NCBI GenBank assembly: GCA_964458995.1
Contig: CAYWKW010000001.1
Span: 3,462-67,461, forward strand
Direction: 5' to 3'
DNA: 64,000 bases
Source: an uncultured bacterium
Lineage (GTDB): Bacteria; Chlamydiota; Chlamydiia; Chlamydiales; SM23-39
Shown: piece by piece, positions 1-64,000 of the stretch
How the letters are laid out: the number at the start of each line of letters is the position of its first letter
Position numbering within the stretch: position 1 is the first letter of the stretch
The notes under the pieces: generated by a model
Seen by the model: only the letters and a program-made list of their open reading frames with translations
The model's database searches: none
What the model was told of the DNA's origin: nothing
Position numbers and translations under genes: made by a program

Positions 1-2
1 AG

Positions 3-581
3 AAAATACCTCACGACAATGGAACGCACCATTTATTTGGCCTACTCAGCGCCCATGAAATTGAGAAGTTTTTGAAAAACATTTGGGACCCGAACGAATT
101 CCGCTCTGATTATGGGCTTCGCAGTGTATCGAAGTATCATGAAAAGAACCCTGCAACGCAGCATGGCCTTTCTCTCAACTACGAGCCAGGCGAAGCCACG
201 GAGAAGATCAAAGGGGGGAATTCGAACTGGCGGGGGCCCATCTGGTTTCCGATCAATTACTTCCTTGTGGAGACGCTCTATCGTCTTGGCCATGTATTCA
301 AAGACGATATGAAAATCAAGGTGGGCAACGAACCAGAAGTCAATCTAACCCAAATGGCGCAATCCTATTCGCAGCGCCTCCTCAACATCTTTAAGCGGGA
401 TGCGAAAGGGAACCGGCCTGTTTTTGGTGATTATGAGAAGTTTCAGAAGGACCCTCATTTCAAAGACCATCTCTTTTTCTACGAGCATTTTCATGGGGAC
501 ACTGGGCGCGGCCTTGGCGCCTCCCACCAAAACGGCTGGACGGGTCTCATCGCCAACCTCATCGACGAGCTCCGTAAGTAA
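3..581 (+). CDS. C-terminal part of a GH63-like (alpha/alpha)6-barrel glycoside hydrolase (MGH1/glucosidase-like); 5' end lies outside the window
   Basis: Frame is open from base 3 to the stop at 579-581. Motifs GGNSNWRGPIWFPINYFLVETL and HFHGDTGRGLGASHQNGWTGLIANLI resemble the C-terminal barrel of GH63-type enzymes. Recognition is from memory only. Confidence 0.55.
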   Translation, partial: KIPHDNGTHHLFGLLSAHEIEKFLKNIWDPNEFRSDYGLRSVSKYHEKNPATQHGLSLNYEPGEATEKIKGGNSNWRGPIWFPINYFLVETLYRLGHVFKDDMKIKVGNEPEVNLTQMAQSYSQRLLNIFKRDAKGNRPVFGDYEKFQKDPHFKDHLFFYEHFHGDTGRGLGASHQNGWTGLIANLIDELRK

Positions 582-740
582 GATGTCAAAACAAGAGGTC
601 CGACTTACTAGTCAGGGGAGAGGCTCCCCCGAACCCCCCTCAGAAACCGATTTCGCAGAGGCAAAGCAAAACCCGAGACGCAGAGAGAGATCAAATTCGG
701 GGAAAGTCTTCGGGCCGAGGCTGTGAAGAAATCAAAAAAA

Positions 741-1152
741 CAGGATGCGGCTTGCAAGCTAAAGAAGGAAACAGGATCCGGCTCGCTGCGCGAGCCTAAA
801 AGGATGATCCTCTCGCTTTGCGAGAGGGCAGGATACGCACGCTTCCGCGTGCTACAGGATCAAACAAGAACAAGGAAACCCCGGGCCCAGCCTTCGGCTG
901 CTTCGTTCGCTTCGCGAGCCTGAGCGTTGCGTACGCGAAGCAGAAGCGCCGGGCGCGAACGAAGTGAGCGGCAACGCCGCAGGCGTTGTATCAGCCGAAG
1001 GCTGAAGCCCGGCGCTTGTCTTTCTTTATCCTGCAGCCCGCCATCAGGCGGGCGTATCTTGTAGGCTCGCGCATGCGAGCCGTCATCTTTAGGCTTGCGC
1101 AGCAAGCCGTTATCCTGTTCCTTTCTTTGTCATGCGAAACGCATCCTGCGCG
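741..1152. repeat. GC-rich imperfect long inverted repeat built from more than 10 nested mini-hairpins (CAGGAT-flanked units)
   Basis: Units such as caggatcc-ggctcgctgcgcgagcc-taaaag and caggatac-gcacgcttccgcgtgc lie on the + strand at 741-870. The same unit type appears in reverse complement at 1010-1152. Central complementary pairs are cagccttcggctg (888-900) with cagccgaaggctg (992-1004), and cttcgttcgc (901-910) with gcgaacgaag (955-964). Confidence 0.7.
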
Positions 1153-1184
1153 TTGATCTGCCACGGTTCGCTGGATTTTTTCCA

Positions 1185-1218
1185 TAAAACGAAACAGGCC
1201 GGGTTTTGCCCGGCCTGT
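1185..1218 (-). terminator. Rho-independent terminator downstream of the porin gene
   Basis: Perfect 10-bp GC-rich stem acaggccggg / cccggcctgt (1194-1203 and 1209-1218) with a 5-nt loop. On the minus strand it is followed by ttcgtttta. It sits about 30 nt after the stop at 1248. Confidence 0.75.
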
Positions 1219-1247
1219 CGAAATGAAAGAGCTTCGTCAGCTTTATG

Positions 1248-2564
1248 TTAGAAGGACAACATAAATGTAGCTGTCAAACCATGGACATACAAGTTGCCAT
1301 TTGGGCTAAATGAATTGCCAAACATGGTTACGCTATTAAAGTGACGGAACATGTTCTGATCAAAGAACACTTGGAACTCATATCCCAGAGCAACATCTGT
1401 GTACCAGTTGTTGCAATCCCAGTAGGTTCCCCAGCCCAATCCCAATTCGAGATCGAGGTGAGTTCTGAGACAGTTGTAACGTTTTTGCTTTACTTTGAAG
1501 GGAGCTGAGCTAACAGTAGATGTAGCTACAGCAGTATGAGTTTCATGGAATGAGAGTCTGTTATATCTGGTGAACATAAGATCAGCTTCTCCGTTTCCGA
1601 AGAGTCTAAATCCAGAACCCAGCATCCAATGTGTATCTAAGCCAGTTTTAGCACCAACTGCCCAAGATGTAGATCTTGCTTTTACAGTTTGGTTGTCAAT
1701 TGTTCCGATTCCAAGCGAAGCTGGACCAGAGGTATACTCGACAGTCACCTTCTGACGAATGAAAGCTGCTCTACCGCCAAAGTTTGGACGGAAAATCAGC
1801 TTGGTTCCTACATAGTACCATCTGCCGAGGTCGACATCGATGAGGTCCATGCGAAGGCGCCAGTCTTCATGAGCTGTGCCGTACACGTTTGCGCCAAGGA
1901 AGGCAGAAGAACCCCAAGTTGGGTGGATTTGTCCTACAGCGGGTCCATTAGAAAAGTGATGCTGTTTGGAATGGAACCATGTGTATTCAGCTTGCAGATC
2001 CCAGTTGTCATAATCTGAGTTCCAGCCAAAACCAACTTTAAAGCCAGGCTTATAATTGAAATCCATTCCAATCATAGATCCGTTAATTCCTGGTGTTACG
2101 AAGGAAACAACAGGCGTTCCTGGACCAGCAGCAGGTACAGTGAAGTTAGCAAGACCTAACTCCATGTTCTCCTGAATGGGTTGCCAATAGATGAAGCTTG
2201 CATCGAAATAAACATCCCATGGGCATCTTGTACGGACGACTGCAGGATAGTTATAGGCTGCGTTCAACACTGGCACTGGCCATGGTGGGCAACATGGGTT
2301 TGGGCATGGTGGCGGGCACAACTGCGTTGGTGGGCAGGGTTGTGGGCATGGTGTTGGGCAGCACTTTGGTTTGCACTCGGGCGCTGGGCATGGTGCGCAT
2401 GGTTTTGGGCATGGCGCTGGGCAAGGTTTCTCACACTTTGGCGGGCATGGTTTCGGACAAGGATTACAAGAATCTTGGCCAAATACAGAAGTAGCAACGA
2501 TAAGCGATGCTACCATCCATGGCTTAGTTTTTGTCAGTAAATTCAGCATTTTTTTGCTCTCCAT
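1248..2564 (-). CDS. MOMP-like outer-membrane beta-barrel porin with an N-terminal Cys/Pro-rich module
   Basis: Signal-peptide-like N-terminus (WMVASLIVATSVFGQ). It is followed by 17 Cys in about 65 residues (CPKPCPPKCEKPCPAPCPKPC...). The rest is aromatic/Gly-rich with alternating beta-strand character and ends in a terminal F (TATFMLSF). This is the pattern of chlamydial/Legionella MOMP-family porins. An alternative start is at 2549. Confidence 0.7.
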   Translation of the reverse strand: MESKKMLNLLTKTKPWMVASLIVATSVFGQDSCNPCPKPCPPKCEKPCPAPCPKPCAPCPAPECKPKCCPTPCPQPCPPTQLCPPPCPNPCCPPWPVPVLNAAYNYPAVVRTRCPWDVYFDASFIYWQPIQENMELGLANFTVPAAGPGTPVVSFVTPGINGSMIGMDFNYKPGFKVGFGWNSDYDNWDLQAEYTWFHSKQHHFSNGPAVGQIHPTWGSSAFLGANVYGTAHEDWRLRMDLIDVDLGRWYYVGTKLIFRPNFGGRAAFIRQKVTVEYTSGPASLGIGTIDNQTVKARSTSWAVGAKTGLDTHWMLGSGFRLFGNGEADLMFTRYNRLSFHETHTAVATSTVSSAPFKVKQKRYNCLRTHLDLELGLGWGTYWDCNNWYTDVALGYEFQVFFDQNMFRHFNSVTMFGNSFSPNGNLYVHGLTATFMLSF

Positions 2565-3099
2565 TTTGGACGAATAGTTTGGTTTTTTTAGCTTTCGCTA
2601 AGATTTTTCGTAGCGTTGCCATCCGTATCTTCCCGAATCACACCTGTGAGAATACAATACTGCTGCAGGCGATTCAAGTTACATTTGGAATGTTAAACTT
2701 AAAAAGAAAATTAAATCAAGAAAAATGCACTACACGAATGACAGCACACACAAATTCATCCGCTTAAGTCAGTCCAATGAATGAATAAACCGATGCGTGG
2801 AAGGGGCTGATTTGTCTGATTTGCATGCAAAGAGATGTTCCAAAGATCAGAAAAATTCTCTTCTTCTTCCATTTCATCTTCGTTGCAATGTTCCCCGAAA
2901 AAAATAAATGGCGTTGAAAAGAAGATATTTTCTTGCAGCATCAAAATTCCCCATTGCCTGTTAATAACTTCCTCATAAACCGATGCAGTATGAGAAGCAA
3001 TATTTTTCTCATCTCTCAAAAAATCAGTTTGTTAGCGCCAGTCTTTTCAGCAATTTCATATCTATGTTAAGGTTGCTCGCTAAGATTTAGGAGTTGCCA

Positions 3100-4704
3100 A
3101 TGTTCCGATTTTTCGTTTTATTTCTTGTTCTTCTGATGGGTTGTCAGAAACACCCCTCGCCCACGCAATTACAAACGCTTCGGATCAATATTGGTTCTGA
3201 TCCACAAACTCTAGACCCACGCAAAGCAAGAGATTTAACTGCCGTCACTCTCATGCATATGCTCTTCGAAGGGTTAACTCGGGTGTCCAAAGAGGGTTCC
3301 CTTGAGATGGCTTTAGCGCGCGAAGTAGAAATCTCTGAAAACGGGACGCAATATCTTTTCCACTTGCGCAAATCCTTTTGGTCAAATGGAGATCCTGTGA
3401 CTGCTTTTGATTTTGCAGAGAGCTGGAAAACGATCCTAGATCCTCAATTTCCTTCAGATCTGGCCTATCAACTCTACAGTATCAAAAATGCGCGCAAGGC
3501 AAAATTGGGAGAAATGGATCTGGAGCAGGTGGGCATTCAAACTCCCGATCCCAATACTTTGATTGTTGAATTGGAACAGCCCATTCCCTATTTTCTCGAG
3601 CTGCTAGCGATGACTTCCTTTTTGCCCATACCGCATAAAATGGATATGGCCAATCCCAATTGGGCGAATCTTCCAGAAACCTACGTTTGCAATGGCCCAT
3701 TTCTTCTTGAGTCGTGGAAACATTCAGATCAGATACGCGTAGTCAAAAATCCGCGCTATTGGCAAACAAAAAATGTGAGCCTAAATGGGATCGATCTTCT
3801 GATGATGCCGGGCGATACAGAAATGCGCATGTTTGAGGAGGGAAAACTCGATTGGGCTGGTTCTCCCCTTTCTACGATTCCTGTGGACGCTGTTCGCTCT
3901 TTGAGAGCCAGTCAGAAACTGCATATCAATCCCTTTTCAGCAACCTACTTTTATCGGGTCAACACGGCTGAAAAATTCAAAGAGAAAAAAAATCCGCTTA
4001 GCAATGCTCTGTTTCGAAAAGCTTTGGCCTTTTGCTTGAATCGCAAAGGGATTACGGAGCACATTTTACAAGGCGGTCAGATTCCAGCTAAAAGTCTAGT
4101 GCCTCCAGAGATGGGTCTTTCTGACAAAGGCTATTTCCACGACGATAATCGCCAGCGGGCTCATGCTCTTTTGATCGATGCTCTATTAGAACTCGACCTC
4201 ACCATCGAAACTTTAGAACCGATTAAAATCAGCTATAGCAGCAGCGAACGGAATGCCGCCATTTCGCAGGCCATTCAAAAACAATGGGAAGAGGGTCTTG
4301 GCATTCGCGTTGAACTGGAAGCGGTTGAACCCAAAACCTATTTCCAACGAATTTCTCAAAAAGAATTCCAGCTAGCTGCAGGCTCTTGGACGGCCGACTT
4401 TAATGATCCCATTAACTTTCTTGAAGTATTTAAGTATAAAGATGCTAGCACCAACAATACGCAGTGGGAGAGCGCCAAATACATTGATCTTTTAAACCGC
4501 TCTGCTTTATGTAGGGATTCAGAAGAGAGAAAAGGGCTCTTGCGAGAGGCGGAGTTGATCTTAATGGAGCAAATGCCGATTATTCCTGTTTTCCATTTCG
4601 CTTTGAATTATTTGGAGCGTGATGGGCTTGAGGATGTGGCTTTGTCTCCTTTGGGCCAGATCGATTTCCGTTGGGCGCATTTTAACCCTTCAACCCCTCT
4701 CTGA
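3100..4704 (+). CDS. Peptide/oligopeptide ABC transporter substrate-binding lipoprotein (family 5 SBP, OppA/DppA-like)
   Basis: AGGAG lies 7 nt upstream of the ATG at 3100. Lipobox LLMGC is present. SBP_bac_5-like motifs run throughout (RINIGSDPQTLDPRKA, WSNGDPVTAFDF, VKNPRYW, GSWTADFNDP). Confidence 0.8.
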   Translation: MFRFFVLFLVLLMGCQKHPSPTQLQTLRINIGSDPQTLDPRKARDLTAVTLMHMLFEGLTRVSKEGSLEMALAREVEISENGTQYLFHLRKSFWSNGDPVTAFDFAESWKTILDPQFPSDLAYQLYSIKNARKAKLGEMDLEQVGIQTPDPNTLIVELEQPIPYFLELLAMTSFLPIPHKMDMANPNWANLPETYVCNGPFLLESWKHSDQIRVVKNPRYWQTKNVSLNGIDLLMMPGDTEMRMFEEGKLDWAGSPLSTIPVDAVRSLRASQKLHINPFSATYFYRVNTAEKFKEKKNPLSNALFRKALAFCLNRKGITEHILQGGQIPAKSLVPPEMGLSDKGYFHDDNRQRAHALLIDALLELDLTIETLEPIKISYSSSERNAAISQAIQKQWEEGLGIRVELEAVEPKTYFQRISQKEFQLAAGSWTADFNDPINFLEVFKYKDASTNNTQWESAKYIDLLNRSALCRDSEERKGLLREAELILMEQMPIIPVFHFALNYLERDGLEDVALSPLGQIDFRWAHFNPSTPL

Positions 4705-4713
4705 AAGAGATCG

Positions 4714-5109
4714 ATGCGTTGGTTGTTTTTTCTTCTTCCCCTTTTACTCACTGCGGGGACGAATGATGGCACGCTCCTATTGCATAATGATACGACGATC
4801 ATTCTCACTGCTGTAATCCAAGCATCCGATGGGACCTACTTGGGCCAATTTACGGTCCAGCCGGCTCAACAGCGAAATTTTACCACGAATATGTCGACAA
4901 CGGGTTATGTCCATCCGGGGACTCCCGATATTTCTCTCACGCCCTACACGGTCGTTTGGCAATGCCCATCGCAGGGGATCTATTCCATTTGCACAGGAGT
5001 CTCTCCTGGGGCCTATGTGAAGGCGAGTCTTTGCGATGGGGCCCACTTTTGCGCGCCGAAAAAAGAGCAAAAAGAGCCTCCCGCCTCCTCCTTGCAGCTG
5101 ATCAAGTGA
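4714..5109 (+). CDS. Hypothetical secreted protein
   Basis: The 131-aa ORF starts 10 nt after the SBP gene. It has an N-terminal signal-like segment (MRWLFFLLPLLLTAG) and four Cys. I recognise no family. Confidence 0.45.
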   Translation: MRWLFFLLPLLLTAGTNDGTLLLHNDTTIILTAVIQASDGTYLGQFTVQPAQQRNFTTNMSTTGYVHPGTPDISLTPYTVVWQCPSQGIYSICTGVSPGAYVKASLCDGAHFCAPKKEQKEPPASSLQLIK

Positions 5110-5556
5110 TCAAACCAAGATCAATTCCTTGACGGGGATGTCCCAAGAATCGCGCGGCAGAAGTTCTTCGCACATTTGTTCCCGAAACCCGACTCCAATC
5201 GTAGGAATGGGTCCCGTTTGCGCTAGAAAGCGATCATAGAACCCCTTCCCGTATCCAAGTCGATAGAATTCCCGGTCAAAGCCAAGGGCTGGAACGAGGA
5301 TACAATCAATCTCAGAAAGGGGAACGTGAATGAGAGAGTCGAGTTTGTAGGGGACAAGGCAGAGCCTCCCTTCCGCGGCTAAAAGCTGATTGAGGGGACT
5401 GAGATCAATTTCCGTTCCCATCGGCGAAAAAGAGAGGATGCGCCCTTTATTGAGGAGCTTTTCTTTCAAAAGCTGCGAGGCTTCCTCTCTTCTCTCTTTC
5501 GAGATGGCTTTTCTCCTTTCCAGGAGGATTTGTCGCCATTTAGTTTTCAGGTTCAA
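5110..5556 (-). CDS. 5-formyltetrahydrofolate cyclo-ligase (MTHFS family)
   Basis: N-terminal RQILLERRKAIS and C-terminal LVPALGFDREFYRLGYGKGFYDRFL match the family hallmark G-x-G-x-G-Y-Y-D-R. Confidence 0.75.
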   Translation of the reverse strand: MNLKTKWRQILLERRKAISKERREEASQLLKEKLLNKGRILSFSPMGTEIDLSPLNQLLAAEGRLCLVPYKLDSLIHVPLSEIDCILVPALGFDREFYRLGYGKGFYDRFLAQTGPIPTIGVGFREQMCEELLPRDSWDIPVKELILV

Positions 5557-6811
5557 CGGGTTTCCCCTTTTGGTAGACGACCTTTCTCAAGAATGTCCCA
5601 AATTCATCGAAAAGAGTCGCAACTCCATTGCCATTCACAATGGAAGAAACAGGTTCCGATTTATTCAGCTTAAAATATTGACCGCTGATTAAACGATCCT
5701 CAGCGTATTCTTCAACCATCATGAAAGAACCGTCTCGATACCAAGCCAGGGAGGGGCCCGACCGGACATTTCGAGTATATTCTCTTTGGCTTTGAAGATT
5801 TCCATTTGGATACCACGTTTTTGCACACCCCTGAATGGTATTGCCGCTCCAATTCACAGACATTTTAGGAATCGGCTTGGTGGTAGGGATCTCCACTTCA
5901 GATGAGAGATAGAATTCAACCTCTTCGCCCGATTTATTCCCGTTCCGAATGTGGAAAATTCGATGAGGTTCTCTCGATTTTGAAAACTTTTGAATCACCC
6001 CTTCCGGCTCCCCCATCTTGTGTTCGATGGTCGTGAGAAGGCCCATTTCAAAAATCGCTTGAAATCCCCCCCCGTTTTGCACTTCTGAAACAAGGTCTCC
6101 CTGTGCATCGTAGTAAGAGCCCGATAAGAGCCTCCCATCGGTGTATTCTTCAATTGAAGCCAGTTTGCCCGTTTCAAAAAATCGGAGGGTCTCTCCCCAA
6201 CGAACCCCTTTTTGATACTTCGATTTGGATTTGAGGGTTCCTTCAGAGAAAAATTCAACAACCTCTCCTACAATCTGGTCATCAATAAAAGGAACTTCTC
6301 TCTCGGTTTGCCCGCTGGGATAGTAATAGATGCTGGTTCCATTGAGAACCCCTTTTTCATAGGGAATGAGCGCGATTAAATTTCCCATTTCGTCCCAAAC
6401 TTGACTAGCCCCCTCAAAAAGCCAGTCCCGTTGCGCCCCTCCCGTTACATCGGCGGTTCCTCCAATCACATTCGCTTCAATTCGGATCTGCCCATTGGGA
6501 TACCACTCCCGATAGGCCCCGTGAGCGCGCATTTCTTTCGCTTCCAGATATTGGGAAAGCATGCCGTTTGCGTGGTAAGTTGTGATTTTGGAGTGATTTT
6601 TCCCTCCCAATTTGTAGACGCGAAGCACCTTTTTGTAAGGTTGGGAAGTTAAAAAGTCGATCTTTTCATAGGCGGTGATCCGGTCGGGATTGCTGACAGT
6701 CTCTGTAAGACCGTTTCTATCCTGAATTTGAATCAGAGAGAGAGGATCGGGAAGATTTGCATGATGGCAGCCGGCCAATGCAAAAAGGCAAAAGATAAAA
6801 ATGTGCTTCAT
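5540..6811 (-). CDS. MORN-variant repeat lipoprotein (YwqK-like)
   Basis: Lipobox LFALAGC is present. Repeated G-x-x-x-E-W/Y-Y-P-N/S-G-Q units occur (AYREWYPNGQIRIE, SIYYYPSGQTERE, KTWYPNGNLQSQREY). Confidence 0.6.
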   Translation of the reverse strand: MKHIFIFCLFALAGCHHANLPDPLSLIQIQDRNGLTETVSNPDRITAYEKIDFLTSQPYKKVLRVYKLGGKNHSKITTYHANGMLSQYLEAKEMRAHGAYREWYPNGQIRIEANVIGGTADVTGGAQRDWLFEGASQVWDEMGNLIALIPYEKGVLNGTSIYYYPSGQTEREVPFIDDQIVGEVVEFFSEGTLKSKSKYQKGVRWGETLRFFETGKLASIEEYTDGRLLSGSYYDAQGDLVSEVQNGGGFQAIFEMGLLTTIEHKMGEPEGVIQKFSKSREPHRIFHIRNGNKSGEEVEFYLSSEVEIPTTKPIPKMSVNWSGNTIQGCAKTWYPNGNLQSQREYTRNVRSGPSLAWYRDGSFMMVEEYAEDRLISGQYFKLNKSEPVSSIVNGNGVATLFDEFGTFLRKVVYQKGKPVEPEN

Positions 6812-7446
6812 GATTTTAAAAATTCCCTCTTAAGAAGATCCATTTCCACTTCAAACACCTCGGTTTGAAGAGACGTTTCTTGTTTTTTTAACCGAAAATC
6901 TTTGATGAGAATCTGCGGACTATTTGGAGATGGGACATAGGGGCCAACGGGAACATCTTCCAGCAGCGACAAGATTTTTTGCAGATCATTTTCATCCATT
7001 TGAACAGGAGAGCGCTGCTTCTCATCTACCTCTTTGATTTGAGAAGAGTTGTGAATATTTTCCTCAATGAAGGTGAGCCGATTGTCCTCTATGAAAGCCA
7101 ATCTGTCTCTGAATGCTTGATGATTGGGAAAGGCCGGGTGGTAAAGCAAGGCATCCAAATGTTGTTTTTCCTTTTGCAAGAAGGCAAACGCCTCGATTTT
7201 TTGGTCGAGAAAATAGGGGTCAGCCTGAGAATAGCGGTGTAAGAAACGCTCCCTTCTCTCTTTTCTTTCGAAGCTCAGTTTTTCCTTGCGAGCCGCTTTT
7301 GCAAATCGCTGTTGAAGATCTTGAAGCTGGCTATATTCGAGATAGAGAAAAAGAACGGCCCCGAGCAGGGGAAACGCGGCCAAAACAAAAAAGAAGACGG
7401 GTCTCATTCGAGAAAAAAAGAATTTTCCCATTTGTTCAAGGAACAT
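6808..7446 (-). CDS. Hypothetical single-pass membrane protein
   Basis: The 212-aa ORF has one N-terminal TM (VFFFVLAAFPLLGAVLFLYL). It is translationally coupled to both neighbours through 4-nt and 11-nt overlaps. Confidence 0.5.
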   Translation of the reverse strand: MFLEQMGKFFFSRMRPVFFFVLAAFPLLGAVLFLYLEYSQLQDLQQRFAKAARKEKLSFERKERRERFLHRYSQADPYFLDQKIEAFAFLQKEKQHLDALLYHPAFPNHQAFRDRLAFIEDNRLTFIEENIHNSSQIKEVDEKQRSPVQMDENDLQKILSLLEDVPVGPYVPSPNSPQILIKDFRLKKQETSLQTEVFEVEMDLLKREFLKS

Positions 7447-8962
7447 AAGGACTCCGATTTTTTAAGAAAAAAGAAGTTCTATAGCTATCTTGCAAAGCGT
7501 CCCAAGCGATTTCTAAGTTCGGATTGACAAAGCTATCCCCAGAACGGAGCGCTTCATGGAATTTGCGCGCATTCTTGGCGCTTTTAAACCGGAATTCAAG
7601 CTCCACCTTGGCTGAATAGGGTTCTTTGGGAGAATCGATTTTTGGCAAAGTCACTAACTGATACCGGAGTTCTCGAATGTCGATGGGATCTCCCTCTTGT
7701 TTCAATTCAGTGAGAAGTGGATGGGAAGAGATCCAGGAAAAAACTTCAGCCGCTCTAGGCGATTGAAGGATGTAGGGGTATTCTTTGTTATTTTTTTCAA
7801 TGGCTGCAATCCACTCATCGATTTTTGCCTCCACGTCTCCCTCACCGGTCATTTGCAGCGAATGGAGCATCTCCGCTTTTTGGCCATTCGACACCCAAAA
7901 CCCAAATCCCAAAAGAGAGGCAGATAAAAGGAGCGAGGCGCTCAGGATCGACAGAGCAAAAAAGCCAAGGCGTTTCCAATTTTTTCGAGGGAAAAATTCT
8001 TCCTTCAGCAGTTGCAATGGGCGGGATGCCGTTTGCTCTAGAGCAAGACCCAGACTTACGGCAAATTTTTGTTCCTCTAAAGTGAGCGGATGGCCGGAGT
8101 CTTCGAGGAGGAACTCTTTGAGGTGGATAAATGCATCTGTCCTTCCTGTAAAAATCACAGCCCTTTTTTCCCCCCGAGTCATTGAGAAGAGAACTTTGCC
8201 TATAGTTTGCCTAAGTTCATTGAGATTCGAAGTCAAATGGGGGTTCAAGCCCGATTTCAGCAACAGCAAATCGATCTGTTTTGCGGCTCCCTCAATCTCC
8301 TTTTTTAATAGGATCTTCTTTCGGTCGTCAAAAAGAGCAGCTAACAGCGACTCAACGCCTCCTGCAATGCTATGAGCCTTTTTCAATTCTCCCTTTTCCA
8401 TCAAAGCGCAGGTGAATTCGCTCGAACCCAAATGGATTATGAAAGCATCTGAAATGGAGGGAAATTTCCAGCGGACAAAATGGCAAAGTCCCAATGGGAT
8501 TGCGCTCACGCAATCGAGGTCGATCCCCACTTTTTCCAGCTGATCCAGATGACTTCTCAAAGCCTCTCGGGGAACAGTAAACAATAGGGCTTCCGTATTT
8601 CCCTTCTCCTTTTTCTGAAGGAGTGGGACGGTCAGAATGTCGGTCGGATTGAAATGGGTGATTGCTTCAGACTGGAAGCGGAGCGCCTCCTCAACATGGC
8701 TGGCAATCTTCAGCTCCATCGGCCGAATCAAAAAATCTTTTGGCGACAGGCCGCTCGTAATGTAAAGCCGCAATACACAACCCCAAAAATCGAAGCGATT
8801 TTCGGGGACCCCGCTGGTAATGTAAAGCCGCTTTACATTTGGATTGGCCTCCCCGGAAAGCGTCTCGGCCTTGAGCGAAACCACTTCGGTACCTTGACGG
8901 GTTTTCCTTATCAAGGCGCCGTAGATAAAAGGCGGGTCGAGGTGGATTCCTAATATATGCAT
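7436..8962 (-). CDS. Hypothetical bitopic membrane protein with a tentative PilM/GspL-like actin-fold N-domain; carries an in-frame repeat insertion
   Basis: The 508-aa ORF has a cytoplasmic N-domain resembling PilM/GspL (IDLDCVSAIPLGL, IIHLGSSEFTCALMEKGEL, SIAGGVESL). A central TM (LGFFALSILSASLLLSASLLGFGFWV) and a C-terminal domain follow. Family assignment is weak. Confidence 0.55.
   Translation of the reverse strand: MHILGIHLDPPFIYGALIRKTRQGTEVVSLKAETLSGEANPNVKRLYITSGVPENRFDFWGCVLRLYITSGLSPKDFLIRPMELKIASHVEEALRFQSEAITHFNPTDILTVPLLQKKEKGNTEALLFTVPREALRSHLDQLEKVGIDLDCVSAIPLGLCHFVRWKFPSISDAFIIHLGSSEFTCALMEKGELKKAHSIAGGVESLLAALFDDRKKILLKKEIEGAAKQIDLLLLKSGLNPHLTSNLNELRQTIGKVLFSMTRGEKRAVIFTGRTDAFIHLKEFLLEDSGHPLTLEEQKFAVSLGLALEQTASRPLQLLKEEFFPRKNWKRLGFFALSILSASLLLSASLLGFGFWVSNGQKAEMLHSLQMTGEGDVEAKIDEWIAAIEKNNKEYPYILQSPRAAEVFSWISSHPLLTELKQEGDPIDIRELRYQLVTLPKIDSPKEPYSAKVELEFRFKSAKNARKFHEALRSGDSFVNPNLEIAWDALQDSYRTSFFLKNRSPYVP
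8759..8839 (+). repeat. 81-bp copy (1.35 units) of the dispersed 60-bp-period palindromic repeat, inside the CDS 7436-8962
   Basis: Sequence is aatgtaaagccgcaatacacaa-ccccaaaaatcgaagcgattttcgggg-accccgctggt-aatgtaaagccgctttacatt. It aligns unit-for-unit with the array at 37177-37355. Its length is 81 = 27 codons. Confidence 0.85.
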
Positions 8963-9018
8963 GCAATCACTTTACCAGAGCATGACGAAAATGGGAAATA
9001 CCCTTAATATAGGAGTCC

Positions 9019-9273
9019 ATGAGCTTGGCCTATATTGTACATATTCTTTTTGTAGCCTACACGGTGCTTCTCTTTGTGAGGATCGTCACTTCCTGGTTTC
9101 CCCATTGGCAAGCGCACCATCTCGTCCGCTTTGTATCCTTTTACACGGACCCGTACCTCAACCTTTTCCGCCGCCTTCTTCCCCCTTTGGGCGGGGTTTT
9201 AGACATTAGCCCCATTCTGGGCTTTTTTGTGTTGCGCATTCTTGAAATGATTCTACTGAGTTTACTCCAATGA
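9019..9273 (+). CDS. yggT: YggT family membrane protein
   Basis: 84 aa with two TM segments. YggT-like motifs are LLFVRIVTSWFP and DPYLNLFRRLLPPLGGVLDISPILGFFVL. Confidence 0.75.
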   Translation: MSLAYIVHILFVAYTVLLFVRIVTSWFPHWQAHHLVRFVSFYTDPYLNLFRRLLPPLGGVLDISPILGFFVLRILEMILLSLLQ

Positions 9274-10280
9274 CCCCTTTTTTCATTGGGAAAGCCAAAT
9301 TGCCCAACAAAGTTCTTTACGCGCCATTAGCCGGGTGCTCTGACCTCCCTTTTCGAAAAATGTCTTGCCGCTACCGTCCTGGCATTGTCTATTGTGAAAT
9401 GGTCAAAATCGACGCCCTCATCCGGCACGACCCCAACACCTACCGCCTTCTCGACTACGAATCGGACATGCACCCCATCGGGGCCCAACTTTGCGGAAGC
9501 AAGCCCAAAATCGCCGCCGCCGCCGCCCGCATTGTCGAGGACCTCGGCTTCGACGTCATTGATTTCAACTGTGGCTGTCCCGTCGATAAAGTCACCAAAG
9601 ATGGAAGCGGATCTGGGATGCTCAAAACCCCTGAACTCATTGGGGAGACCCTTTCTGCCATCATTGCGGCGGTCAAAATCCCCGTAACCGTCAAAATCCG
9701 CGCCGGCTGGGATGAAAAAAGCATCAATGCCGTTGAGATTACCCGCATTGCTGAGCGAGCCGGCGCCAAAGCCATCGCCATCCATGGCCGTACCCGTGAG
9801 CAAGGCTACAAAGGACGCGCCAACTGGGATTACATTAAGGCCTGCAAAGAGGCGGCCAAAGAAATTCTTGTCATAGGCAATGGGGATGTATTCGACGTCG
9901 AAAGCGCTCTTCGGATGTTTGACTATACCCGGTGCGATGCCGTTCTCGTCTCAAGAGGGACCATGGGGCAGCCCTGGATTGCCTCGGACATTCTTCGCGC
10001 CCTCGACGGGCTCCCCGTCCCCAAGCGATCGGTCCACGACCTAAAAGCCAGCCTCCTGGAACATTTTGAATGCATCATCCGCTATCAACCAGAAAGGCAA
10101 TCGCTCCTCGATATGCGCCGTGTGGGCTGCTGGTACCTAAAACGGCTCCAAGGCGTTAAGGAGCTGCGTGTTCAGCTCAATAAGTCCCTCTCTACCTCTG
10201 AAGTTTTTCAACACCTTGAAAAATTTACCTGGGAAGCGATAGAACTCAATCGGGAACCCATTTTTGCGGCAGAAGAGTGA
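9270..10280 (+). CDS. tRNA-dihydrouridine synthase (Dus family)
   Basis: Motifs LAPLAGCSDLPFRKM, IGAQLCGS, DFNCGCPVDKV and AIHGRTREQGYKGRANWDYI are typical Dus TIM-barrel signatures. A 4-nt overlap joins it to yggT. Confidence 0.85.
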   Translation: MTPFFIGKAKLPNKVLYAPLAGCSDLPFRKMSCRYRPGIVYCEMVKIDALIRHDPNTYRLLDYESDMHPIGAQLCGSKPKIAAAAARIVEDLGFDVIDFNCGCPVDKVTKDGSGSGMLKTPELIGETLSAIIAAVKIPVTVKIRAGWDEKSINAVEITRIAERAGAKAIAIHGRTREQGYKGRANWDYIKACKEAAKEILVIGNGDVFDVESALRMFDYTRCDAVLVSRGTMGQPWIASDILRALDGLPVPKRSVHDLKASLLEHFECIIRYQPERQSLLDMRRVGCWYLKRLQGVKELRVQLNKSLSTSEVFQHLEKFTWEAIELNREPIFAAEE

Positions 10281-10289
10281 TGCAAGAGG

Positions 10290-10775
10290 CTATTCGAAGT
10301 CCGTTAGATCATCCAATCGTTCTTCGAAGATCTTCAACAATCGATTGATATTTTCTTTTGTATCGGCGGCCTCTGCCGCTTTTTTCTTTCTCTTCTTCTT
10401 ATTCAACCAGGAGATAAATTCTTCATTGCCCATTACTTTGGCTTCATGCGATTTAGCATGGCGAGCCAGTCCCTGGTCATTCGTAACAACAACGATCTGT
10501 TTTGGATGGGCCGAGCCTTCAATTTGCTCGACGATATATTCATCGGCGCTCTGCCCTTTTGGAGCGTAGGCCACGATCAATGGACTTGGATAGGAGAGGC
10601 CGCTCTCTTCGCCCCGTCTATGAGCTCCATCGAAGACGAGCATCCCCGAAATTTTTCTCTTTGAGAATTTTTTCTGAAGAGTAGCGATCACCTTTTGTCT
10701 CACCGTTTGAAGGCTCTCCTTCGATTCGATTAGGCTAAAGATCAAGTTGTAGCCATCGATCAAGTAGTGCATCAA
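10290..10775 (-). CDS. NYN-domain (YacP/Rae1-like) predicted RNase
   Basis: MMHYLIDGYNLIF, MLVFDG, SADEYIVEQI and VVVTNDQGL follow the YacP/NYN pattern. The tail is Lys-rich. Confidence 0.7.
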   Translation of the reverse strand: MMHYLIDGYNLIFSLIESKESLQTVRQKVIATLQKKFSKRKISGMLVFDGAHRRGEESGLSYPSPLIVAYAPKGQSADEYIVEQIEGSAHPKQIVVVTNDQGLARHAKSHEAKVMGNEEFISWLNKKKRKKKAAEAADTKENINRLLKIFEERLDDLTDFE

Positions 10776-11404
10776 ACGCTCATCAGAGACTCGAGCGACG
10801 AGAGGATTTTATCCAGGGCTTTTCTTCTATGAGAAATCCGGTTTTTCACCGACTCTCCCAATTCAGCAAAAGTTTTGCTGTAGCCATGTTTAACAAAGAG
10901 AGGATCGTAGCCAAAACCGCCCCCGCCCCGATCTTTTGTCAAAAGCACACCCTCGCAAGTGCCCTTCACACATTTCTTCAACCCTGCGGGCGAAGCCAGA
11001 GCAATTGAGCACTCGAAAAAGGCTTGCCGGTCCTCTTCCATCAGATGCTGCATCTCTTCGAGCAGCTTCTTCCGGTTTTCCAAATCGGTCGCATCGTTGC
11101 CCGCATACCTTGCTGAAAAGACACCTGGCGCTCCGCTCAAAGCAGGCACAACCAAGCCCGAGTCATCGGCCAGAACCCATCGATTCAACACTTTCGCAGC
11201 ATGAACAGCCTTCGTCGTAGCATTTTCCTCAAAAGTCTTCCCCGCTTCTTCAGCCGGAACATATTCGGGAAAATCGGACAAACTAAACAAATCAAATCTG
11301 CCCAATGACTTGAGCATGGTGCGAAATTCCCGCACTTTATGGATATTTGTGCTGGCAATGACGAGTTCAATGGGCGGCGCTGGACTGTTTTTCGAAGAAG
11401 ACAT
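10772..11404 (-). CDS. rdgB: Non-canonical purine NTP pyrophosphatase (dITP/XTP; RdgB/HAM1 family)
   Basis: Motifs LVIASTNIHKVREF, ENATTKA, ADDSGLVVPALSGAPGVFSARY, GGFGYDPLF and SHRRKAL. Confidence 0.85.
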   Translation of the reverse strand: MSSSKNSPAPPIELVIASTNIHKVREFRTMLKSLGRFDLFSLSDFPEYVPAEEAGKTFEENATTKAVHAAKVLNRWVLADDSGLVVPALSGAPGVFSARYAGNDATDLENRKKLLEEMQHLMEEDRQAFFECSIALASPAGLKKCVKGTCEGVLLTKDRGGGGFGYDPLFVKHGYSKTFAELGESVKNRISHRRKALDKILSSLESLMSV

Positions 11405-11574
11405 ACCCCCACAATAATGAATCGATTTTTTCTAATCAAAGCAAATTCCAGCGGCGGGAGGAAAGGTTGCCATTGCTCGTGACTGTCTATCTTACGACTC
11501 GGACTCAGAGAGAGAGGACTCAGGAAAGTGAGCAATATTGACTTGATTATAGGTGCGTTATATAGCTCTGATTT

Positions 11575-12723
11575 ATGGGTGTCAAGCCATTCCAGATTCA
11601 TATTGAGGACAGGGAGCTGAAGGATCTCCAAGAACGGCTCCAGAGGACCCGTTGGCCGGATGAAGTTCAGGGCGCAGGGTGGGAGTATGGAGCTGAGTTG
11701 GCCTATATCAAGAAATTGATTGAATATTGGAAAACTGAATATGATTGGCGCGCAACAGAAAAAAAGCTGAATGCTTACAGACAATTTCGTGTAAATATCG
11801 ATGGGTTGAATCTCCATTTCATTCATGAAAAAGGGAAAGGGAAAAATCCATTCCCTCTGATTATGACCCATGGCTGGCCTAGTTCGTTTGTTGAATTGGT
11901 GAAATTGATTCCCCTATTGACCGATCCAGCCAATCACGGTGGAGATCCGGATGATTCCTTTGATGTCGTGATTCCTTCTTTGCCCGGCTTTGGATTCTCC
12001 GATCGATTCACAAATCGGGGAGGGAATGTTTTTAAAATCGCCGACTTGTGGCAAAAGTTGATGACCCAATCCTTGGGATATCGTCGATTTGGCGCACAGG
12101 GAAGTGATTGGGGCGTTAGCATTTCCGCCCGTTTGGGATTTGCTTACCCCGATCAAGTATCGGGGATCCACGTGACGACTTTAACGGGAGGAACGCCCCA
12201 AATGCCCTACCCGAATACCCGCAAGTTATCGAAGAGTGAGGAGGAGATGATTGAGCGGCGAGATCGTTGGCGGGAAGTACATGGAGGATATGCTCATGTA
12301 CAGCGAAGGGAACCCCAAACCTATGCCTATGGTCTCAATGATTCGCCCGCAGGACTTGCGGCTCTATTGGTGGATAAGTTTCGAAGCTGGAGCGATTGCG
12401 GCGGAAATGTAGAAATGCGCTTTACCAAAGATGAACTGCTCACAAATATCGCTATTTACTGGTTTACCCAAACGATTCATTCTTCGATGCGCATCTACTT
12501 CGAACACAATCAAAGTCCATGGATTCTCGGGCCGGAAGAAAAGATCCAAGTCCCCTGCGCAGTCGTTTCATTTCCCAAAGAGATGAACCGCCCACTTCGA
12601 GAGTGGGCTGATCGATATTACAATGTTCAGAGATGGACCGAATTTTCTTCTGGTGGACACTTTCCTGCCTATGAGGAACCCCAGTTATTGGCTGCAGACA
12701 TCCGCGCATTTTTCCACCGGTGA
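11575..12723 (+). CDS. Epoxide hydrolase (alpha/beta hydrolase with an EHN N-terminal domain)
   Basis: FQIHIEDRELKDLQERLQRTRWPDE, FRVNIDGLNLHFIH, LIMTHGWPSSFVE and GAQGSDWG (nucleophile D) match microsomal-type epoxide hydrolases. Confidence 0.75.
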   Translation: MGVKPFQIHIEDRELKDLQERLQRTRWPDEVQGAGWEYGAELAYIKKLIEYWKTEYDWRATEKKLNAYRQFRVNIDGLNLHFIHEKGKGKNPFPLIMTHGWPSSFVELVKLIPLLTDPANHGGDPDDSFDVVIPSLPGFGFSDRFTNRGGNVFKIADLWQKLMTQSLGYRRFGAQGSDWGVSISARLGFAYPDQVSGIHVTTLTGGTPQMPYPNTRKLSKSEEEMIERRDRWREVHGGYAHVQRREPQTYAYGLNDSPAGLAALLVDKFRSWSDCGGNVEMRFTKDELLTNIAIYWFTQTIHSSMRIYFEHNQSPWILGPEEKIQVPCAVVSFPKEMNRPLREWADRYYNVQRWTEFSSGGHFPAYEEPQLLAADIRAFFHR

Positions 12724-12782
12724 GGCAGCAGGGAGTGCCAGATGTTCTTTTTCTGATGGCGGCATGGACACTAATCGAGAAG

Positions 12783-13109
12783 TCATAAAATCTCCACGAT
12801 CACATCTGTCATAACTGGATGGATATGATAAGTATCCATTTGAAAGAGATTCGGTTCGTCCAACACAACAGCCTGATATTCTGGAGTTTGATAAGCTTTT
12901 TGTTGATCTGTCGCGGATCGGAACCACAATTCTGCAATCCCGTCAATGGGATCATCTACTCCAGCTGGAGAATGGACATGATATTGCACATATTTTAGAA
13001 GGCCGGGAATCTTGGAAATCAGTGGTCCATGAACTGTTTTCCAATAATTTCTAAAGTCTGTAACACTCATTCCTGGTTTGCGCCTGAGAATCACGAAACG
13101 TTTGATCAT
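12783..13109 (-). CDS. EthD domain protein
   Basis: 108 aa. MIKRFVILRRKPGMSVTDFRNYWKTVHGPL and LKYVQYHV resemble the EthD family. Confidence 0.5.
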   Translation of the reverse strand: MIKRFVILRRKPGMSVTDFRNYWKTVHGPLISKIPGLLKYVQYHVHSPAGVDDPIDGIAELWFRSATDQQKAYQTPEYQAVVLDEPNLFQMDTYHIHPVMTDVIVEIL

Positions 13110-13162
13110 TACCGCACTTTCCTACTATACCGGATAATCAATGGATAGCGTTCCATTGAATG

Positions 13163-13324
13163 GATCTCTTTTTTAAGTGCCTAACATTATATATCCTAAT
13201 ATTATGTTGCAAAACATAATGTTTTCTGCACAACAATTTTCTCGCTGAAAAACCCAAACAGCCCTCTCTTCCCCCCGATGTCCGCATCATTGATGATAAA
13301 GAGGTCATCGCCGCTTTGCGCTAA
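13163..13324 (+). pseudogene. Deletion relic of the AAA/DUF234 ATPase gene (5' leader fused to the last ~80 nt of coding sequence)
   Basis: 13163-13235 matches 16895-16970, the leader of the intact gene including the palindrome. 13240-13324 matches 18310-18394 (gaaaaacccaaacag...ccccccgatgtccgcatcat...gcgctaa). About 1.33 kb of coding sequence is missing. Confidence 0.85.
13201..13220. promoter_or_regulatory. Palindromic putative operator (copy in the relic leader)
   Basis: attatgtt-gcaa-aacataat is a perfect 8-bp inverted repeat. It is preceded by the duplicated motif taacattat / taatattat. Confidence 0.35.
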
Positions 13325-13388
13325 AATTTTTATTTGTCTTAAAAATTATTTTTGCTAATCTTCTCGGCTCTTCAACGAGGAGATTCTT

Positions 13389-14882
13389 ATGTCAATTGAT
13401 GCAATCAGCGACTTTGACCCTCTTTCCGAGTGGTTACGAAGCGAAGAGGCGGGCTCTCTGCAAAAGCAACTGGAAGAAAAAATTATTCGACTTCTTTTCA
13501 ACCAGAGCGAGCCCCACTTTTTGCAGATGGCGGCGCAACTCGCCTGGATTGGCGCACGTCCTGAAAACCGGCCTGCGATTCTCAAGGAGGTCATTCAGCT
13601 CTCTCTAGATTCCATCGACCCGTGTAAATGCCGATTTCTGAAGGCGCTAAACAAAGTTGGCCACTTTTTTGTGGAGCACAAAACTGAAATCCTCGTTGGG
13701 ATTGCCGTTGCAGCCACTGGACTCGGCCTAGCTGTTGCAACGGGGTATGCCATCGGTGTAAACGTTTGCGGAGTGGCTGTTGCGGGAGCAGGAGCCGTAA
13801 TCGACCTGAGCAAGGAGGAAAAGCCGCCCATTCCTCCGGTTCCGCCGCTCAGCTCGAAAGCAGAGATCGACCACTATCGGCAAGGCCTGCCCACTTATCA
13901 ACCGCAGCTCAATCTTCCCCCTTCCTCGACAGATCTTTGGGTCACTTCGGAGGGCATTCGGGTCAACGGCCAATTTTATCCAAACGAACTGCTGAACCAA
14001 TCCCACTTTGCCGACACCTACAAAGAGCTTTACCCCACCTTCCCTCCATTGACCGTAACGCCATCGGAACTGCCCTTGAATAATACCACCACCCTTCCCC
14101 CATCGCCATCAACGGAGAAACCCGTTGAAACAAATCCCTTTCCTGCCCCAAATATTCCATCCCATGAAATTCCCCCTGTCATCAGCAGCCGCTACACTCT
14201 TTCAGGCACGAAAAACTTCTCGGGTTACATAGGTTGGATGAATGGGATTAACAACACTTTTGAAGAATCGAAAACCAGCGGCCTATACCTTCAGGGCTTG
14301 GCAGGGGGCCACGCCATTAATGGAATCTACAACTGCTCACATACTCCGCTGGTGGATCTCGTTGAAGCGGGCCTCTTAAATCATCACGGTTCCTCACCCA
14401 TAACGGCGAATCTATTGAGGAAAGAGTGGACTGTTTTCCATGAAACGCACGCAGACAAGCCCAACGACAAGTTGCTCTGGGTTTGCCATAGTCAAGGGGC
14501 GCTTCATGTCAGAAACGCGCTCCTCAATTTGCCTCCCGAAATCCGCAACCGAGTGATTGTGATCGCGATCGCCCCAGCTGCGGTAGTGCCTAAAAGCCTT
14601 TGCTTTAAGTCGTACAATTTCGCAAGTGAAAAAGACATTGTCTACAGGTTCGAACCGGCGCCTCCTTCAGAATGTCGTGTAGTCGATGGTGTAGGAATCC
14701 CTCGAGTAGATCCTCTCCCCGACTATAGGGATGAGCTGATCATTCTACCAGCCCATCCTGGAGCTACAGGCATCGATCATGAATTTCAAAGTCTGACTTA
14801 TCAACCGTCTTTAAATAAGATAATTGACAAGTATTTGAAACAGAATGGAGAATATCTCCCAGAAGATAAAGGAAAAGACTGA
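13389..14882 (+). CDS. Membrane-anchored lipase-like alpha/beta-hydrolase: N-domain, ~38-aa bilobed hydrophobic segment, Pro-rich linker, C-terminal hydrolase-like domain
   Basis: 497 aa. The hydrophobic stretch ILVGIAVAATGLGLAVATGYAIGVNVCGVAVAGAGAVI spans aa 101-138. The Pro-rich linker spans aa 145-265. The C-domain has a nucleophile-elbow-like VCHSQGA (Ser368, nt 14490-14492). Later D (SEKD ~416) and H (GIDHEF 464) fall in Ser-Asp-His order. Family is not recognised. Confidence 0.7.
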   Translation: MSIDAISDFDPLSEWLRSEEAGSLQKQLEEKIIRLLFNQSEPHFLQMAAQLAWIGARPENRPAILKEVIQLSLDSIDPCKCRFLKALNKVGHFFVEHKTEILVGIAVAATGLGLAVATGYAIGVNVCGVAVAGAGAVIDLSKEEKPPIPPVPPLSSKAEIDHYRQGLPTYQPQLNLPPSSTDLWVTSEGIRVNGQFYPNELLNQSHFADTYKELYPTFPPLTVTPSELPLNNTTTLPPSPSTEKPVETNPFPAPNIPSHEIPPVISSRYTLSGTKNFSGYIGWMNGINNTFEESKTSGLYLQGLAGGHAINGIYNCSHTPLVDLVEAGLLNHHGSSPITANLLRKEWTVFHETHADKPNDKLLWVCHSQGALHVRNALLNLPPEIRNRVIVIAIAPAAVVPKSLCFKSYNFASEKDIVYRFEPAPPSECRVVDGVGIPRVDPLPDYRDELIILPAHPGATGIDHEFQSLTYQPSLNKIIDKYLKQNGEYLPEDKGKD

Positions 14883-14884
14883 TA

Positions 14885-15562
14885 ATGAAACCATGGATCT
14901 TTCTCTTGGCGATTTTGATGGCGGCTTGTCATCAATCAGGCATGCTCGATAGAAAAACAGTAGATAAAGAAAAAATCGCTGACATGGTTTTGGGAAAAGT
15001 GGCTTATCAGATGAAACAAGAGGCGAACTTACGTCCTTGTGGAACTATGGGACAAATGATGAATGAAATACAACGCTTGGGATTAGATTTTTTTTATTTC
15101 CAACCTGTAGACATAGTGCAAGGACGTAGATTGGCTGTTCAAGCAGTGGGGGCTATGCTCAACGAAATCAATCAGGAGCCACGCATCCGCCCCTATTTGA
15201 TTCGCTATCCATTTCAACCTCGTAACGTTGAGATTACAATTTTTCTACGCAATCCTGACAATTCTGACCCGCCTCAAGATGCTTTGCAAGTGATTGATGC
15301 CAGTGAAGGGGTGATCCTCTATCAAATACACAATCCTTCTGAAACAGGATACAATTTCGTTACAATCTATAAAGAAACCTATCAAGAAGCTTTAGATAGA
15401 CTGGCCGACCCATCATTGCCTTTGGCTCAATTTGAGCCAGAGCCTGATGAGCTAAGTCCCGAGGAGTGGGCCAGGCTGCGTCGAAATATCGGCTTTGTGT
15501 CCGACGATGGGGCTGTTTACCATCTTGGAGAAGACGGAAAATGGGTAAAAAATTCTCAATAG
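14885..15562 (+). CDS. Lipoprotein, paralog 1 of a 4-member family of unknown function
   Basis: It starts 3 nt after the hydrolase stop (ctgataATG). Lipobox LAILMAAC is present. It shares EANLRPCGTMGQMMNEI, FYFQPVDI, INQEPRIRPYL, IYKETYQEALDRLADPSLPL and EEWARLRRNIGFVSDDGAVYHLGEDGKWVKN with the other copies. Confidence 0.8.
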   Translation: MKPWIFLLAILMAACHQSGMLDRKTVDKEKIADMVLGKVAYQMKQEANLRPCGTMGQMMNEIQRLGLDFFYFQPVDIVQGRRLAVQAVGAMLNEINQEPRIRPYLIRYPFQPRNVEITIFLRNPDNSDPPQDALQVIDASEGVILYQIHNPSETGYNFVTIYKETYQEALDRLADPSLPLAQFEPEPDELSPEEWARLRRNIGFVSDDGAVYHLGEDGKWVKNSQ

Positions 15563-16227
15563 TTTGGATCTTTCTTTTGGCTAGTTTAGTAGTTGGCTGT
15601 AGTCGAACACTCCCCCCAGACCTAAGGATAAGTGAAAAGCAAAAGCTGGCTAATGAAGTCAGAAGAAAAGTTGCAAAACAAATGAAACAAGAGGCGAATT
15701 TACGTCCCTGCGGAACTATGGGGCAAATGATGAACGAGATCGAAGTTTTAGGATTAAGTTTCTTTTACTTTCAGCCTGTAGATATCGCAGAAGGACGTAA
15801 ATTGGCTGTTCAAGCAGTGGAGGCCATGCTCAAGGAAATCAATCAGGAACCACGCATCCGCCCCTATTTGGTTCGCTATCCATTCCAACCTCGTAACGTT
15901 CAGATTACAATCCACTTGCGAAATCCAGACAATTCAGAGCCACCTCAGGAAGCTCTCCAAGTTGTCAGAGCAAGTGAGGGCATGCTTCGTTACAAAATAG
16001 ACGATTCGACGAGAAATGGGTTAATCACAATCTACAAAGAAACGTATCAGGAGGCTTTGGATAGACTGGCAGACCCATCGCTGCCTTTGGTCTCCTTTGA
16101 ACCAGATCGCAAAAAGCTAAGTCCGGAGGAGTGGGCCAGGCTGCGTCGAAATATCGGCTTTGTGTCCGACGATGGGGCTGTTTACCATCTTGGAGAAGAC
16201 GGAAAATGGGTAAAAAATCCTCAATAG
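15541..16227 (+). CDS. Lipoprotein, paralog 2
   Basis: I prefer the start at ATG 15541 (MGKKFSIVWIFLLASLVVGC lipobox). It overlaps the last 22 nt of paralog 1 in another frame. The longer ORF-track start at 15466 would read through the paralog 1 C-terminus out of frame. Confidence 0.8.
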   Translation: MGKKFSIVWIFLLASLVVGCSRTLPPDLRISEKQKLANEVRRKVAKQMKQEANLRPCGTMGQMMNEIEVLGLSFFYFQPVDIAEGRKLAVQAVEAMLKEINQEPRIRPYLVRYPFQPRNVQITIHLRNPDNSEPPQEALQVVRASEGMLRYKIDDSTRNGLITIYKETYQEALDRLADPSLPLVSFEPDRKKLSPEEWARLRRNIGFVSDDGAVYHLGEDGKWVKNPQ

Positions 16228-16892
16228 TTTGGATCTTTCTTTTGGCTAGTTTAGTAGTTGGCTGTAGTCAAACACTTCCTCCGGATGTGAGGGTAAGTGA
16301 AAAACAAAAGTTGGCGAATGAAGTCAGAAGAAAAGTTGCAAGACAAATGAAACAAGAGGCGAATTTACGTCCCTGCGGAACCGTGGGGCAAATGATGAAT
16401 GAGATCGAAGTTTTGGGATTAAGTTTTTTTTACTTCCAGCCTGTTAATATCGCAGAGGGACGAAAATTAGCTATTCAAGCAGTGGAGGCAATGCTTAAAG
16501 AAATCAATCAGGAACCACGCATCCATCCTTATTTGATTTATTATCCTTTTGAACCTCAAAATGTCGAGATTACAATCTTTTTGCGCAACTCGGACAATTC
16601 AGATCTGCCCCAAGACGCTTTGCAGATTATTGTTGCCAGCGAAGGATCTTTACGTTTTAAAATCAACCATCCTGCCAATGGGGGACTTCTGACGATCTAT
16701 AAAGAAACGTATCAGGAGGCTTTGGATAGACTGGCAGATTCATCGCTCCCTTTGGTCCCCTTTGAACCAGATCGCAAAAAGTTAAGTCCGGAAGAATGGG
16801 CCAGGCTGCGTCAAAATATCGGCTTTACATCCGACGACGGGTCTGTTTACCACCTCGGAGAAGATGGGGGTTGGGTAAAAAATCCCCAATAA
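16206..16892 (+). CDS. Lipoprotein, paralog 3
   Basis: The junction architecture matches paralog 2: ATG 16206 lies inside the ...GEDGKWVKNPQ* tail of paralog 2. Lipobox LLASLVVGC is present. This is the most diverged copy. Confidence 0.8.
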   Translation: MGKKSSIVWIFLLASLVVGCSQTLPPDVRVSEKQKLANEVRRKVARQMKQEANLRPCGTVGQMMNEIEVLGLSFFYFQPVNIAEGRKLAIQAVEAMLKEINQEPRIHPYLIYYPFEPQNVEITIFLRNSDNSDLPQDALQIIVASEGSLRFKINHPANGGLLTIYKETYQEALDRLADSSLPLVPFEPDRKKLSPEEWARLRQNIGFTSDDGSVYHLGEDGGWVKNPQ

Positions 16893-16932
16893 TTGGGGTC
16901 TCTTTTTTAAGTGCCTAACATTATACATCCTA

Positions 16933-16956
16933 ACATTATGTTGCAAAACATAATGT
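16933..16956. promoter_or_regulatory. Palindromic putative operator upstream of the ATPase gene
   Basis: acattatgtt-gcaa-aacataatgt is a perfect 10-bp inverted repeat about 35 nt upstream of the ATG at 16991. It is preceded by the direct repeat cctaacattat x2. It is conserved in the relic at 13201-13220. Confidence 0.4.
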
Positions 16957-16990
16957 TTTATTGCATAATAATGGACAGAAGGGAGGCCTT

Positions 16991-18394
16991 ATGAAATTCG
17001 TCAATCGCCATAAAGAGCTGAGACGGCTGGAGCGATTGTTTCGGTCCCGTAAAGCAGGGTTGGCCGTCATTTGGGGCCGGAGGCGCGTAGGTAAGACTCG
17101 CCTTTTGTTAGAGTGGACAGAAAAAAGCAAGGGCGTCTACTTCGTAGCGGATGAATCATCCCCTTCGATACAGAGGAAATTCTTTGCTCTGGCTCTAGAG
17201 CAGGCTTTGCCAAGATTTTCAGATGCAGAATATCCTGATTGGCAATCCTTGTTCATAAGATTGGCCCGCGATGCCCGCCAAGCAAAATGGAGGGGACCTA
17301 TTGTGATTGACGAGCTGCCCTATTTAATTTCTGGGTCCCCGGAACTTTCGAGCATCCTGCAAAAATTTGTCGACCATGAGGCGAAAAAAGCCAACCTTGT
17401 CTTAGTGCTTTGCGGGTCTTCCCGACGGATGATGCAGGGCGCTATTTTAGATGAGTCAGCGCCCCTTTATGGAAGAGCAGATGAACTGATCAAGCTGCAA
17501 CCGATAGCGATTGGTTACATGAAAGAGGCTTTAAAGCTGAAAACTCCAAGGGCTATTGTGGAAGCCTACGCCATTTGGGGGGGAATTCCCCGCTATTGGG
17601 ATTTGGCAAGCAAAGTGGATAGCAATTTGCATGAAACCATCGATCGACTGGTTCTCGATCCGATGAGTCCCTTAAACGAAGAGCCGCAGCGCCTTCTCTA
17701 TGAAGAATCTCCTCCTGCTATCCACCTCAAACCTATTTTGGATGCGATTGGGCTGGGAGCGAATCGTCTCTCCGAGGTAGCGAGCCGTATGGGAGAGCCC
17801 GCCACAGCTCTCGGTCGACCGATTGAGCGATTGATTGAGCTAGATCTCATCCAACGGGAAGTTCCTTATGGAATGGATTTGGAAAACTCCAAAAAAACGC
17901 TCTATAAGATCAAGGACCCCTTCCTCCGGTTTTGGTTCAAGGTGGTTGCTTCCAGACGCAGCCTTTTTTCTCAAGTTTCTCCATCTGTTCGGCATCAATG
18001 GCTCAAGGAGGAGCTCCCTGGTCTATTCGCTACAGCCTGGGAAGAACTTTGCCGTGCCGCCGTCCCCATTCTTTCAGAGGGCTGGGAAGCGATTCACGAG
18101 CCAGCCGGACGCTTTTGGCAAGGACAAGGCCCCGAATGGGACATCCTATCTCAATCTCCCGATGGTCGCTATTTTCTGATTGGTGAAGCAAAGTGGATAG
18201 AGAAAAAGCCATCTGCTCAATGGATACGAAAAACCATTCAAGAGCTGAAAAACAAAGGCATACCTCCCATCAAACGGCATCCTCATGCTCATCTTCACTA
18301 TGTCCTTTTTCTCCCCGAAAAACCCAAACAGCTCTCTCTTCCCCCCGATGTCCGCATCATCGATGCTAAAGCGGTCATCGCTGCCTTGCGCTAA
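16991..18394 (+). CDS. AAA-type ATPase (archaeal-ATPase-like P-loop) with a C-terminal DUF234/PD-(D/E)xK-like domain
   Basis: FVNRHKELRRLERL followed by Walker A GRRRVGKT. Walker B-like VIDELPYL. The C-terminal EWDILSQSPDGRYFLIGEAKW resembles a restriction-endonuclease-like D...E-x-K motif. GGAGG lies just upstream of ATG 16991. Confidence 0.7.
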   Translation: MKFVNRHKELRRLERLFRSRKAGLAVIWGRRRVGKTRLLLEWTEKSKGVYFVADESSPSIQRKFFALALEQALPRFSDAEYPDWQSLFIRLARDARQAKWRGPIVIDELPYLISGSPELSSILQKFVDHEAKKANLVLVLCGSSRRMMQGAILDESAPLYGRADELIKLQPIAIGYMKEALKLKTPRAIVEAYAIWGGIPRYWDLASKVDSNLHETIDRLVLDPMSPLNEEPQRLLYEESPPAIHLKPILDAIGLGANRLSEVASRMGEPATALGRPIERLIELDLIQREVPYGMDLENSKKTLYKIKDPFLRFWFKVVASRRSLFSQVSPSVRHQWLKEELPGLFATAWEELCRAAVPILSEGWEAIHEPAGRFWQGQGPEWDILSQSPDGRYFLIGEAKWIEKKPSAQWIRKTIQELKNKGIPPIKRHPHAHLHYVLFLPEKPKQLSLPPDVRIIDAKAVIAALR

Positions 18395-18404
18395 GAATAA
18401 AATT

Positions 18405-18537
18405 TTTGCTAATCTCCTCGGCTCCTTCATTATCGGCAAGGTCTGCCCACTTATCAATCGTCTTTAAATAAGGTAATTGACAAGTATTTGAAACAGAAAT
18501 GAGAATATCTTCCAAAAGAAAAAGGAAGAAAAAAATA
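18405..18537 (+). pseudogene. Deletion relic of the lipase-like gene (leader, a 30-nt internal piece and the 3' end)
   Basis: tttttgctaatctcctcggctccttc equals the leader at 13349-13375. attatcggcaaggtctgcccacttatcaa equals 13868-13897. tcgtctttaaataaggtaattgacaagtatttgaaacag... equals 14805-14887. The junction falls at the 12-nt direct repeat acttatcaaccg present in the intact gene at ~13886 and ~14793. Confidence 0.85.
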
Positions 18538-19209
18538 ATGAAACTGAGTGTCCTTCTTTTGGCTATTTTGATGATGGCCTGTAGTCAAACACTTCCTCCT
18601 GATTTAAGGGTAAGTGAGAAACAGAAGCTGGCGAATGAAGTCAGAAGAAAAGTTGCAAAACAAATGAAACAAGAGGCGAATTTACGTCCCTGCGGAACTA
18701 TGGGGCAAATGATGAACGAGATCGAAGTTTTAGGATTAAGTTTCTTTTACTTTCAGCCTGTAGATATCGCAGAAGGACGTAAATTGGCTGTTCAAGCAGT
18801 GGAGGCCATGCTCAAGGAAATCAATCAGGAACCACGCATCCGCCCCTATTTGGTTCGCTATCCATTCCAACCTCGTAACGTTCAGATTACAATCCACTTG
18901 CGAAATCCAGACAATTCAGAGCCACCTCAGGAAGCTCTCCAAGTTGTCAGAGCAAGTGAGGGCATGCTTCGTTACAAAATAGACGATTCGACGAGAAATG
19001 GGTTAATCACAATCTACAAAGAAACGTATCAGGAGGCTTTGGATAGACTGGCGGATACATCGCTGCCTTTGGTCCCCTTTGAACCAGATCGCAAAAAGTT
19101 AAGTCCGGAGGAGTGGGCCAGGCTGCGACGAAATATCGGCTTTGTGTCCGACGATGGGTCCATTTACCACCTAGGGGAGAATGGGAGCTGGATAAAAAAT
19201 CCTCAATAG
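18538..19209 (+). CDS. Lipoprotein, paralog 4 (orphan copy behind the hydrolase relic)
   Basis: Start MKLSVLLLAILMMAC (lipobox). The context aaaataATGaaact mirrors the paralog 1 junction. The body is identical to paralog 2 over ~419 nt (18634-19052 = 15652-16070). Confidence 0.8.
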   Translation: MKLSVLLLAILMMACSQTLPPDLRVSEKQKLANEVRRKVAKQMKQEANLRPCGTMGQMMNEIEVLGLSFFYFQPVDIAEGRKLAVQAVEAMLKEINQEPRIRPYLVRYPFQPRNVQITIHLRNPDNSEPPQEALQVVRASEGMLRYKIDDSTRNGLITIYKETYQEALDRLADTSLPLVPFEPDRKKLSPEEWARLRRNIGFVSDDGSIYHLGENGSWIKNPQ

Positions 19210-19221
19210 TGCGGCCCTTTC

Positions 19222-21393
19222 CTACTTTTTTTGGTCAAAGTAGTTATCGATATCCGTGACCTTAAAGTTCTCCCCCTGAAACTCAAACTTTTCTCCAATC
19301 GAGCGCCCCTTCATGGCTTGCGCAAGCTTGGATTGGAAGGAGAGAATGTGCTTCTCAGGATCAGCATCCCAGGGACCAAGGAGGGTGAAACGGAGATGTT
19401 CGCCCTTGGAATCTTGGCAGTGGACAACGGAACCAACCGTTACTTCGTCCGTTGAAACATCTTCCGGTCTTAGGATGCGGGCACGGGCAATCTGATCGGA
19501 AAGAAACTTGAGCTCGGACTGAAGCCGGTCGCGCCGCTCCAGCGCAGCTTTAAATTCGGCGTTTTCACGCAGGTCCCCGAGAGCTCGGGCCGCTTCGATC
19601 TCTTTCGCGTTGTTGACGGTCTCTACGGTGGCTATCTGCTGAATGCGAAATTGAGTCTTTTGATAGCCCTCTTGCGTGGTCCAGATTACGTTCTCCTCTA
19701 GGCCAGAATGATCTTTCTCTTTTCTCAAACGAGTCAAAGAGGGATACACTACTTCCGCAAGTGAATGGAGAATCTTAATATCGTGATCGGTGAGAGAACC
19801 ACATTTGGTTGATAGAAGGAGATATTCTTTGACCTCATCGATGCTCGATTGCTGCATGATATCACGAACAATCTTGTAGCGGTCCGAAGTGAGGAGCGAG
19901 ATGATCTTTTTGGCCAGGTCGCGGTGCTGAGGCTTCTGCTCGACAAAGTCTAAGATGATTAACAGGCCTTCAAAAAACCGGTTTTTCCCCTGAGCGTCAG
20001 AGAAGGGCAGCTTGGACTTTTTATCGATGATTTTTTGGAAATACCAAACAAAAACTTCAGGGAAAGAGAGGGGATGAATGAGGAGAGAATTGAGCTTTTG
20101 TTTCAAAACTTCTTTTGTTTGAGAAGTATCGAGCTCGCCTAAAATAAAGTCCCTCAGAAGGTTCTGATCAACAGTAAAGAGAAGGTCTAAATAGGTCTCT
20201 TGCCAATCCTTACGAAGCTTTTTGACTTGCTGCAAGGTTCTCTTCTGAAACCCCATCACTTCAATCGAGCGGATGACATCGGGAGCCGTCTGTAAATGGG
20301 CGACCATCTCTGAAATCTGATCGTTCACTTTGGCAACGCCAAGATCTTCTAAGAAAAACAAAACTTGAAGTTTCTGGCTGTCAATCAGCTGTTCTTGAGC
20401 CAAGACTTCTTTAAAACGGGCTTCAAGAGAGGTCTTGAATTCGACGTTTTTCAAAGTTTCTGGGAAGTCGCGCAAGAATGCGTAAACCATTTGAATGGTT
20501 GCATTGACGCTGGGTTTGGCTTCCAGAGCTTTATGCAATGCAACTTCGTGAGGAACGTCTTCTAAAAGCAACCGGAATGGATCCTTTAGCTCTTTGGGAC
20601 TTTCAATTTTTGTATCTTTCTTTAACTTCGCACGGGCGGTTTGCCACCAGCGATTCCAATCGTCTGTGGGAATCACGAGATCGCAAAGCTCTTCTTTGAT
20701 TTCAGCCGCCGTTTTGGGCCCTAAATCAGAGAGCATCATGCGGATGACTTCGCTCGGACTTTCTCTGGCTTCTTTCTCCAAAGCATCGGGTTCGCCAAAG
20801 CGGCGAGAATAAAAGTGTTTAGGCGTTAAAGGAATTAGAGTCTTAAAGGCTTTTTCAAAAGAGAAGTGTTGAGGACCGATCACATATTCGAATTCAAGGG
20901 TCAATTCCTCGCGCACCAAAGAAACTTCGATGATTTCTCCCGTGCCCCATCCCCCCGTATGAAATACGTAGTTCCCTTTTTTCATGTGGGTTAGAAGTTC
21001 GAAATTGCGAATCGCCGACTGAAATCTCTCTCGATTGCGAAGACCAATCAGCCGCAGCTTTTCAGATAAAAGAGGATCGGTCCCATTCAGATTTTTTAAG
21101 TATTCGGTGGCCAAGTCCGCTAGCTCTTCACTATTAGACGTCTCTAAATCGAAAACCAAACGCAAGACCCCGTGCGCGAGAGAAAGGTCTTTAAGTTCTC
21201 TCCACAAAGGAAGAATCCGTTCGACATGAACACCAAAAGGTTTTGCTAAATCGGAAGCTTTAACGCTTTCCAAAACAGCGATCATTTCTTCCCCATCAGG
21301 CTGATCGCCGTAGCAATACTCTTCCCAGATCTTTAGGAACCCGGGATAATCATTATTTTGTATTCGATCGCGAAAATCTTTTAAATAAGCCAT
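19222..21393 (-). CDS. greA: Transcription elongation factor GreA, long chlamydial form
   Basis: The C-terminal ~150 aa are canonical GreA (ALGDLRENAEFKAALERRDRLQSELKFL, VTVGSVV, LLGPWDADPEKHILSFQSKLAQAMKG). They follow a ~570-aa N-terminal extension, as in Chlamydiae GreA (~715 aa). Confidence 0.85.
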   Translation of the reverse strand: MAYLKDFRDRIQNNDYPGFLKIWEEYCYGDQPDGEEMIAVLESVKASDLAKPFGVHVERILPLWRELKDLSLAHGVLRLVFDLETSNSEELADLATEYLKNLNGTDPLLSEKLRLIGLRNRERFQSAIRNFELLTHMKKGNYVFHTGGWGTGEIIEVSLVREELTLEFEYVIGPQHFSFEKAFKTLIPLTPKHFYSRRFGEPDALEKEARESPSEVIRMMLSDLGPKTAAEIKEELCDLVIPTDDWNRWWQTARAKLKKDTKIESPKELKDPFRLLLEDVPHEVALHKALEAKPSVNATIQMVYAFLRDFPETLKNVEFKTSLEARFKEVLAQEQLIDSQKLQVLFFLEDLGVAKVNDQISEMVAHLQTAPDVIRSIEVMGFQKRTLQQVKKLRKDWQETYLDLLFTVDQNLLRDFILGELDTSQTKEVLKQKLNSLLIHPLSFPEVFVWYFQKIIDKKSKLPFSDAQGKNRFFEGLLIILDFVEQKPQHRDLAKKIISLLTSDRYKIVRDIMQQSSIDEVKEYLLLSTKCGSLTDHDIKILHSLAEVVYPSLTRLRKEKDHSGLEENVIWTTQEGYQKTQFRIQQIATVETVNNAKEIEAARALGDLRENAEFKAALERRDRLQSELKFLSDQIARARILRPEDVSTDEVTVGSVVHCQDSKGEHLRFTLLGPWDADPEKHILSFQSKLAQAMKGRSIGEKFEFQGENFKVTDIDNYFDQKK

Positions 21394-21562
21394 GCACCTT
21401 TTCCAAAATAGCGAAAGTTACTCCCAGCGAGTATAGGGCAGAGTTGAAATAATCTTCAATGAAGCTTTATCATTTGCGAAAAAAAGATCGATTCTGCCGC
21501 CAAATCTTTCTTGAAAGAAAACTATAACCCGCCTACCCTTTCCCATCGGTGAGCCAACCCTA

Positions 21563-23725
21563 ATGAAGTTTCTGGTCCTCTTTTTTCTTCCCTTAGCCCT
21601 TCTAGCCGAAGATTCTCTTTGCCTTTGCGAATCTCCCGCGGAGCAGCTCTTCCGCGATTTAGAATTGGTTCACGAGATCGACCAAAAAATTCACGACCGG
21701 CTGCCGCTGATTATCAACTATCAGCTGCAGGGCGGCTATTTTACCATGCCCTCCGCACGCAGTTATGATGCGGGCATTTTCGGATTTGGCTTTGCCTACG
21801 TCCCCCCCTATCACCTCTGGAGTTTAGGGTTTCAATTCTTTGATCATATCGAAACCACAGGCAACTACTGGGTCTTTAAGGGGGTTCCCGACGGGATTTT
21901 TGGCCATTTGGGCTTTGGCGATTCGGCAGAAAGGGCTGCCAATATAAAATTTATTCTACTACGCAAGCAAGACGGTTTTCCCCTCATCCCCAATTTTGCT
22001 TTTGGATGGAATGATTTCATGGGGACCTGCCGTTTTCGCTCTTTTTACGTCGCAGCGACGCAAGAGTTCTTGCGCTACAATTTTGAAGCCACGTTTGGGT
22101 GGGGCAATGGCCGCATTCGAGGCTTTTACGGAGGCCTTGCTTGGACCCCGTTTCACAAATTCGACAATGTTTTTTTAAAAAATCTCTCCCTGGTCGCTGA
22201 ATATGACGCCAATGACTATAGGCGCCACATTCATGAGCACGCCAGGGGCCGCCAAGTCAATAGCCGCATCAATGCGGGCCTGCAACTCAAACTTTGGGAT
22301 TTTTTCCGCCTCTCCGCCAGCTCTCTGAGAGGCAACGATTGGGCTGCCAGCGTCGCCATGAATTACAATTTAGGTGCAACCCAAGGAGTATTTGCTAAAA
22401 TCAAGGATCCGGCCCCCTATTGCGCCCCTGTTGACTTGCAGCCCATCGGCCTCATTCGGAGCCGAGAGGAGCTCGCCCAAGAATTCGCCTATGCCCTTCA
22501 AGAGCAGGGGTTTGATCTCTATAGTCTCTATTTTGTCCCTGGCGACTGCGGCGAGGACCATCTCTGGATGAAGGTCGTCAATGTCCGCTATCGGGAAGAA
22601 GAGGAGGTTCGCAGCCGGATTGAATATGTTCTTGCCGCTCTCACTCCTTCCAATATTTCTACCGTCACTGCTGTTACTGAGGCGGAAGGGGTACCCATCC
22701 ATGAATACCGGTTTCGAACTGAAGATCTAAGGCGCTATGCCGCGGGTTGTCTGGGTGAGGATGAGTCTCGCATCATTGCCCCAATCAGAGAAGTATCTTC
22801 AAAGCCCAAAAAATATGAATCGGCTCTCCTCTACCAAAGAAGAAAGCCGATTTGGTTGCTCACGTTTCGACCCTGGTTTCGCTCCTTTCTCGGAAGCAGC
22901 CGCGGAAAATTTAAATATGAAGTGGGTCTTGCTCTCAATCCCGAAGGCTATCTTTTCGACGAGATCTACTACAATCTCTGCGGAACTTATACGATCAAAT
23001 CGAGCGCCTTTGATATTGATAGCAGCGACTTTATCAATCCTTCCCGCATCATCAATGTCCGCACCGACTCGATCCTCTACAATCAGTCCAACTCCTTCCA
23101 TCTCGACCAAGCCTTCCTTCAAAAGAGCTGGAATATGGGGCACGGGTGGTTTTCCCGCCTTGCCCTCGGTTACTTTGAGATGGCTTATGCCGGAGCCGCT
23201 CTCGAGGCGCTCTACTATCCGGTCCATGCCAATTGGGCTATCGGATTTTCCTCAGCTACCCTTCTCAAACGAGGTTATTATGGCGTAGGCTTCCAACACA
23301 AAATCCGCAAACTCACCTCTGAAGGCCCCATCTATCTGCCCTATGTTGGTTTTCAATACTTCGTGGACTTTTATTATCAATACAAACCCTACAGCCTTGA
23401 TTTTAAAATCAGCGCGGGTCAATTCCTAGCCCGCGACAAGGGGATTCGCATTGAAGGGGGGCGCACCTTCTCCAGCGGTCTGCGCGTGGGCCTCTGGTAC
23501 ACCCTCACGAATGCCGAAGATCGCGTCAATGGCGACCGCTACTATGACAAAGGCTTTTCGATCACGTTGCCCCTCGACATATTCCTCAACCATTCAAGCC
23601 GCACCCGCATTGGCTACTCTATGTCAGCTTGGCTTCGCGACTGCGGCGCTTCTTCAGCCACCGGAAGGCCCCTCTACCCAACCCTCTTCTGGGAACGGTA
23701 CAACTCAAAACCGGTTTTCTACTAA
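21563..23725 (+). CDS. yjbH: YjbH-family outer-membrane exopolysaccharide-associated protein
   Basis: It aligns by eye with E. coli YjbH as recalled from memory. GGYFTMPSARSYDAG matches GLLQTPTARMAREG. GAALEALYYPVHANWAIGFS matches GAGAEVLYRPLDSNWAFGLD. SAGQFLARDKG matches SVGQYLAGDKG. ITLPLDIF...SRTRIGYS matches VSVPLDLF...TRSRAAIG. Size is similar (720 vs ~700 aa). Confidence 0.8.
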   Translation: MKFLVLFFLPLALLAEDSLCLCESPAEQLFRDLELVHEIDQKIHDRLPLIINYQLQGGYFTMPSARSYDAGIFGFGFAYVPPYHLWSLGFQFFDHIETTGNYWVFKGVPDGIFGHLGFGDSAERAANIKFILLRKQDGFPLIPNFAFGWNDFMGTCRFRSFYVAATQEFLRYNFEATFGWGNGRIRGFYGGLAWTPFHKFDNVFLKNLSLVAEYDANDYRRHIHEHARGRQVNSRINAGLQLKLWDFFRLSASSLRGNDWAASVAMNYNLGATQGVFAKIKDPAPYCAPVDLQPIGLIRSREELAQEFAYALQEQGFDLYSLYFVPGDCGEDHLWMKVVNVRYREEEEVRSRIEYVLAALTPSNISTVTAVTEAEGVPIHEYRFRTEDLRRYAAGCLGEDESRIIAPIREVSSKPKKYESALLYQRRKPIWLLTFRPWFRSFLGSSRGKFKYEVGLALNPEGYLFDEIYYNLCGTYTIKSSAFDIDSSDFINPSRIINVRTDSILYNQSNSFHLDQAFLQKSWNMGHGWFSRLALGYFEMAYAGAALEALYYPVHANWAIGFSSATLLKRGYYGVGFQHKIRKLTSEGPIYLPYVGFQYFVDFYYQYKPYSLDFKISAGQFLARDKGIRIEGGRTFSSGLRVGLWYTLTNAEDRVNGDRYYDKGFSITLPLDIFLNHSSRTRIGYSMSAWLRDCGASSATGRPLYPTLFWERYNSKPVFY

Positions 23726-24156
23726 TGTAAATTTTTCGGGGATGTAAACGATCCTCGAGCCTTTAGGCAGAGTTGATTCACTCACAACTCTGTGTGAAGG
23801 AAGCCCAATTTGAAACACCAGAGAATAAAAATTTGCCGCAGTTTGGTTATCTCTTCGGAATGAAGAAGAATAATGGCTTAAAACCGCAGAGATAACAAAG
23901 GGATACATAAAGACTCTGCTTTGTCTAAACAGAGAGGCCGCCCCAAATCCGAAGCTAAGAGAAGCAGAGGCAAAAAAACAACTGCCCCATCTTTGCGCCC
24001 CTCTTTTTGCATCCTCATAGCCAAGAATGCAGAGGGCTTGATGAGAATCCAGGGGTTGATAAGTCACCCCTCTGTGTTTTGCATATACAGGACCAGACAT
24101 GGGCGAAAAATATACCCGAAACTGCTTTTTTAGAATAGCTCCGAATGAGAACCTAT

Positions 24157-24214
24157 AATGTAAAGCCGCTTTACATTTGGTCGAGGGGTCCCCGAAAATG
24201 GTTAGGGTCGGGGA
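24157..24214 (-). repeat. Single inverted-orientation copy of the dispersed palindromic repeat
   Basis: Perfect palindrome aatgtaaagc-c-gctttacatt (24157-24177) followed by tggtcgaggggtccccgaaaatgg. This is the reverse complement of the ...ttttcgggg-cccc...ggt-aatgtaaagc unit at 8759 and 37177. Confidence 0.8.
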
Positions 24215-24343
24215 CTCGGACTCGGACTCGGACTCGGACTCGGACTCGGACTCGGGCAAGGGCAAGGGCAAGGGCAAGGGCATGGACTCGGACTCGGACT
24301 CGGACTCGGACTCGGGCATGGGCATGGGCATGGGCATGGACTC
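24212..24343. repeat. Hexanucleotide microsatellite mosaic (22 in-phase hexamers)
   Basis: Counted directly: 7x GGACTC, 4x GGGCAA, 1x GGGCAT, 5x GGACTC, 4x GGGCAT, 1x GGACTC. The run is uninterrupted and all units are in one register. Confidence 0.95.
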
Positions 24344-24379
24344 GGATATGGGAGGACTGCTTTCTGTTTAGATCGGGCG

Positions 24380-25366
24380 CTAGAGTTGGTCCAGGACTTG
24401 TTTGGCGGCGTAGGTAAAGATGAGGTCGGCGCCAGCTCGCTTGATGCTGAGGAGCGTTTCGTAGAAGACCTTGGGCCCGTTGAGCCAGCCCGCTTGATGG
24501 GCAGCCATAACCATGGAGTACTCGCCGCTGACGTGGTAGGCGGCGATGGGGCGCTTGGTTTGGTCGCGCAGCTTGGCGATGATGTCGAGATAGAGGGTGG
24601 CGGGCTTTATCATGAGGATATCGGCGCCCTCTTCCTCATCAAGGGCGGCTTCGAAGAGGGCTTCGCGCCAGTTGGCTGGATCCATTTGGTAGGTCTTCTT
24701 GTCGCCAAAGCCAAGCTTGACTTTGATGGCTTCGCGATAGGGGCCATAGAGCGAGGAGGCATACTTGGCGCTATAAGAGAGAATGCCGACGTTGGTGTGC
24801 CCTTCCTCATCGAGGGCTTCGCGAATGGCGCCTACACGGCCGTCCATCATGTCGCTGGGGGCCACAAAGTCAATGCCCGCTCGAGCTTGCATGAGGGACA
24901 TTTGAATGAGGCAGTCGATGGTTTCGTCATTGAGGATTTCCCCTTTGGAATTGGCGAGGCCGTCATGGCCGTGGGTTGTGAATGGGTCGAGGGCCACGTC
25001 AGCCATAAGGCAGAGGGTGGGAAGGGAAAATTTGAGTTCGCGAATGGCTCGGGCAAGAAGGCCGTCCGAGTTCCACGCTTCAATGGCATCGGGAGTTTTT
25101 AGAGAGGGGTCAAGGACAGGGAAGAGAGCGACCGATTGGATGCCGCGATCGTGGAACTCCTTGGCTTCTTTGACGGCTAGATCGATCGAGAGGCGCTCTA
25201 CTCCCGGCATGCTTTCAATGGGAATGCGCTTTTTTTCCCCTTCAATGAGAAAAAGGGGGTGGACGAGATCGTGGGCTGTGAGATGCGTCTCTTGCACCAT
25301 TCTCCGAATGGCTTCCGATTTGCGATTCCGTCTGAGACGGATGGGAATATTTAAAAGCTGCGTCAT
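24380..25366 (-). CDS. hemB: Porphobilinogen synthase (delta-aminolevulinic acid dehydratase)
   Basis: RLRRNRKSEAIRRMVQETHL, HPLFLIEG, DVALDPFTTHGHDG, APSDMMDGRV, SYSAKYASSLYGPYREA, MIKPA and YHVSGEY are classic HemB motifs, including the Schiff-base Lys context. Confidence 0.9.
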   Translation of the reverse strand: MTQLLNIPIRLRRNRKSEAIRRMVQETHLTAHDLVHPLFLIEGEKKRIPIESMPGVERLSIDLAVKEAKEFHDRGIQSVALFPVLDPSLKTPDAIEAWNSDGLLARAIRELKFSLPTLCLMADVALDPFTTHGHDGLANSKGEILNDETIDCLIQMSLMQARAGIDFVAPSDMMDGRVGAIREALDEEGHTNVGILSYSAKYASSLYGPYREAIKVKLGFGDKKTYQMDPANWREALFEAALDEEEGADILMIKPATLYLDIIAKLRDQTKRPIAAYHVSGEYSMVMAAHQAGWLNGPKVFYETLLSIKRAGADLIFTYAAKQVLDQL

Positions 25367-25496
25367 CTTATGACCTCTTTTTTGCGGAAATATTGCGGAA
25401 ATAAAGTTAAGCGTAAAGATCTTTTGGTGTCAATTGTCTCTTGATATCCCTGTACCAATATGGCAACCTGTTTATTTGGATTCATTTGGAGGGGTA

Positions 25497-27119
25497 ATGT
25501 TGCAGGGAGAATTCACCGAAAGCCAAATCAAAATCTTGGAACATTTTGTCACCAGCACTTCTAGCAACATTTTCGTTCTGCGCAATCTTCCCGAAGTAAT
25601 AAAGGGCGCTCTATTTTCCCGTTATTCGCGCTCTACTTTGGGGCTGCGGACTTTGCTCCTGAAAGAGTTTATTCTGAATGAAGATGCCGCTTTCTCGTCC
25701 ATTACGGGAAAATATTCCGACTCAGATACCGGCAATCAGATGATGGCTATCCAAAAGGCGCAAAATTTTTATGACCGGATTCTAGATGGCTATGGCGATG
25801 ATTCCATCGGCGAGTTGGGTGGCGCGCATCTGGCTATTGAAAACGTGACCATGCTTGCGGCCAAAGTGATTGAAGATTGCCGCATCGGCGGTTCGCCTCT
25901 GGAAAAGTCGACCCGCTATGTCTATTTCGATCAAAAAGTGAATGGGCAATACCTCTTTTATCAAGAGCCGGTTTTAATGACGTCAGCGTATAGAGATCTC
26001 TATCTGGATACGTGCAACCATTTATTCGATACCTACAGCAAGCTGATCCCTCCTTTGACTGCCTTGATTGAACAGGGTTTCCCCAAGGATCCGGCGATTT
26101 CCAAATCGGCCTATACAGCAGCGCTACGAGCCAAGGTTCTCGATTGTTTGCGCGGCCTTTTACCGGCAAGCGCGATGACCAATATGGGCGTCTTTGGCAA
26201 CGGCCGCTTCTACGAATCTCTGATGCAAAAACTCAATGGGCACAATCTGGCCGAGATGCAAGAGATCGGAAAAAAGGCGCACCAAGAACTTTCAAAGGTG
26301 ATCCCTTCTTTCATCCGCAGATCAGATCCGGCACATAAGCATTTTCAAGCCTATTCTCAGTTTTGGGAATCGATGCAGAGCGATCTGCGCCAATTTGCAG
26401 AGCAGCATACTCAGGAAGTGGAGTCTTTGTCCCAGTCGGGGGTTCGCCTCGTCGCCTATGATAAAGAGGCGCCCGCTAAGGTGGCCGGGGCTCTTCTCTT
26501 TGGCTGCACGGATGGGAGTTTGCAAAAATTGCAGGACTATTGCCGCCATCTTCCCGCCGAGGAGCTCAATCGCCTTTTGGAAATCACTTGCGCCTCCCGC
26601 GAAAACCGGCGCCATAAATCCCCCCGTGCCCTGGAACATGCCAACTTTACGTTTGAAATTTTGGCCGATTTCGGCGTCTACCGCGATTTACATCGCCATC
26701 GCATGCTAACCCAAGAAAGGCAGCTCTTATCGTGCTCCCATGGCTACTATACTCCTTCCGAAATCTCAGGAACAGACATGGAGAAAGAGTACCACGAGGC
26801 GATGACCCGAGCTCAAAAAGCTTACGACACTATTGCCGCTGAGCTTCCCGAAGAGGCCCAGTACATCGTTCCCATGGCCTACAATATCCACTGGTATTTC
26901 CACGTCAATCTCCGCTCCCTCCAATGGCTCTGCGAGCTCCGTTCCCAAGCCGCCGGCCACACCACCTACCGCCTCATTGCCCAAGAAATGGCGCGCCAAG
27001 TAAGCCTGGCCTTACCCCAGTTTGAGCGTTTCTTCAAATTTGTCGACTTCGATGGCTACGAATTGGGTCGTTTGGGGGCTGAAATCCGCCAAGAAGAGAA
27101 GCAAAAAGCCCGCACTTAA
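25497..27119 (+). CDS. thyX: FAD-dependent thymidylate synthase ThyX, long chlamydial-type form
   Basis: ThyX-like motif YRDLHRHRMLTQERQ (RHR core) plus GALFSRYSRS. The length of ~540 aa and position next to hemB match the arrangement I recall for Chlamydia (thyX-hemB). I prefer ATG 25497, preceded by GGAGGGG, over the TTG at 25434. Confidence 0.6.
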   Translation: MLQGEFTESQIKILEHFVTSTSSNIFVLRNLPEVIKGALFSRYSRSTLGLRTLLLKEFILNEDAAFSSITGKYSDSDTGNQMMAIQKAQNFYDRILDGYGDDSIGELGGAHLAIENVTMLAAKVIEDCRIGGSPLEKSTRYVYFDQKVNGQYLFYQEPVLMTSAYRDLYLDTCNHLFDTYSKLIPPLTALIEQGFPKDPAISKSAYTAALRAKVLDCLRGLLPASAMTNMGVFGNGRFYESLMQKLNGHNLAEMQEIGKKAHQELSKVIPSFIRRSDPAHKHFQAYSQFWESMQSDLRQFAEQHTQEVESLSQSGVRLVAYDKEAPAKVAGALLFGCTDGSLQKLQDYCRHLPAEELNRLLEITCASRENRRHKSPRALEHANFTFEILADFGVYRDLHRHRMLTQERQLLSCSHGYYTPSEISGTDMEKEYHEAMTRAQKAYDTIAAELPEEAQYIVPMAYNIHWYFHVNLRSLQWLCELRSQAAGHTTYRLIAQEMARQVSLALPQFERFFKFVDFDGYELGRLGAEIRQEEKQKART

Positions 27120-27178
27120 AAAAGGATTCTTGCCTCCTTTTGTCCGTTGCTTTAAATTGGATGGCTTTGAGAGGCTAA

Positions 27179-28378
27179 ATGTCACAGGAACGGTTGGTCC
27201 CAGGGAGTGTACTGGGGGGCATGCTTTTAGTAGCGGGCTGCTGCATTGGCGCAGGTATGCTCGCCCTCCCCATTCTGACGGGACTGGCCGGCTTTTTTCC
27301 ATCGTTGAGCATGCTCTTTTGTGCTTGGGCCTTCATGACTTTCACCGGTCTGCTTCTGGTCGAAGTCAATGGTTGGTTCTCCAAACAGGTGAACTTGGTG
27401 ACCATGTCAGGAGAGGCCCTGGGACAAAAGGGACGTGTCGTCGCCTGGGTGTCTTATCTTTTCCTCATCTATTCCCTGTTGGTTGCTTATACAGCGGCCA
27501 GCGGGTCTGTTTTTTCAGCCATTTTAAATTCGCTGTTTAACGTTTCTGTTCCGGGATGGGCGGCATCTGTTTTTTTTACCGCGCTATTCGGATACATTGT
27601 CTATTTGGGAACGCGCCCTGTCGATTTATTCAATCGCGTACTGATGGCGGGGTTGATCATCACCTATTTGGGAATGATTGGACTGGGAGTTTCCCGGATA
27701 GATGTAGAATTGCTCCTCCATTCGGCGCCGGTGTACACTCTCATGTCTCTTCCTGTGTTGGTCGTCTCGTTCGGATTTCAAAATATCATCCCCAGCCTTA
27801 CGGCTTACATGAAAGGCGATTTAAGGCGAGTAAGGATGAGCATTTTGGGAGGCAGTTCCATGGCTCTCGTTGTTTATCTCGTTTGGTCTCTGCTCGTCTT
27901 GGGCGTCGTCGAGCCAGATCGGATTTTCGAAAGCTATCAGAGGGGAGAGGAGGCGACGATTGCCCTGCGAACTGTTTTAGGGTCGAGTGCGATCAGCCAC
28001 TTTGCTCAAGGATTCGCCTTTTTCGCCATTGTCACCTCCTTTTTGGCCCAAGGATTGACCCTGACTCATTTTCTGGCCGATGGCTTCAAACTGGTTCCCT
28101 CACGGAAAAATCTCTGGTGGCTTTGCTGTTTGGCTTTGGTTCCCCCACTGATTTTAGCTCTTTCCTATCCGCAAATTTTTTTTAAAGCCCTCAGCTTTGC
28201 TGGCGGCATCTGCGCAATGATTCTCTTCGGCATCTTACCCATTTCTATGGCTTGGGTAGGCAGATACAAGAGAAAACACGCTTCTCATTACCACGTTTCG
28301 GGTGGCAAAACAGTCCTCATCATAGGTTTTCTCTTTTCTATTCTTGTGATTGGCTGCGAAATCGCTCGATTTTTTTAA
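27179..28378 (+). CDS. tyrP: Aromatic amino acid (tyrosine/tryptophan) permease, HAAAP family, copy 1
   Basis: About 11 TM segments. The N-terminal LGGMLLVAGCCIGAGMLALPILTGLAGFFPS is typical of the TyrP/Mtr/TnaB family. Confidence 0.8.
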   Translation: MSQERLVPGSVLGGMLLVAGCCIGAGMLALPILTGLAGFFPSLSMLFCAWAFMTFTGLLLVEVNGWFSKQVNLVTMSGEALGQKGRVVAWVSYLFLIYSLLVAYTAASGSVFSAILNSLFNVSVPGWAASVFFTALFGYIVYLGTRPVDLFNRVLMAGLIITYLGMIGLGVSRIDVELLLHSAPVYTLMSLPVLVVSFGFQNIIPSLTAYMKGDLRRVRMSILGGSSMALVVYLVWSLLVLGVVEPDRIFESYQRGEEATIALRTVLGSSAISHFAQGFAFFAIVTSFLAQGLTLTHFLADGFKLVPSRKNLWWLCCLALVPPLILALSYPQIFFKALSFAGGICAMILFGILPISMAWVGRYKRKHASHYHVSGGKTVLIIGFLFSILVIGCEIARFF

Positions 28379-28387
28379 AGGACATTT

Positions 28388-29584
28388 ATGTTGCACACAA
28401 ATCGCCTCATTGGCGGAATTCTACTCGTTTCTGGAACATCTATCGGCGCCGGCATGCTGGCTTTACCTGTCATCTCCTCTTTTGCAGGTTTTCTCCCCTC
28501 TTTTGCCTTGCTCGCGATTTGTTGGCTCTTCCTCTTTACCACCGCCCTTCTCCTGCTCGATGTCAATCTGGCCTTCCCGGGCGAAGTGAACCTCATTACC
28601 ATGGCGGGGCGCACTCTGGGCGTTTCCGGCAAAGCCCTCTGCTGGGTCACCTACCTCCTCCTCCTCTACTCTCTGACTGCGGCCTACATTGCGGGGAGTT
28701 CCCCTCTGTTTCTCCAAGCGCTTCACTGGGCCACGGGTTGGAATGCGCCCGCATGGCTAGGACCTTTTCCGCTGCTCATCCTCTTCGGCCTCTTCGTCTA
28801 TCTCGGCACGCAGGCGGTCGATTGGGTCAACCGGCTCCTCATGCTAGGGCTCATCCTCTGCTACGTTTTGCTCGTTGCTTTTTTGCCCTCCCATATTCAG
28901 CTCCAATTCCTTAAACACAGCGATCCCAAGGCTATTCTGGTGGCCATTCCCGTGGTGATCACCTCTTACGGCTTCCACATCATCATCCCCACGCTCACGA
29001 CCTACCTCAATCACGATGTGAAAAAATTGCGCCTCACGCTTTTCATCGGAAGCCTGATCCCTTTCATTGTCTATGCTATCTGGGAATTCCTCATTCTCGG
29101 CGTGGTTCCGCTTAATGGAGAGCATAGCCTCTTCACAGCTTGGCAAAATGGGCAAACGGGGGCAGCCTCTCTCTCTTACATTTTGCAAAACCGATGGATT
29201 ACTACAGCGGCGAGCGGCTTCTCTTTCTTTGCGATCATCACTTCATTCTTGGGCGTTTCGCTCAGTCTGTCTGACTTCCTGACCGATGGACTTCATATGA
29301 AACGGTTCAGTCTGGGGCGTGAGTTTGCCTGCTTGCTCACTTTCATACCGCCGCTGATCTTCGTTCTTGCCTACCAGAGGGGCTTTATCATGGCGCTGCA
29401 GTTCGCCGGCATTTTCGTCGCGATCCTGCTCTGCATTCTACCCGCGATCATGGCGTGGAAACTCCCCTCCTACCGCACCTTCATGAGAAGAGCTCTATTG
29501 CTCCTAGTGATCCTCGCATCGCTATTTGTGATCGTTCTCGATATCTTCGAAGAGGCGGGGATGCTCAAACAGTTAATTGGATAG
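28388..29584 (+). CDS. tyrP: Aromatic amino acid permease, HAAAP family, copy 2
   Basis: A paralog of the preceding gene (IGGILLVSGTSIGAGMLALPVISSFAGFLPS). Tandem tyrP pairs are known in Chlamydia. Confidence 0.8.
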   Translation: MLHTNRLIGGILLVSGTSIGAGMLALPVISSFAGFLPSFALLAICWLFLFTTALLLLDVNLAFPGEVNLITMAGRTLGVSGKALCWVTYLLLLYSLTAAYIAGSSPLFLQALHWATGWNAPAWLGPFPLLILFGLFVYLGTQAVDWVNRLLMLGLILCYVLLVAFLPSHIQLQFLKHSDPKAILVAIPVVITSYGFHIIIPTLTTYLNHDVKKLRLTLFIGSLIPFIVYAIWEFLILGVVPLNGEHSLFTAWQNGQTGAASLSYILQNRWITTAASGFSFFAIITSFLGVSLSLSDFLTDGLHMKRFSLGREFACLLTFIPPLIFVLAYQRGFIMALQFAGIFVAILLCILPAIMAWKLPSYRTFMRRALLLLVILASLFVIVLDIFEEAGMLKQLIG

Positions 29585-29586
29585 GG

Positions 29587-32133
29587 TTATTCACAGGTGT
29601 GGGGGGGCACTGACGTGATATCGGTCAGTGTGAAGTAGCCTTCGCCGCCGGTACTGGTTTCCAATTGGAAGAGGGCCGGCGCCGTATTCGTGAAGATGAA
29701 TGGGTTGCTCCCATCGGCATACTGTGTGGGGGTCGCAATGTTGTTATTAAACTGTAGGCATAGAGATGTGTTCGCCCCTGCAGTCGTGGCCAATACAGAC
29801 TGAGTGCCGCAGCTAAAAAACTGGTTGTTGTTGGCCTTTATCCGGCTCACTCCGCCGCCTGACAGCGCTACGTTCAGCCCTCCGCTAGCAGAGTTTTCGT
29901 GAAACTGGTTATTTAAGATATTGGCATTGAAAAGCCCTGAATTTGTAATGCTGATGCCCCCGGTGCCGTCCAAAAATGAATTATTTTCAATATTGCTAGT
30001 GGATAGTTGAGATGAAGTGTTGCTGACAAGAATGCCGAAGGCCGCTACAGAAGAGATCCTATTATCTAAAATGGAGCCGCTCGATCGAGAAGTTCCGGCA
30101 TGGCTTAATATAATGCCCCTTCCTAGTAGATTTGTGAGTGTATTGTTAGAGATCAAATATGTGCCGCTAGAGCTATTTAAAAATGAAAAATTAATTACCG
30201 CTATGGCTATATCTGGTGTAGATAGTTGTATCTCATTTTTTAGAATCGTACAATCTATAAATGCGCTGTCAGCCATGGAAACGGAGACTACAGGCTGGGG
30301 GGAACCTGAGCCAAAAGAGGTAAATAAACGATTATTTTGGATGAGGCATGTCATTGACGAGGTATTTGAACCACTGAGTTCAATCGCGGAATCTCTGCCT
30401 ACACTATTCTCATTTGAATCTACTACAATTGACATTTGAGCGAAGTTTGTTGTAGTAAAACTAAAAGGTCCATCAATACATTTGTTGGAATTAACAATAA
30501 AAGTATGTGCTGATGAAGGAGCGGTACTATTTGATGCGGTGGCATTGATGTTCAAGCTTCTTTGGCCGCCGATGATATTATTAGAGATCTGTGTGGTGAT
30601 TCCCGACGAGTTTGTGTAGGCGAGCGTAATAGCGGGGGTTCCTGGAGCAGACAGCCCCGCCGCAACTGAATTATTTGTAATGGCATAATAGGCATTGGTG
30701 ATGTTCGCATTGGTGAGAGAAATGACCCCGCCTTGCTCGAATCCGATTTCGTTACGATCAATCACCATTTGTCCTGCGACATTGTTTAGGATGATACCGG
30801 CCCTAGTTACCGATGAATTGCTGGAGATCGTATTATTCGTAATGGTTAGGCCGGTGATGGTGACCCCTGCATTCGATTGGCTAATGCCCGTCCCGTTTAA
30901 ATTGCTGATGGCGAGGCCAGAAATGGTGTTTCCATTCGCCACCGCCACAACATCCCCTCCGGTATTGCCGATGACGGGCAAACTGAGGGTGAAGGCGGGA
31001 ATGGTGATCACTCCTTGCGTAGTGGCGATGGGTTGTGTGATGGAGGAACCCAAAAGTTGCTGGAAATCCTTCAGCACAATTCCGCTATTCATCCCTGTGG
31101 CGGTGCCGTTTCCTGTAAATACGTAGATGATATCGTGAGGCGAAGAGTTCGCCTGCGCCGCGGCTAAAGTGGCGTAAGGATCTTCAATGGTTCCGTTGGA
31201 GCCGTTGAGATTATTGACAAACACAAAGAAGAACGGAGCTCCCGTGCTTGGATCGATAGCCACTTGCGTCTTCCGCTTCGTGTCTACAGGGATGATTTCG
31301 CTGCGAATGACCCTTTGGTAGGCTCGATTGACGAGCGTTTCGCATAGGCACTTAGGAACTTCTTCGTATTCCGCGCGACAGGTCCACCTTTTTCTGCGGC
31401 TGAAAGGGATGATGACGCTAGCTTGTCCTTGGCCGATCCATTTGAAGAGATGATCGTAAGAGACGTTCCCTTCCAAGCGGAAGTATTGGCCGAGATCAAA
31501 GGCCGCGCGCAGCTTGCCTCCCCATGCCGTCTGATCGTTTCCCCGCAGATAGTAGGGGCCTGCCGCCACTTCGACGGGGATCCATCTGAATTTACCATGG
31601 CATCCCACTTCGCCATCGACGCTGGCCAAAGCATACTCATGTTTGCGGCTCAAGAAGAGGCTGTGACCTGCAAAATGATCAAATTTAGGAGAAAAGCCGC
31701 GACTTACTTTTTTGCCCACGGGAAGATAGCCATTGAGACGAAAATCCCACTTCTCGCCGAGAACTTCGAAGCCGATGGCTGCCTGATTGTAATGCAAGCG
31801 ATGGGTGCTCCTGTAGTCGTAATAGGCATTGGCGCCCCAGACCCGGCGCTCGCCTAAGTATCTTAAGCCAAGCCCTGCGTTGGCGGCGAGTTTCCCGTTG
31901 TCAAACACATGGCCGCGCAGGTCGAGGTAGGGAAGCCAGCTGCCGCGATAGAAGTCGCCCGGGGCAAAAAAGCCCTCCAGGGTCGTGTATCCTTGCTTAT
32001 ATCCAACCCCATTCGGCTCGATGTGGCGCAAGGTGAAGCGCACGGGGCAAGGCCCTTCGTTAGAAGCTGAGAGAAGTCCGCTTGCCGCTTGAAGGAACAG
32101 ATAACAACTCAGTAAAGCGCGTCTCATTTTCAC
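29587..32133 (-). CDS. Inverse autotransporter-like (type Ve) surface protein with a parallel beta-helix passenger, copy 1
   Basis: Signal peptide MKMRRALLSCYLFLQAASGLLSA. The N-terminal ~250 aa resemble the intimin/invasin beta-barrel (LDLRGHVFDNGKLAANAGLGLRYL, WGANAYYDYRS, IGFEVLGEKWDFRLNGYLPVG, LEGNVSYD). The C-terminal ~550 aa hold N/S/T/G/I-rich ~22-25-aa repeats (ITNNTISSN..., ISNNTLTN..., NNQF...) typical of right-handed beta-helices. Confidence 0.7.
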   Translation of the reverse strand: MKMRRALLSCYLFLQAASGLLSASNEGPCPVRFTLRHIEPNGVGYKQGYTTLEGFFAPGDFYRGSWLPYLDLRGHVFDNGKLAANAGLGLRYLGERRVWGANAYYDYRSTHRLHYNQAAIGFEVLGEKWDFRLNGYLPVGKKVSRGFSPKFDHFAGHSLFLSRKHEYALASVDGEVGCHGKFRWIPVEVAAGPYYLRGNDQTAWGGKLRAAFDLGQYFRLEGNVSYDHLFKWIGQGQASVIIPFSRRKRWTCRAEYEEVPKCLCETLVNRAYQRVIRSEIIPVDTKRKTQVAIDPSTGAPFFFVFVNNLNGSNGTIEDPYATLAAAQANSSPHDIIYVFTGNGTATGMNSGIVLKDFQQLLGSSITQPIATTQGVITIPAFTLSLPVIGNTGGDVVAVANGNTISGLAISNLNGTGISQSNAGVTITGLTITNNTISSNSSVTRAGIILNNVAGQMVIDRNEIGFEQGGVISLTNANITNAYYAITNNSVAAGLSAPGTPAITLAYTNSSGITTQISNNIIGGQRSLNINATASNSTAPSSAHTFIVNSNKCIDGPFSFTTTNFAQMSIVVDSNENSVGRDSAIELSGSNTSSMTCLIQNNRLFTSFGSGSPQPVVSVSMADSAFIDCTILKNEIQLSTPDIAIAVINFSFLNSSSGTYLISNNTLTNLLGRGIILSHAGTSRSSGSILDNRISSVAAFGILVSNTSSQLSTSNIENNSFLDGTGGISITNSGLFNANILNNQFHENSASGGLNVALSGGGVSRIKANNNQFFSCGTQSVLATTAGANTSLCLQFNNNIATPTQYADGSNPFIFTNTAPALFQLETSTGGEGYFTLTDITSVPPHTCE

Positions 32134-34670
32134 TCACAAGTATGGGGTGGCACCAACGTGATATTCGTCGGTGTGAAGTAGCCTTCGTTGTTGGTAAATG
32201 CGGAGGATTCCAGTTGGAAGAGGGCCGGCGCCGTATTCGTGAAGATAAAAGGGTTGCTGCCGTTTGCGTTCTGTGTGGGATTCGCGATGTTGTCATTAAA
32301 CTGCAGGCATAAAGAGGTGTTCGCGCCTGAGGTTACAATCGAGGCAGCCCGAGTGCTATTGCCAAAAAACTGATTATTGTTGATTTTCATTCGGCTCGCT
32401 CCGCCCGACAAGGCAATATCAATCCCAGGAAGAAGTGTTTGGTGAAACTGATTATTTAAGATGCTGAGATTAAGGGGTCCTGAGGGATTCATCACAATCC
32501 CGTTACTGGAGGCGTTGCCGAAGAATGAATTATTTTCAACATTCCAAGTGCACAGTTGAGGTGAACTGGAGAAAAGATCCACACAAAACCCCTGAAGATT
32601 AGCAAGTATCGTGTTATTCAAAATAGAGCCGGTTGATTGAGCAGTATTCAAATTAGAGATTGTAATGCCAGTGTCAAAGCCACTGATCCCATCCCCCAGC
32701 ATGACTATCTTATTATTAGAAATTAGGAACTGAGCGGTAGAGCTGTTACGAAAAAACATGTTTATAGGATCTACGTATTCGAATACATTGTTGTCAATTA
32801 TAATGTTGCCGGATGCAGAGTTGGTCAGGTTGATAAAGATACCGTTTCCCTCGCCATATATATTGTTGTTTTTACAGAGGAATGTCACCGATGAGGTACT
32901 TGCGGCATTGATTGCTATCACGCTGCTGGATGACGAGATGTTATTGGAATCTAACGTTATCGACATTCGCGCTGCGTTTGTCAAAGCAACATTTATCTCA
33001 TTTCTTCCCGCTAGAGTGTTAGAATTCATAGCAAAGATATGTTCGGATGCGGGGGCAGAGCTATTTGATGCAGAAACATTGAAGAGAAAAGCAGAAGATA
33101 CGCTTTCGATATTGTTATTGGCAACCTGTGTAATAATTCCCGATGAATTTGTGTAGGTGAGCGTAACAGGGACTCCGGAACCACTCCCCGCCGGCGCAAT
33201 CGAATTATTTGTAATCGTGTAAGAGGCGTTGCTGATGCTCGCATTGGTTAGGGAAATGCCTCCACTTTGCTCGACTCCTATTTCGTTATGGTCGATTATC
33301 ATTTGCCCCGCGACATTGTTTAGGCCGATTCCCACTCTACTCACAGATGTGTTGCTGAGGATCGCATTGTTCGTAATGGTCAAATCGGTGATGGTGATCC
33401 CTGCATTCGATTGGCTGATGCCAGTCCCATTCAAATTGTTGATGGCAAGGCCGGAGATGGTATTTCCATTAGCCACAGCCACAACGGCGCCTCCGGTATT
33501 GCCGATGATGGGCAAAGTGGAGGTGAGGGAAGGGATGGCGATCACTCCCTGTGTAGTGGCGATGGAGTGCGTGACGGAAGAGCCCAAAAGCTGCTGGAAA
33601 TCCTTCAGCACAATTCCGCTATTCATCCCTGTGGCGGTGCCGTTTCCTGTAAATACGTAGATGATATTGTGAGGCGAGGAGTTCGCCTGCGCCGCGGCTA
33701 AAGTGGCGTAAGGGTCTTCAAAGGTTCCATCGGATCCGCTGAGGTTATCGACAAACACAAAGAAGAACGGGGCTCCCGTGGTTGGATCGATAGCCACTTG
33801 TGTCCTCCGCTTCGTGTCTACAGGGACGATTTCGCTGCGAACAACCCGCTGGTAGGCTCGCCTGACGAGCGTTTTGCATAGGCACTTGGGAACTTCTTCA
33901 CATTCCGTTCGACAGGTCCACCTTTTTCTGGGACCGAAAGGGATGATGATGCTCGCTTGTCCTTGGCCGATCCATTTGAAGAGATTGTCATAGGAGACGT
34001 TGCCTTCCAAGCGGAAGTATTGGTCGAAATCCAGCGCCGCGCGCAGCTTGCCTCCCCATGCCGTCTGATCATTTCCCCGCAGATAGTAGGGGCCTGCCGC
34101 CACCTCGACGGGGAGCCATTCGATTCTGTCCATATGATAGGCCACTTCGCTGTCGACGCTGGCCAGCGCATACTCATGTTTGCGGCTCAAGAACAGGTTG
34201 TGCCCCGCAAAGTGATCGAATTTAAGGGAAAAGCCGTGGCTTCTTTTCTTGCCCACGGGAAGATATCCGTTGATCCGAAAGTCCCACCTCTCGCCAAGCA
34301 TTTCGAAGCCGAGAGCCGCCTGGTTGTAGTGCAGGCGATGGGTGTTGCGATAGTCGTAATAGGCATTGGCGCCCCAGACCCGCCGCTCGCCTAAGTATCT
34401 TAAGCCCAGCCCTGCGTTGGCGGCGAGGTTTCCGTGGTCAAACACATGGCCGCGCAGGTCGAGGTAGGGAAGCCAGCTGCCGCGACAGAAGTCGCCCGGG
34501 GCAAAAAACCCCTCCAGCGTCGTGTATCCTTGTGTATACCCAATCCCGTTCGGCTCGATGTGGCGCATGGTGATGCGCATCGGGTAAGGTCCCACTTCAG
34601 AGGCTGAAAGGAATCCTGTTGCCGCTTGAAGCAGCAGCCAATAAGCAAAAAACGCACGTCTTGTTTTCAT
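32130..34670 (-). CDS. Inverse autotransporter-like (type Ve) surface protein with a beta-helix passenger, copy 2
   Basis: Paralog of 29587-32133 with a 4-nt overlap to it. The N-terminal ~500 aa and C-terminal ~90 aa are near-identical, and the central ~240 aa are strongly diverged. Both copies end in ...VPPHTCE. Confidence 0.7.
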   Translation of the reverse strand: MKTRRAFFAYWLLLQAATGFLSASEVGPYPMRITMRHIEPNGIGYTQGYTTLEGFFAPGDFCRGSWLPYLDLRGHVFDHGNLAANAGLGLRYLGERRVWGANAYYDYRNTHRLHYNQAALGFEMLGERWDFRINGYLPVGKKRSHGFSLKFDHFAGHNLFLSRKHEYALASVDSEVAYHMDRIEWLPVEVAAGPYYLRGNDQTAWGGKLRAALDFDQYFRLEGNVSYDNLFKWIGQGQASIIIPFGPRKRWTCRTECEEVPKCLCKTLVRRAYQRVVRSEIVPVDTKRRTQVAIDPTTGAPFFFVFVDNLSGSDGTFEDPYATLAAAQANSSPHNIIYVFTGNGTATGMNSGIVLKDFQQLLGSSVTHSIATTQGVIAIPSLTSTLPIIGNTGGAVVAVANGNTISGLAINNLNGTGISQSNAGITITDLTITNNAILSNTSVSRVGIGLNNVAGQMIIDHNEIGVEQSGGISLTNASISNASYTITNNSIAPAGSGSGVPVTLTYTNSSGIITQVANNNIESVSSAFLFNVSASNSSAPASEHIFAMNSNTLAGRNEINVALTNAARMSITLDSNNISSSSSVIAINAASTSSVTFLCKNNNIYGEGNGIFINLTNSASGNIIIDNNVFEYVDPINMFFRNSSTAQFLISNNKIVMLGDGISGFDTGITISNLNTAQSTGSILNNTILANLQGFCVDLFSSSPQLCTWNVENNSFFGNASSNGIVMNPSGPLNLSILNNQFHQTLLPGIDIALSGGASRMKINNNQFFGNSTRAASIVTSGANTSLCLQFNDNIANPTQNANGSNPFIFTNTAPALFQLESSAFTNNEGYFTPTNITLVPPHTCE

Positions 34671-34777
34671 AATTAAAAATTGGGTGAAAAGAAATTTGTT
34701 GTCAACAGGAATGCATACTTTGTAAGGCCAAATTTAGGGAAGTTGTCGATTAAAATAGGTTGTGGGATCATAGAGGT

Positions 34778-36769
34778 ATGTTTCAATTAAAAGCCGATTT
34801 TAAACCAACTGGCGATCAGCCAGAAGCCATAGAAAGGCTCGTTTCCGGGGTCAAATCGGGCAAGAAGTCGCAGGTGCTGTTGGGCATTACCGGCTCGGGG
34901 AAGACGTTCACCATGGCCAACGTCATTGCCCAATGCTCGAGGCCAGCGCTCATTTTGGCTCATAACAAGACTCTGGCCGCCCAACTCTATCAGGAATTCA
35001 AGAACTTTTTCCCCGACGGCGCGGTCGAATACTTTGTCTCTTACTACGATTACTATCAGCCCGAAGCCTACATCGCCCGAACCGATACCTACATAGAAAA
35101 AGATCTGGCCATCAATGACCGGATTGAAAAAATGCGGCTAAGCGCCACCCGCTCTTTGATCGAAAGATCCGATGTGATTATCGTCTCCTCTGTGTCTTGC
35201 ATCTACGGCTTGGGTACGCCTGAATACTATAGCCAAATGCTCCTCAACCTCGCAGTCAAACAGCAGGTGCGCCGCGACGATGTTCTGTTTCATCTGGTGG
35301 AATTGCACTATGAAAGGAGCGATTATGACCTGGCGCGCGCCACCTTCCGCGCCCGGGGCGACGTGCTTGAAATCGTCCCTGCCTATGAAGATGACCTGGC
35401 CTACCGGATCGAGTTCTTTGGCGATGAGATTGAGCGGATCAGCGAAATCGATCCCCTGACAGGCAAAGTGAGACAGAGGCTCGAGAAGATCACCATCTTC
35501 CCCGGATCGCACTTCGTAACTCCTGAAAATGTAAGGTGGAAGGCGATGGAGACCATTCGACAAGAACTGGCAGAGCGAATCGCCTTTTTTGACAAAGAGA
35601 ATCGGCTGATTGAAGCGCAAAGAATTAAGGAGAGGACGAATTACGATTTGGAGATGATTCGAGAAATCGGCTATTGCAAAGGAGTGGAGAACTATTCAAG
35701 GCACTTTAGCCAAAGAGCGGCGGGCGACCCACCTCCCTGTCTTCTCGATTACTTCCCCGAGGATTTCCTCTTTTTCATTGATGAATCGCACCAAACGCTC
35801 CCCCAATTGCATGCCATGTACAATGGCGATCGCGCCAGAAAACAATCGTTGATTGAGTTTGGATTCAGGCTGCCTTCTGCCTTTGATAACCGACCCTTGA
35901 AATTTGAAGAAACGGCTCGGTTTTTTAAGCAGGTTGTTTACGTTTCTGCCACGCCTGGTCAATGGGAAGTGCAGCAATCGGAAGGGGATGTTGTCCAGCA
36001 AATCATTCGGCCTACCGGTCTTCTCGATCCGGAGATCGAACTGCGGCCAGCGACAGGGCAAGTGGATGACTGTCTGGAAGAAATTCGGAAAGAGACCGCA
36101 CAAGGCGGACGGGTTCTAGTGACCACTTTAACGAAGAAATTGTCGGAGGATTTGTCCAAATACCTCAATGAAATTGGCGTGAAGGCTAAATATCTCCACT
36201 CCGATATTGATACTCTGGAGCGGATGCAGATTTTAAAATCGCTCCGTTTGGGAGAATTTGATGTTTTGGTTGGCATTAACTTGCTGAGGGAGGGGCTCGA
36301 TTTGCCTGAAGTTTCGCTTGTTGTGATTTTGGATGCCGATAAGGAGGGCTTTCTCCGTTCAGAAACGGCGCTCATACAAACTTGCGGCCGTGCGGCGCGC
36401 AATGTTCGCGGCCGTGTGATTCTCTATGCAGATAAGCAGACGGGCGCCATTCGCAACACCATGGCCATTACGAAGGAGCGCCGGGCGCACCAACAAGCCT
36501 ACAATCAGGAGCACCATATTACGCCCAGAACGGCCAAACGGGGCGATATTGCGTCGTTAGAGGAGACTTTTGGTTTTGCAGAGGAGCCTGTGCCAGTGTC
36601 CACGAAGAAGACCCATCTTGATATTCCAGATTTGGAGACCAAAATTAAAGAGTGCGAAGTGGAGATGCGGCGGGCTGCCAAAGAGTTGCGATTTGAGGAT
36701 GCGGCCCGTGCTCGTGACCTGATGCGCTACTACCAAAATCTCGAAATGCTGAAAACCGACTCCGACTAG
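34778..36769 (+). CDS. uvrB: Excinuclease ABC subunit B
   Basis: [43 protein letters not shown], the helicase C motifs and the C-terminal UVR domain ([12 protein letters not shown]). ATG 34778 is preceded by AGAGG. Confidence 0.95.
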
Positions 36770-36944
36770 ACCTAATTAACGCGAGTTTTGGATAAGAAAA
36801 GAGAAATCGGGCAAGGGCACGGGCACGCACACGTTCACGAAAGACAGTCGGGAGAACCTTCAGGCGTATTCGCTTCGCTCATCTGCTGCTGCCCCATTAC
36901 CCAAGAATCCATTTTATTAACATTGCTTAAGCTGCAATCAGATT

Positions 36945-36969
36945 CAGAAACGACTCTTTCTGTTTTTTT
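36945..36969 (+). terminator. Weak rho-independent terminator candidate
   Basis: cagaaa-cgactc-tttctg followed by a T7 run. The stem is only 6 bp and AT-rich. It lies 176 nt downstream of the uvrB stop. Confidence 0.35.
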
Positions 36970-37176
36970 GTAAATTGAATGCAAGGCTTACAAGGGTCAT
37001 ACGCAGTGTTGCATAACCACCTGGAATCAGACAGCTTCCTCTCCTGCCACAAGAAAACGATGTAAAGATATAACGATATGAACGATAGGGATTTATAACT
37101 TTTTTCTCATCGTTTTTATCATTCCATCATTTGATCGTTGATTGTGTCGTGAAAGAAGGATTATGCAACACCCGCA

Positions 37177-37355
37177 CCCCAAAAACCGAGGCGATTTTCG
37201 GGGGCCCCTGGTGAAATGTAAAGCAGCAATACAAAACCCCAAAAACCGAGGCGATTTTCGGGGGCCCCTGGTGAAATGTAAAGCAGCAATACAAAACCCC
37301 AAAAACCGAGGCGATTTTCGGGGGCCCCTGGTGAAATGTAAAGCAGCTTTACATT
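37177..37355 (+). repeat. Tandem array of 3 x 60-bp units of the dispersed palindromic repeat
   Basis: The unit is ccccaaaaaccgaggcgattttcggggg-cccctggtga-aatgtaaagcagcaatacaaaa, starting at 37177, 37237 and 37297 (exact 60-bp period). The last unit ends in the perfect palindrome aatgtaaagc-a-gctttacatt (37335-37355), which overlaps the yvcK stop codon. Confidence 0.95.
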
Positions 37356-38349
37356 AGGTGGAAGCGGCTGCGTACGAGGGTATTGCGTCGAGTTGATCGA
37401 GGATGGCCATCAGTTCTTGGGCCAGCTTTTTGGGATCATGCCGGATCAAATTCCTTTTGAGTAAATCTCGTTTAGACGGTTCTACTATTTTACCCAGTAA
37501 TTCCGCTTCGATGATTCGGGGATCATCCAGGTCATTTTCAACCAAGTCCCCCTCCTCAGAGTAAATCTCTATTAGGTCCTTGGGCGGCTTTTGCACGTTG
37601 ATTAGGATGTGATCGAAAATGTCTTTTCCCAGGTAGCGAACAATCTCTTTTATATAGTGCGATGTCTTAAAGGCAGTGGTTTGCCCCTTCCGGTTCATCA
37701 AATTAATCACAAATACTTTTCGCGCTTTCGCATTGCAAATAGCTTCCCGTATGCCTTCAACAAGCAGGTTGGGGATGAGAGAGGTGTGAAGCCCCCCAGG
37801 ACCGATCACGATGAGATCGGCATTCTCTATTTCTGGTAAGGCTTTTTGATTGACTTTGGGGAAAGGCTCCAGATAGATCGACTTGTATCCTTGATCGATC
37901 TCCTTGGAGAGATAAATTTCTTTTTCCCCTTCCAGAATTTTTTGATTGTTCAGGACCATCTTGAGTCTAACTTGGTGCGTTGTCACAGGAATCACCTTGC
38001 CCTGAATGTAGAGAATCTTGCCCACTTCATCGACGGCTTGTTCAAAACTCCCCGTGATTTTTTCCAAAGCGGAAAGAAAGAGATTTCCCAACGAATGTCC
38101 GCCCAGGCCTCCATTTTCAAAGCGGTAATTCATGAGCGAACGCATCAACCGGCCCGAGTTGGAAAGGGCGACCAGACATTGCCGCACATCTCCAGGCGGC
38201 AAGACACCCAGTTCATCTCGCAGGATTCCCGTGCTGCCCCCGTCGTCCGCCATGGAAACAATCGCTGTCAAATCAACCGGATATTGTTTCAGCCCTTTTA
38301 AGACGACAAAGTTTCCCGTTCCTCCGCCAATGACCACCACTTTTTTCAA
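37354..38349 (-). CDS. yvcK: YvcK/CofD-like gluconeogenesis factor (UPF0052)
   Basis: VVVIGGGTGNFVVLKGLK, AIVSMADDGGSTGILRDELGVLPPGDVRQCLVALS and IVIGPGGLHTSLIPNLLV. Confidence 0.8.
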   Translation of the reverse strand: MKKVVVIGGGTGNFVVLKGLKQYPVDLTAIVSMADDGGSTGILRDELGVLPPGDVRQCLVALSNSGRLMRSLMNYRFENGGLGGHSLGNLFLSALEKITGSFEQAVDEVGKILYIQGKVIPVTTHQVRLKMVLNNQKILEGEKEIYLSKEIDQGYKSIYLEPFPKVNQKALPEIENADLIVIGPGGLHTSLIPNLLVEGIREAICNAKARKVFVINLMNRKGQTTAFKTSHYIKEIVRYLGKDIFDHILINVQKPPKDLIEIYSEEGDLVENDLDDPRIIEAELLGKIVEPSKRDLLKRNLIRHDPKKLAQELMAILDQLDAIPSYAAAST

Positions 38350-38414
38350 TCAAAACCTCATCATGAATCGTTCATCTTAAGTAGAAACGCCATTTTCTGC
38401 TATCATTCATCGTC

Positions 38415-40271
38415 ATGAAAACAATCTACTATCTCAAACGAGCGCTCTCTTTGCCGCCCCGTGTCGTTCTTCAAAAGATCGTTCACAAAATAAAGAGGGA
38501 GTGGGGTCAGAAAAAAAAGAAGTTTTTGGATCAAAAGTTCTCCACATTTGCATCGCAATGCCCCTTTTCTAAACTGAATCGTTTTATCAAGCGGGTGGAG
38601 ACTTCAGCTTTGCCAAAAGAGAAAATCTTGGACGCTTGCGCTCACTATTTGAAACATGAATTTGACTTGTTAGGGTCGGGACGGGTGCGGGTTGCCAATC
38701 GGACGGAGACGGGGGTAAATCCGCCCAATGAAAGCGAATCAGAGCGAATTAAGGGTTTGATCCAACAGCCTTACAACCCGATCGACTGGCAAATCGATTT
38801 TAAGTCGGGTTATCGCTGGAGCGAGAGCACCTGGAGTCAAGAAATCCAATATGGAAATGCCAGCGGCGTCGATGTCAAAGTGCCTTGGGAATTGGCCCGC
38901 ATGCAGCATCTCGTCCATTTGGCATGGGCCTACGGCTTAAGAAAAGAAGAGATTTATCTCCGAGAGTTTCAGAATCAAGTGATCGATTTCATCGCAAGCA
39001 ATCCCCCCCGTTATGGCGTGAATTGGTCTTGCACAATGGATGTGGGGATACGGATTGCCAATTGGCTCCTGAGCTACGATCTGCTCTGTTCTTTTGGAGC
39101 TCAATTTAGCCCAGAATTTGAGGAGACCTTTATCCGGAGTGTTTATGAACACGGAAAGCATATTTATACCCACCTGGAGTGGGATCCTTATCTGCGCTCC
39201 AATCACTACTTGGCCAATATTGCGGGACTCCTCTTCGTCGCGGCCTATCTCTCTGCGGAGGAGTGGTTGTCCTTTTCTCTTCGTGAACTCGAATCGGAAA
39301 CGCTCTCGCAATTTCATCCAGATGGGAGCAATTTTGAGGCCTCGACCAGCTACCATAGGCTTTCTGCCGAAATGGTTCTCTATGCAACGGCCCTCGCCCA
39401 AGACATCGGCCATCCATTTTCCTCTGAATATGGAGAACGGGTTAAAAAGATGGCCGAATTCATCAACGATATCACAAAGCCAGATGGCCAAATTGTTCAA
39501 TTTGGGGACAATGATAGCGGCCGATTTATCAAGCTGCTCCCCGAGGAAAATGGTTTAGATCATCGCTACTTGATTCGGGCTTTTGAAGGAAAAGGATTGT
39601 CTGGGGCTATCGAACAGCAGTTGGAAAAAACTCAAACGGTTCCGAAGTCACTGGCTGCCTATCCCGACTTCGGACTTTATGTGCAAAATAGGGGGCCCTG
39701 GTTTTTGGCTGTCCGTTGCGGCTCCATTGGCCAAAAAGGGAACGGGGGGCATGCGCATAACGATCAGCTCTCTTTTGAATTGTCTCTAAACGGGGTGCCG
39801 CTGATTGTGGACCCGGGGACCTTTGTCTATACCCCGTTTCCTGTGGAACGGAGGCGGTTTCGATCGACTGCTATGCACAACACTTTGGCGATTGAGGGAC
39901 GGGAGCAAAACTTGGATGGGGGGCTCTTCCGGATGACCGACAAGGCTAAGGCACGGGTGGTTCAATTCGAGGATGGGGTTTTTGTGGGGGAGCATGAGGG
40001 TTTTGGGTCGATTTATCGGAGAACATTGAAGATTCAAGGCGATTGCATTGAGGGGATCGATGAGTGTGAATTCGATGGGCCAAAAAGAATCTACTTTCAT
40101 TTAGCCCCCCGTTGGAAAGATGAAGTATTCAAATTTCGATTTTGGTCCGATCAAGGAACCTGGATCAGGGAAGAGGGCGAATATTCGAGTTGCTATGGGA
40201 AAAAAGTGACTGCGCCGCTGCTTATTTTACAGACGTCTTCCAAACGTACTTCATGGAAAATTTCTCAATAG
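38415..40271 (+). CDS. Heparinase II/III-like (alginate-lyase fold) protein
   Basis: WELARMQHL, NHYLANIAGLLFVAAYL, GGHAHNDQLSFELSLNGVPLIVDPGTFVYT and HNTLAIEG match the heparinase II/III-like family often found in O-antigen or capsule loci. Confidence 0.7.
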   Translation: MKTIYYLKRALSLPPRVVLQKIVHKIKREWGQKKKKFLDQKFSTFASQCPFSKLNRFIKRVETSALPKEKILDACAHYLKHEFDLLGSGRVRVANRTETGVNPPNESESERIKGLIQQPYNPIDWQIDFKSGYRWSESTWSQEIQYGNASGVDVKVPWELARMQHLVHLAWAYGLRKEEIYLREFQNQVIDFIASNPPRYGVNWSCTMDVGIRIANWLLSYDLLCSFGAQFSPEFEETFIRSVYEHGKHIYTHLEWDPYLRSNHYLANIAGLLFVAAYLSAEEWLSFSLRELESETLSQFHPDGSNFEASTSYHRLSAEMVLYATALAQDIGHPFSSEYGERVKKMAEFINDITKPDGQIVQFGDNDSGRFIKLLPEENGLDHRYLIRAFEGKGLSGAIEQQLEKTQTVPKSLAAYPDFGLYVQNRGPWFLAVRCGSIGQKGNGGHAHNDQLSFELSLNGVPLIVDPGTFVYTPFPVERRRFRSTAMHNTLAIEGREQNLDGGLFRMTDKAKARVVQFEDGVFVGEHEGFGSIYRRTLKIQGDCIEGIDECEFDGPKRIYFHLAPRWKDEVFKFRFWSDQGTWIREEGEYSSCYGKKVTAPLLILQTSSKRTSWKISQ

Positions 40272-41340
40272 CCAGGCCGGTCATGTAGAGGCCAAAAAGG
40301 GTGGCCAGGCTCACCATTCCCAAGACATAGGCTGTGAAGGGCACTGCTAAAATGCCCGGAAGGGAAAAGAATGCTCCCGAAACCAGGAAAGGGAGAGTCG
40401 TCCTAAAAGCTGGCTTTACATAGAAATAGAACAAGAGGCCAAAATTGAGGAACAGAAGGGCTTTGAAGCAGAGAAAGAGCGCTTTGGCTGCAATGGTTTT
40501 GAGGATGAATAGGGGGGCCGATTTGAAGAGAGAGAGGCACTGATCTCTGAGGATTCGCTCATATTCGGGAGAGCAGTTTTTCACTTCGGGATCGATCGAT
40601 CTTGCTTTTTCATCGGCAATCCTATCGCTATATTGAATGCCGTATGGGTTCTTTAAATAGCCTAATCCGATGTAGATATTATGCCATTTGGGGTGGCAAA
40701 GCTGCTGATTGGGCTCTTTCAGAAAGGCATCCCTCTCCGATTCCAGATGCCTAAAATGGAAATAGGGGATCGAAGTACAGATGAAGAGCGCAGATAGGCA
40801 ATAGAGTTTTTCTTTCAGGCTTTTATTGCACAGGATCCAAGTAATGATAAATAGCAAAACTCCCGTTCCCGAATGAGACCGGATCCAATTACAGTAGCCA
40901 ATGATCCACCCGCTGAAGATCAAAATGAGAAAAAGAGATCCGGTTTGTTTTTTTTGATCCCATAAAATGTAGAGAGGCACCAAAGAGGCTACGCAAAAGT
41001 AGGAGGCGATGTAGACGTCTGAATAGCGCCACCCAACCGCAGCAAGCAATAGGGTCGCACAAATTGAGATTGTTCTAGTAAGCCAGTGTTTGAAAAGTAG
41101 GAGAAAAGAGCCCCCCATAATCACTGCGCCGATCAACAGAAGAGAAGAGAGGAAAAGGGTGATCGACGAATCTAGGGAGAGGCCAAAGGTTTTTGAAATC
41201 CATGGGACAAAATAGAAGAGGCCCAAATCATCGGGAAATCCGGCGCGTCCATAGGTTTCTTGGTATTTCAAAACGAGCGGAACATGGGTAGAGTCTAGAC
41301 CATCCAAGGTTAGTTTCAATTGCGCATATCTACAATCCAT
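40222..41340 (-). CDS. Polytopic (~9 TM) membrane protein, paralog A of a 3-member family; putative GT-C/Wzy/WaaL-like glycan-processing enzyme
   Basis: Start MDCRY is at 41340 with a TGATG overlap onto the upstream methyltransferase stop. Motifs shared with paralogs B and C are F(A/P)DD(L/Q)G.(F/Y)Y(F/L)(V/I)P, GYCN(W/F/I)(I/L)RSH(S/A)GTG, HPKWH(N/S)IY(I/L)GL(G/S)Y and NCSPEYE(R/K)ILR(D/N). No known family is recognised. Confidence 0.6.
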   Translation of the reverse strand: MDCRYAQLKLTLDGLDSTHVPLVLKYQETYGRAGFPDDLGLFYFVPWISKTFGLSLDSSITLFLSSLLLIGAVIMGGSFLLLFKHWLTRTISICATLLLAAVGWRYSDVYIASYFCVASLVPLYILWDQKKQTGSLFLILIFSGWIIGYCNWIRSHSGTGVLLFIITWILCNKSLKEKLYCLSALFICTSIPYFHFRHLESERDAFLKEPNQQLCHPKWHNIYIGLGYLKNPYGIQYSDRIADEKARSIDPEVKNCSPEYERILRDQCLSLFKSAPLFILKTIAAKALFLCFKALLFLNFGLLFYFYVKPAFRTTLPFLVSGAFFSLPGILAVPFTAYVLGMVSLATLFGLYMTGLAIEKFSMKYVWKTSVK

Positions 41341-42044
41341 CACAGGCATGAAGAGTCGCTTTTTTGCAAAATGGAGGCGTAGAGTGCGCCAAGGGGGAGT
41401 TTTGTCAGAAAAGGCTCCGTTCTTCTGAGCCAGCTTAAGAATTTGGGGTAGAAGCAATAAAATTTTGTGGTGGTTTTACCATATTCTTTTTCTAAGCTGC
41501 GTGTATACCAAGGCGTCATCATTTTAGCATGTTTGTCGATGGGGTTCCGTTTGAACGTCAAGACGGTCAGCGGATTGAGAGGATTTAATTCAAAAATGAC
41601 CAGATGGCCATTGGGCTTTAAGAGACGGGTCAGCTCGTGAATGTAGCTTTTATGCATGGAGAAAGGAATATGGTGAAAAACCCCCGCAGAAAAAATGAGA
41701 TCCAATGACTCGCTCTTAAAATCGAGATGGGAGTGTTGATCGCAGCTCAGAGAAAATTGGATCCCATGGAATTGCTTCTGAGCTGTTTCTATGCTTTTAG
41801 GCGAAGGGTCTACTCCATGGACCAATGCCTTTGGAAACGTTTTTTTGACAAAATGGGTCATCACTCCATCGCCGCACCCAAAATCGAGAATAGAGATGGG
41901 CGAAGAGACTTGATTGGGAAACCATTCAGCCAGTTTTTTGGCTTTGTATTCGGCAAAAAAGGCGCTCGACTCTCCCGATAAAGCCAGAGCCTTGTCACAG
42001 TTGGAGCGATAGCCTTCGATGTAGTGATCAAACTCTTGTTTCAT
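41340..42044 (-). CDS. Class I SAM-dependent methyltransferase
   Basis: Motif I ILDFGCGDGVMT is present, with post-I and motif II/III spacing as expected. The size is 234 aa. Confidence 0.7.
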   Translation of the reverse strand: MKQEFDHYIEGYRSNCDKALALSGESSAFFAEYKAKKLAEWFPNQVSSPISILDFGCGDGVMTHFVKKTFPKALVHGVDPSPKSIETAQKQFHGIQFSLSCDQHSHLDFKSESLDLIFSAGVFHHIPFSMHKSYIHELTRLLKPNGHLVIFELNPLNPLTVLTFKRNPIDKHAKMMTPWYTRSLEKEYGKTTTKFYCFYPKFLSWLRRTEPFLTKLPLGALYASILQKSDSSCL

Positions 42045-43002
42045 GGAAGGTTTGCGGCTCAGGTTCGTTTATAAAATTCAATTCCTCGGCAACAATATAC
42101 AACGGTCTCCCTTTTTGTTGATCGTGGATTCGACCAATGTATTCACCTAAAAACCAAAAGAGAATGAATTGAATGCCCATGAAAATATAGGTAACGGTCG
42201 TGAGCCATTTAAAGAGGGGGTAATCGACTTTTCGGAAGAGAGCATCAAAGATGATATAGGAGAGCATCAACGTTCCAGTCAGAATGACAAATACGCCCAC
42301 ATAGGCTGCCAGGCGCAAAGGAAACATGGAAAAGCTGGTCATTCCGTCGAAGGCGAGCTTGAACATTTTTTTCCATGTATACCCTGTTTGACCTGCTTGT
42401 CGATTCGGCCTTGCAAAATCGATGAAATCGTGCGAAAAGCCCGTCCATGCAACCATTCCGCGGAAATAGCGCGACTTTTCCCGGCACCGGTTGAGCGTCG
42501 CGAGCACTTTTTTATCAATGAGCCTGAAATCACCCACGTTGCGAGGAATTTTCACGTCAGCAATCACATCCAAAAATTGGTAGTAGACTTTTGCTGTGAT
42601 GCGCTTTAAAAACGAGTCCTTTCTGTCAATTCTTCGCGCATAAACAATTTGCTTCCCCTCTTCCCATTTTTTTATCATGGGGAGTAACAATTTCGGAGGA
42701 TCTTGCAGGTCGGCATCCATTGTGATGATGGCATCGCCAGAGGCGTGATCGTATCCTGCTGTCAGGGCCATCTGATGGCCAAAATTGCGGCTGAAAGTGA
42801 TCGCTTTAACACGGGGATCGGCATGGGCGAGCTCTACCAGTTTGAGCCAGGAGCTATCCCTGCTCCCATCGTTTACAAAGATGAGTTCATAGTCATATTT
42901 AGCGCTTAAAAGATCTAAAACCGAAATGAGTTCCTTGTAGATAAGGGGAATGTTTTCTTCTTCATTAAATATTGGCAAAATAATCGATAATAGTCTTTTC
43001 AT
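42028..43002 (-). CDS. Polyprenyl-phosphate glycosyltransferase, GT2 family (ArnC/GtrB/DPM1-like)
   Basis: LSIILPIFNEEENI, FVNDGSRDSS, FSRNFGHQMALTAGYDHASGDAIITMDADLQDPP and GDFRLIDKKV, plus two C-terminal TM helices. This is the GtrB/ArnC architecture. Confidence 0.8.
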   Translation of the reverse strand: MKRLLSIILPIFNEEENIPLIYKELISVLDLLSAKYDYELIFVNDGSRDSSWLKLVELAHADPRVKAITFSRNFGHQMALTAGYDHASGDAIITMDADLQDPPKLLLPMIKKWEEGKQIVYARRIDRKDSFLKRITAKVYYQFLDVIADVKIPRNVGDFRLIDKKVLATLNRCREKSRYFRGMVAWTGFSHDFIDFARPNRQAGQTGYTWKKMFKLAFDGMTSFSMFPLRLAAYVGVFVILTGTLMLSYIIFDALFRKVDYPLFKWLTTVTYIFMGIQFILFWFLGEYIGRIHDQQKGRPLYIVAEELNFINEPEPQTFHETRV

Positions 43003-44135
43003 GAAGGATTCTCTTGAGTAATGAGGTTTTTTTGGGTGTATTTTTCGATTCCCACACAGATCATGTAAAGGCCAAAAAGAGTAGCGACGCTAGACATGCC
43101 TGCAAGATAGACATTAATGGGCATTACAAGAATTCCTGAAAGAGAATAGAAACCGGCGGAAATGAAAAAGGGGAGAACTTGATGTAGCTGCGGTTTGACA
43201 TAAAAATAGAAGGCGATTCCAAAGTTAAAGAAGATTAAGAACCTACAGATTATCTTCAAAAATTTATGTAGAAGCGTCTTTAGAATAAAAATCGGATCCT
43301 CTTTAGCTATCTGGAAAACAAGATTTCTCAATATTTTTTCATATTCGGGCGAACAATTTTTCACATTTGGATTGATCGACAAGGCTTTCTCCCACGCGCA
43401 CCGATCTGACCACTCAATTCCATGTCGATTGGGAAAATATCCCAACCCGAGGTAGATGGAATGCCATTTGGGATGGGTAACTCGAAGACTCTCATAAGCT
43501 GGACTGATTTTTGAAAGGTACCGATCTCGTTGCTGCTCCAGGTGATGAAAATGGAGATAGGGAAGCAGACAAGAGAGAACTAAGACTGAAAAATAAAACG
43601 CTTTTTTATTCCATTGGAGATTTGGATTTAAGATTAGCCAGAGAAACAAAAATAGAAGAACGCCCGTACCCGAATGAGAACGGATGAAATTGCAATAACC
43701 AATCAGAACCCCAGCGATAGCAAAATAAAGGGCTCCCCTAGGTTTCTTTAATGCGAAGAGAGGAATGAGGGTCGCACTGGCAAAGAAAAAGGTGATATAG
43801 ACATCGGAGTAGCGAAATGAGGCAATCGTTAACAACGAGATCGCTATGAAACTCACAACTCGAGAAGCCCAATGGGTGAATGCGGAATAAAAGCAAAAGA
43901 AGGCAACCATGGCCCCAACAGCTAAAAGCGAGCCAAAAAACAGATCAATGGCTTGATCGATGGAGATTCCAAGCCCTTTTGCGATAGAGGGAATAAGATA
44001 ATAGTTTCCTAAATCGTCCGCAAAACCTGCAGGCCAGTAGTTGCTTCCACTATAGCTAACAATCGGAACATCAGATAAATAAAGCCCTTTAAGAGTATTC
44101 TCGAGCTCTAGATGTCTGCACTCCATGATCTTCAT
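42999..44135 (-). CDS. Polytopic membrane protein, paralog B
   Basis: See paralog A. Motifs are ECRHLELENTLKG, FADDLGNYYLIP, GYCNFIRSHSGTGVLLF, HPKWHSIYLGLGY and NCSPEYEKILRN. Confidence 0.6.
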   Translation of the reverse strand: MKIMECRHLELENTLKGLYLSDVPIVSYSGSNYWPAGFADDLGNYYLIPSIAKGLGISIDQAIDLFFGSLLAVGAMVAFFCFYSAFTHWASRVVSFIAISLLTIASFRYSDVYITFFFASATLIPLFALKKPRGALYFAIAGVLIGYCNFIRSHSGTGVLLFLFLWLILNPNLQWNKKAFYFSVLVLSCLLPYLHFHHLEQQRDRYLSKISPAYESLRVTHPKWHSIYLGLGYFPNRHGIEWSDRCAWEKALSINPNVKNCSPEYEKILRNLVFQIAKEDPIFILKTLLHKFLKIICRFLIFFNFGIAFYFYVKPQLHQVLPFFISAGFYSLSGILVMPINVYLAGMSSVATLFGLYMICVGIEKYTQKNLITQENPS

Positions 44136-44138
44136 ATT

Positions 44139-45284
44139 CTATGTAGGGCTGGGTTGTTTAATGGAAGACGTTTGATATTTTTTTATTGCAAGACCGATCA
44201 TATAGACACCAAAAAGAGTGGATACAGTGTGAAGCCCTGTTAAGTAGGCATTTATGGGCAATGTTAAGATTCCTGGGAGGGAATAAAAGGACATAGCTAC
44301 GCAAAAGGGAATCAGAGTTCGGAATGGGGGTCTTACGTATAAGAGAAGGAGCAACCCAAAGTTTGCAAATTTGATAATTTTAAAGACGATCACGAATAAT
44401 TTAGTCAGAATGTTTTTAATTATAAAAAGTGGATCGTTCTTAAAAATGGAAAAACACTCATTTCGTAAGATCTTTTCATATTCTATCGAACAGTATTTGA
44501 CTTGGGGTTTTATGGAATCGACTTTTCTCGCTGAACACATATCAGCCCACTCGATGCCGTAATTATTTTTCAAATAAGAGAGCCCGATATAAATATTATG
44601 CCATTTGGGGTGAACAATGGGTTCGCTTACATAGTTAGGAACATGATTCACAAGAAATTGATCTCTTTGTTTTTCTAAAATACCGAAATGTAAATAAGGC
44701 ATCACAGCAAAAAGAATCAAAATTAAAATGGATTTATTCTTGTCCTGTTTTGTTAGTTCAGTGTTCAATAGAATCCAAGAAAGGATGAATAAAAGAGAAC
44801 CTGTTCCAGCATGAGAGCGCAAGATATTGCAATAGCCAATGACCCATCCGCTGAATGCGAGCGAACCGATTAAGAGCCAATTGAACTTGCGATGGGGTGA
44901 GAGAAATAGGGGAATAGTAGACGCGGCGGCGACAAATGAGAAGGTGTAAACATCAAAATAGCAATACCTTACAAGTAAAAGGACCGCCACGAGAGAAAAG
45001 AGCCAAGAAATCCAGTGTCGAGACAGATTGAACAAACAACCAAGAGAAATGAGAACTCCCATTAACATCAGAGAACTAAAGAAAAACTCAGTTGCTGAAT
45101 GAAGGGGGATTCCAAATGTTTTTGTAATCCAGGGGATGAAGTAGTACATTCCTTGGTCATCGGCGAAACCTGCAGGGAGATAAGTCCCCTCGAAAAGGGC
45201 GACTAGCGGAGTGTCGGACGCTTGATACCCATCCAGAGCGGCTTGAAGCTGCGTGCGTCTGCAATCCATCATGTCCATAATCAA
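44139..45284 (-). CDS. Polytopic membrane protein, paralog C
   Basis: See paralog A. Motifs are MDCRRTQLQAALDG, FADDQGMYYFIP, GYCNILRSHAGTGSLLF, HPKWHNIYIGLSY and YCSIEYEKILRN. Confidence 0.6.
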   Translation of the reverse strand: MIMDMMDCRRTQLQAALDGYQASDTPLVALFEGTYLPAGFADDQGMYYFIPWITKTFGIPLHSATEFFFSSLMLMGVLISLGCLFNLSRHWISWLFSLVAVLLLVRYCYFDVYTFSFVAAASTIPLFLSPHRKFNWLLIGSLAFSGWVIGYCNILRSHAGTGSLLFILSWILLNTELTKQDKNKSILILILFAVMPYLHFGILEKQRDQFLVNHVPNYVSEPIVHPKWHNIYIGLSYLKNNYGIEWADMCSARKVDSIKPQVKYCSIEYEKILRNECFSIFKNDPLFIIKNILTKLFVIVFKIIKFANFGLLLLLYVRPPFRTLIPFCVAMSFYSLPGILTLPINAYLTGLHTVSTLFGVYMIGLAIKKYQTSSIKQPSPT

Positions 45285-45412
45285 TCTACCCCTTTATCTC
45301 CATGCGCTGCATTTAAACCAGCAACGAGGGCAGCTTGATGGCCAAAATTGCGAGTGAATCGAATCAGACGGACGTTTTGATTTTCTCGTTGCAGCTTTTT
45401 GCACCTCCGGCC
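45281..45412 (-). pseudogene. Relic of a second ArnC/GtrB-like GT2 gene (~40 codons)
   Basis: The minus-strand translation GRRCKKLQRENQNVRLIRFTRNFGHQAALVAGLNAAHGDKGVD* parallels [38 protein letters not shown] of the intact GT2 at 42028-43002. It has no start codon and is bounded by stops. Confidence 0.75.
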
Positions 45413-45415
45413 TCA

Positions 45416-46339
45416 TTAGGTTCCTAGCACCATTTTTGAAAGGCCTTGCGTCAAATTGAATTGGGCCTTAAAACCGAGCTCTTGGGCCGCCCTTTTTGGG
45501 TCGCCTAAAGAAGTTCTAATATCGCCTAAACGCTCTGGTAAAAACCGCAATTGTAATGGATGCTGAATAAAATTTGCAACTTCTTTTGCTAGAGCAAGAA
45601 TAGAACTTTTTTTGCCTGTACAAATGTTATAAACTCTAGGCAAAACCCCATTTTTGCAAGAGTCAAAAGCTCGAATCAGGGCGGTTACAACATCTTCAAT
45701 ATAAACAAAATCGCGAACTTGTTCTCCATCTCCATAAATGGAAACGGGCAGCCGGTTTCTGATTTTTTCTGTGAAGATGGAAATCACTCCTGAATAGGGA
45801 GAAAGTGGATCTTGCCGAGGGCCAAAAACATTAAAAAATCGGAGTCCTACAGTCGGAATCCCATGAACCAGAGTCGCAATATTTGCGTGGAGTTCTGTGG
45901 CGAGTTTATCGACCCCGTAAGCCGACAGAGGAATCGAGCCCATGGTTTCTCTCAATGGGGGCTCTAAATTCCCATAAACAGCTGCGGATGAAGCATATAC
46001 AATTGGGATCTTTTTTTTAGGCAAGAGATGTTTGGCTGCATCAAAAACGGTAATGCTCCCCATGAAGTTGACCCTGCTGCATCCAAGCCAATCTTGGTGC
46101 GCTCGAAAAACCGAAGGAACAGCAGCCAAGTGGAAGCAGCCGTCAGCCTGATTCATCAATTCCAGAACAAGGGCGAAATCGGCGACATCGCCTTGAACAA
46201 ACTGGGCTTGGGGAGGAACATTTTCCAAGCGCCCCGTTGACAAATTATCTAAAATGAGAACCCGGTGCCCTTCAGCAAGGAGCCGATCGGAAAGATGGGA
46301 CCCGATAAATCCCGCTCCTCCCGTGATTAAGAACCGCAT
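45416..46339 (-). CDS. NAD-dependent nucleotide-sugar epimerase/dehydratase (extended SDR)
   Basis: MRFLITGGAGFIGSHL Rossmann motif, SSAAVYG, and the catalytic YGVDK (YxxxK). Confidence 0.8.
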   Translation of the reverse strand: MRFLITGGAGFIGSHLSDRLLAEGHRVLILDNLSTGRLENVPPQAQFVQGDVADFALVLELMNQADGCFHLAAVPSVFRAHQDWLGCSRVNFMGSITVFDAAKHLLPKKKIPIVYASSAAVYGNLEPPLRETMGSIPLSAYGVDKLATELHANIATLVHGIPTVGLRFFNVFGPRQDPLSPYSGVISIFTEKIRNRLPVSIYGDGEQVRDFVYIEDVVTALIRAFDSCKNGVLPRVYNICTGKKSSILALAKEVANFIQHPLQLRFLPERLGDIRTSLGDPKRAAQELGFKAQFNLTQGLSKMVLGT

Positions 46340-46345
46340 GCTTAC

Positions 46346-46759
46346 CTATCTAAAAAGCGAGATGACCCCAGTAAAGATAAGAAAAATACCCAAGATTTTA
46401 GAAAAAGTCAAAGGCTCATGAAAATAGAACAATGATAGGGTTACAAGAACAAGTAAATTCACTCCAATTGCTACGGGATAAGCTTTCGATATTTCCAGAT
46501 GAGCTAATGCTAAAATCCATGCCCCTGTAGCCACACTGATGGAAACTAACCCCACCCAAGTTTGCCAAGATGAAAAAAGGGTAATGAAGAAAGAAAAAAT
46601 AGATTGTGGCGAAGAAAAATTCCATGAGCCCAATTTTTGGACCTGATTTTTTATGATAAAAGCGCCCAAAGAATTAAAAACGACAAAAAACAAAACCATG
46701 CCCCATCCGAGGATCAAGGTTTTTGCAGCGGGTAAAGTTTTGACTAGGTTCTCTCGCAT
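46346..46759 (-). CDS. Small 4-TM DMT/SMR-like (EamA-type; ArnE/ArnF-like) membrane protein, candidate lipid-linked sugar flippase
   Basis: 137 aa with four hydrophobic helices. The C-terminal half (AYPVAIGVNLLVLVTLSLFYFHEPLTFSKILGIFLIFTGVISL) resembles EamA/SMR transporters. Confidence 0.5.
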   Translation of the reverse strand: MRENLVKTLPAAKTLILGWGMVLFFVVFNSLGAFIIKNQVQKLGSWNFSSPQSIFSFFITLFSSWQTWVGLVSISVATGAWILALAHLEISKAYPVAIGVNLLVLVTLSLFYFHEPLTFSKILGIFLIFTGVISLFR

Positions 46760-48375
46760 AGCTTCTCAATGATCTTTCGAGTATGTTCTTTCCATGTAAA
46801 CTTTGCAACAACCTCTTCTCGGGCAGCCTGCCCTAAATGTTGCCGCAAAACGGGATCTCCGATCAATGTCTTTAGTCCATTCATGAGACTTTCGGGATCT
46901 CCCGGTTTGACCATCCAGGCAGAGTGGTTGTGCTTCAAGATTTCTCCAATTTGATCGAGATCCGACGCGACGATCCCTTTGCCCATCGCCATATATTCAA
47001 ACAGTTTTGTCGGAGATCCGAAAAAGGGCGTTCCATCTGGATTCGGTACATGGGGAGAAACTAAAATGTCGCAAGCCGCTAAGTACGAGGGCCCCTTTTC
47101 CTGGTGAATGGTTCCAGTGAGGGTGCACGCCTCCATCGCGTTCCAACGATTCAGAGTTTCTTTTACAATAGGCATCGTGATCCCGTCTCCGATCATTAAA
47201 AGATGGACCCTTTTTCGCAGTTCCGGATGCATTTGCAATAATCTGCCAAAAGCTTCGGCCAATACTTCGGCCCCGTGCCATTGGCCAAAAGTTCCAATGA
47301 AGCCAAAGACTGTTTTGTTTTCTAATTCCAATAATTTGCGTATTTTAGAGCCTTCAATGGAAGGAGAATATTTTTCCGTATCGACGCCATTGGGGTTTAC
47401 TAATATCTTTTCACCTGCAATTCCTTTTGCCATCAGTTCGTTTTTAAGCGGCTGACTGACCACAACAATCACATCAGCGGAATGAATATTGAGTAGCTCT
47501 ATCTGTTCTGCAAGAGATTCATATCGCAATGCATTTCCCCAATTGCGGTTGACCCAGATCTCAGAGCCATTGAATTCCAAAACAAAGGGAACGCGATAAT
47601 GGCGGGCTAATTTGACCCCAGAAAAGTTATTTAAACTATACCGCTGGTAGATAAAGGAGGGCTTCCTGGAGCCAATCAGTTGCAGCGATGTATTAAAGAA
47701 AACGCGATTGTAAACAAAGAGGGGCATTTCGCTAAAATTCCAGAAAGAATCACCGGGAAAAATGATGTGGGATTCCAGCTCGGAATTCACCGTGGGAATT
47801 GAGTCTGTCGTTAGAAAAATGGGTCTTCCTGTAAAGGAGCTTAAATTGTTCAAAACCCCAGCAATGTGTCCAACTGATCCCCCCGATTGGAGGCCAAAAC
47901 AGAGATCTGTTCTCAAATAGAGAGGTTGAAGGGAGAGCTCTAATGGTTTTTCTCCTTTTACACCTCCCTGTAGCAGGCCCATTACTTCTCTTCCCATTTC
48001 TCTTAAAAACCGTTTTTTAGTGAGCAAATCTTTTAATAATTTCGTGAAAAGAATAGCTAATAGGGAGAATGTGATCTTTTTAGAATTATTATTTCTGTCG
48101 ATCAAATAACTATCTTTTCTGGAAAGGGATTTTATGATTAAAGCCAAAGCAAAAGGTTTTGCAATCAATCGAAGATCATAAGTGATCATTTTGGATTCTC
48201 TATAGCGGAGCAAATGGGAAAAGATCTTCCCAGATTTAATCCAATATTTCAATTCACTTATAGAGATGGAAGTGTGTTCTATGGGTGGAGGTTTCCCTAC
48301 AACGTAGGGCGAATAATAAGAAACAGTGATTTTGCTCATAGGTTCCAACACCTCCTCACAGTGGGTGTGTTGCAT
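46744..48375 (-). CDS. Glycosyltransferase, GT4 (group 1) with an extended N-terminal region
   Basis: The C-terminal GT-B motifs are GFIGTFGQWHGAEVL, LLMIGDG, FGSPTKLFEYMAMGKGIVASD (E-x7-E region) and GDPESL. Confidence 0.75.
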   Translation of the reverse strand: MQHTHCEEVLEPMSKITVSYYSPYVVGKPPPIEHTSISISELKYWIKSGKIFSHLLRYRESKMITYDLRLIAKPFALALIIKSLSRKDSYLIDRNNNSKKITFSLLAILFTKLLKDLLTKKRFLREMGREVMGLLQGGVKGEKPLELSLQPLYLRTDLCFGLQSGGSVGHIAGVLNNLSSFTGRPIFLTTDSIPTVNSELESHIIFPGDSFWNFSEMPLFVYNRVFFNTSLQLIGSRKPSFIYQRYSLNNFSGVKLARHYRVPFVLEFNGSEIWVNRNWGNALRYESLAEQIELLNIHSADVIVVVSQPLKNELMAKGIAGEKILVNPNGVDTEKYSPSIEGSKIRKLLELENKTVFGFIGTFGQWHGAEVLAEAFGRLLQMHPELRKRVHLLMIGDGITMPIVKETLNRWNAMEACTLTGTIHQEKGPSYLAACDILVSPHVPNPDGTPFFGSPTKLFEYMAMGKGIVASDLDQIGEILKHNHSAWMVKPGDPESLMNGLKTLIGDPVLRQHLGQAAREEVVAKFTWKEHTRKIIEKLCERT

Positions 48376-48472
48376 AACCCCCCTAACGTGAACGTTTGCG
48401 TTTGCGTGGCCATTTCCGAATGGGGCAGCGGGGGCTTCTCCCGACTGCCTTGTCTAAAAATCATTTGATAAT

Positions 48473-48643
48473 ATACCGAAACAACCTGAACAATCGGTTT
48501 CTGGCTTCGTCGGACAGCCACTAAATTTGAGATCCGCCTGCATCGCTAAACTTTTTAAGTTTAGCTGCTTCGGCGCCGCTTCGCTGACTCAAATTCAGGG
48601 CGCCTCCTTGCCAGATTCCCGATTCTTCAAGTAGTTTCGGTAT
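48473..48643. repeat. 171-bp imperfect long palindrome (MITE-like or structured RNA)
   Basis: The left arm is ataccgaaacaacctgaacaatcggtttctggc.... The reverse complement of the right arm is ataccgaaactacttgaagaatcgggaatctggc.... The central stem-loop is gctaaac-tttttaa-gtttagc near 48555. It lies in the divergent intergenic region between the GT4 gene and the aminotransferase gene. Confidence 0.7.
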
Positions 48644-48877
48644 ACAAACCCATGGGCCACAAACGTGACTGGAAGCAGTATAACAAACAGGTAGTGAATC
48701 GTGGCAAGATCAATTTTTGGATCAAGCCAGAAGCCCTAGAAGGGCTTTCTTTTGAATTCACTTGAGTATGTTGGCCGCCACGATGATGCAAATCTATTTG
48801 ATTGGCAACCTAACCGTTTTTGGTGTAGGTTTAAATGCTTGGATTTCTCTAAGAAATCGGTTTAATCGGAGAGCAGC

Positions 48878-49987
48878 ATGAACAAAAAAATTGGATGGTT
48901 TTATCCCGTCTTTGGCGAAAGTGAAAAAAATGCCGTAGTGAAAGTTCTTGAAAGTCAATACATCAATGATGGCGATGTCACTCGTGGCTTTGAAGAAAAA
49001 ATAGCTACCTTTCTTGGATGCCGCCATTGCATCGCTGTGACGAGCGGAACTGCGGCTATTGCTTTGAGTTTGATGGCTTTGGGTATCGGCCCCGGAGATG
49101 AGGTCATCATTCCCGATTTGACCTTTGCGGCAACAGCCAATGCCGTCCATTTGGCAGGCGCCAAAGTAAAGCTGGTAGATATTGAACCGGTCCGTTTTAC
49201 TATCGATCCCAATCGAATTGAAGCGGCGATTACCTCAAGAACCAAGGCAATCATTCCTGTCGATGTCAACGGGCGCGGCGCTCGGTATGACCTCATTGAA
49301 AAAATAGCAAAAAAGAACAAATTGGCAGTTGTTTGCGATTCAGCTGAAGCTTTGGGATCGAAATACAAGGGACGCTACTTAGGAACCTATGGGGATATGG
49401 GATGTTTCTCTTTTTCCGCCAATAAGACGATATCTTCAGGCCAAGGCGGCATGATCGCCACCAATAACAGCGATCTCTACTATCGACTTCGCGAGCTCAA
49501 AGACCAGGGCCGTAGGTTCGGGGGAACGGGGGGAGATGACCTCCACCCCGTTGTGGGATATAATTTCAAATATACGAATTTGCAAGCAGCCGTGGCCTTG
49601 GCCCAATTTGAGAGAATGGGCGAGAGGGTTTGCCACTTCCAAAAACGGGATCAGTGGTATCAGGAATTTTTAAAACAGGGCGATGTATATACGCTGCCTC
49701 CGCTTCCCAATGATGGGGAAGTAAGGCAGTGGACCGATCTTCTCTGCGAAGAGAGACCTAGGATCGAACAAGCATTAAAGGGACAAAATATCGATTTCCG
49801 TCCCTTTTGGTTCCCCATCCATAGGCAAAAGCCCTATTTGTTGCCTGACGAGGGATTCGAAAATGCCATTCAAGTTTCCAAAAATGGACTATGGCTTCCC
49901 TCCTTTTTCGAAATCACCAAAGAAGATATTCAAATAGTCTCTCAAGTTATCCGTCAAGAATGTTCTCAAGCCGTTGGAGCTTCATGA
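48878..49987 (+). CDS. PLP-dependent nucleotide-sugar aminotransferase (DegT/DnrJ/EryC1/StrS; WbpE/ArnB-like)
   Basis: VTSGTAAIALSLMALGIGPGDEVIIPDLTFAATANAV, DSAEALGS and FSFSANKTISSGQGGMI (PLP Lys). Confidence 0.85.
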   Translation: MNKKIGWFYPVFGESEKNAVVKVLESQYINDGDVTRGFEEKIATFLGCRHCIAVTSGTAAIALSLMALGIGPGDEVIIPDLTFAATANAVHLAGAKVKLVDIEPVRFTIDPNRIEAAITSRTKAIIPVDVNGRGARYDLIEKIAKKNKLAVVCDSAEALGSKYKGRYLGTYGDMGCFSFSANKTISSGQGGMIATNNSDLYYRLRELKDQGRRFGGTGGDDLHPVVGYNFKYTNLQAAVALAQFERMGERVCHFQKRDQWYQEFLKQGDVYTLPPLPNDGEVRQWTDLLCEERPRIEQALKGQNIDFRPFWFPIHRQKPYLLPDEGFENAIQVSKNGLWLPSFFEITKEDIQIVSQVIRQECSQAVGAS

Positions 49988-51357
49988 AAAAATCGATCAT
50001 TGATATTCAAGTGCCTCTCGATTTCCCCGATCGGAATGTCTGTATTTTGGGCTTGGGCTTTGTAGGCGTTACTTTAGCCACTGCTATGGCTGAAGTGGGA
50101 TTTCAAGTGACAGGAGTGGAAATTCGAGAGGATGTTGTTGAAAAATTGCGCTCCGGAAGCGCCCATTTTTTTGAGCCCGGTCTTTCGACGCAATTGAAAA
50201 AAGTGATCGAAAATGGGCAATTAAAAGTCTTTAATCAAATTCCAGAAAATTGCAATGCCACCGTTTTTATTATCACGGTAGGAACACCCTTAGACGATCA
50301 TAAAAATATCAATCTGAATAGCATCCAAAATATCATTCAGGGAATTGCAAAAAGACTGAAGAATGGAGATCTAATCATTTTACGTTCGACTGTGAAATTG
50401 GGCACGACTCGATCGGTCGTCAAGGCGAAATTGATGGAAGCGGGTAAATCTTTTGAAATCGCTTTTTGCCCAGAGAGGACAGTGGAAGGGCAGGCGATGG
50501 CGGAATTGCGCTATTTGCCTCAAGTCATTGGTGCAGACAACTTGTCAACCAATATCCGAGCAGGACATATTTTTCAATTTTTGACTCCCACCGTCTTACG
50601 AGTCAGCGATGTTGAAACGGCTGAAATGATCAAATTGATTGATAACACCAAAAGAGACGTTGTTTTTGGTTTTTCCAATGAAGTAGCTCGCCTTTGCGAT
50701 GCAGCGGGGCTTAGCGCCGAAGAGGTGATTAGCGTGGGACGATTTGGCTATTCGAGGGCCGATTTGCCCTCACCCGGTCCCGTGGGCGGTCCCTGTTTAT
50801 CCAAAGATTCTCACATTTTGGCCCAAAGCATGAAAGACTTCGGAGTTGTCCCTGAAATTACATTGGCAGCTCGAAAGGTTAATGAGACCCAGCCCAGCGA
50901 AGTGGCTCACTTCCTACAAAAATTGATCCAACGAAATAAGGCTTTTCCCAAAAATTTAAAAATTTCCCTTATGGGCATCGCTTTTAAAGGCAAACCTGCA
51001 ACTGATGACATTCGAGGCACGACTGCAAAGCCCATTTTTGATGCCTTGAAAAACGCCTTTCCTCAAGCCGATTTTTACGGATTCGATCCAGTGGTCTCTT
51101 CTGAAGCCATTCGAGAGTTTGGGCTTAAACCCAAAACGGATGCGCGAGAAGCTGTTTTGAACTCCCATGTTGTATTGATTTTGAATAACCACTCCTATTT
51201 TTCGGATCTCCCCTTAGAGAAATGGGCCGCAGAAATGATAAGACCCGGAATCATCTACGATTTTTGGAATAATTTTAGCCGGAATAATCTTTGCTTGCCC
51301 CCTGATGTCAAATACATCGCATTAGGAAGCCACAAATTTGCCACGGAAGTAGTATGA
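49984..51357 (+). CDS. UDP-sugar 6-dehydrogenase (UDP-glucose/GDP-mannose dehydrogenase family; WbpA/TviB/Ugd-like)
   Basis: The ATG at 49984 forms an ATGA overlap with the upstream stop. Motifs are ILGLGFVGVTLATAMAEVGF, FCPERTVEG, GGPCLSKD (catalytic Cys) and GIAFKGKPATDDIRGT. Confidence 0.8.
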   Translation: MKKSIIDIQVPLDFPDRNVCILGLGFVGVTLATAMAEVGFQVTGVEIREDVVEKLRSGSAHFFEPGLSTQLKKVIENGQLKVFNQIPENCNATVFIITVGTPLDDHKNINLNSIQNIIQGIAKRLKNGDLIILRSTVKLGTTRSVVKAKLMEAGKSFEIAFCPERTVEGQAMAELRYLPQVIGADNLSTNIRAGHIFQFLTPTVLRVSDVETAEMIKLIDNTKRDVVFGFSNEVARLCDAAGLSAEEVISVGRFGYSRADLPSPGPVGGPCLSKDSHILAQSMKDFGVVPEITLAARKVNETQPSEVAHFLQKLIQRNKAFPKNLKISLMGIAFKGKPATDDIRGTTAKPIFDALKNAFPQADFYGFDPVVSSEAIREFGLKPKTDAREAVLNSHVVLILNNHSYFSDLPLEKWAAEMIRPGIIYDFWNNFSRNNLCLPPDVKYIALGSHKFATEVV

Positions 51358-52343
51358 AAAAGCGCATTCTTGTTACGGGAGGAACCGGTTTTTTAGGAGC
51401 TGCGCTGGTCCGTAGGCTTGTTGGATTAGGACACCAAGTGCGTGTTTTAGATAATGGTTTTCGCTCTTCCGCAACCCGCCTTTCAGACATTTTGAAAAAA
51501 ATCGAATTGATCCAGGGAGATATTCGGGATCCGGCAACAGTTTCTCGAGTTATAGAGGGAATGGAGACCGTTTTTCATTTAGCTGCCATCAATGGGACTG
51601 AATTTTTCTATTCGAAACCTGCCCTCGTTCTCGATGTCGGCGTCCGCGGCATTTTAAATGTGATTGAAGGATGCCAAAAAAATAAAGTGGGCGACCTCAT
51701 CGTAGCATCAAGTTCCGAGGTCTATCAAACTCCCAAAAAAATTCCTACAGATGAAACAGAGAGTTTGATTGTTCCCGACGTATTAAATCCCCGCTATTCT
51801 TACGGGGGCTCAAAAATCATTACTGAGCTCTTAGTGGTCAATCAGTGCCGCACCGGTTTTCAACGCGCCATTCTCTTCCGGCCTCATAACGTATATGGCG
51901 CTGCCATGGGCTGGGAACATGTGATTCCTCAATTCATTTTACGAGCTATTGATACGATTGATGAAAAACCTTTTGGAACTGTTCCTTTCAAAATCCAAGG
52001 CGATGGTCACGAAACGAGAGCCTTTATTCATATTGATGACATGGTTGATGGAATGGTCCTTCTGTTAGAAAAAGGGAAGCACTTAAATATTTATCATATT
52101 GGCAATCCAGAAGAGGTTGCTATCGCAGATGTAGCGCGAAAAATCGTGTGCCATTTTGGAAGAGAATGCGAATTCATTCAGGGACCTTTGCAACAAGGTT
52201 CCACGCCTCGCCGCTGCCCCAATATCGATAAAATCAAGTCCTTGGGATTCAAGCCCAAAATTTCTCTCGATCAAGGACTTCCATCAGTCATTGATTGGCA
52301 TGCGGCCAATAAACCTAAGAAACTTAAGGAGACCCATTCATGA
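51354..52343 (+). CDS. NAD-dependent nucleotide-sugar epimerase/dehydratase/decarboxylase (extended SDR)
   Basis: ILVTGGTGFLGAALVRRL, SSSEVYQ and YSYGGSK (YxxxK). A 4-nt overlap links it to its neighbours. Confidence 0.8.
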   Translation: MKKRILVTGGTGFLGAALVRRLVGLGHQVRVLDNGFRSSATRLSDILKKIELIQGDIRDPATVSRVIEGMETVFHLAAINGTEFFYSKPALVLDVGVRGILNVIEGCQKNKVGDLIVASSSEVYQTPKKIPTDETESLIVPDVLNPRYSYGGSKIITELLVVNQCRTGFQRAILFRPHNVYGAAMGWEHVIPQFILRAIDTIDEKPFGTVPFKIQGDGHETRAFIHIDDMVDGMVLLLEKGKHLNIYHIGNPEEVAIADVARKIVCHFGRECEFIQGPLQQGSTPRRCPNIDKIKSLGFKPKISLDQGLPSVIDWHAANKPKKLKETHS

Positions 52344-53614
52344 ATCGACTCGATTCCCTGGATTCCAAACCTCTGAGCGCCTGTCAAATTTGTGGAAAAA
52401 CCCATCTTGAATCGATCCTTTTTCTGGGGTATGTTCCTCCGGTCAATGAGATGCTTCCGGTAAATTCGATTCCCGGTGTTGAAATGAGATTTCCTTTAGA
52501 ACTCAAAAGATGTCGCGATTGTACTTTAGTTCAAATTGGTTACGAAGTCGATCCTCGAATCCTATTTCCTCACACCTATCCCTATCTCAGCGGCACAACC
52601 AAAATTTTAAGGGAGAACTTCAGAGATTTAGCTCAAGAAGCCAATCGCTTGTTTCAGTTGACATCATTCGATTTAATCATCGACGTGGGCGCCAATGACG
52701 GCACACTTCTCGCTCCCTTTAAAGAATTTGGCCAAAAAGTATTGGGGATCGAGCCCTCTCAAGCCGCAGATGTAGCCCGACAAAAAGGGATTGAAATGAT
52801 CAAAGATTATTTCAGCTTTGCCAATGCCAAATCGGTCAAGGAGAAGTATGGCGCAGCGAAAATCATCACGGCAGCCAATGTTTTTGCCCATATCAAAGAC
52901 GTTCATGAAATCGTGAAAGGGATTCTCCATCTCTTGAAGCCAGATGGCATTTTCATTTCTGAATCTCATTATTTGTTAGATCTCGTTCAGACTCTACAAT
53001 ACGATACCATCTATCACGAGCATCTTCGCTACTATTCGTTGAAAAGTTTGATGAATCTCTTTGCACAGCACGGATTGGAAGTGATTCGCGTTAAGAGAAT
53101 CCCCACACATGGCGGATCGATTCGCGTTTACACAGCGCGCAAAGGACAACATCCTGTCGATCTTTCTGTGCCCCGCGCTCTTGCGGAAGAGGAGGCCTCA
53201 GGCCTTACAAACGGCTCTGTTTTTACCACATTCCGCAAACGAGTCATTGAATCGAAATTGGAACTCTATCGATTGATTGCCGATATCAAAGCGCAAGGCA
53301 AGAGAATTTATGGCATTGGAGCCCCTTCTCGAGCCAGCACTTTGATCAATTACGGAGCCCTGGATGATGGACTCATCGATGCGGTCATGGAAGTTTCCAA
53401 TTCGCATAAGCTCGATAAATACATTCCTGGAACACGCGTCCCTGTCCTCGATGAAAAAAAACTCTATACCGATCAGCCCGATTTCGTTCTCTTTTATTCA
53501 TGGCATATAGCCGAAGAACTCGCCCTGAATTTAAGAAAAAGAGGGTATCGAGGTGAGTTTATCGTCCCCTTGCCCACGCCCCGAATCTTCTCTTACGAAC
53601 TCGCAGGCGTGTAA
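52340..53614 (+). CDS. NDP-sugar C-methyltransferase (TylCIII/Coq-type, with an N-terminal Cys4 zinc-ribbon)
   Basis: CQICGK...CRDCTLVQ zinc motif, SAM motif IIDVGANDGTLL, and a C-terminal domain with IYGIGAPSRASTLINY, as in the sugar C-3/C-5 methyltransferase family. Confidence 0.7.
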   Translation: MNRLDSLDSKPLSACQICGKTHLESILFLGYVPPVNEMLPVNSIPGVEMRFPLELKRCRDCTLVQIGYEVDPRILFPHTYPYLSGTTKILRENFRDLAQEANRLFQLTSFDLIIDVGANDGTLLAPFKEFGQKVLGIEPSQAADVARQKGIEMIKDYFSFANAKSVKEKYGAAKIITAANVFAHIKDVHEIVKGILHLLKPDGIFISESHYLLDLVQTLQYDTIYHEHLRYYSLKSLMNLFAQHGLEVIRVKRIPTHGGSIRVYTARKGQHPVDLSVPRALAEEEASGLTNGSVFTTFRKRVIESKLELYRLIADIKAQGKRIYGIGAPSRASTLINYGALDDGLIDAVMEVSNSHKLDKYIPGTRVPVLDEKKLYTDQPDFVLFYSWHIAEELALNLRKRGYRGEFIVPLPTPRIFSYELAGV

Positions 53615-53615
53615 G

Positions 53616-54221
53616 ATGAAAAGGGTTGCCGTTGTTGGCGAAGATTGGGACGTCATTGATCTCATCGAAGGCATTTCTGAATTAACCTTAGAGGGGGTCT
53701 TCGCCCCCTCTCTGGTTCGTCCTTGCGTTCCCTACTTAGGCAAAGATGAAGATTTCAAACCCGAAGGGCATTTCCAAGTCGTTTTGGCTGTCGACCTGCC
53801 CGCGATTCGTGCGAAATTAGCTGATCATTATGGCCTTGAAAATCTCTTTACTCTCCAATCGCCTCACGCCTATGTTTCTTCTCGTGCTGAAATTGGAAAT
53901 GGATCCGTTATTCAAAGGGGGGTGACGATCATGCCCCATGTAAAACTCGGACTTGCTTGTAAAGTCAATATCAATGCCACTCTCCATCACGACGTGAAGG
54001 TGGGCGATTTTTGTACCATCGCTCCGGGTGCACTGATCCTAGGAAATGTGATCATCGAAGAAGGCGTATATGTGGGTGCGGGGGCCATTATCAAGCAGCG
54101 ATGCCGCATTGGGGCGGGAACTGTGATTGGAGCTGGGGCCGTTGTTATAAAAGATGTCCCTCCTTACAAAACAGTAGTGGGAGTTCCTGCGAAAGAAATG
54201 GTCCGTGAGTCTAGTTCCTAG
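53616..54221 (+). CDS. Sugar N-/O-acetyltransferase, left-handed beta-helix (NeuD/PglD/WbpD-like)
   Basis: The N-terminal Rossmann-like MKRVAVVGEDWDVIDLI is followed by hexapeptide repeats (IGNGSVIQRGVTIMPHVKLG..., VGAGAIIKQRCRIGAGTVIGAGAVV). Confidence 0.7.
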   Translation: MKRVAVVGEDWDVIDLIEGISELTLEGVFAPSLVRPCVPYLGKDEDFKPEGHFQVVLAVDLPAIRAKLADHYGLENLFTLQSPHAYVSSRAEIGNGSVIQRGVTIMPHVKLGLACKVNINATLHHDVKVGDFCTIAPGALILGNVIIEEGVYVGAGAIIKQRCRIGAGTVIGAGAVVIKDVPPYKTVVGVPAKEMVRESSS

Positions 54222-54254
54222 CCTCCGGCAAGAATGATTGTTTTCATCGATTCA

Positions 54255-55013
54255 TCACTTCACATGAACGGAATTTTGGTAAAGATCAATCCCGTCCTGG
54301 AGATCCCCAAAGAAAGCGCATTTACCCTTGTTGAGGATCATCGACTTATTGCAAAAATGTTGTAAAATTTGATTCGAATGGGAGGTTAATATAAATATTT
54401 GACACCGATGGATTAAGTCTTTCATCCGTTTCTGAGCTTTTTCCATGAAACTTTGATCGCCAACGCCGATGACTTCATCAATAATCAAAATATCTGACTC
54501 CATACAGGTAGCGATTCCAAAAGCAAGTCTCATCCTCATCCCAGAAGAATACGTTCGAACGGGCATTTTCAAATAGTCATTCAACTCAGTAAATTCCTCG
54601 ATATCATCAAATTTAGATTTCATTTGCCTTGTTGATTTGCCCTGCAAAATGCCCATAAGAATGATGTTTTCATATCCTGTGGCATCTGTATTCAAGCCAA
54701 CGCTGATGTCGAGCAGAGAAGTGACATTGCCTTGAATCTGTAAGGATCCTTCCGTTGGTTGATAGATTCCCGATAAGACGCGTAAAAGTGTGCTTTTTCC
54801 CGAACCATTTTTCCCAACTAATGCAATCCGATCGCCGGGTCTAAATTCGGCATCAATCCCATCTAACGCTCGATTCAATACGATCGTTTCTTCCTCTTTT
54901 TTGCCTAAAAACTGGAAGAGAGATTTGATGACTGTTTTTTTTAGCGTATATCGCTTTATGTAATGAAAATAGTCTAAAGATATATTATTTAATTTTATAA
55001 ATGCTTCTTTCAT
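54255..55013 (-). CDS. Polysaccharide/teichoic-acid-type ABC exporter ATP-binding protein (Wzt/TagH-like, short form)
   Basis: I prefer the start at ATG 55013, which forms an ATGA overlap with the permease stop. Features are Walker A GKNGSGKST, signature YSSGMRMRLAFG, Walker B ILIIDE and the H-loop SH. Confidence 0.85.
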   Translation of the reverse strand: MKEAFIKLNNISLDYFHYIKRYTLKKTVIKSLFQFLGKKEEETIVLNRALDGIDAEFRPGDRIALVGKNGSGKSTLLRVLSGIYQPTEGSLQIQGNVTSLLDISVGLNTDATGYENIILMGILQGKSTRQMKSKFDDIEEFTELNDYLKMPVRTYSSGMRMRLAFGIATCMESDILIIDEVIGVGDQSFMEKAQKRMKDLIHRCQIFILTSHSNQILQHFCNKSMILNKGKCAFFGDLQDGIDLYQNSVHVK

Positions 55014-55903
55014 AGCCAGAATATAACTCTTCTGCTGTATTTTCTTAAAACGGGGATGAAGAGGATTACTCCAACTAGGGTTAATATACTTATGCCGTAT
55101 AAATCTGAGAGACCGAAAGATAACCCCAGTAAAGGATTTCTGATAAGGTTTACATAATAATAAAATGGATTGAGGTATAAAAACACATGAAACTTTGCTG
55201 GAAGAATATCGGGAGACCACATGACAGGGGTGACGAAGAAGAGAACCTGGAGGATGTTAGTGACAATGGCGACGAAGTCGGGGTAGCGAGTGCTGACGAA
55301 TGCGATGAGAGTCCCAAAGAGTAAGCCATTTATGCACAGTATCAACAAAGAGGGGATCAACAATAAGATATTGGCATTGACCTGCATGTGGTAGATGCAG
55401 GCGATGATCACAAAAACGGGTAGAGTGTGGGCTAAAATAACTACGTTTCTAAGGACGAGGCGAAAGAGGTAGACGATGCAGGGAACCTGAATGTTTTCCA
55501 TGAAAGGTTTTGCATCGGTCAAGATTTTGGTGCTTTCAATGATGATCATGGAGATAAAGCTCCATGCGATCATTCCTGTAGTAAAATAGGGCAAATAAGT
55601 CGCTCGATCAATCCCAAACAGGATCCCATAAAGATATCCCATAGAAAAGGCGGTGATGGCTGTGCTGATCGTGATCCAGAAAGGGCCTAAAACAGAACCC
55701 CGGTACCTATTGAGAATGTCTTGCATTGCCAGAGAGACCCAAATGCGCCAAGAACGAAGGGCAGTCGTAAAATCGCCAAGACCCGCATGTTTTTTTGAAC
55801 AAATCGTTTTGCATTCCATGAAGGACAATGTTAAAGAGACATTGTCTTTTCTGTCCATAGGCATCCTTGCGGTAATTTTGACAATATCGTTTTGTTTATG
55901 CAA
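55010..55903 (-). CDS. ABC-2 type polysaccharide exporter permease (Wzm/TagG-like)
   Basis: Six predicted TM helices. N-terminal ILNRYRGSVLGPFWITI is typical of ABC-2 permeases. The true start may be internal (MDRKD or MECKT). Confidence 0.7.
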   Translation of the reverse strand: MHKQNDIVKITARMPMDRKDNVSLTLSFMECKTICSKKHAGLGDFTTALRSWRIWVSLAMQDILNRYRGSVLGPFWITISTAITAFSMGYLYGILFGIDRATYLPYFTTGMIAWSFISMIIIESTKILTDAKPFMENIQVPCIVYLFRLVLRNVVILAHTLPVFVIIACIYHMQVNANILLLIPSLLILCINGLLFGTLIAFVSTRYPDFVAIVTNILQVLFFVTPVMWSPDILPAKFHVFLYLNPFYYYVNLIRNPLLGLSFGLSDLYGISILTLVGVILFIPVLRKYSRRVIFWL

Positions 55904-55915
55904 CCAAGTGAAAAC

Positions 55916-57796
55916 TCAGCTAACAAATCTTTTCCACCATAATGCAAAGTTAAAGAGATACCACACTTGAGGGGCGTGGCCCTGATCAAAATAGCGCATC
56001 ACTTCTGCGCGGTCAAAAAAATCAGTTTGATCGCAAAACTGATTCAACTCATCCCGCATGCGAGAGCCGAGTTTGTCATAGAGCCATTCGTAGACGGGGA
56101 CGCCAAAGCCTTGTTTGGGGCGGTCAATGATGGCGTCGGGAATGACTCCGCGAACAGCCTTTTTGAGGATGTATTTGCTAATGTCGTTTTTCGTCTTGAT
56201 CGCTTGCGGAATGCTCATAGCCAGCTCCACAAATTTGTGATCGAGAAAGGGAACTCGACCTTCAAGGGAGACTCCCATAGACATTTTGTCGACGCGCATG
56301 AGGAGCAGTTCAGGAAGACGGAGATTCAGATCGGCGTACGACATCCAGTTAAGAGGCGTTTTTTCCCAGGCTTTTTGTTGGAAGCGTTGGTAAACGGGTT
56401 CGATGGCTTGCCACGAAGTGAGCCCTTTTAACTTTTGACGCAGCCGCGGCGAGAGGAGTTTTTGCTTTTGCGCCTCGGTAAAGGACTCAGCTCCGCTCCA
56501 AAAAATGGGTTGGTCAAGAGAGCCGCGGCGAAGGCGTTCATAATGCATAGAAGTCTCTTTGCCGAGGGCTTTAATTCCGAAAAGCCCAAGTTTTTTGATG
56601 AAGTTGGGAACGGGAAGATTGTCGAGATTTTGGAGTTTAAGGGCCGTTTTCCAACTGGAGTAGCCCCAAAAAAGCTCATCGGAGCCTTCTCCGACTTGGG
56701 CGACGATGACGCCATTGTCGCGGGCGAGTTTGGAGACGTAATAGACGGGAACGCAGACGGGGTCGGCAATGGGCTCATCTTGCAGGTAGATCATCTGGGG
56801 AAGGAAATCGAGAAGGTCATCGACATTGAGGAGCCGCTCATGGTAGCGGGCGTTCACTTCCTGCGCCATTTGCTTAGCAAAGTGGAGCTCATTCTGGTAA
56901 GAGGCATATTCGCCCTGATAACCGATGCTAAATGTTTTGACCTCTTGCTCTCCTTCTGAAAAGAGCGCGGCATTGGTGCTCGAATCGATTCCGCCCGAAA
57001 GAAAAATGCCAACGGGGACGTCGCTCACTTTTCGCAACCGGACAGCGGTTTTCAGTTCGGAGAGAATGCGGCTGGCAATCTCCTCTTCGGAATGGTTTGT
57101 CAGCGGCGTCGTATGATCCCAAACATCCCAGTAACGGTTTTCTAGAATCGATCCATCTTCCCGGATCCGAAGCCAGGTTCCTGGGGATAGTTTCTTGATT
57201 CCATCAAAGAGAGTTTGGGGCGCAGGGGTCGTTAAAAAGGACAAATAGTGATAAAACGCCTCTTCGTGGACGGCTCTTTTTTGTTCGGGATCTTGAAGGA
57301 GGGCTTTGATTTCGGAGGCAAAAGTGATGCGGCCATGATGGATGGAATAATAGAGCGGTTTGATGCCGATGCGGTCGCGGACGAGCCACAGTTCCCGTTT
57401 CTTTTCATCCCAAATGGCGATGGCGAACATGCCGCGAAAACGGTGAAGGCAGTCAATGCCCCACTCTTCAAAGGCGTGAATGATTACTTCGGTATCGGAA
57501 TGGTCGGTTTTCCACTGATAATGGGGAAGCTGTTTTCGAATCTCCGCATGGTTATAAATTTCTCCATTGAAAACAATTTGGATGGAGCCATTCTGATTGC
57601 TCATAGGTTGACTGGCGCTTTCAGACAGATCGATGATCGACAGGCGCCGAAAGCCAAGCCCTACTTTTTGATCTTTTGAAATCCAAATTCCCTCTCCATC
57701 GGGGCCGCGATGTTTGATCGTATCGATCATCGATTGGACGTACGACTTCGTCACTTTGAAAGAATTAAAAGCAAAAACACCAGTCAATCCGCACAT
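55916..57796 (-). CDS. asnB: Glutamine-hydrolysing asparagine synthase family amidotransferase (AsnB/WbpS-like)
   Basis: MCGLTG N-terminal nucleophile Cys, the FNGEIYNH GATase-II motif, and the SGGIDSS PP-loop. Confidence 0.85.
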   Translation of the reverse strand: MCGLTGVFAFNSFKVTKSYVQSMIDTIKHRGPDGEGIWISKDQKVGLGFRRLSIIDLSESASQPMSNQNGSIQIVFNGEIYNHAEIRKQLPHYQWKTDHSDTEVIIHAFEEWGIDCLHRFRGMFAIAIWDEKKRELWLVRDRIGIKPLYYSIHHGRITFASEIKALLQDPEQKRAVHEEAFYHYLSFLTTPAPQTLFDGIKKLSPGTWLRIREDGSILENRYWDVWDHTTPLTNHSEEEIASRILSELKTAVRLRKVSDVPVGIFLSGGIDSSTNAALFSEGEQEVKTFSIGYQGEYASYQNELHFAKQMAQEVNARYHERLLNVDDLLDFLPQMIYLQDEPIADPVCVPVYYVSKLARDNGVIVAQVGEGSDELFWGYSSWKTALKLQNLDNLPVPNFIKKLGLFGIKALGKETSMHYERLRRGSLDQPIFWSGAESFTEAQKQKLLSPRLRQKLKGLTSWQAIEPVYQRFQQKAWEKTPLNWMSYADLNLRLPELLLMRVDKMSMGVSLEGRVPFLDHKFVELAMSIPQAIKTKNDISKYILKKAVRGVIPDAIIDRPKQGFGVPVYEWLYDKLGSRMRDELNQFCDQTDFFDRAEVMRYFDQGHAPQVWYLFNFALWWKRFVS

Positions 57797-57867
57797 GCAA
57801 CTTAGTTTTTTTTGGAAATAAGCGCCTCATCATACAGGGATTTAGATTATTCTGTCGATAACTGGTG

Positions 57868-58683
57868 TTACTCAATAAGGAGGATTTTGAGGATTTGGTC
57901 TAAAAGCCTGGGGTGTAAAAATAGGGTGCCGATTTTCTCTCTGCAATCCAAATACCTTTCTCTTAACAGAGCCGTTTCATGATTTGTCCAATCGGCCCGA
58001 AATGAAGGAAGTGCGATAGGAGGCTTTACATCCTCTGATTTGGGAAAAAAGGCCAATTGGTTCAATTGCCGTTCTGAATAAAGCTGGGAGTTTCTCTTTC
58101 CGTATCCGAGAAGAATGCCAAGAAGTTCCTCGTGACCCAATACCTGAGAAGGAAGGGCTCTAAACGAAATTTCGAGGGACAGGTTATCATTTATGACTTT
58201 TTCAAAACACACCCTATTCTCCCGAATGACTTGAGTACAAAGATCTCGATTCAAAATAAAACCAAAACTGACCAGGGGGCTATTGGGGCTTTTTGTTTTA
58301 ATAAAGATAAATTTGGGAGAGCTCCTGGACAAATATTTTTCCCAGCACTTCCACCCTTCTTTCATATTTTGATTGGCAGGAGAAAAGTAGGTTTTTAAAC
58401 ACAAGAGAGAACGAAGCGGATGTTTCCAAGATAAGTGGGGAATAAAGCTCACTAGTATGGCTGGCTTTTCTCCAAGAAGAACATACCCTAGGCCCTCTCG
58501 AGTTATTAGTCGTTCAAAAAATTGCTCAAGAACAACACGATCTTCTAGGGCAATCGATTGAGAAGTAACCGGCCAGCCAACCCCACATAAGAAAACGAGA
58601 AGAGAAGCTATTTTAATATTTATCCCTTTCGGCACCACAATGTCGACAAACAGTATCACTCCCTTGCAGAATCGTTTACCCAT
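57868..58683 (-). CDS. Hypothetical protein with an N-terminal TM/signal anchor
   Basis: The 271-aa ORF lies within the minus-strand operon. Its hydrophobic N-terminus is IKIASLLVFLCGVGWPV. No family is recognised. Confidence 0.4.
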   Translation of the reverse strand: MGKRFCKGVILFVDIVVPKGINIKIASLLVFLCGVGWPVTSQSIALEDRVVLEQFFERLITREGLGYVLLGEKPAILVSFIPHLSWKHPLRSLLCLKTYFSPANQNMKEGWKCWEKYLSRSSPKFIFIKTKSPNSPLVSFGFILNRDLCTQVIRENRVCFEKVINDNLSLEISFRALPSQVLGHEELLGILLGYGKRNSQLYSERQLNQLAFFPKSEDVKPPIALPSFRADWTNHETALLRERYLDCREKIGTLFLHPRLLDQILKILLIE

Positions 58684-58686
58684 TCA

Positions 58687-59514
58687 TTACGGGTGCACCT
58701 TGGTTTCAATGGCTTCGCGGGTGAGAGTGCAATCTGTTCTCACCCAGCCGTTTTGAATGTACCAGTCTAAGTGATCAATAACACATTGCGGAAAGAGGGA
58801 ATCAACAGGGATGCATGGGGTTTCCAAAATAGTTAATTCAAGTTGTTGCTGGGTGGGGATTGGACGCTCAGCGCCATGGACGTTGCTTTCGAGTTTCAGT
58901 TGATTTGCTTTCACCCCGCCCATAGAGGAAAAATGCCAGCCGGCATTGGCTACGACCGGCAGGTTATTTCTCATGGAACGAAGGGCATTGGGCATGTAGT
59001 TTGGGGGGAGGAGATAGTACTGCGTAATGACGGGGCCATTCCACTGGCCTACGTAACCATTGAGATAGTGAACAAAAAGGTCGAGTTGGCACGCAAAAAT
59101 GGGATGGGTTTTGATATGGGAGAGAATGCGGGGCATGTCTTTGCCGCGAGGAATTTCATCGAGATCGGAAATCATGATAATGTCATCGACAAAACAGTGA
59201 TAAAGCCCTCTTAAGATTTGATTTCTTTGCCACCCTTCCCTCAGCCAAAGATCATCGGTTTGAAGACGTTCCGTCACCTTGATGTGGATGATCTTGTTGT
59301 TATATTGGGCAAATCGGTTCTTATTTTGCTCGAAGTAGAACGGCTTGGGCTTTCCTTGATGCGTTTCTGCACATTCGACGAGGACAAAATGGTCGACGTA
59401 GTCATAAAGTTCATTGAGTCTGATTTCTAAAATATCAAGCTCATGGTTGAACATAAAACAGTCGTAAACAGCGGCAGAGAGAAAAAGTGGAAGGAAGAAA
59501 AAGATGAATTTCAT
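58687..59514 (-). CDS. GT17-like glycosyltransferase (beta-1,4-mannosyl-glycoprotein GlcNAc-transferase/GnT-III-like family)
   Basis: The signal anchor is followed by VYDCFMFNHELDILEIRLNELYDYVDHFVLVECAETHQGKPKPFYF. This matches my recollection of the conserved N-terminal block of bacterial GT17 members. DLDEIP is a candidate DxD. Confidence 0.55.
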   Translation of the reverse strand: MKFIFFFLPLFLSAAVYDCFMFNHELDILEIRLNELYDYVDHFVLVECAETHQGKPKPFYFEQNKNRFAQYNNKIIHIKVTERLQTDDLWLREGWQRNQILRGLYHCFVDDIIMISDLDEIPRGKDMPRILSHIKTHPIFACQLDLFVHYLNGYVGQWNGPVITQYYLLPPNYMPNALRSMRNNLPVVANAGWHFSSMGGVKANQLKLESNVHGAERPIPTQQQLELTILETPCIPVDSLFPQCVIDHLDWYIQNGWVRTDCTLTREAIETKVHP

Positions 59515-61544
59515 TTGAGTAACTCCTCGACTTTAAAGGCGATTTCCATGGCTTGCAACTGCTGCCAAAGAGGGATGGGCCAGTGTCCGCCCTGCTGGAT
59601 GGCGTCGGCAAAGGCGACGAGCTCCTCTTTTTGCCCTTTTTCTGGGACGGTTGAGGTGGTGCGATAGTCGTCGATGGTGTGCACTTTCCCATCGCAGAAG
59701 AGTTCCATCTGCTCTTTGGGGTGATCTTTGGATCCGAGGGCGGTGTAGGTAAGGGATGCGATGGAGCCATCTTTAAAGGAGAGGGTCGCTATGAAGTTGT
59801 CGGAGTGGGTGTAGTAGCCGGTGGCGGGTCTGACGGCTTGTGCGTCGATGTGGGTGACTTCGGAGTTGGTGAAGAAGGTAAAAAGATCGTAGATGTGGCA
59901 CGCTTCGCCGATGTTGCGCCCGCCTCCTTCGAGGCCGTGGACCCAATGATCGAGCGGGAGGAAGCCGGCATTCATCCGGTAATTGATAATGAGGGGATTG
60001 GTCCGGTTTTGGATGGCTTTGTAAATGGTTTGCGCATGCTGCGAAAAGCGGCGGTTAAATCCAGTGAGTAGGAGGGGCGCGTCGGGAACCCCTGAATAGA
60101 AATTCTCAATTTGGGTAAGTTCTTGTGGAGTGATGGCAAGGGGCTTTTCAGCAAGAACATGTTTGTGGGCGCGGAGGGCATCGAGAACCATTTGGGCGTG
60201 GAGATTGTGGCGCGTGGCAATGATGACGGCGCCGATGTCGGGGTCCTTGAGGACTTCCTGATAGTCAGTGGAGGAATAGGCTGCGTTGAATTGTTTGGCT
60301 GTGGCTTGGGCGTTGTGCCCCGAACGGCTGACGACGGCTTTGAGGTAGTAGTTTTTGAGCGATTTGAGATTGGGCAGGTGCATCCCTTTGGCAAAGCCTC
60401 CGGCGCCAATGAGGGCGATTTGGATCTGTTTCGGGTTTGGCGGGAGGATGTTGGGGTTGGGTATGGAGCGGGTTGGAGTTGCCGTTTGTGGGTAGGAGAG
60501 GAGGGCAAGGAGCGGGCGGGGTTGGAGTTCGTTGAGATCGGCGTAGGCTTTGGCAACGTCTTCGATGGGATAGATCTGGTGAATGAGGTGGGCGATGGCG
60601 AGTTTTTTTTCGCTGAGGAGTTTTAAATATTCGGCCATGTTCCGGTTTTCTGTCCAACGGACGTAGCCGATGGGATAATCGAGCCCTTTTTCTTCGTAGC
60701 GGTCGTCATAACGTCCCGGCCCGTAAGAGGTGGAGATGAGAAAGTCGATCTCTTTTTGGTAGAAGTCGGACCGTTTGAGGTGGAGGCCAACATCGCCGAC
60801 AAGGACGACGCGCCCTTTTTTTCGGGTGAGTTTGAAGGCGGTGGAGAGCACTTCGCTCGAAGGAGTGGCGGCGGTGATGATGACGCCGTCGGCGCCATGG
60901 TTGTCGGTGAGGCGGAAAATATCGTCGGGCGAAGGGCACGGAATCTGGGCGAGTTGGGTGCGATGCGCATCGAGGTCGATGCCAAAGACGCGGCAGCCGT
61001 TGACTCGAAGCATTTGGCAGGTGAGCTGTCCGAGGAAGCCGAGGCCGATGACGACGAAAGTTTCTCCCAGCGTGGGTTGGGCGCGGCGGATGCCTTGAAG
61101 TGCGATGGCGCCGAGTGCGACGGTGCTGGCTTCAGGGAAGTCGAGGTTGTCGGGAATGGAAACAATGAGGTTTTGGGGGACTTGGATGAATTCGGAGTGG
61201 TTGGCGAATTGCGCGCCTGCGCAGGCGACGCGGCGCCCAGTAGCGAGATCGGTGCCAGCGGCGGAGTAGCCCGTTGGGGAACCGGTCGAGAGCTTGCTTT
61301 GTACGATGCTTTTGGTTTTGGAAAAGCCGCGGCTGGCAAGCATAGTGAGAACTTGCCGCACTTTGTCGGGGTTTTTCAGGGCCCGCTTCCAGAGAGGCAT
61401 ACCTGAATTTTTCATGCCGCTGAGTTCAGTCCCTGTGGAAATACACGAATGGGATACGCGAACCAGGGAATAGCCCGGCTCGGGGGTGGGAGCGGGAACT
61501 TCTTCCAGATGGATTTTGCCTTGGCCCATTAGCGCTTGTTTCAT
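59511..61544 (-). CDS. Bi-domain oxidoreductase: N-terminal Zn-type alcohol dehydrogenase (MDR) fused to a C-terminal Gfo/Idh/MocA (WbpB-like) domain
   Basis: The N-half has GYSLVRVSHSCISTGTE and VVIGLGFLGQL. The C-half has IALIGAGGFAKGMHLPNL, IIATRHNLH, LAEKPLA and GFNRRF. Confidence 0.7.
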   Translation of the reverse strand: MKQALMGQGKIHLEEVPAPTPEPGYSLVRVSHSCISTGTELSGMKNSGMPLWKRALKNPDKVRQVLTMLASRGFSKTKSIVQSKLSTGSPTGYSAAGTDLATGRRVACAGAQFANHSEFIQVPQNLIVSIPDNLDFPEASTVALGAIALQGIRRAQPTLGETFVVIGLGFLGQLTCQMLRVNGCRVFGIDLDAHRTQLAQIPCPSPDDIFRLTDNHGADGVIITAATPSSEVLSTAFKLTRKKGRVVLVGDVGLHLKRSDFYQKEIDFLISTSYGPGRYDDRYEEKGLDYPIGYVRWTENRNMAEYLKLLSEKKLAIAHLIHQIYPIEDVAKAYADLNELQPRPLLALLSYPQTATPTRSIPNPNILPPNPKQIQIALIGAGGFAKGMHLPNLKSLKNYYLKAVVSRSGHNAQATAKQFNAAYSSTDYQEVLKDPDIGAVIIATRHNLHAQMVLDALRAHKHVLAEKPLAITPQELTQIENFYSGVPDAPLLLTGFNRRFSQHAQTIYKAIQNRTNPLIINYRMNAGFLPLDHWVHGLEGGGRNIGEACHIYDLFTFFTNSEVTHIDAQAVRPATGYYTHSDNFIATLSFKDGSIASLTYTALGSKDHPKEQMELFCDGKVHTIDDYRTTSTVPEKGQKEELVAFADAIQQGGHWPIPLWQQLQAMEIAFKVEELLK

Positions 61545-62746
61545 GTCCAGATTCCTCGTGTATCTATGATTTCTTTTCCTTTGAGAAGCTCTCGATCGAT
61601 GGCGGAAAACGGGCGGTGATTGACGAGAAGGAGGAGAAGATCGGCTTTTTTGATGGCTTCATGGAGACCTACCATTTTTACGTGGGGAAAAGAGAGCTGG
61701 GGGGGGAGCTTTTCAAGATGGGGTTCGACGATGAGTAGTTTTCCGATGTTTTGCTCGGCGAGATGGTGGACAATTTCAATCGCAGGACTCTCCCGGATGT
61801 CATCGATGTCGGCTTTGAAAGAGAGTCCCAGACAGGCAATGGTCGGATTGGGGATGTTTGCGAGCTTTTCTTTTACTTTGGCTAGCACATGCCGAGGCTT
61901 GCTGTCGTTCACTTCGCGAGAGGTTCGGATGAGACGCGCGAGCGCGGGGGCGGAGTCGACAATGAACCACGGATCGACCGCGATGCAATGGCCGCCGACG
62001 CCAGGGCCTGGTTGGAGAATTTTGACGCGCGGATGGCGGTTGGCCAGACGGATGAGTTCCCACACATTGATGTTGAGTTGATCGCAAATAAGGGAAAGTT
62101 CGTTGGCAAAGGCGATGTTGACGTCGCGGAATGAATTTTCGGTGAGTTTGGTCATTTCGGCGGTGCGCGCGTCGGTGAGAAGACATTCTCCCTTCACGAA
62201 GATTTGATAGAGGGTTTTGGCTTTTTCGGCGCATTGGGGAGTGATCCCGCCAATGACCCGATCGTTTTCGACAATTTCGCGAAGGATATGCCCCGGCAAG
62301 ACCCGTTCGGGACAGTAGGCGTAGTGGATGTCGCTGCGCCCGATCCATTGCGCCAATTTTTCCGTGGTGCCCACAGGAGAAGTCGATTCGAGGATGACGA
62401 GATTTCCCTTTTCGAGGACGGGGGCGATCGATTTAGCGGCGGCTTCGATGTAGGAGAGATCGGGTTTGTAATTTTCTTTAAATGGGGTCGGAACAGCAAT
62501 GATGAAGACCTGTGCCTTTTCGGGTTTGAGGGTTGCTTTAAGGCGTCCCGATTTCACAGAGGCGTAAACGACCGCTTCAAGATCGGGCTCGACAATGTGG
62601 ACTTTGCCCTTGTTGATCGTGTCGACGGCTTTGGCATTCACATCGACGCCGACGACTTCGGCGCCATGGCTGGCGAGAACAGCTGCGGTGGGAAGACCAA
62701 TGTAGCCCAGGCCAATAACAGAGATTTTTTTAAACGGTTGCTTCAT
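61541..62746 (-). CDS. wecC: UDP-N-acetyl-D-mannosamine dehydrogenase
   Basis: [39 protein letters not shown] and [16 protein letters not shown]. It lies adjacent to wecB. Confidence 0.8.
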
Positions 62747-63848
62747 AACTCATCAAATGCTGAATGATTCTTCCTGCTGCTTTCCCATCGCCATAAGGAT
62801 TGTGCGCGTGGGACATTGTTTGGTAGTGGAGCGCGTCATCGAGAAGGCGATTCGTTTCATAAACAATCTGGCTCTCATTGGTGCCCACGAGGATCACAGT
62901 TCCCGCTTCGACGGCTTCGGGCCTTTCGGTCACTTCGCGCATCACCAAAACCGGTTTGCCGAGTGAAGGCCCTTCTTCCTGAACGCCGCCTGAATCGGTG
63001 AGAATAAGATAGGATAGATCCATTAAAAAGACAAAGCTCAAGTAATCGAGCGGCTCAATCAGGTGGATATTCTCTTTATTTCCGAGGATCGATTTGACAG
63101 GCGCCTGCACATTGGGATTGAGATGTACAGGGTAGATGATTTGCACATCGTCGCGCTCGGCAATCTTTCGGATCGCTTTACAAATCGATTGGAACCCCTC
63201 GCCGAAGTTTTCTCTGCGGTGGCCAGTGACCAAAATGAGCTTTCGGGAAGGATCGAGATAGGGAAACGGTTTTTTTAGATCCCATTCTGGGTGCTCTTTG
63301 ATTTGTTTGAGAGTGTAAAAGAGGGCGTCGATGACTGTATTTCCCGTCACAAAGATAGTTTCCGGTGAAACCCCCTCTCGCAGCAAATTTTCTCTCGATT
63401 TTTTTGTCGGCGCGTAGTGGAATTTGGCGATCGAGCTGACGAGCTTGCGATTCATCTCTTCCGGATAGGGCATAAGCGTGTTCCCCGTGCGCAGACCCGC
63501 TTCCACGTGGCCTACCGGGACTTTTTCGTAGAAGGCGGCCAACGCTGCGGCCAGCGCTGTAGTCGTATCTCCTTGCACCAGGAGAAGATCGGGTTTCACC
63601 TCGATGAGGACCTCGCGCAGTTTCGACAGAATCGAGGTGGTGATTTCGGTTAAGCTTTGCCCAGGTTTCATGATATTGAGATCGAAGTCTGAGCGGATCT
63701 GAAACAGATTTAAAAACTGATCGAGCATGTGGCGGTGTTGCGCAGTGACGCAGACAACCGATTCCACCTCAGTCCGTTTCAGCCCCTCGAGAATGGGAGC
63801 CATTTTTATCGTTTCGGGTCTTGTGCCAAAAACGGAGAGGACTTTCAT
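62730..63848 (-). CDS. wecB: UDP-N-acetylglucosamine 2-epimerase (non-hydrolysing)
   Basis: [60 protein letters not shown] and GTN. Confidence 0.9.
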
Positions 63849-64000
63849 ATTAAAAGCTCGATCAGTTGTTTTGCCCTCTTGGACCAGTCTTGTCCTTCTG
63901 CGTAACCACGATAAAAATCCCTCTTTGGATTTTGAATCGCATGGACCAAACTTCTTTTGAACTCGTCATCTGTTTTGCACAAATAGGCGGGGGACGCGAT
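63845..64000 (-). CDS. 3' end of a further gene, probably a glycosyltransferase (C-terminal 51 codons); continues beyond the window
   Basis: The minus-strand frame is open from 64000 and reads [51 protein letters not shown]. Its TGA overlaps the wecB ATG (TATGA). The tail resembles GT4 C-termini. Confidence 0.4.

Follow-up and report, generated by a model that had tools for sequence, protein, structure and literature searches.

Rickettsia palindromic elements (RPEs) were reportedly described by Ogata et al. in 2000, and to our knowledge palindromic repeats that are read in frame within proteins are textbook material only for Rickettsia, plus scattered cases of REPs. RPEs are summarised in PMC3733652, which also documents REPs within replication and repair genes. 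Our literature search returned no account of the palindrome motif described below, nor of RPE-like elements in Chlamydiae. A first-pass annotation of the 64-kb stretch of DNA analysed here (the window), which belongs to an environmental chlamydia, had proposed RPE-like behaviour for a repeat copy inside a 508-aa gene, and the likeness of behaviour holds in part: as with RPEs, a dispersed palindromic repeat lies between genes and also in frame (in this conserved PilM/GspL-like gene and in a RecD-like gene, L036), and the segment it encodes is predicted to occupy a loop while the rest of the protein stays intact. The likeness ends at the anatomy, since the 81 bp in question are not one element and the site is not random.

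A repeat-encoded segment in a PilM/GspL-like gene

The host gene and the parts of the segment are as follows:

7436-8962, minus strand: host gene, 508 aa (ORF listing).
8759-8818, minus strand: inserted satellite unit of 60 nt, codons 49-68, encoding TSGVPENRFDFWGCVLRLYI.
8781-8807, minus strand: 12-bp hairpin of the unit, CCCCGAAAATCG-CTT-CGATTTTTGGGG, then TTGTGTATTG (terminator scan).
8819-8839, strand-symmetric: resident perfect palindrome of 21 bp, AATGTAAAGCCGCTTTACATT, codons 42-48, encoding NVKRLYI.
8840-8868, plus strand: decayed remnant of a partial unit that flanks the palindrome on its other side and runs in the opposite orientation, codons 32-41, encoding AETLSGEANP.
Insert region of the 508-aa protein: peptide TSGVPENRFDFWGCVLR.

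The host of the repeat-encoded segment is a real, conserved gene of the secretion/pilus-assembly kind, free of stops and frameshifts, whose product combines an N-terminal actin-fold domain resembling PilM/GspL with a membrane helix and a C-terminal domain. It has 138 homologues (top match 83% identical) and heads a conserved cluster that continues with genes for a 212-aa protein, a 423-aa protein and MTHFS; its neighbours are kept in L154-L158. An AlphaFold2 model of the protein (mean pLDDT 86) retrieved PilM (5eou_B, E=6e-15), FtsA and EpsL/GspL (1yf5, E=1e-8) with Foldseek. The ORF listing bears out the first-pass description of positions 8759-8839, which are read in frame without stop or frameshift and encode residues 42-68, that is NVKRLYI followed by TSGVPENRFDFWGCVLRLYI.

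Positions 8819-8839 are a copy of AATGTAAAG-CNG-CTTTACATT, a palindrome with TGTAAA-N5-TTTACA as its core that translates on both strands as N-V-K-(P/R/Q/L)-L-Y-I. NVKxLYI stands at the same position in nearly all of 60 aligned orthologues, and its variable residue is confined to Q, P, R and L, the very four amino acids that CNG codons specify; the palindrome core is still present at 34-35% protein identity (L138, L139). Among 24 orthologues that were found through other parts of the protein, there are 118 conserved columns with degenerate codons, and only 3 of them never change codon, namely V43 (GTA), L46 (CTT) and Y47 (TAC), each in 23/23; with gene-wide usages of 0.20, 0.23 and 0.45 for these codons, the joint log10 probability comes to -41 when the genes are taken as independent, and these statistics, which assume independent lineages, are inflated by phylogenetic inertia. 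The palindrome is conserved at the nucleotide level in host-gene orthologues. Since these terminal 21 bp occur, with conserved codons, in nearly all orthologues, they predate the insertion of the unit: what had been annotated as an 81-bp (27-codon) insertion is 21 bp ancestral to the gene plus 60 bp (20 codons), and only the 60-nt unit is a true insertion relative to orthologues. As for whether orthologues lack the 27 codons, most are without the unit, and nearly all, down to about 35% identity, carry the palindrome.

On the plus strand the unit comprises a half-site with an altered right arm (AATGTAAAGCCGC-AATACA), a hairpin and the linker GCTGGT. The terminator scan finds the hairpin terminator-like in the sense orientation of the gene: the minus strand carries 12 pairs, 6 of them GC, then TTGTGTATTG or TTTTGTATTG, which is a consensus match only (a GC-containing stem, then a T-run). 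The minus strand of 8740-8860 folds into one long composite hairpin of -52.9 kcal/mol (z = -4.6), the stem is kept with altered bases in units of other genomes, and a covariance model of palindrome plus unit scores 100.6 bits at 8759-8839. The decayed partial unit on the other side of the palindrome is recognised by an inverted-repeat pair (8818-8868 against 37306-37356), and in the L155 orthologue the corresponding segment can still be recognised as a piece of a unit (44.9 bits, E=4e-8). The AlphaFold model places the inserted unit in a predicted disordered loop, residues 39-63 (pLDDT <50), between β3 (25-34) and β4 (66-72), much as the first-pass expectation of a surface loop had it, with the duplicated half-site (LRLYI-TSG) forming strand β4 in the model.

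The closest relative, L154 (83% amino acid identity), has the palindrome and a unit minus its 30-nt hairpin, and L155 (71%) has no downstream unit and an upstream partial unit in the opposite orientation. Upstream units are found in L111, L156 (two units) and L157, and a downstream one in L158, all of 60 nt; across other lineages, one to three units have been gained at the host-gene palindrome, in either orientation. By a rough tally that includes at least one mis-scored sequence (P0107), 26/93 orthologues have at least 8 extra residues at the site, and on a neighbour-joining tree this pattern takes at least 13 changes of state. Only 2-9 of 14 positions match between linker and distal flank, with no consistent target-site duplication, and their similarity does not settle the route of unit gain. 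An origin of the unit in the host gene's own downstream sequence was rejected (alignment z-score 1.7, not significant).

The palindrome family within and beyond the window

Two further loci of the window carry copies, both delimited by repeat comparison:

24157-24201, strand-symmetric: solo palindrome at 24157-24177, followed by some 20 nt of a partial unit in inverted orientation (GGGGTCCCCGAAAAT).
37165-37355, plus strand: array in which about 3 identical units of 60 nt follow one another in tandem, with a perfect palindrome at its end (37335-37355).

Allowing up to 2 mismatches, the 15-nt half-site GTAATGTAAAGCCGC has 7 matches in the window (0.07 expected); allowing up to 3, the 21-nt palindrome AATGTAAAGCNGCTTTACATT has 3, all perfect (8819, 24157 and 37335; 0.00 expected), so that no degenerate copy was found at this threshold, and the core TGTAAA-N5-TTTACA with up to 1 mismatch returns the same 3 sites (0.09 expected). 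The relation to dispersed repeats at 24157 and 37165-37355 is confirmed, the unit at 8759-8818 being 79-86% identical to the tandem units at 37215-37334. The array (TRF at 37176-37347: period 60, 2.9 copies, 100% matches; 102.9 bits with the covariance model) occupies the intergenic space that separates uvrB from a convergent CofD/YvcK-like gene (37354-38349, minus strand) whose stop codon abuts the palindrome at 37335, and each of its units is terminator-like on the minus strand. The copy at 24157 lies 3' of hemB, between convergent genes, and a palindrome is also found beside the hemB 3' end in L045 and after a YjbH-family gene in L100. The earlier description of the other copies as intergenic fits the array, whereas the 24157 copy falls inside a low-complexity 210-aa ORF whose reality is doubtful; no window copy outside the host gene lies within a conserved gene. 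The sign of the GC skew reverses close to hemB, at about 24-30 kb, and the three palindrome sites are placed on either side of this reversal.

The whole window gave no Rfam match at gathering thresholds and the 37-kb array none at E<=1; by blastn the array matched nothing in PLSDB plasmids or INPHARED phages, and concatenated unit translations in all open frames matched no protein at E<=0.01, the peptides being too short. Neither DnaA-box clustering nor a match to canonical parS TGTTNCACGTGAAACA within 3 mismatches was found in the window. A promoter reading with TTTACA as the -35 was rejected: the scanner had paired TTTACA with GAAAAT inside the units, and 226 flanks show no -10 signal.

The exact 21-mer occurs in at least 110 genome-contig stretches, as against about 0.5 expected by our own calculation, and the listed stretches come from chlamydial-type MAGs, except for one 3-kb contig. 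Among the sites listed, the covariance model detects palindrome plus unit at just 12 loci and a partial unit at a further 2, all other sites being solo; units with the AATACA variant arm and a CCCCAAAAA...TTTTCGGGG hairpin stand beside palindromes at unrelated loci and in other genomes (L009, L021, L027, L036 and L053), and that of L036, 57 nt long, is in frame within the RecD-like gene. About 40% of the listed copies lie inside genes, many of them housekeeping genes, with PolA, RecB/AddA-like, RecD-like, PBP2, PutA, GlgP, secretin, M24 peptidase and aldehyde dehydrogenase as Pfam-confirmed hosts, and the 21-mer recurs unchanged between genes, within unrelated proteins and, read in a second frame, as CKAALH. 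In adenylosuccinate synthetase (PurA) NVKRLYI aligns gap-free with VRERLLL of PDB 3hid, one other PDB homologue needing a single-residue gap, and in phosphoketolase NVKLLYI aligns gap-free with DLNLIYV of a PDB homologue. Judged by these alignments, the palindrome in both genes overlays homologous codons with no apparent added length, which is unlike an insertion. A sequencing-adaptor artefact was rejected on these gap-free alignments to PDB homologues and on the in-frame presence of the motif in protein families drawn from many independent assemblies.

Among the matches listed, copies between genes are mostly found no more than 25 nt from the 3' end of a gene, and about 30 gene ends use the palindrome's internal TAA or abut it. 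The exact palindrome is also present in 22 tailed-phage contig stretches, where copies are intergenic, for example between tail sheath and tail tube genes; a terminase search for the hosts of these contigs returned only unassigned environmental phage-sized contigs. Neighbouring copies are 4-90 kb apart on sampled contigs, 10/112 listed sites of other genomes are syntenic with the window (own count), and in MAG SSF52 all 9 listed matches fall in two adjoining contig regions. The motif ends sharply at 21 bp: all 18 arm positions are fixed, the arms being invariant rather than covarying, and the flanks show no covariation and only slightly favour T at +1 and G at +2. The solo palindrome forms a hairpin of only -5.6 kcal/mol, and flank complementarity past the 21-mer is no higher than in shuffles. 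The search for iteron-like clusters found that extra half-sites near palindromes are units, except in the Algoriphagus-labelled contig L037.

By tblastn in 1.2 Mb, a very small sample, an IS200 TnpA query found no significant Y1 transposase and a ParB query had no match, and no recombinase, transposase or palindrome-binding protein was identified in the same sample. The top IS200 TnpA match lies in an ORF read as a nucleotide-transporter-like membrane protein.

Origin and reading of the palindrome and its units

We consider it probable that the 81 bp are a composite of a resident cis-signal palindrome and one palindrome-attached 60-nt satellite unit. The palindrome would serve environmental Chlamydiota as a nucleic-acid signal that acts in cis, present in the 5' part of the PilM/GspL-like gene since the gene family diverged, and selection or a homogenising drive would act on its nucleotides and not on the peptide NVKxLYI; its sister palindromes would be intergenic, mostly at gene 3' ends, or overwritten onto the codons of housekeeping genes. 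The 60-nt unit would attach only to such palindromes, in the layout L-c-R'(AATACA variant)-hairpin-linker, then the intact L-c-R palindrome. As suggested by this anatomy, units may be gained, multiplied and lost when the 13-nt repeats of the half-site recombine or slip against each other, or else gained by integration at the palindrome centre. Because the palindrome is symmetric, a unit could attach on either side and in either orientation, and the gene would survive because 60 nt are 20 codons, because the NVKxLYI frame is open through the unit in both orientations, and because the 20 extra residues fall in a predicted disordered loop where the duplicated half-site, LRLYI-TSG, recreates β4.

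An RPE-type event, in which an 81-bp mobile palindromic element transposed into an uninterrupted gene and was tolerated as extra peptide, appears improbable to us, even though the segment is in frame, in a loop and absent from most orthologues, palindrome and unit together form one long imperfect hairpin as in RPEs or MITEs, and related copies lie outside conserved genes. It does not account for the 21 of 81 bp that are ancestral and codon-conserved in orthologues without the unit, for independent gains at the same site on both sides and in both orientations, for the fact that most family members are solo 21-mers lacking any remnant of a unit, or for the palindromes of PurA and phosphoketolase that add no length; moreover, neither a target-site duplication in the flanks nor a transposase in 1.2 Mb was seen. 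Local tandem duplication, yielding a coding minisatellite unrelated to the dispersed family, would fit the copy number of 0 to about 3 between orthologues and the identity of the three units at 37 kb, but it is refuted by dispersed unit copies beside palindromes at unrelated loci and in other genomes, and we give it very little credence. Even less believable is that NVKxLYI is a functional peptide motif whose DNA likeness to intergenic copies is a by-product: the peptide is conserved across the family of proteins and LYI is able to adopt a β-strand, but this reading is contradicted by the codon data, in that synonymous codons are invariant and x is restricted to the four CNG codons, and identical 21-mers are found between genes, in the CKAALH frame and in unrelated proteins.

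Possible, though on the whole unlikely, is a role at the level of RNA or single strands, with the palindrome as a REP-like 3'-end, processing or termination hairpin, the unit as an intrinsic-terminator module and the genic copy as an internal attenuator or processing site; this reading differs from the composite one only in the level at which the signal is read. Intergenic copies at gene 3' ends and between convergent genes, the roughly 30 stop codons in or beside the palindrome, the intergenic location of the phage copies, and the 12-bp unit stem with 6 GC pairs and a T-rich tail on one strand, where mismatches become G·U, all speak for it, as does the documented presence of intragenic REPs in replication and repair genes (PMC3733652). 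Against it stand the weak solo hairpin (-5.6 kcal/mol) without a U-tract, stems that never covary, the absence of extra flank pairing, of a GTAG/CGTC tag, of a RAYT (tblastn, 1.2 Mb) and of an Rfam family match, and the location of about 40% of copies deep inside genes.

Returning to the composite of resident palindrome and attached unit, we infer that a dimeric sequence-specific protein most likely recognises the palindrome in its double-stranded DNA form. The sharp 21-bp boundary, the invariant arms and the weak solo hairpin point to such duplex reading, and the 3'-end location, the about 30 TAA gene ends and the terminator-like unit point away from it. The mismatches in the unit stem read A·C on one strand but G·U on the opposite one, and these, the terminator-like orientation and the 3'-end location together mean that a hairpin role in RNA or single strands fits at least as well as a double-stranded DNA site.

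More tentatively, the 21-bp palindrome could be a previously undescribed cis-element of environmental Chlamydiota with a dedicated conserved reader, kept in coding DNA by nucleotide selection or drive much like parS or uptake sequences, possibly concentrated around the replication origin and shared with a set of tailed phages, with the units as satellites on a symmetric attachment site; with such a site, in-frame gains at one codon in both orientations would be accounted for. Several canonical cell-cycle systems are absent from Chlamydiae. A 21-bp motif that is letter-perfect in PolA, RecB-like, PurA, phosphoketolase, secretin and further genes over deep divergence implies an undescribed sequence-reading machine in environmental chlamydiae, which might serve chromosome organisation or segregation, recombination or RNA 3'-end formation. 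The behaviour known from RPEs would now extend to another obligate intracellular phylum, with a repeat that grows from a fixed, conserved palindrome, and 0-3 units in both orientations at one protein position form a natural series for studying how repeat-encoded peptides are absorbed. For annotation, the motif matters as a provider of stop codons and a generator of spurious ORFs.

Comparison with known repeats and binding sites

With MITEs (Correia/NEMIS, ERIC) the palindrome and unit share a long hairpin with perfect 13-nt terminal inverted repeats, and they differ in the lack of a target-site duplication and of a matching IS element and in head-to-tail growth by 60 nt. USS/DUS and HIP1 are over-represented exact motifs with copies about 1 kb apart. 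Like them, the palindrome is an over-represented exact motif that is tolerated in particular frames inside genes, arises in place and forms inverted pairs at gene ends; unlike them, it is much less dense (4-90 kb apart versus about 1 kb), has almost no cloud of degenerate copies, and shows no excess of single half-sites, half-sites being confined to palindromes and units. Chromosomal protein-binding palindromes include parS, Noc-binding sites and KorB operators, which resemble our motif as perfect palindromes in tens of copies, often in coding sequence and conserved at the nucleotide level, with a sequence common to a whole phylum and possible clustering around the replication origin region. 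Compared with parS in particular, the palindrome sequence is unrelated to the canonical TGTTNCACGTGAAACA, and neither 3'-end bias nor satellite units are parS features.

REP/BIME elements are similar in being short palindromes in many copies (20-40 nt in REPs, 21 nt here), in their preference for gene 3' ends and convergent pairs, in stop codons that come from the repeat, in mosaic arrays and in their presence inside replication and repair genes. They are unlike the present family, which is a perfect 21-mer with GTAA and not GTAG in AATGTAAAG, carries no GTAG/CGTC tag, has no RAYT in the 1.2 Mb searched, is intragenic in about 40% of copies, and holds its positions across deep divergence, overlaid on homologous codons. 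RPEs, finally, are about 100-150 nt long, in another phylum, and are recognised by insertion of the whole element relative to orthologues, whereas here only a 60-nt unit is inserted; this unit attaches to a pre-existing conserved 21-bp palindrome instead of arbitrary sites, is gained recurrently at one codon position in both orientations, and builds tandem arrays.

The repeat and its host gene

The repeat at window positions 8759-8839 reads AATGTAAAGCCGC-AATACACAACCCCAAAAATCGAAGCGATTTTCGGGGACCCCGCTGGT-AATGTAAAGCCGCTTTACATT and comprises a 60-nt unit followed by a 21-nt palindrome. In the window the 15-nt half-site has 7 matches (0.07 expected) and the palindrome 3, all perfect (0.00 expected), so the repeat lies far beyond chance; no degenerate palindrome was found within 3 mismatches in the window. 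The repeats of the window are as follows.

Repeats in the window
8759-8818, 60-nt unit within the host gene
8819-8839, palindrome within the host gene
14867-19308, ~665-nt repeats (families D1/D2); ORFs of ~225-253 aa lie in series across them at 14885-16892, and another copy is present near 18499-19209
24157, palindrome
24200-24352, hexanucleotide runs GGACTC, GGGCAA and GGGCAT directly adjoining the 24157 palindrome, within a low-complexity 210-aa ORF (23705-24337, minus strand; MPMPMP/ESESES) which is unlikely to be a gene
29587-34670, two adjacent ~847-aa paralogues, 78-86% identical over 2.5 kb, the first with an inverse-autotransporter β-domain match
37056-37087, 8-nt repeat AACGATAT x3.9, just upstream of the array
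37165-37334, tandem array of the 60-nt unit (79-86% identity with 8759-8818; period 60, 2.9 identical copies by TRF)
37335, palindrome

As the first-pass annotation had stated, 8759-8839 lies in frame within a 508-aa ORF, without a stop or frameshift; in this PilM/GspL-like ORF (7436..8962, minus strand) it encodes residues 42-68. The host is a real gene. Its 138 homologues all come from chlamydial-type MAGs or metagenomes (the best 83% identical), it heads a conserved cluster whose neighbours are retained in all related loci examined, and its AlphaFold2 model, built on 54 sequences, has a mean pLDDT of 86 and matches PilM (5eou_B, E=6e-15), FtsA and the EpsL/GspL cytoplasmic domain. Pfam and NCBIfam gave no match for the protein. 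In the model the insert maps, as had been expected, to a loop (residues 39-63), where pLDDT falls below 50 between β3 (25-34) and β4 (66-72), with the second, duplicated half-site (LRLYI-TSG) forming β4. Only 3/6 frames are open in each window copy, and the frame fixed by NVKxLYI stays open through the unit in either orientation. The predicted structure gives good support to a protein loop that would tolerate the insert.

Palindrome and unit among orthologues

The 81 bp had been proposed as one insertion, a view that comparison of orthologues does not bear out. NVKxLYI is present in nearly all of 60 aligned orthologues, whether or not these carry extra residues; the variable x, which can be Q, P, R or L, corresponds to the four CNG codons, and AAT GTA AAG CNG CTT TAC ATT forms a perfect palindrome, giving NVKxLYI from both strands. 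In 43 orthologous metagenome loci, retrieved blind to the motif by means of peptide patterns from other parts of the protein, the DNA core ATGTAAA(G/A)CNGCTTTACA was preserved even at 34-50% protein identity. Across 24 genes a single codon was used throughout in only 3/118 conserved degenerate columns, V43 GTA, L46 CTT and Y47 TAC (23/23 each), against gene-wide usage of 0.20, 0.23 and 0.45, which argues that constraint acts on nucleotides and not on the peptide. Judged from these alignments, a resident, ancestral palindrome under nucleotide-level constraint is well supported.

The expectation that orthologues lack the segment applies to the 60-nt unit, which has no counterpart in most of them, and not to the palindrome; on the sequence comparison, the unit is the real insertion. 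In the closest relative (L154, 83% identical) the unit that follows the palindrome has lost its 30-nt hairpin; in the next (L155, 71%) no unit lies downstream, and an opposite-orientation partial unit is found upstream of the palindrome. A decayed remnant of that upstream unit persists in the window at 8840-8868. Upstream units (one in L111, two in L156, one plus a partial in L157) read NVKPQYTTPK...GGPxx ahead of NVKxLYI, and the downstream unit of the window and L158 is their reverse complement, reading ...PENR.F.WG..LRLY; the units of all five loci are 60 nt long. At the protein level, at least 8 extra residues occur at the site in 26/93 orthologues, and no fewer than 13 state changes are needed on a neighbour-joining tree, an approximate count in which one sequence or more is mis-scored. 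It is well supported that the satellite unit attaches to the palindrome and that units were gained and lost independently in both orientations, as the symmetry of the site would allow. The L-c-R'...L-c-R anatomy suggests that gain may proceed by slippage or recombination between half-site repeats, or by integration at the palindrome centre.

The palindrome in other genomes and phages

Species-representative genome contigs contain the exact 21-mer in at least 110 stretches (~0.5 expected by chance). Carriers include Parachlamydiales, one Simkaniaceae, one Waddliaceae and some Verrucomicrobia-labelled MAGs, and the matches listed come from chlamydial-type MAGs with the exception of one 3-kb contig. 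On this Algoriphagus-labelled contig (L037, 2470-2560) the palindrome is accompanied, within 75 nt, by three further TGTAAAG/CTTTACA half-sites in a layout like that of an operator or iterons. By covariance model, palindrome and full unit co-occur at only 12 loci; L154 and L155 have partial units, and the remaining sites among the matches listed are solo, with no trace of the unit.

Among the matches listed, 46/115 sites fall within called genes, where the reading frame gives NVKxLYI or CKAALH. TAA occurs in the third frame, and ~30 gene ends use or abut it; of the intergenic sites, most are within 25 nt of the 3' end of a gene (convergent 14, tandem 28, divergent 7). Genes often end on this TAA in the ATG TAA frame (e.g. 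L079 4705, L095 4904), one such end being a GGM-repeat C-terminus that we tentatively take to be GroEL-like. A single palindrome holds the stop codons of both genes in each of three convergent pairs (L054, L081, L095). Several sites are common to different genomes at apparently the same position, such as that adjoining hemB in the window, L045 and L100.

Pfam-confirmed palindrome host genes
PolA (inter-domain linker)
RecB/AddA-like
RecD-like, with a 57-nt in-frame unit
PBP2
PutA
Glycogen phosphorylase
GspD secretin
M24 peptidase
Aldehyde dehydrogenase

NVKRLYI of adenylosuccinate synthetase aligns gap-free to VRERLLL in a PDB-deposited enzyme (a single-residue gap is required with one further PDB homologue), and NVKLLYI of phosphoketolase aligns gap-free to DLNLIYV, indicating that the palindrome was written over homologous codons. 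Such overlay is predicted by site selection or conversion-type drive and is not predicted by an RPE/MITE insertion model.

The exact 21-mer is also present in 22 viral-contig stretches from IMG/VR (L159-L180; well under 1 expected). These belong to genuine tailed phages, as their genes for terminase, tail sheath and portal proteins (P22-like and others) show. Their palindromes are mostly intergenic, as between the sheath and tube genes of L168, and two contigs hold two copies apiece. A terminase search for a host clue matched unassigned, phage-sized contigs (~35-40 kb) throughout.

GC skew across window 20000-32000 is negative left of ~24 kb and positive right of ~30 kb, beside hemB (24380-25366), the gene that oriC adjoins in Chlamydia pecorum (PMC3932018). 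On this evidence the region of the replication origin may fall within the window, and the three palindromes (8.8, 24.2, 37.3 kb) would then lie around it. Among the matches listed, the palindrome loci of other genomes show an enrichment of synteny with the window (~10/112 by our count).

Candidate readers and known systems

A solo palindrome forms a weak hairpin (-5.6 kcal/mol), and palindrome plus unit one long composite hairpin (z-scores -4.6 and -3.9 on the two strands). Genomes differ in the bases of the unit's 12-bp stem (TCG/CGA, TG/CA, CG/CG, CCG/CGG) but retain the stem itself. Where the stem mispairs, one strand has A·C and the other G·U, and on the G·U strand the unit scores terminator-like. 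Tandem 70-nt repeats at L004 2010-2111 join a tRNA 3'-end-like segment (GGTTCGACTCC...) to the unit's GGGGCCCCCAAAAACG...CGTTTTTGGGG hairpin, so this hairpin module also exists away from the palindrome. In the flanks of the 21-mer T is weakly favoured at +1 and G at +2, and neither covariation nor a -10 box was detected there.

Invariant arms, a free central base, a sharp boundary, the weak hairpin and the overlay on coding sequence lead us to favour a putative dimeric dsDNA-binding protein as the reader of the palindrome. The 3'-end bias of the sites, the terminator-like scores of the unit and the intergenic siting of the phage copies make a REP-like role as RNA or single strand a serious rival. 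The E. coli TyrR box is TGTAAA-N6-TTTACA, which the palindrome core TGTAAA-N5-TTTACA resembles, and two Trp/Tyr permease genes (27179-29584) lie 3-5 kb from the 24157 site; this likeness and proximity are probably coincidence.

No description of the palindrome motif was found in the literature searched, and novelty lies more with the palindrome family itself. The RPE-like behaviour first proposed stands in so far as a repeat-encoded loop lies within an intact protein; unlike an RPE, the whole 81 bp is not an insertion. Location and mosaic arrays recall REP/BIME elements, whereas the chlamydial element is without the REP tag and no RAYT was found. The family shares with parS-type sites a conserved palindrome inside genes, although its sequence is unrelated to parS.

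What the first reader, a model, noticed from the sequence alone, without database searches (positions are those of the whole stretch)
13163..19209. Segmental duplication with reciprocal deletion relics; one junction sits on a 12-nt microhomology
Two modules share the same backbone: leader with palindrome, ATPase, leader, hydrolase, then lipoprotein(s).
- **Module A (13163-16892):** the ATPase is reduced to a 160-bp relic, with the leader fused to the last ~80 nt. The hydrolase is intact.
- **Module B (16895-19209):** the ATPase is intact. The hydrolase is reduced to ~130 bp.

The hydrolase relic junction reads ctgcccACTTATCAAtCGtctttaaat. The intact gene carries ACTTATCAACCG twice (~13886 and ~14793). 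This is what deletion by recombination or slippage between short direct repeats would leave.

Complementary decay of two duplicated copies points to recent, ongoing remodelling of this island without any visible IS element.
Basis: seen in the sequence. Interest (0 to 1): 0.6.

Follow-up and report, generated by a model that had tools for sequence, protein, structure and literature searches.

The report
Duplicated gene block with complementary losses
In an environmental chlamydia genome, a roughly 5-kb block of genes was copied head-to-tail and each copy then lost a different gene, with one loss occurring exactly between two copies of a 12-letter repeat; this is a clean example of an ordinary way genomes change.

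Summary
Module B (16896-19209) is collinear with module A (13162-16895) as far as the lipoprotein signal-peptide codons (~18582), at 91.5% identity over 284 alignable nt.

- **Module A** keeps a 75-nt leader joined to the last 28 codons of the ATPase gene. 1,334 nt are missing.
- **Module B** keeps the ATPase but only two fragments of the hydrolase gene.
  - A 903-nt in-frame deletion sits on ACTTATCAACCG (13893 and 14796). This is the longest direct repeat in the intact gene.
  - A ~497-nt deletion removed the ribosome-binding site and start codon, with about 2 nt of microhomology.

Independent contigs from read set SRR9179563 reproduce every junction at 100%.

New findings:
- The palindromic leader is the ATPase gene's own upstream element. 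It is conserved in other Chlamydiota genomes, and its -10 box has decayed in the orphan copy.
- The hydrolase-lipoprotein pair is conserved in at least 21 Chlamydiota loci.
- lipo4 is a mosaic: its signal peptide resembles lipo1 and its body resembles lipo2, including 419 identical nt.
- The duplication junction itself lies on a TGGATCT-type short repeat.

There is no IS element and no tRNA gene. This is a known evolutionary process, well documented here. Interest is low to moderate.

The parts
13162..13236 (+). Leader copy A: orphan upstream element of the ATPase gene. The palindrome AATATTATGTT-GCAA-AACATAATGTT is at 13198-13223. The -10-like box has decayed to CACAAC.
   Evidence: 61/64 identical to 16896-16959. 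Aligned with ATPase upstream regions from three other genomes.
13237..13324 (+). ATPase relic: last 28 codons plus the stop codon. It is joined directly to the leader, and 1,334 nt of gene body are missing.
   Evidence: 80/88 identical to 18307-18394. tblastn places residues 440-467 here at 86% identity.
13325..13388 (+). Spacer and hydrolase leader, including the ribosome-binding site.
   Evidence: 13348-13370 is 22/23 identical to 18402-18424.
13389..14882 (+). Intact hydrolase gene (497 aa). It encodes an N-terminal helical region, a bilobed hydrophobic segment, a proline-rich linker and a C-terminal alpha/beta serine hydrolase domain (CHSQG S368, D416, H464).
   Evidence: Invariant residues in 16 homologues. 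AlphaFold C-terminal domain has pLDDT 80-95. Foldseek matches esterases and lysophospholipases.
13893..13904 (+). Left copy of the 12-nt direct repeat ACTTATCAACCG, encoding TYQP in frame.
14796..14807 (+). Right copy of the 12-nt direct repeat, encoding TYQP in the same frame. It lies 903 nt from the left copy.
14885..15562 (+). lipo1, a lipoprotein gene (lipobox LMAAC).
   Evidence: ORF. Family alignment shows an invariant lipobox Cys. dN/dS is 0.14-0.19 against its paralogues.
15541..16227 (+). lipo2. Its start overlaps the last 22 nt of lipo1. It contains the 419-nt tract 15652-16070, which is identical to 18634-19052.
16206..16892 (+). lipo3, the last gene of module A.
   Evidence: The Logan contig L002 links its 3' end to leader B.
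16884..16898 (.). Hairpin CCCCAATAATTGGGG with T-runs on both strands, at the A|B junction. It resembles a bidirectional terminator.
   Evidence: consensus scan only.
16896..16972 (+). Leader copy B. The palindrome is at 16932-16957. A promoter-like TTGCAA-17-CATAAT lies at 16941-16969.
16991..18394 (+). Intact ATPase gene (467 aa; Pfam ATPase_2 plus DUF234; PADLOC candidate PDC-S27).
18395..18427 (+). Copy of the spacer and hydrolase leader. It ends at deletion junction 2, where A 13375-13871 is missing.
18428..18460 (+). Hydrolase relic fragment 1 (codons 162-172). It ends in the retained repeat copy ACTTATCAATCG (18449-18460), which is deletion junction 3.
   Evidence: (D9).
18461..18535 (+). 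Hydrolase relic fragment 2, the 3' end of the gene, now with a premature TGA. It retains the promoter-like TTGACA-18-GAGAAT at 18477-18506.
18538..19209 (+). lipo4, a mosaic gene. The signal peptide up to the lipobox Cys resembles lipo1, and the mature part resembles lipo2/lipo3. 18634-19052 is identical to lipo2, and the 3' end is unique.

Best explanation
**What it is.** The window comes from an uncultured Chlamydiota genome. I infer an ancestral block ordered as: [ATPase leader - ATPase - hydrolase - lipoprotein array].

**Step 1: duplication.** The block was duplicated head-to-tail. The likely mechanism is unequal exchange between two short similar sequences (TGGATCTyTyTTTT). One lies just upstream of the ATPase leader and the other at the 5' end of a lipoprotein gene.

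**Step 2: complementary loss.** With every gene present twice, either copy could be lost.
- Copy A lost the ATPase body through a 1,334-nt deletion with about 1 nt of microhomology. What remains is an orphan promoter/operator whose -10 box then decayed, plus 28 terminal codons.
- Copy B lost the hydrolase through two deletions.
  - One removed about 497 nt, including the ribosome-binding site and start codon.
  - The other removed 903 nt in frame. It arose by slipped mispairing or short-homology recombination between the two ACTTATCAACCG repeats.
- The lipoprotein genes of copy B collapsed by homologous recombination into one chimeric gene, lipo4.

**Step 3: continuing exchange.** Gene conversion still moves sequence among the paralogous lipoprotein genes.

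**What survived, and a possible reason.** The retained hydrolase 3' end carries a promoter-like site and the ribosome-binding site for the downstream lipoprotein gene. That may be why it was kept.

**Shown versus inferred.** Shown: collinearity, the junction sequences, the repeat at the junction, the mosaic tracts, and purifying selection on all four lipoprotein genes. Inferred: the order of events, the mechanism of each deletion, and any promoter activity.
For: - **Collinear, same-strand blocks** with E 1e-24 and 1e-29. Block coordinates are and protein-level relics.
- **The 903-nt deletion.** The 12-mer lies at both deletion endpoints, with one copy left at the junction. It is the longest direct repeat in the gene, and only 4.4% of codon shuffles reach 12 nt.
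- **Assembly support.** Independent contigs reproduce all junctions at 100%.
- **The leader belongs to the ATPase.** It is conserved upstream of ATPase orthologues in L044, L045 and L048. TGCATAATAAT is invariant there, and only the orphan copy is mutated, to TGCACAACAAT.
- **Hydrolase-lipoprotein pairing** is seen in at least 21 other Chlamydiota loci. Tandem lipoprotein genes occur in L008, L020 and L029, and a duplicated pair occurs in L036.
- **Mosaic lipoprotein genes.** 419-nt and 93+50-nt exact tracts lie within otherwise 50-90% identical paralogues.
- **Selection.** dN/dS is 0.14-0.23 for all lipoprotein pairs.
- **Duplication junction motif** is found at 13161, 15565, 16230 and 16895.
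- **No mobile-element signs:** no transposase domain, flanking inverted repeat or tRNA gene.
Against: - The source is a metagenome-assembled contig. The Logan contigs come from SRR9179563, which may be the same read set, so they confirm the junction sequences but not the order or number of lipoprotein genes.
- The 419-nt exact tract is longer than a short read and could reflect assembler behaviour rather than gene conversion.
- No close relative shows a pre-duplication or alternative state. The best hydrolase homologue is 52% identical.
- lipo3 and lipo4 are 83% identical and lipo1 and lipo4 are 77% identical. A simple duplication predicts about 91%, so extra recombination steps must be assumed.
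- Two of the three deletion junctions have almost no microhomology.
- The duplication-junction motif is T-rich and has 5 unrelated near-matches in the 64-kb window.
Confidence: 0.8

Rival explanations
1. Assembly artefact. Modules A and B are alternative alleles of one locus in two co-existing strains, or a repeat-induced mis-join, which the assembler stitched together in tandem.
For: The source is a metagenome-assembled contig of 72,561 nt. The region holds exact repeats of 419, 93 and 50 nt, and k=31 contigs break at them.
Against: Contig L002 joins a distinctive lipo3 3' end directly to leader B. L001 joins ethD to leader A. Module B therefore sits behind a lipoprotein gene, not behind ethD as an allele of A would. 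The two modules differ by 8.5%, and each has unique junctions.
Confidence: 0.07
2. Module B was not made by duplication in place. It was brought in from a related strain by recombination (an added foreign copy), and each copy then lost a gene.
For: The ATPase with its leader behaves as an independent unit. It sits in a different neighbourhood in every genome examined, while staying 79-86% identical at nucleotide level. The 8.5% divergence between modules could be between-strain divergence.
Against: B carries not only the ATPase but also the hydrolase leader, hydrolase fragments and a lipo1-type signal peptide, in the same order as A. The A|B junction lies on a short repeat present in the local sequence. 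That fits unequal exchange within the locus.
Confidence: 0.1
3. A mobile element (IS, transposon or integrative element) copied or rearranged the block.
For: None was found. The only hint is that the ATPase gene changes neighbourhood between genomes.
Against: There is no transposase or integrase domain in any ORF of 13.1-19.3 kb. No flanking inverted repeats were found. The window has no tRNA gene and no Rfam match.
Confidence: 0.03

Closest known systems
Tandem segmental duplication followed by reciprocal (complementary) gene loss. This is the duplication-degeneration pattern, best known from reciprocal gene loss after whole-genome duplication in yeasts (from my own knowledge).
   Same: There are two collinear copies, each gene survives in only one copy, and the relics mark where the lost genes were.
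   Different: The scale here is one operon-sized block in a bacterial genome. The loss is by discrete deletions whose junctions can still be read, and a paralogous lipoprotein array has blurred the right-hand end by recombination.
Deletion between short direct repeats, by replication slippage or RecA-independent short-homology recombination. This is classically described in E. coli lacI and in plasmids (from my own knowledge).
   Same: The repeat is present at both endpoints in the intact gene. One copy is retained at the junction. The deleted length equals the repeat spacing of 903 nt.
   Different: The event is inferred by comparing two diverged paralogues, not a parent and its mutant. The retained repeat has since acquired one substitution.
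Gene-family expansion by tandem duplication in environmental chlamydiae (Domman et al. 2014, PMC4209131; title and abstract seen).
   Same: The lineage is Chlamydiota, with tandem paralogues of lineage-specific genes.
   Different: The families differ: here an alpha/beta hydrolase and its partner lipoprotein, not ubiquitination-related genes. The array here is small.
Lipase-type effector with an adjacent lipoprotein immunity gene (type VI Tle-Tli pairs), or lipase with a downstream foldase (LipA-Lif). Both are analogies from my own knowledge.
   Same: A serine hydrolase gene is followed immediately by a gene for an exported lipoprotein. The partner gene is multiplied, and it is retained after loss of the enzyme gene.
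   Different: The lipoprotein model has no sequence or fold match to any known immunity protein or foldase. No secretion-system linkage was seen. The hydrolase has an Inc-like hydrophobic hairpin instead.

Membership tests
Tandem segmental duplication with reciprocal loss | Two adjacent, same-strand, collinear copies of one block | tested here: met
   Five collinear blocks at 90-93% identity, with B starting 1 nt after A ends.
Tandem segmental duplication with reciprocal loss | Each gene is intact in one copy only, and the relic is in the homologous position in the other copy | tested here: met
   The ATPase is intact in B and its relic (residues 440-467) is in A. The hydrolase is intact in A and its relics (residues 162-175 and 464-496) are in B.
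Tandem segmental duplication with reciprocal loss | The right-hand ends of the two copies are homologous at the same divergence as the rest | tested here: not met
   lipo3 and lipo4 are 83% identical and lipo1 and lipo4 are 77%, against 91.5% for the relic blocks. lipo4 is a mosaic. Later recombination must be assumed.
Tandem segmental duplication with reciprocal loss | The arrangement is real in the organism's DNA, not produced by assembly | tested here: inconclusive
   k=31 contigs from SRR9179563 reproduce all junctions. No long reads or read mapping were available.
Direct-repeat-mediated deletion | The repeat lies at both endpoints in the undeleted sequence, one copy is left at the junction, and the deleted length equals the repeat spacing | tested here: met
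   Repeats at 13893 and 14796, spacing 903 nt. The junction copy is at 18449-18460 with one substitution.
Direct-repeat-mediated deletion | The coincidence is unlikely by chance | tested here: met
   It is the longest repeat in the gene. A repeat of 12 nt or more appears in 4.4% of codon shuffles. The junction falls exactly on it.
Direct-repeat-mediated deletion | The same mechanism applies to the other two junctions | tested here: not met
   Only about 1 nt (ATPase deletion) and about 2 nt (hydrolase 5' deletion) are shared at those junctions (sequences).
IS- or transposon-mediated rearrangement | A transposase or integrase gene, or terminal inverted repeats | tested here: not met
Pfam ATPase_2 / DUF234 ATPases (PADLOC candidate PDC-S27) | Profile match above the curated threshold | tested here: met
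   ATPase_2 scores 75 bits against a cut-off of 33.2. DUF234 scores 30.3 bits against 22.5. PDC-S27 matches at E 2e-42. [quoted passage not shown]
Alpha/beta serine hydrolases | Alpha/beta fold with a nucleophile elbow (G-x-S-x-G type) and a Ser-Asp-His triad | tested here: met
   CHSQG Ser368, Asp416 and His464 are invariant in 16 homologues. The confident C-terminal model matches esterases, APT2 and cutinases at E 5e-4 to 1e-2 with target-normalised TM-score (TMt) about 0.5. No Pfam model matches. Enzymatic activity was not tested.
Bacterial lipoproteins | Signal peptide ending in a lipobox with an invariant Cys | tested here: met
   Cys20 is invariant in 25 homologues and is preceded by a hydrophobic stretch. 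Lipidation itself cannot be tested here.
Effector-immunity pair (Tle-Tli type) | The partner protein is related in sequence or fold to known immunity proteins, and the pair is linked to a secretion system | tested here: not met
   No PDB fold match (best E 0.04). No Pfam, NCBIfam or PADLOC match. Only the gene adjacency is shared.

The most novel reading that the evidence does not exclude
The hydrolase and the lipoprotein may form a functional pair specific to Chlamydiota: a membrane-anchored esterase or lipase together with a cognate exported partner that inhibits, protects against, or matures it. On this reading the lipoprotein genes are kept and multiplied, even behind a dead hydrolase gene (lipo4, dN/dS about 0.2), for the same reason that orphan immunity genes persist in toxin-immunity loci. 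The locus would then record selection for partner diversity rather than neutral decay.
Probability: 0.15. Interest if true: 0.55.

Novelty: new member of a known kind. Interest (0 to 1): 0.3.

Why it matters
This is a tidy natural example in which both the birth of a bacterial tandem duplication and its later pruning can be read base by base.
- One junction shows the textbook signature of deletion between short direct repeats.
- The example shows how a duplicated block can become fixed as two complementary halves.

The work also has practical by-products.
- It defines a conserved palindromic upstream element of a widespread chlamydial ATPase, which is a phage-defence candidate (PDC-S27).
- It defines a conserved, uncharacterised hydrolase-lipoprotein gene pair in Chlamydiota.

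Both are worth annotating. Neither overturns current understanding.

Tried and rejected
- **Rfam** scan of 12500-19800 at E up to 1 found nothing, so the leader is not a known RNA family.
- **Tandem Repeats Finder** found nothing, because the 665-nt array period exceeds its 500-nt limit.
- **Hydrolase profile against PDB sequences** gave only compositional matches of the hydrophobic hairpin to MakA/Nhe toxins (E 0.02) and a weak cutinase match. I did not treat these as homology.
- **Genome collection scan** found neither the source genome nor any close relative.
- **Metagenome scan for the palindrome** gave only two loci.
- **Related species L006** (84-87% nt identity) could not show the ancestral state, because its contig stops inside greA.
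- **Codon-position test on relic substitutions** gave 5/3/9 at positions 1/2/3. This is too few to date the deletions relative to the duplication.
- **A weak lipoprotein tblastn hit** at 57128-57274 lies inside an asparagine synthase ORF and is spurious.
- **ATPase as part of an ancestral conserved module** with the hydrolase was rejected. It is unlinked in 36 hydrolase loci and in 4 ATPase loci.
Full report

Yes. A blastn comparison of 16890-19300 against 13100-16900 gives a strictly collinear, same-strand series of blocks. A long-gap global alignment gives the block edges.

| Module B | Module A | Identity |
|---|---|---|
| 16896-16972 | 13162-13237 | 91% (E 1e-24) |
| 18307-18398 | 13237-13327 | 90% (E 1e-29) |
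| 18402-18429 | 13348-13374 | 93% |
| 18428-18457 | 13872-13901 | 93% |
| 18449-18535 | 14796-14882 | about 91% |

- After the last block the alignment runs into the lipoprotein genes.
- At protein level, the last 28 residues of the ATPase are recognisable at 13238-13321 (86% identity). Hydrolase residues 162-175 and 464-496 are recognisable at 18428-18529.
- Over the 284 alignable nt of leader and relic, the modules differ at 24 sites, which is 91.5% identity.

**2. The junctions**

There are three deletions, not two.

- **Deletion 1 (in A).** The ATPase body, equivalent to B 16973-18306 (1,334 nt), is missing. The leader is joined directly to the last 88 nt of the gene. At most 1 nt is shared at the junction (sequences).
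- **Deletion 2 (in B).** A 13375-13871 is missing. This is about 497 nt covering the ribosome-binding site, the start codon and 161 codons. About 2 nt (CA) are shared at the junction.
- **Deletion 3 (in B).** 903 nt (301 codons, in frame) are missing between ACTTATCAACCG at 13893-13904 and the same 12-mer at 14796-14807.
  - One copy remains at 18449-18460 as ACTTATCAATCG.
  - Both copies encode TYQP in the same frame.
  - An imperfect extension (CAAgGyCTG) lengthens the repeat.
  - The 12-mer is the longest exact direct repeat in the gene. Only 4.4% of codon-shuffled versions contain a repeat that long.
  - That the junction falls exactly on it is the signature of slippage or short-homology recombination.

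Deletion 2 was not noticed.

**3. Artefact?**

- The window proteins are on record from one NCBI contig of 72,561 nt, so the source is a draft or metagenome-assembled genome.
- Two contigs assembled independently by Logan from SRR9179563 equal window 11070-15490 and 16763-18663 at 100%.
  - They cover ethD - leader A - ATPase relic - hydrolase - lipo1.
  - They also cover lipo3 3' end - leader B - ATPase - hydrolase relic - lipo4 5' end, including the point where lipo4 switches parentage.
- Module B lies behind a lipoprotein gene and not behind ethD. It is therefore not simply an allele of A from another strain.
- What remains unverified is the number and order of the lipoprotein genes, and the 419-nt exact tract.

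**4. What the genes are**

- **ATPase (16991-18394).** It matches Pfam ATPase_2 and DUF234 and the PADLOC phage-defence candidate PDC-S27 at E 2e-42. [quoted passage not shown]
  - Orthologues are abundant in Chlamydiota at 60-92% identity, and almost all are about 467 aa.
  - The gene sits in a different neighbourhood in every genome examined.
  - Homology to the window stops at the leader on one side and at the stop codon on the other.
- **The 'leader with palindrome'.** This is the ATPase gene's own upstream element. The sequence TAACATTAT-N6-TAACATTATGTTGCAAAACATAATGTTTT-N3-TGCATAATAAT is conserved in L044, L045 and L048. It is absent in L050.
  - It contains a promoter-like TTGCAA-17-CATAAT.
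  - In the orphan copy of module A the palindrome is nearly intact, but the otherwise invariant TGCATAATAAT reads TGCACAACAAT. This is as expected for a promoter that no longer has a gene to drive.
- **Hydrolase (13389-14882).** It has no Pfam hit. Its family is confined to Chlamydiota metagenome-assembled genomes.
  - The family has an invariant CHSQG serine, Asp416 and His464.
  - The C-terminal domain is modelled confidently. It matches small esterases, acyl-protein thioesterases, cutinases and the Legionella effector RavL.
  - The N-terminal half contains a bilobed hydrophobic segment of the kind seen in chlamydial inclusion-membrane proteins. That resemblance comes from my own knowledge and was not tested.
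- **Lipoproteins.** The four genes have an invariant lipobox cysteine. The model is confident but has no PDB match. dN/dS is 0.14-0.23 in all pairs, so all four appear functional.
- **The hydrolase-lipoprotein pair.** It recurs in at least 21 of 36 related loci, usually with overlapping stop and start codons. Sometimes there are two lipoprotein genes (L008, L020, L029) or a duplicated pair (L036). The ATPase is never part of it elsewhere.

**5. The lipoprotein end is a mosaic**

- lipo1, lipo2 and lipo3 form a head-to-tail array with a 665-671-nt period. Each start codon lies 22 nt inside the preceding gene.
- lipo4 has three parts:
  - It follows module A's path through the hydrolase 3' end and a lipo1-type signal peptide, up to the lipobox Cys codon.
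  - It then switches to a lipo2/lipo3-type mature region.
  - It ends in a unique 3' part.
- Within lipo4, 18634-19052 is identical to lipo2 15652-16070 over 419 nt. The gene junction formed by the lipo1 3' end and lipo2 5' end shares 93+50 exact nt with the junction formed by the lipo2 3' end and lipo3 5' end.
- dS between lipoprotein paralogues is 0.65-1.4. This is far above the roughly 0.09 divergence of the module backbone, so the array predates the segmental duplication.
- The simplest history is as follows:
  1. The ancestor was leader - ATPase - hydrolase - lipo1 - lipo2 - lipo3 - lipo4 - greA.
  2. An unequal exchange occurred between TGGATCTCTTTTTT upstream of the leader (13161) and TGGATCTTTCTTTT at the 5' end of lipo4. 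Equivalent copies of the second sequence remain at 15565 and 16230, and the junction copy is at 16895.
  3. The second copy's lipoprotein genes then collapsed by homologous recombination into the chimeric lipo4.
  4. The three deletions followed.
  5. Gene conversion continues.
- The order of these steps is inferred.

**6. Why these pieces survived (inference)**

- The retained hydrolase 3' end in B carries a promoter-like TTGACA-18-GAGAAT (18477-18506). Its counterpart lies at 14824-14853 in A, upstream of lipo1. It also carries the ribosome-binding region of the lipoprotein gene. A larger deletion would have silenced lipo4.
- A hairpin with T-runs on both strands (16884-16898) sits at the A|B junction. 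It could insulate lipo3 from the duplicated divergent promoter.

**7. No mobile element**

There are no transposase or integrase domains, no flanking inverted repeats, no tRNA genes and no Rfam families.

**8. Timing**

- The 8.5% backbone divergence is smaller than the 13-16% nucleotide divergence from the nearest available relative, L006. The duplication therefore probably postdates that split, but it is not fresh.
- Relic substitutions fall 5/3/9 on codon positions 1/2/3. This is too few to date the deletions.
- 'Ongoing remodelling' rests on the exact conversion tracts.

**9. Verdict**

The phenomenon belongs to known kinds: tandem duplication, complementary loss, direct-repeat deletion and gene conversion in a paralogue array. 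It is a well-preserved instance rather than a new mechanism.

The more open questions are side products. One is the function of the conserved hydrolase-lipoprotein pair, and whether the multiplied lipoproteins act as cognate partners. The other is the role of the conserved palindrome upstream of the chlamydial PDC-S27-type ATPase.

Noticed in passing
window 16915-16972 and 13181-13236; L044 3320-3400; L045 9920-10000; L048 1005-1086: A palindromic element (TAACATTATGTTGCAAAACATAATGTT followed by TGCATAATAAT) is conserved upstream of ATPase_2/DUF234 (PDC-S27-type) ATPase orthologues in several Chlamydiota genomes. The flanking genes differ in every case. It is absent upstream of the orthologue in L050. 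It may be an operator or a bidirectional promoter, since TTGCAA is its own reverse complement.
   Followed up: partly
window 16991-18394 versus loci L044, L045-47, L048, L050: The ATPase is far better conserved across Chlamydiota (up to 92% aa, >120 clusters of about 467 aa) than its neighbours. The hydrolase's best homologue is 52% identical. Yet the ATPase occupies a different neighbourhood in each genome. This suggests either a mobile single-gene unit or strong selection combined with frequent rearrangement.
   Followed up: partly
window 13389-15562; loci L003-L040: A hydrolase gene followed directly by a lipoprotein gene is a conserved, uncharacterised pair in at least 21 Chlamydiota loci. 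The lipoprotein's confident AlphaFold model has no PDB match.
   Followed up: partly
window 15541-15562, 16206-16227: In the lipoprotein array, each gene's start codon and first seven codons lie inside the last 22 nt of the preceding gene, in another reading frame. The repeat period (665 nt) is therefore shorter than the gene (687 nt).
   Followed up: yes
L043 (Logan SRR9179563, 3,353 nt): The same sample holds a second hydrolase-lipoprotein pair (50% and 68% identical to the window's genes). It is either a paralogous locus of the same genome or comes from a second chlamydial organism in the sample.
   Followed up: no
L009 10001-10912: This hydrolase homologue (303 aa) lacks the hydrophobic hairpin and the linker (query residues 73-278), and it has no lipoprotein gene downstream.
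   Followed up: no
window 23731-24386 versus L006 3098-7873: The related species (84-87% nt identity) carries about 4.8 kb between yjbH and hemB that the window lacks. The extra genes encode a LysR-type regulator, a B3_4 domain protein, LysE and an SSF transporter.
   Followed up: no
window 19222-21393 (minus strand); L006 and L016 contig ends: Contigs of two related genomes both end inside the long chlamydial greA gene next to this locus. This may hint at an assembly-breaking repeat or variability there.
   Followed up: no

Follow-up and report, generated by a model that had tools for sequence, protein, structure and literature searches.

The window analysed here, a 64,000-nucleotide stretch of DNA from an uncultured member of the Chlamydiales, probably encodes a Gtr/Arn-type three-component extracytoplasmic glycosylation module situated inside an ABC-transporter-dependent surface-polysaccharide cluster. 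The target of the module is most likely the surface polysaccharide, to which sugar would be attached outside the cytoplasm. The module (40222-48375, minus strand) comprises eight genes in the order GT4, SMR protein, SDR, paralog C, paralog B, GT2, methyltransferase and paralog A, which overlap or are separated by gaps of at most 6 nt, with the sole exception of 131 nt upstream of paralog C, and therefore form one operon (Table 1). The SDR, the small SMR-like protein, the GT2, the methyltransferase and the three paralogs listed in the initial annotation were all found where it had placed them, on the minus strand. The start of paralog A follows an independent gene call on an identical contig; the maximal open reading frame (40222-41457) begins with a TTG at 41457, which adds 36 residues and gives a 118-nt overlap with the methyltransferase gene.

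Table 1. Features of the glycosylation module and the surrounding polysaccharide cluster
Feature	Position	Strand	Description
Heparinase II/III-like protein	38415..40271	+	Pfam Hepar_II_III_N and _C; convergent with the operon
Paralog A	40222..41349	-	Unnamed GT-C-like family; 375 aa from ATG at 41349
Methyltransferase	41340..42044	-	Class I SAM methyltransferase, cytoplasmic, 234 aa; Pfam
GT2	42028..43002	-	GtrB/ArnC-type, C-terminal membrane anchor; PDB and NCBIfam matches
Paralog B	42999..44135	-	Unnamed GT-C-like family, copy modelled; 378 aa
Paralog C	44139..45284	-	Unnamed GT-C-like family; 381 aa (379 aa by independent gene call)
SDR	45416..46339	-	Nucleotide-sugar C4-epimerase type; Pfam Epimerase
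SMR/EamA-like protein	46346..46759	-	137 aa, four hydrophobic segments; NCBIfam and Pfam
GT4	46744..48375	-	GT-B-type glycosyltransferase, opens the operon; Pfam
Divergent nucleotide-sugar operon	48878..54221	+	DegT, NDP-sugar dehydrogenase, SDR, C-methyltransferase, NeuD/PglB-type acetyltransferase
Wzt/RfbE-like ATPase	54255-55220	-	Polysaccharide ABC exporter (54255..55903)
ABC-2 permease	55010-55903	-	Polysaccharide ABC exporter
Backbone genes	55916..63848	-	Recurrent with the family in other phyla
AsnB-type amidotransferase	55916-57796	-	
271-aa protein and GT17-like protein	within 55916..63848	-	Backbone block
ADH_zinc+GFO_IDH_MocA fusion	59511-61544	-	
UDP-ManNAc dehydrogenase	61541-62746	-	
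UDP-GlcNAc 2-epimerase	62730-63848	-	

The three paralogs share 45-49% pairwise identity over their full length, far beyond chance, and each of them contains all four motifs reported earlier (F[AP]DD.G.[FY]Y, GYCN..RSH[SA]GTG, HPKWH.IY.GL.Y and [NY]CS.EYE.ILR); the family-invariant residues are complete in paralog C. A search with paralog B retrieved two proteins encoded on a 72,561-bp contig, P0013 (375 aa, E 7e-104) and P0018 (379 aa, E 6e-99), whose lengths are those of paralogs A and C. The family numbers 1,600 clusters or more, spread over more than 12 phyla and reaching Gram-positive Microbacterium and Cryobacterium as well as CPR bacteria (Berkelbacteria), and its members are always labelled "hypothetical protein" in databases. 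Paralog B has no Pfam match and a single weak NCBIfam match, to the LA_3751/LA_3752 putative glycosyltransferase family (E 1.6e-5), and one family member weakly matches an oligosaccharide repeat-unit polymerase model (E 1.2e-3). No consistent Pfam or NCBIfam match was found across family members, a PDB profile search with E-values up to 10 returned nothing, and hhalign against E. coli ArnT gave a probability of 0.2. At the level of these searches, a tie of the paralog family to ArnT or another named GT-C family is absent, a point missed in the initial annotation.

The earlier suggestion that the paralogs may be GT-C-type transferases is supported by their predicted fold. The AlphaFold2 model of paralog B (pLDDT 93.8, pTM 0.90) has nine membrane-spanning helices, in line with the approximately nine counted previously, and a loop between TM6 and TM7 that is present as described, but is 82 residues long (199-280) rather than about 90. 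The best Foldseek match of this model in the PDB is ArnT (E 2.8e-3, probability 1.0), together with AftA, STT3 (five entries) and AftB, below which only unrelated proteins with probabilities under 0.2 are found. A second model, built for the relative P0025 (36% identical, pLDDT 88.7), matched ArnT (E 8.8e-4), AglB, STT3, ALG3, AftD and AftA. Both lists are thus headed by GT-C enzymes alone, with probabilities of 0.9-1.0, rather than by a transporter or an unrelated fold. With TM-scores of 0.33-0.47, an rmsd of 9-19 Å and a best E of about 1e-3, the structural similarity is modest, and the resemblance of the paralogs to GT-C enzymes is supported computationally, by two independent models.

The paralogs are predicted to be N-out and C-in, with nine transmembrane helices and every conserved motif in the periplasm, on the basis of three independent indicators, namely, the positive-inside rule, the signal peptides of longer homologs and fusions of the C-terminus to a GT4. 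In 175 sequences, the loops opposite the motifs carry 0.9-3.2 K+R per sequence, and the short motif-side loops L2-3 and L8-9 only 0.02-0.14; in the third motif-side loop, L4-5, the invariant R152 is the sole K/R charge. Approximately 22 of the 26 N-terminally extended homologs have a classic signal peptide or anchor, and in about 15% of the homologs the place of TM1 is taken by a signal peptide or anchor. In P0068 and P0072 a GT4 with 36% identity over 377 aa (E 1e-80) to the operon-type enzyme is fused at the C-terminus, and since this GT4 is cytoplasmic, the C-in orientation is required. The periplasmic side is the most conserved among paralogs A, B and C, and the conserved acidic (D40, D41, D111, D244) and basic (R7, R152, H225, K291) residues are all predicted to face the periplasm, which places the acidic motif outside rather than in the cytoplasm. 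These residues are grouped as in GT-C active sites, and not along a membrane-spanning path.

In typical GT-C enzymes TM1 precedes the catalytic loop, whereas the paralogs of the window have neither TM1 nor a signal peptide, and the loop lies at the N-terminus, as a 58-residue segment with no transmembrane helix ahead of it in paralog B. This N-tail would therefore need to be exported without a signal peptide. The missing TM1 and the 58-residue segment had been overlooked in the initial annotation. The paralogs are best explained as members of a large undescribed family, a GT-C-like variant with an N-terminal catalytic loop and no preceding TM1; GT136 is an earlier example of a GT-C family newly described from a three-component system (PMC11127046). 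Marginal Foldseek E-values, TM-scores below 0.5, the lack of detected sequence homology to any characterised enzyme and the fact that a methyltransferase, not the GT2, is the tightest neighbour (see below) would also suit a transporter, flippase or other membrane enzyme, for example a methyltransferase-linked non-sugar transferase, with the GT-C likeness reflecting generic helical-bundle similarity. This is quite unlikely, because GT-C enzymes alone lead both fold searches, the invariant charged residues cluster periplasmically, and GtrB-like GT2 genes are closely syntenic with the family.

Among the partner enzymes, the GT2 is, as had been claimed, a polyprenyl-phosphate glycosyltransferase of the GtrB/ArnC type, and it aligns over its full length with Synechocystis GtrB (5EKP, residues 5-306, E 7e-77) and with ArnC structures (E 2e-42); its full-length NCBIfam matches, to PgfS (245 bits, the best) and ArnC (163 bits), are below the equivalog cutoffs (500 bits for PgfS). 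The SDR matches Pfam Epimerase (E 5e-54), has 6WJB/6WJ9 (E 1e-61), UDP-glucose 4-epimerases (GalE), WbgU and WbpP as its closest solved relatives, and probably makes the nucleotide-sugar substrate for the GT2. The SMR/ArnF-like protein is a candidate flippase for the lipid-linked sugar, with NCBIfam matches to ArnE (E 2.8e-4) and ArnF (E 1.5e-8; 35 bits, the curated cutoff being 99), weak matches to Pfam EamA and Multi_Drug_Res, and a marginal BLASTP match to E. coli ArnF (E 0.015). The methyltransferase matches Methyltransf_25, _11 and _12 in Pfam and only generic methyltransferases in the PDB. The GT4 (Glyco_trans_1_4, Glycos_transf_1, Glyco_transf_4) resembles the PEP-CTERM/XrtA stp3 glycosyltransferase, below cutoff, and is the family's cytoplasmic partner.

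The position of ArnT at the head of the structural matches, the ArnC-like GT2, the ArnF-like small protein, and the DegT aminotransferase and NDP-sugar dehydrogenase close by would suit an Arn-like lipid A/core modification, with lipid A receiving an amino sugar (Ara4N or GalN, for example). However, the Ara4N-like donor suggested earlier is not supported, as the cluster proteins include neither an ArnA-type formyltransferase/decarboxylase nor an ArnD deformylase. The SDR of the module is closest to C4-epimerases (6WJB, GalE, WbgU, WbpP), and the gene described as "Ugd-like" belongs to a UDP-ManNAc-dehydrogenase-like subfamily and lies with DegT in the divergent operon of a conserved backbone cluster. 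Moreover, the family occurs in Microbacterium, Cryobacterium and Berkelbacteria, and these Gram-positive and CPR bacteria have no lipid A. Together with the hhalign result against ArnT, this makes lipid A a very improbable acceptor.

Synteny was inspected at 71 further loci, drawn from over 12 phyla. Of the 39 GtrB-like GT2 genes at these loci, 27 have a family gene within 1 kb and 33 within 2 kb, and 32 share its strand, so the co-occurrence that the initial annotation proposed to check is tight in other phyla. A different fold, a cytoplasmic motif and a lack of such co-occurrence, each of which it took to count against its proposal, were not found. The tightest conserved partner of the family is the methyltransferase rather than the GT2, 27 of its 33 homologs in other genomes having a family gene within 1 kb, a link that had been overlooked. 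Its gene lies between those of the GT2 and a family member, an arrangement that is conserved, with paralog A occupying the position after the methyltransferase; such triads are found at L008, L009, L012, L020, L021, L025, L027, L030, L047-L050 and L073. Where the family is present in several copies, the GT2 tends to be multiplied too (four and three at L038, three and two at L025 and L027, two and two at L020 and L030). Complete cassettes, from a sugar-nucleotide pathway through GT2 to the family, are present at L078 and L079, and the GT2 of the relatives L002 and L003 forms part of a 668-aa fusion protein that also contains an SDR domain. SMR-like homologs beside GT2 or family genes occur at only four other loci (L009, L015, L020, L041).

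At roughly half of the loci, no gene for a GtrB-like GT2 lies within 10 kb, and these contexts are intermixed with the GT2-linked ones across the family tree. Here the family lies between ADH-GFO, AsnB and Hep genes, in the order ADH-GFO, family, AsnB or AsnB, family, Hep, sometimes with Wzx and a BY-kinase; AsnB, ADH-GFO, GT4 and Hep recur beside family genes in other phyla, with GT4 present at many loci. Such backbone clusters would accommodate the family as a Wzy-like polymerase or WaaL-like ligase acting on undecaprenyl-diphosphate-linked oligosaccharides of a ManNAcA-type cluster, the GT2 serving another step; the fusion to the clusters' GT4 links it with backbone synthesis, one member has the weak polymerase match noted above, and L003 shows no other polytopic polymerase candidate within 10 kb, although L026 holds a further unassigned 509-aa polytopic protein that may be a polymerase. 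We regard this role as unlikely. Wzm/Wzt ABC exporters are encoded in the window and at the Microbacterium loci, and ABC-exporter genes also at L044 and L052; the ABC-transporter pathway requires no Wzy polymerase, which argues against a polymerase role. Two to four paralogs per locus that track the copy number of GtrB-like GT2 genes would be unexpected for a polymerase, and the GT2 genes are clustered within 1 kb of the family; in addition, the paralog B model matches WaaL with a Foldseek probability of 0.13 (TM-score 0.28) against 1.0 for ArnT, and no Wzy_C/O-antigen-ligase Pfam match was found.

The same lipid-carrier chemistry could serve a protein acceptor, with Ser/Thr-rich extracytoplasmic segments O-glycosylated as in the streptococcal Pgf and GtrB/PgtC2 pathways or by PMT enzymes. 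PgfS is the best NCBIfam match of the GT2, and the Pgf operon, which adds GalNAc to proteins, likewise has a GT2 and an epimerase together with its two GT-C enzymes (PMC12041528). A pair of large paralogous inverse autotransporters, whose passenger domains are rich in Ser, Thr and Asn, is encoded 6 kb from the operon (29587-34670). The PgfS score is, however, far under the equivalog cutoff, the family lacks any match to YfhO, the type to which PgfM1 and PgfM2 belong, and across phyla the family sits in polysaccharide clusters and is fused to their GT4, so a protein target appears decidedly improbable.

In the preferred reading, glycosylation of the surface polysaccharide, the SDR would epimerise a UDP-hexose or UDP-HexNAc at C4, and the GtrB-type GT2, an enzyme class assigned by homology, would load the sugar onto undecaprenyl phosphate at the cytoplasmic face of the membrane. 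The methyltransferase would probably methylate the sugar before export, as suggested solely by the conserved GT2-methyltransferase-family synteny, the SMR/ArnF-like protein would flip the lipid-linked sugar, and each paralog would transfer it to its own position, or in its own linkage, on the exported glycan that the surrounding cluster makes. We infer the donor sugar, the acceptor, the methylation step and the service of three transferases by one GT2; three specificities from one donor would be purely conjectural. In the Pgf pathway several GT-C enzymes share one GT2 and an epimerase (PMC12041528).

The heparinase II/III-like protein encoded convergently to the operon has no signal peptide. 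Hepar_II_III genes also neighbour the family at many other loci, for example at L008, L012, L015, L056, L064-L075 and L079.

The initial annotation described an Arn/Gtr-like glycosylation module with three paralogous polytopic proteins, and its components were recovered at the described place, where eight minus-strand genes, from a GT4 glycosyltransferase to paralog A, were all found. The genes are regarded as a single operon because their junctions overlap or span at most 6 nt, the sole exception being a 131-nt gap ahead of paralog C. Paralogs A, B and C share 45-49% identity, and the four motifs by which they had been characterised occur in all copies. A search for tandem or simple repeats pointing to phase variation found none.

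Genes of the glycosylation operon, listed in order of transcription
Order	Gene product	Coordinates	Strand	Remark
1	GT4	46744-48375	minus	
2	SMR/EamA-like protein	46346-46759	minus	137 aa
3	SDR	45416-46339	minus	
4	paralog C	44139-45284	minus	
5	paralog B	42999-44135	minus	
6	GT2	42028-43002	minus	
7	class I SAM methyltransferase	41340-42044	minus	
8	paralog A	40222-41349	minus	start per independent gene call on an identical metagenomic contig

The GT2 protein is a full-length homolog of Synechocystis GtrB (5EKP; E 7e-77, residues 5-306) and of ArnC (E 2e-42), which marks it as a predicted polyprenyl-phosphate glycosyltransferase; its top NCBIfam match is PgfS. The closest solved structures to the SDR are 6WJB/6WJ9 (E 1e-61; 6WJ9-6WJB being the UDP-GlcNAc C4-epimerase PelX), UDP-glucose 4-epimerases, and WbgU and WbpP, which are UDP-GlcNAc 4-epimerases. 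In relatives of the module the SDR and GT2 are found fused. The 137-aa protein matches ArnF with E 1.5e-8 and 35 bits, under the cutoff of 99, and BLASTP against E. coli ArnF gives a weak match (E 0.015), while the methyltransferase is similar to generic class I enzymes only. An Ara4N-like donor, as first proposed, was rejected: ArnA and ArnD are missing from the cluster and the SDR resembles epimerases. In the cluster proteins between 38 and 64 kb neither a formyltransferase nor a deformylase domain (ArnA, ArnD) was detected, and the C-terminal domain of ArnA shows only generic SDR-level similarity to them. The Ugd-like and DegT neighbours formerly assigned to such a donor proved to be part of a divergent backbone operon. 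The donor sugar is probably a C4-epimerised hexose or HexNAc, which may be methylated, and the SMR protein would act as the flippase of the lipid-linked sugar.

The paralogs belong to a large family without matches in Pfam, NCBIfam or PDB and with an atypical structure. No Pfam match was obtained for paralogs A, B and C, and among 29 close and 9 distant members none appeared in Pfam beyond isolated noise at E>0.01 and none was consistent in NCBIfam, where a single isolated match to LA_3751/LA_3752 reached 24 bits, the cutoff being 200. Searching all PDB sequences with the profile gave 0 matches at E up to 10, hhalign of the family against E. coli ArnT gave a probability of 0.2, and no significant match to named GT-C sequence families (ArnT/PMT_2, YfhO, STT3, GtrC types and others) was found in Pfam, NCBIfam or PDB. 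A word-indexed search retrieved only 29 relatives, all from chlamydial metagenome bins. When 1.84 billion cluster representatives were searched exhaustively with the profile, 1,621 matches at E<=1e-3 and 675 at E<=1e-30 were obtained, and the family comprises at least 1,600 clusters at 50% identity. Its members are labelled "hypothetical protein" throughout in their sources, with no precomputed Pfam domain, and the same label was carried by all matches of a word-indexed search with a 113-sequence profile. No description of the paralog family was found in literature searches on heparinase/AsnB/GT4 clusters and on GT2, methyltransferase and GT-C systems.

With one genome scanned for each GTDB species, 70 family loci were identified in Chlamydiota, Verrucomicrobia, Babeliales (Dependentiae), Berkelbacteria, Elusimicrobia, Nitrospirota, Nitrospinaceae, Acidobacteriota, Gemmatimonadales, Chlorobi-group bacteria, Planctomycetes, Flavobacteriales, Alteromonas, Campylobacter, Solirubrobacterales, Microbacterium and Cryobacterium. 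The window paralogs cluster with other chlamydial copies in a neighbour-joining tree. The tblastn search of plasmids and phages found no family homologs, and thus gives no evidence for a mobile seroconversion cassette. The actinobacterial members (L060-L068 of Microbacterium; L063 9356-11692 of Cryobacterium flavum) reach 690-780 aa by maximal ORF, and the Cryobacterium ORF contains a partial GT2 domain at residues 535-615, which may represent a cytoplasmic glycosyltransferase fusion or an ORF-calling artefact in high-GC DNA.

The AlphaFold2 model of paralog B, built with 29 homologs (pLDDT 93.8, pTM 0.90), begins with a soluble segment comprising helix 5-21, a beta-hairpin and helix 39-55 starting at the DD motif, followed by six membrane helices, an 82-residue helical loop and three more membrane helices. 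Nine membrane helices are likewise present in the independent model of P0025, a 36% identical relative (pLDDT 88.7), which falls within the 7-13 transmembrane helices of the GT-C superfamily; a hydropathy scan gives 9-10 hydrophobic segments. The Foldseek search suggested in the initial annotation returned GT-C glycosyltransferases as the top matches of both models, with ArnT first. For paralog B, ArnT (E 2.8e-3, prob 1.0) was followed in PDB by AftA, five STT3 entries and AftB, with unrelated GPCRs (prob <0.2) at lower ranks; for P0025, ArnT (E 8.8e-4) was followed by AglB, STT3, ALG3, AftD and AftA. The three-dimensional similarity to solved GT-C enzymes is reproducible in the two models yet modest (TM-score 0.33-0.47), and the resemblance that these models indicate is one of fold only, without a link at the level of sequence. 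With GT-C enzymes leading for both models, a function of the family other than that of a glycosyltransferase appears quite improbable.

The family departs from the canonical GT-C architecture because TM1 is missing. In the window paralogs and in 148 of 174 representatives both TM1 and a signal peptide are lacking and the soluble N-terminal segment comes first, so that in the window paralogs the catalytic loop is not preceded by a transmembrane helix 1 as it is in GT-C enzymes; the other 26 (~15%) have a signal peptide or signal anchor at the TM1 position. In the BFVD viral structure library the sole confident match to the paralog B model was A0A514K2W1 (prob 1.0, TM 0.53/0.61), an uncharacterised protein of 326 aa from a Nitrosopumilus spindle-shaped virus; the virus is archaeal and the match is uninformative.

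Since the window proteins have no transmembrane helix or signal peptide ahead of the DD motif, the orientation of this motif needed checking, and the first reading of the module had depended on its being extracytoplasmic. Three independent lines predict that it is on the periplasmic side. Firstly, the N-terminal extension of at least 25 residues in 26 of the 174 representatives is in about 22 cases a classic signal peptide or signal anchor, such as MMRRIMFVFSMLWLLVVVVPAHA/QT in P0072. Secondly, the positive-inside rule was computed over 175 aligned family sequences: Lys+Arg number 0.9-3.2 in each loop opposite the motifs and in the C-tail, in the short motif-side loops L2-3 and L8-9 only 0.02-0.14, the motif-side loop L4-5 has the invariant R152 as its only Lys/Arg, and the N-tail is net acidic. 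Thirdly, in P0068 (1029 aa) and P0072 (989 aa) the family domain is fused at its C-terminus to a GT-B GT4, 36% identical to the operon GT4 (E 1e-80), and since a GT-B GT4 must be cytoplasmic, the C-terminal side is expected to be inside. Together these data predict an N-out topology with nine transmembrane helices and a C-in terminus.

The residues predicted to face the periplasm are D40, D41, D111 (SDVY motif), R152-S-H-x-G-T-G, H-P-K-W224-H225, D244 and the CSxEYE segment, and conservation among the three paralogs is highest on this side. D40 and D41 would thus provide the conserved acidic residues that GT-C enzymes carry in an N-terminal extracytoplasmic segment. Seven residues (R7, R152, W224, D244, K291, G306, P339) do not vary among 113 diverse members, and a further four (D40, D41, D111, H225) are shared by at least 90% of them; all eleven are kept in the window paralogs. 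In P0068 and P0072 a periplasm-facing membrane domain is tied to a cytoplasmic GT-B enzyme orthologous to the operon GT4. A subgroup of the family (P0094, P0117, P0137, P0147 and P0180, ~590-600 aa, and L078 8532-10358) has a C-terminal extension of ~220 residues, which in P0094 reads as an extra hydrophobic helix and then a beta-rich domain without a Pfam match; the extra helix would place this domain in the periplasm, and by analogy it is possibly a carbohydrate-binding module as in GT136 or Emb proteins.

The gene context was surveyed in 71 non-redundant loci, whose ORFs were labelled by the window proteins. A GtrB-like GT2 (>=280 aa) is present in 32 loci, and in line with the suggested co-occurrence these genes cluster close to the family: 27 of 39 GT2 genes are within 1 kb of a family gene and 33 within 2 kb, only 6 fall in the four-fold larger range of 2-10 kb, and 32 are on the same strand as the family gene. 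This close synteny lends indirect support to a polyprenyl-phosphate-linked sugar as the donor that the family would use. The linkage of the methyltransferase is equally tight (27/33 within 1 kb), and a collinear triad of GT2, methyltransferase and family gene occurs in Chlamydiota, Verrucomicrobia, Babeliales, Berkelbacteria, Nitrospirota, Chlorobi-group bacteria and Campylobacter. The methyltransferase neighbour and the GT4 fusions are two conserved associations that were previously unreported. Copy numbers of the family and GT2 tend to rise together (Spearman rho 0.30, p 0.011), with 4 and 3 copies, respectively, in L038, 3 and 2 in L025 and L027, and 2 and 2 in L020 and L030. Two metagenomic contigs (L078, L079) encode an NTP-transferase, dehydratase, DegT, SDR and GT2, and then one or two family genes; these cassettes are organised like the Arn pathway, but apparently for another sugar. 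Candidate GtrA-like or SMR-like small membrane ORFs near the GT2 or family genes were seen in only ~8 loci, so that a dedicated flippase does not count among the conserved components of the module. In L002 and L003 the family gene is flanked by four methyltransferase genes, and split transketolase-like genes (N and pyrimidine-binding halves; L002 2460-4135, L003 3739-5453) lie between ADH-GFO, an ADH_zinc and GFO_IDH_MocA fusion, and the SDR-GT2 fusion, a gene content suggestive of an unusual sugar, either branched or heavily methylated.

The family gene also occurs in a second context, which overlaps with the first, namely a conserved backbone set consisting of UDP-GlcNAc 2-epimerase, UDP-ManNAc dehydrogenase, the ADH_zinc and GFO_IDH_MocA fusion, an AsnB-type amidotransferase, GT4 and a cytoplasmic heparinase II/III-like protein. 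The entire set is also encoded in the window, and roughly half of the loci have the family gene located in it with no GT2 within 10 kb. The possibility that GT2-linked and GT2-less members form separate clades, perhaps with different functions, was rejected, as they are interspersed in the neighbour-joining tree. The heparinase-like protein, which lacks a signal peptide, recurs constantly in the biosynthetic cluster (window 38415-40271, L003 18447-20534, L079 7586-9664 and many other loci); one copy has a weak match to a dermatan-sulfate-epimerase-like N-domain, and instead of a lyase the protein might be a uronic-acid C5-epimerase. A Nitrospinaceae cluster (L026) with Wzx, a BY-kinase-like ATPase and one family gene also encodes, on the minus strand (13146-14675), a polytopic membrane protein of 509 aa whose C-terminal domain is soluble and which has no match in Pfam; it is a candidate polymerase or second orphan transferase.

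The gene content, paralogy, GT2 class, GT-C-like fold, predicted periplasmic orientation and cross-phylum synteny obtained by computation best support the main proposal of the initial annotation, namely that the operon is a Gtr/Arn-type three-component module with the three paralogs as its periplasmic transferases, which we consider reasonably probable. The paralogs would then form three linkages, presumably on a polysaccharide acceptor. A Wzy- or WaaL-like role of the family on Und-PP-oligosaccharides fits the backbone contexts without GT2, the loci with Wzx and BY-kinase, and the GT4 fusions. However, it fits poorly with the multi-copy arrays that track GT2 copy number and with the ABC-transporter loci: the polymer exporter in the window cluster, as in the Microbacterium loci, is a Wzm/Wzt ABC transporter, and such pathways need no Wzy. 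The weak structural match to WaaL (7TPG; prob 0.13, TM 0.28) and the absence of a Pfam Wzy_C match also count against this role, which is unlikely, though conceivable for relatives in loci that contain Wzx. Periplasmic transfer by the paralogs accords with the finding that ABC-transporter-dependent polymers are decorated after export by three-component systems (PMC11127046).

As in the GtrA/GtrB/GtrC systems for O-antigen glucosylation of Shigella and Salmonella phages and their relatives, where a GtrB-type GT2 makes the Und-P-sugar, the window GT2 matches 5EKP, a small membrane protein is the presumed flippase, and the same operon holds a polytopic GT-C-like enzyme with an active site predicted to be periplasmic. 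Unlike these systems, the module has a presumed flippase that resembles SMR/ArnF proteins and not GtrA, the transferase lacks TM1 and any sequence relation to GtrC families, and the operon has three transferase paralogs, a methyltransferase and an epimerase. Moreover, the module is chromosomal, located in the ABC-transporter cluster of a chlamydia-like bacterium.

The resemblance to the ArnC/ArnE-ArnF/ArnT pathway of lipid A modification with Ara4N (E. coli, Salmonella, Cupriavidus) includes the ArnC-like GT2, the weakly ArnF-like small protein and the best structural match of both models, ArnT. In contrast, equivalents of ArnA, ArnB and ArnD are absent from the cluster, and the paralogs, which have no detectable sequence similarity to ArnT, comprise ~375 aa and nine transmembrane helices without a C-terminal periplasmic domain, while E. 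coli ArnT has 550 aa. Gram-positive and CPR bacteria lack lipid A, and because the family occurs in them lipid A is not its general acceptor; that it serves as the acceptor here is extremely improbable.

The Pgf pathway of Streptococcus mutans (PgfS, PgfE, PgfM1, PgfM2) is a precedent for a GT2 and a C4-epimerase supplying more than one GT-C enzyme with a single lipid-linked donor (PMC12041528). PgfM1 and PgfM2 are YfhO-type GT-Cs that glycosylate proteins, and a protein instead of a polysaccharide as the acceptor would agree with this precedent; however, the window family has no YfhO signature and is placed in polysaccharide clusters, and such an acceptor is a rather remote prospect. Another difference is that the Pgf operon as described has no methyltransferase (PMC12041528).

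GT136 of the three-component pentofuranose system of Citrobacter youngae is a sequence-orphan GT-C whose recognition came from its gene context and predicted fold; later work showed that it acts on an already polymerised O-antigen of the ABC-transporter-dependent type, and in that system too an SDR epimerase can alter the donor (PMC11127046). Unlike the window module, this system derives its donor from PRPP via a phosphoribosyl synthase rather than a GtrB-type GT2, its flippase is MATE-type, and GT136 has TM1 and a C-terminal carbohydrate-binding module.

The overall logic of three-component periplasmic glycosylation, a main source of surface-antigen diversity, is already well known. The transferases of these systems are sequence orphans whose cataloguing is only recent, GT136 having been defined in 2024. 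The present data indicate another large family, distributed in Chlamydiota, Dependentiae, CPR, Acidobacteriota, Actinomycetota, Campylobacter and others. Naming it would improve the annotation of polysaccharide loci, would suggest decorated surface polysaccharides in environmental chlamydiae, and would offer glycoengineers a compact GT-C-like scaffold of ~375 aa; with its conserved methyltransferase partner and its lack of TM1, the family deviates from the textbook architecture in ways that are concrete and can be tested. More tentatively, and with considerable doubt, the paralogs may found a new glycosyltransferase family, a GT-C-like lineage that lost TM1 and in which the N-terminal catalytic segment is exported without a signal peptide. 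If so, the methyltransferase partner would imply that in more than 12 phyla bacteria use undecaprenyl phosphate to carry methylated sugars with which they decorate exported glycans, and to our knowledge no methylated undecaprenyl-phosphate-linked donor has been described. Likewise, the recurrent fusion to a cytoplasmic GT4 would point to backbone synthesis within the cell being physically coupled to the decoration outside it.

At 6 kb from the module, two tandem paralogous proteins of ~847 aa (29587-34670, minus strand) each contain an inverse-autotransporter beta-domain (IAT_beta, E ~1e-8) and a long repetitive Ser/Thr/Asn-rich passenger region, and are conceivable glycosylation targets. Unrelated features of the window are a 723-aa GreA with a 570-residue N-terminal extension (19222-21393), a YjbH-family exopolysaccharide protein (21563-23725), and two overlapping 253-aa GTG ORFs without a Pfam match (15466-16892), which may mark a tandem duplication.
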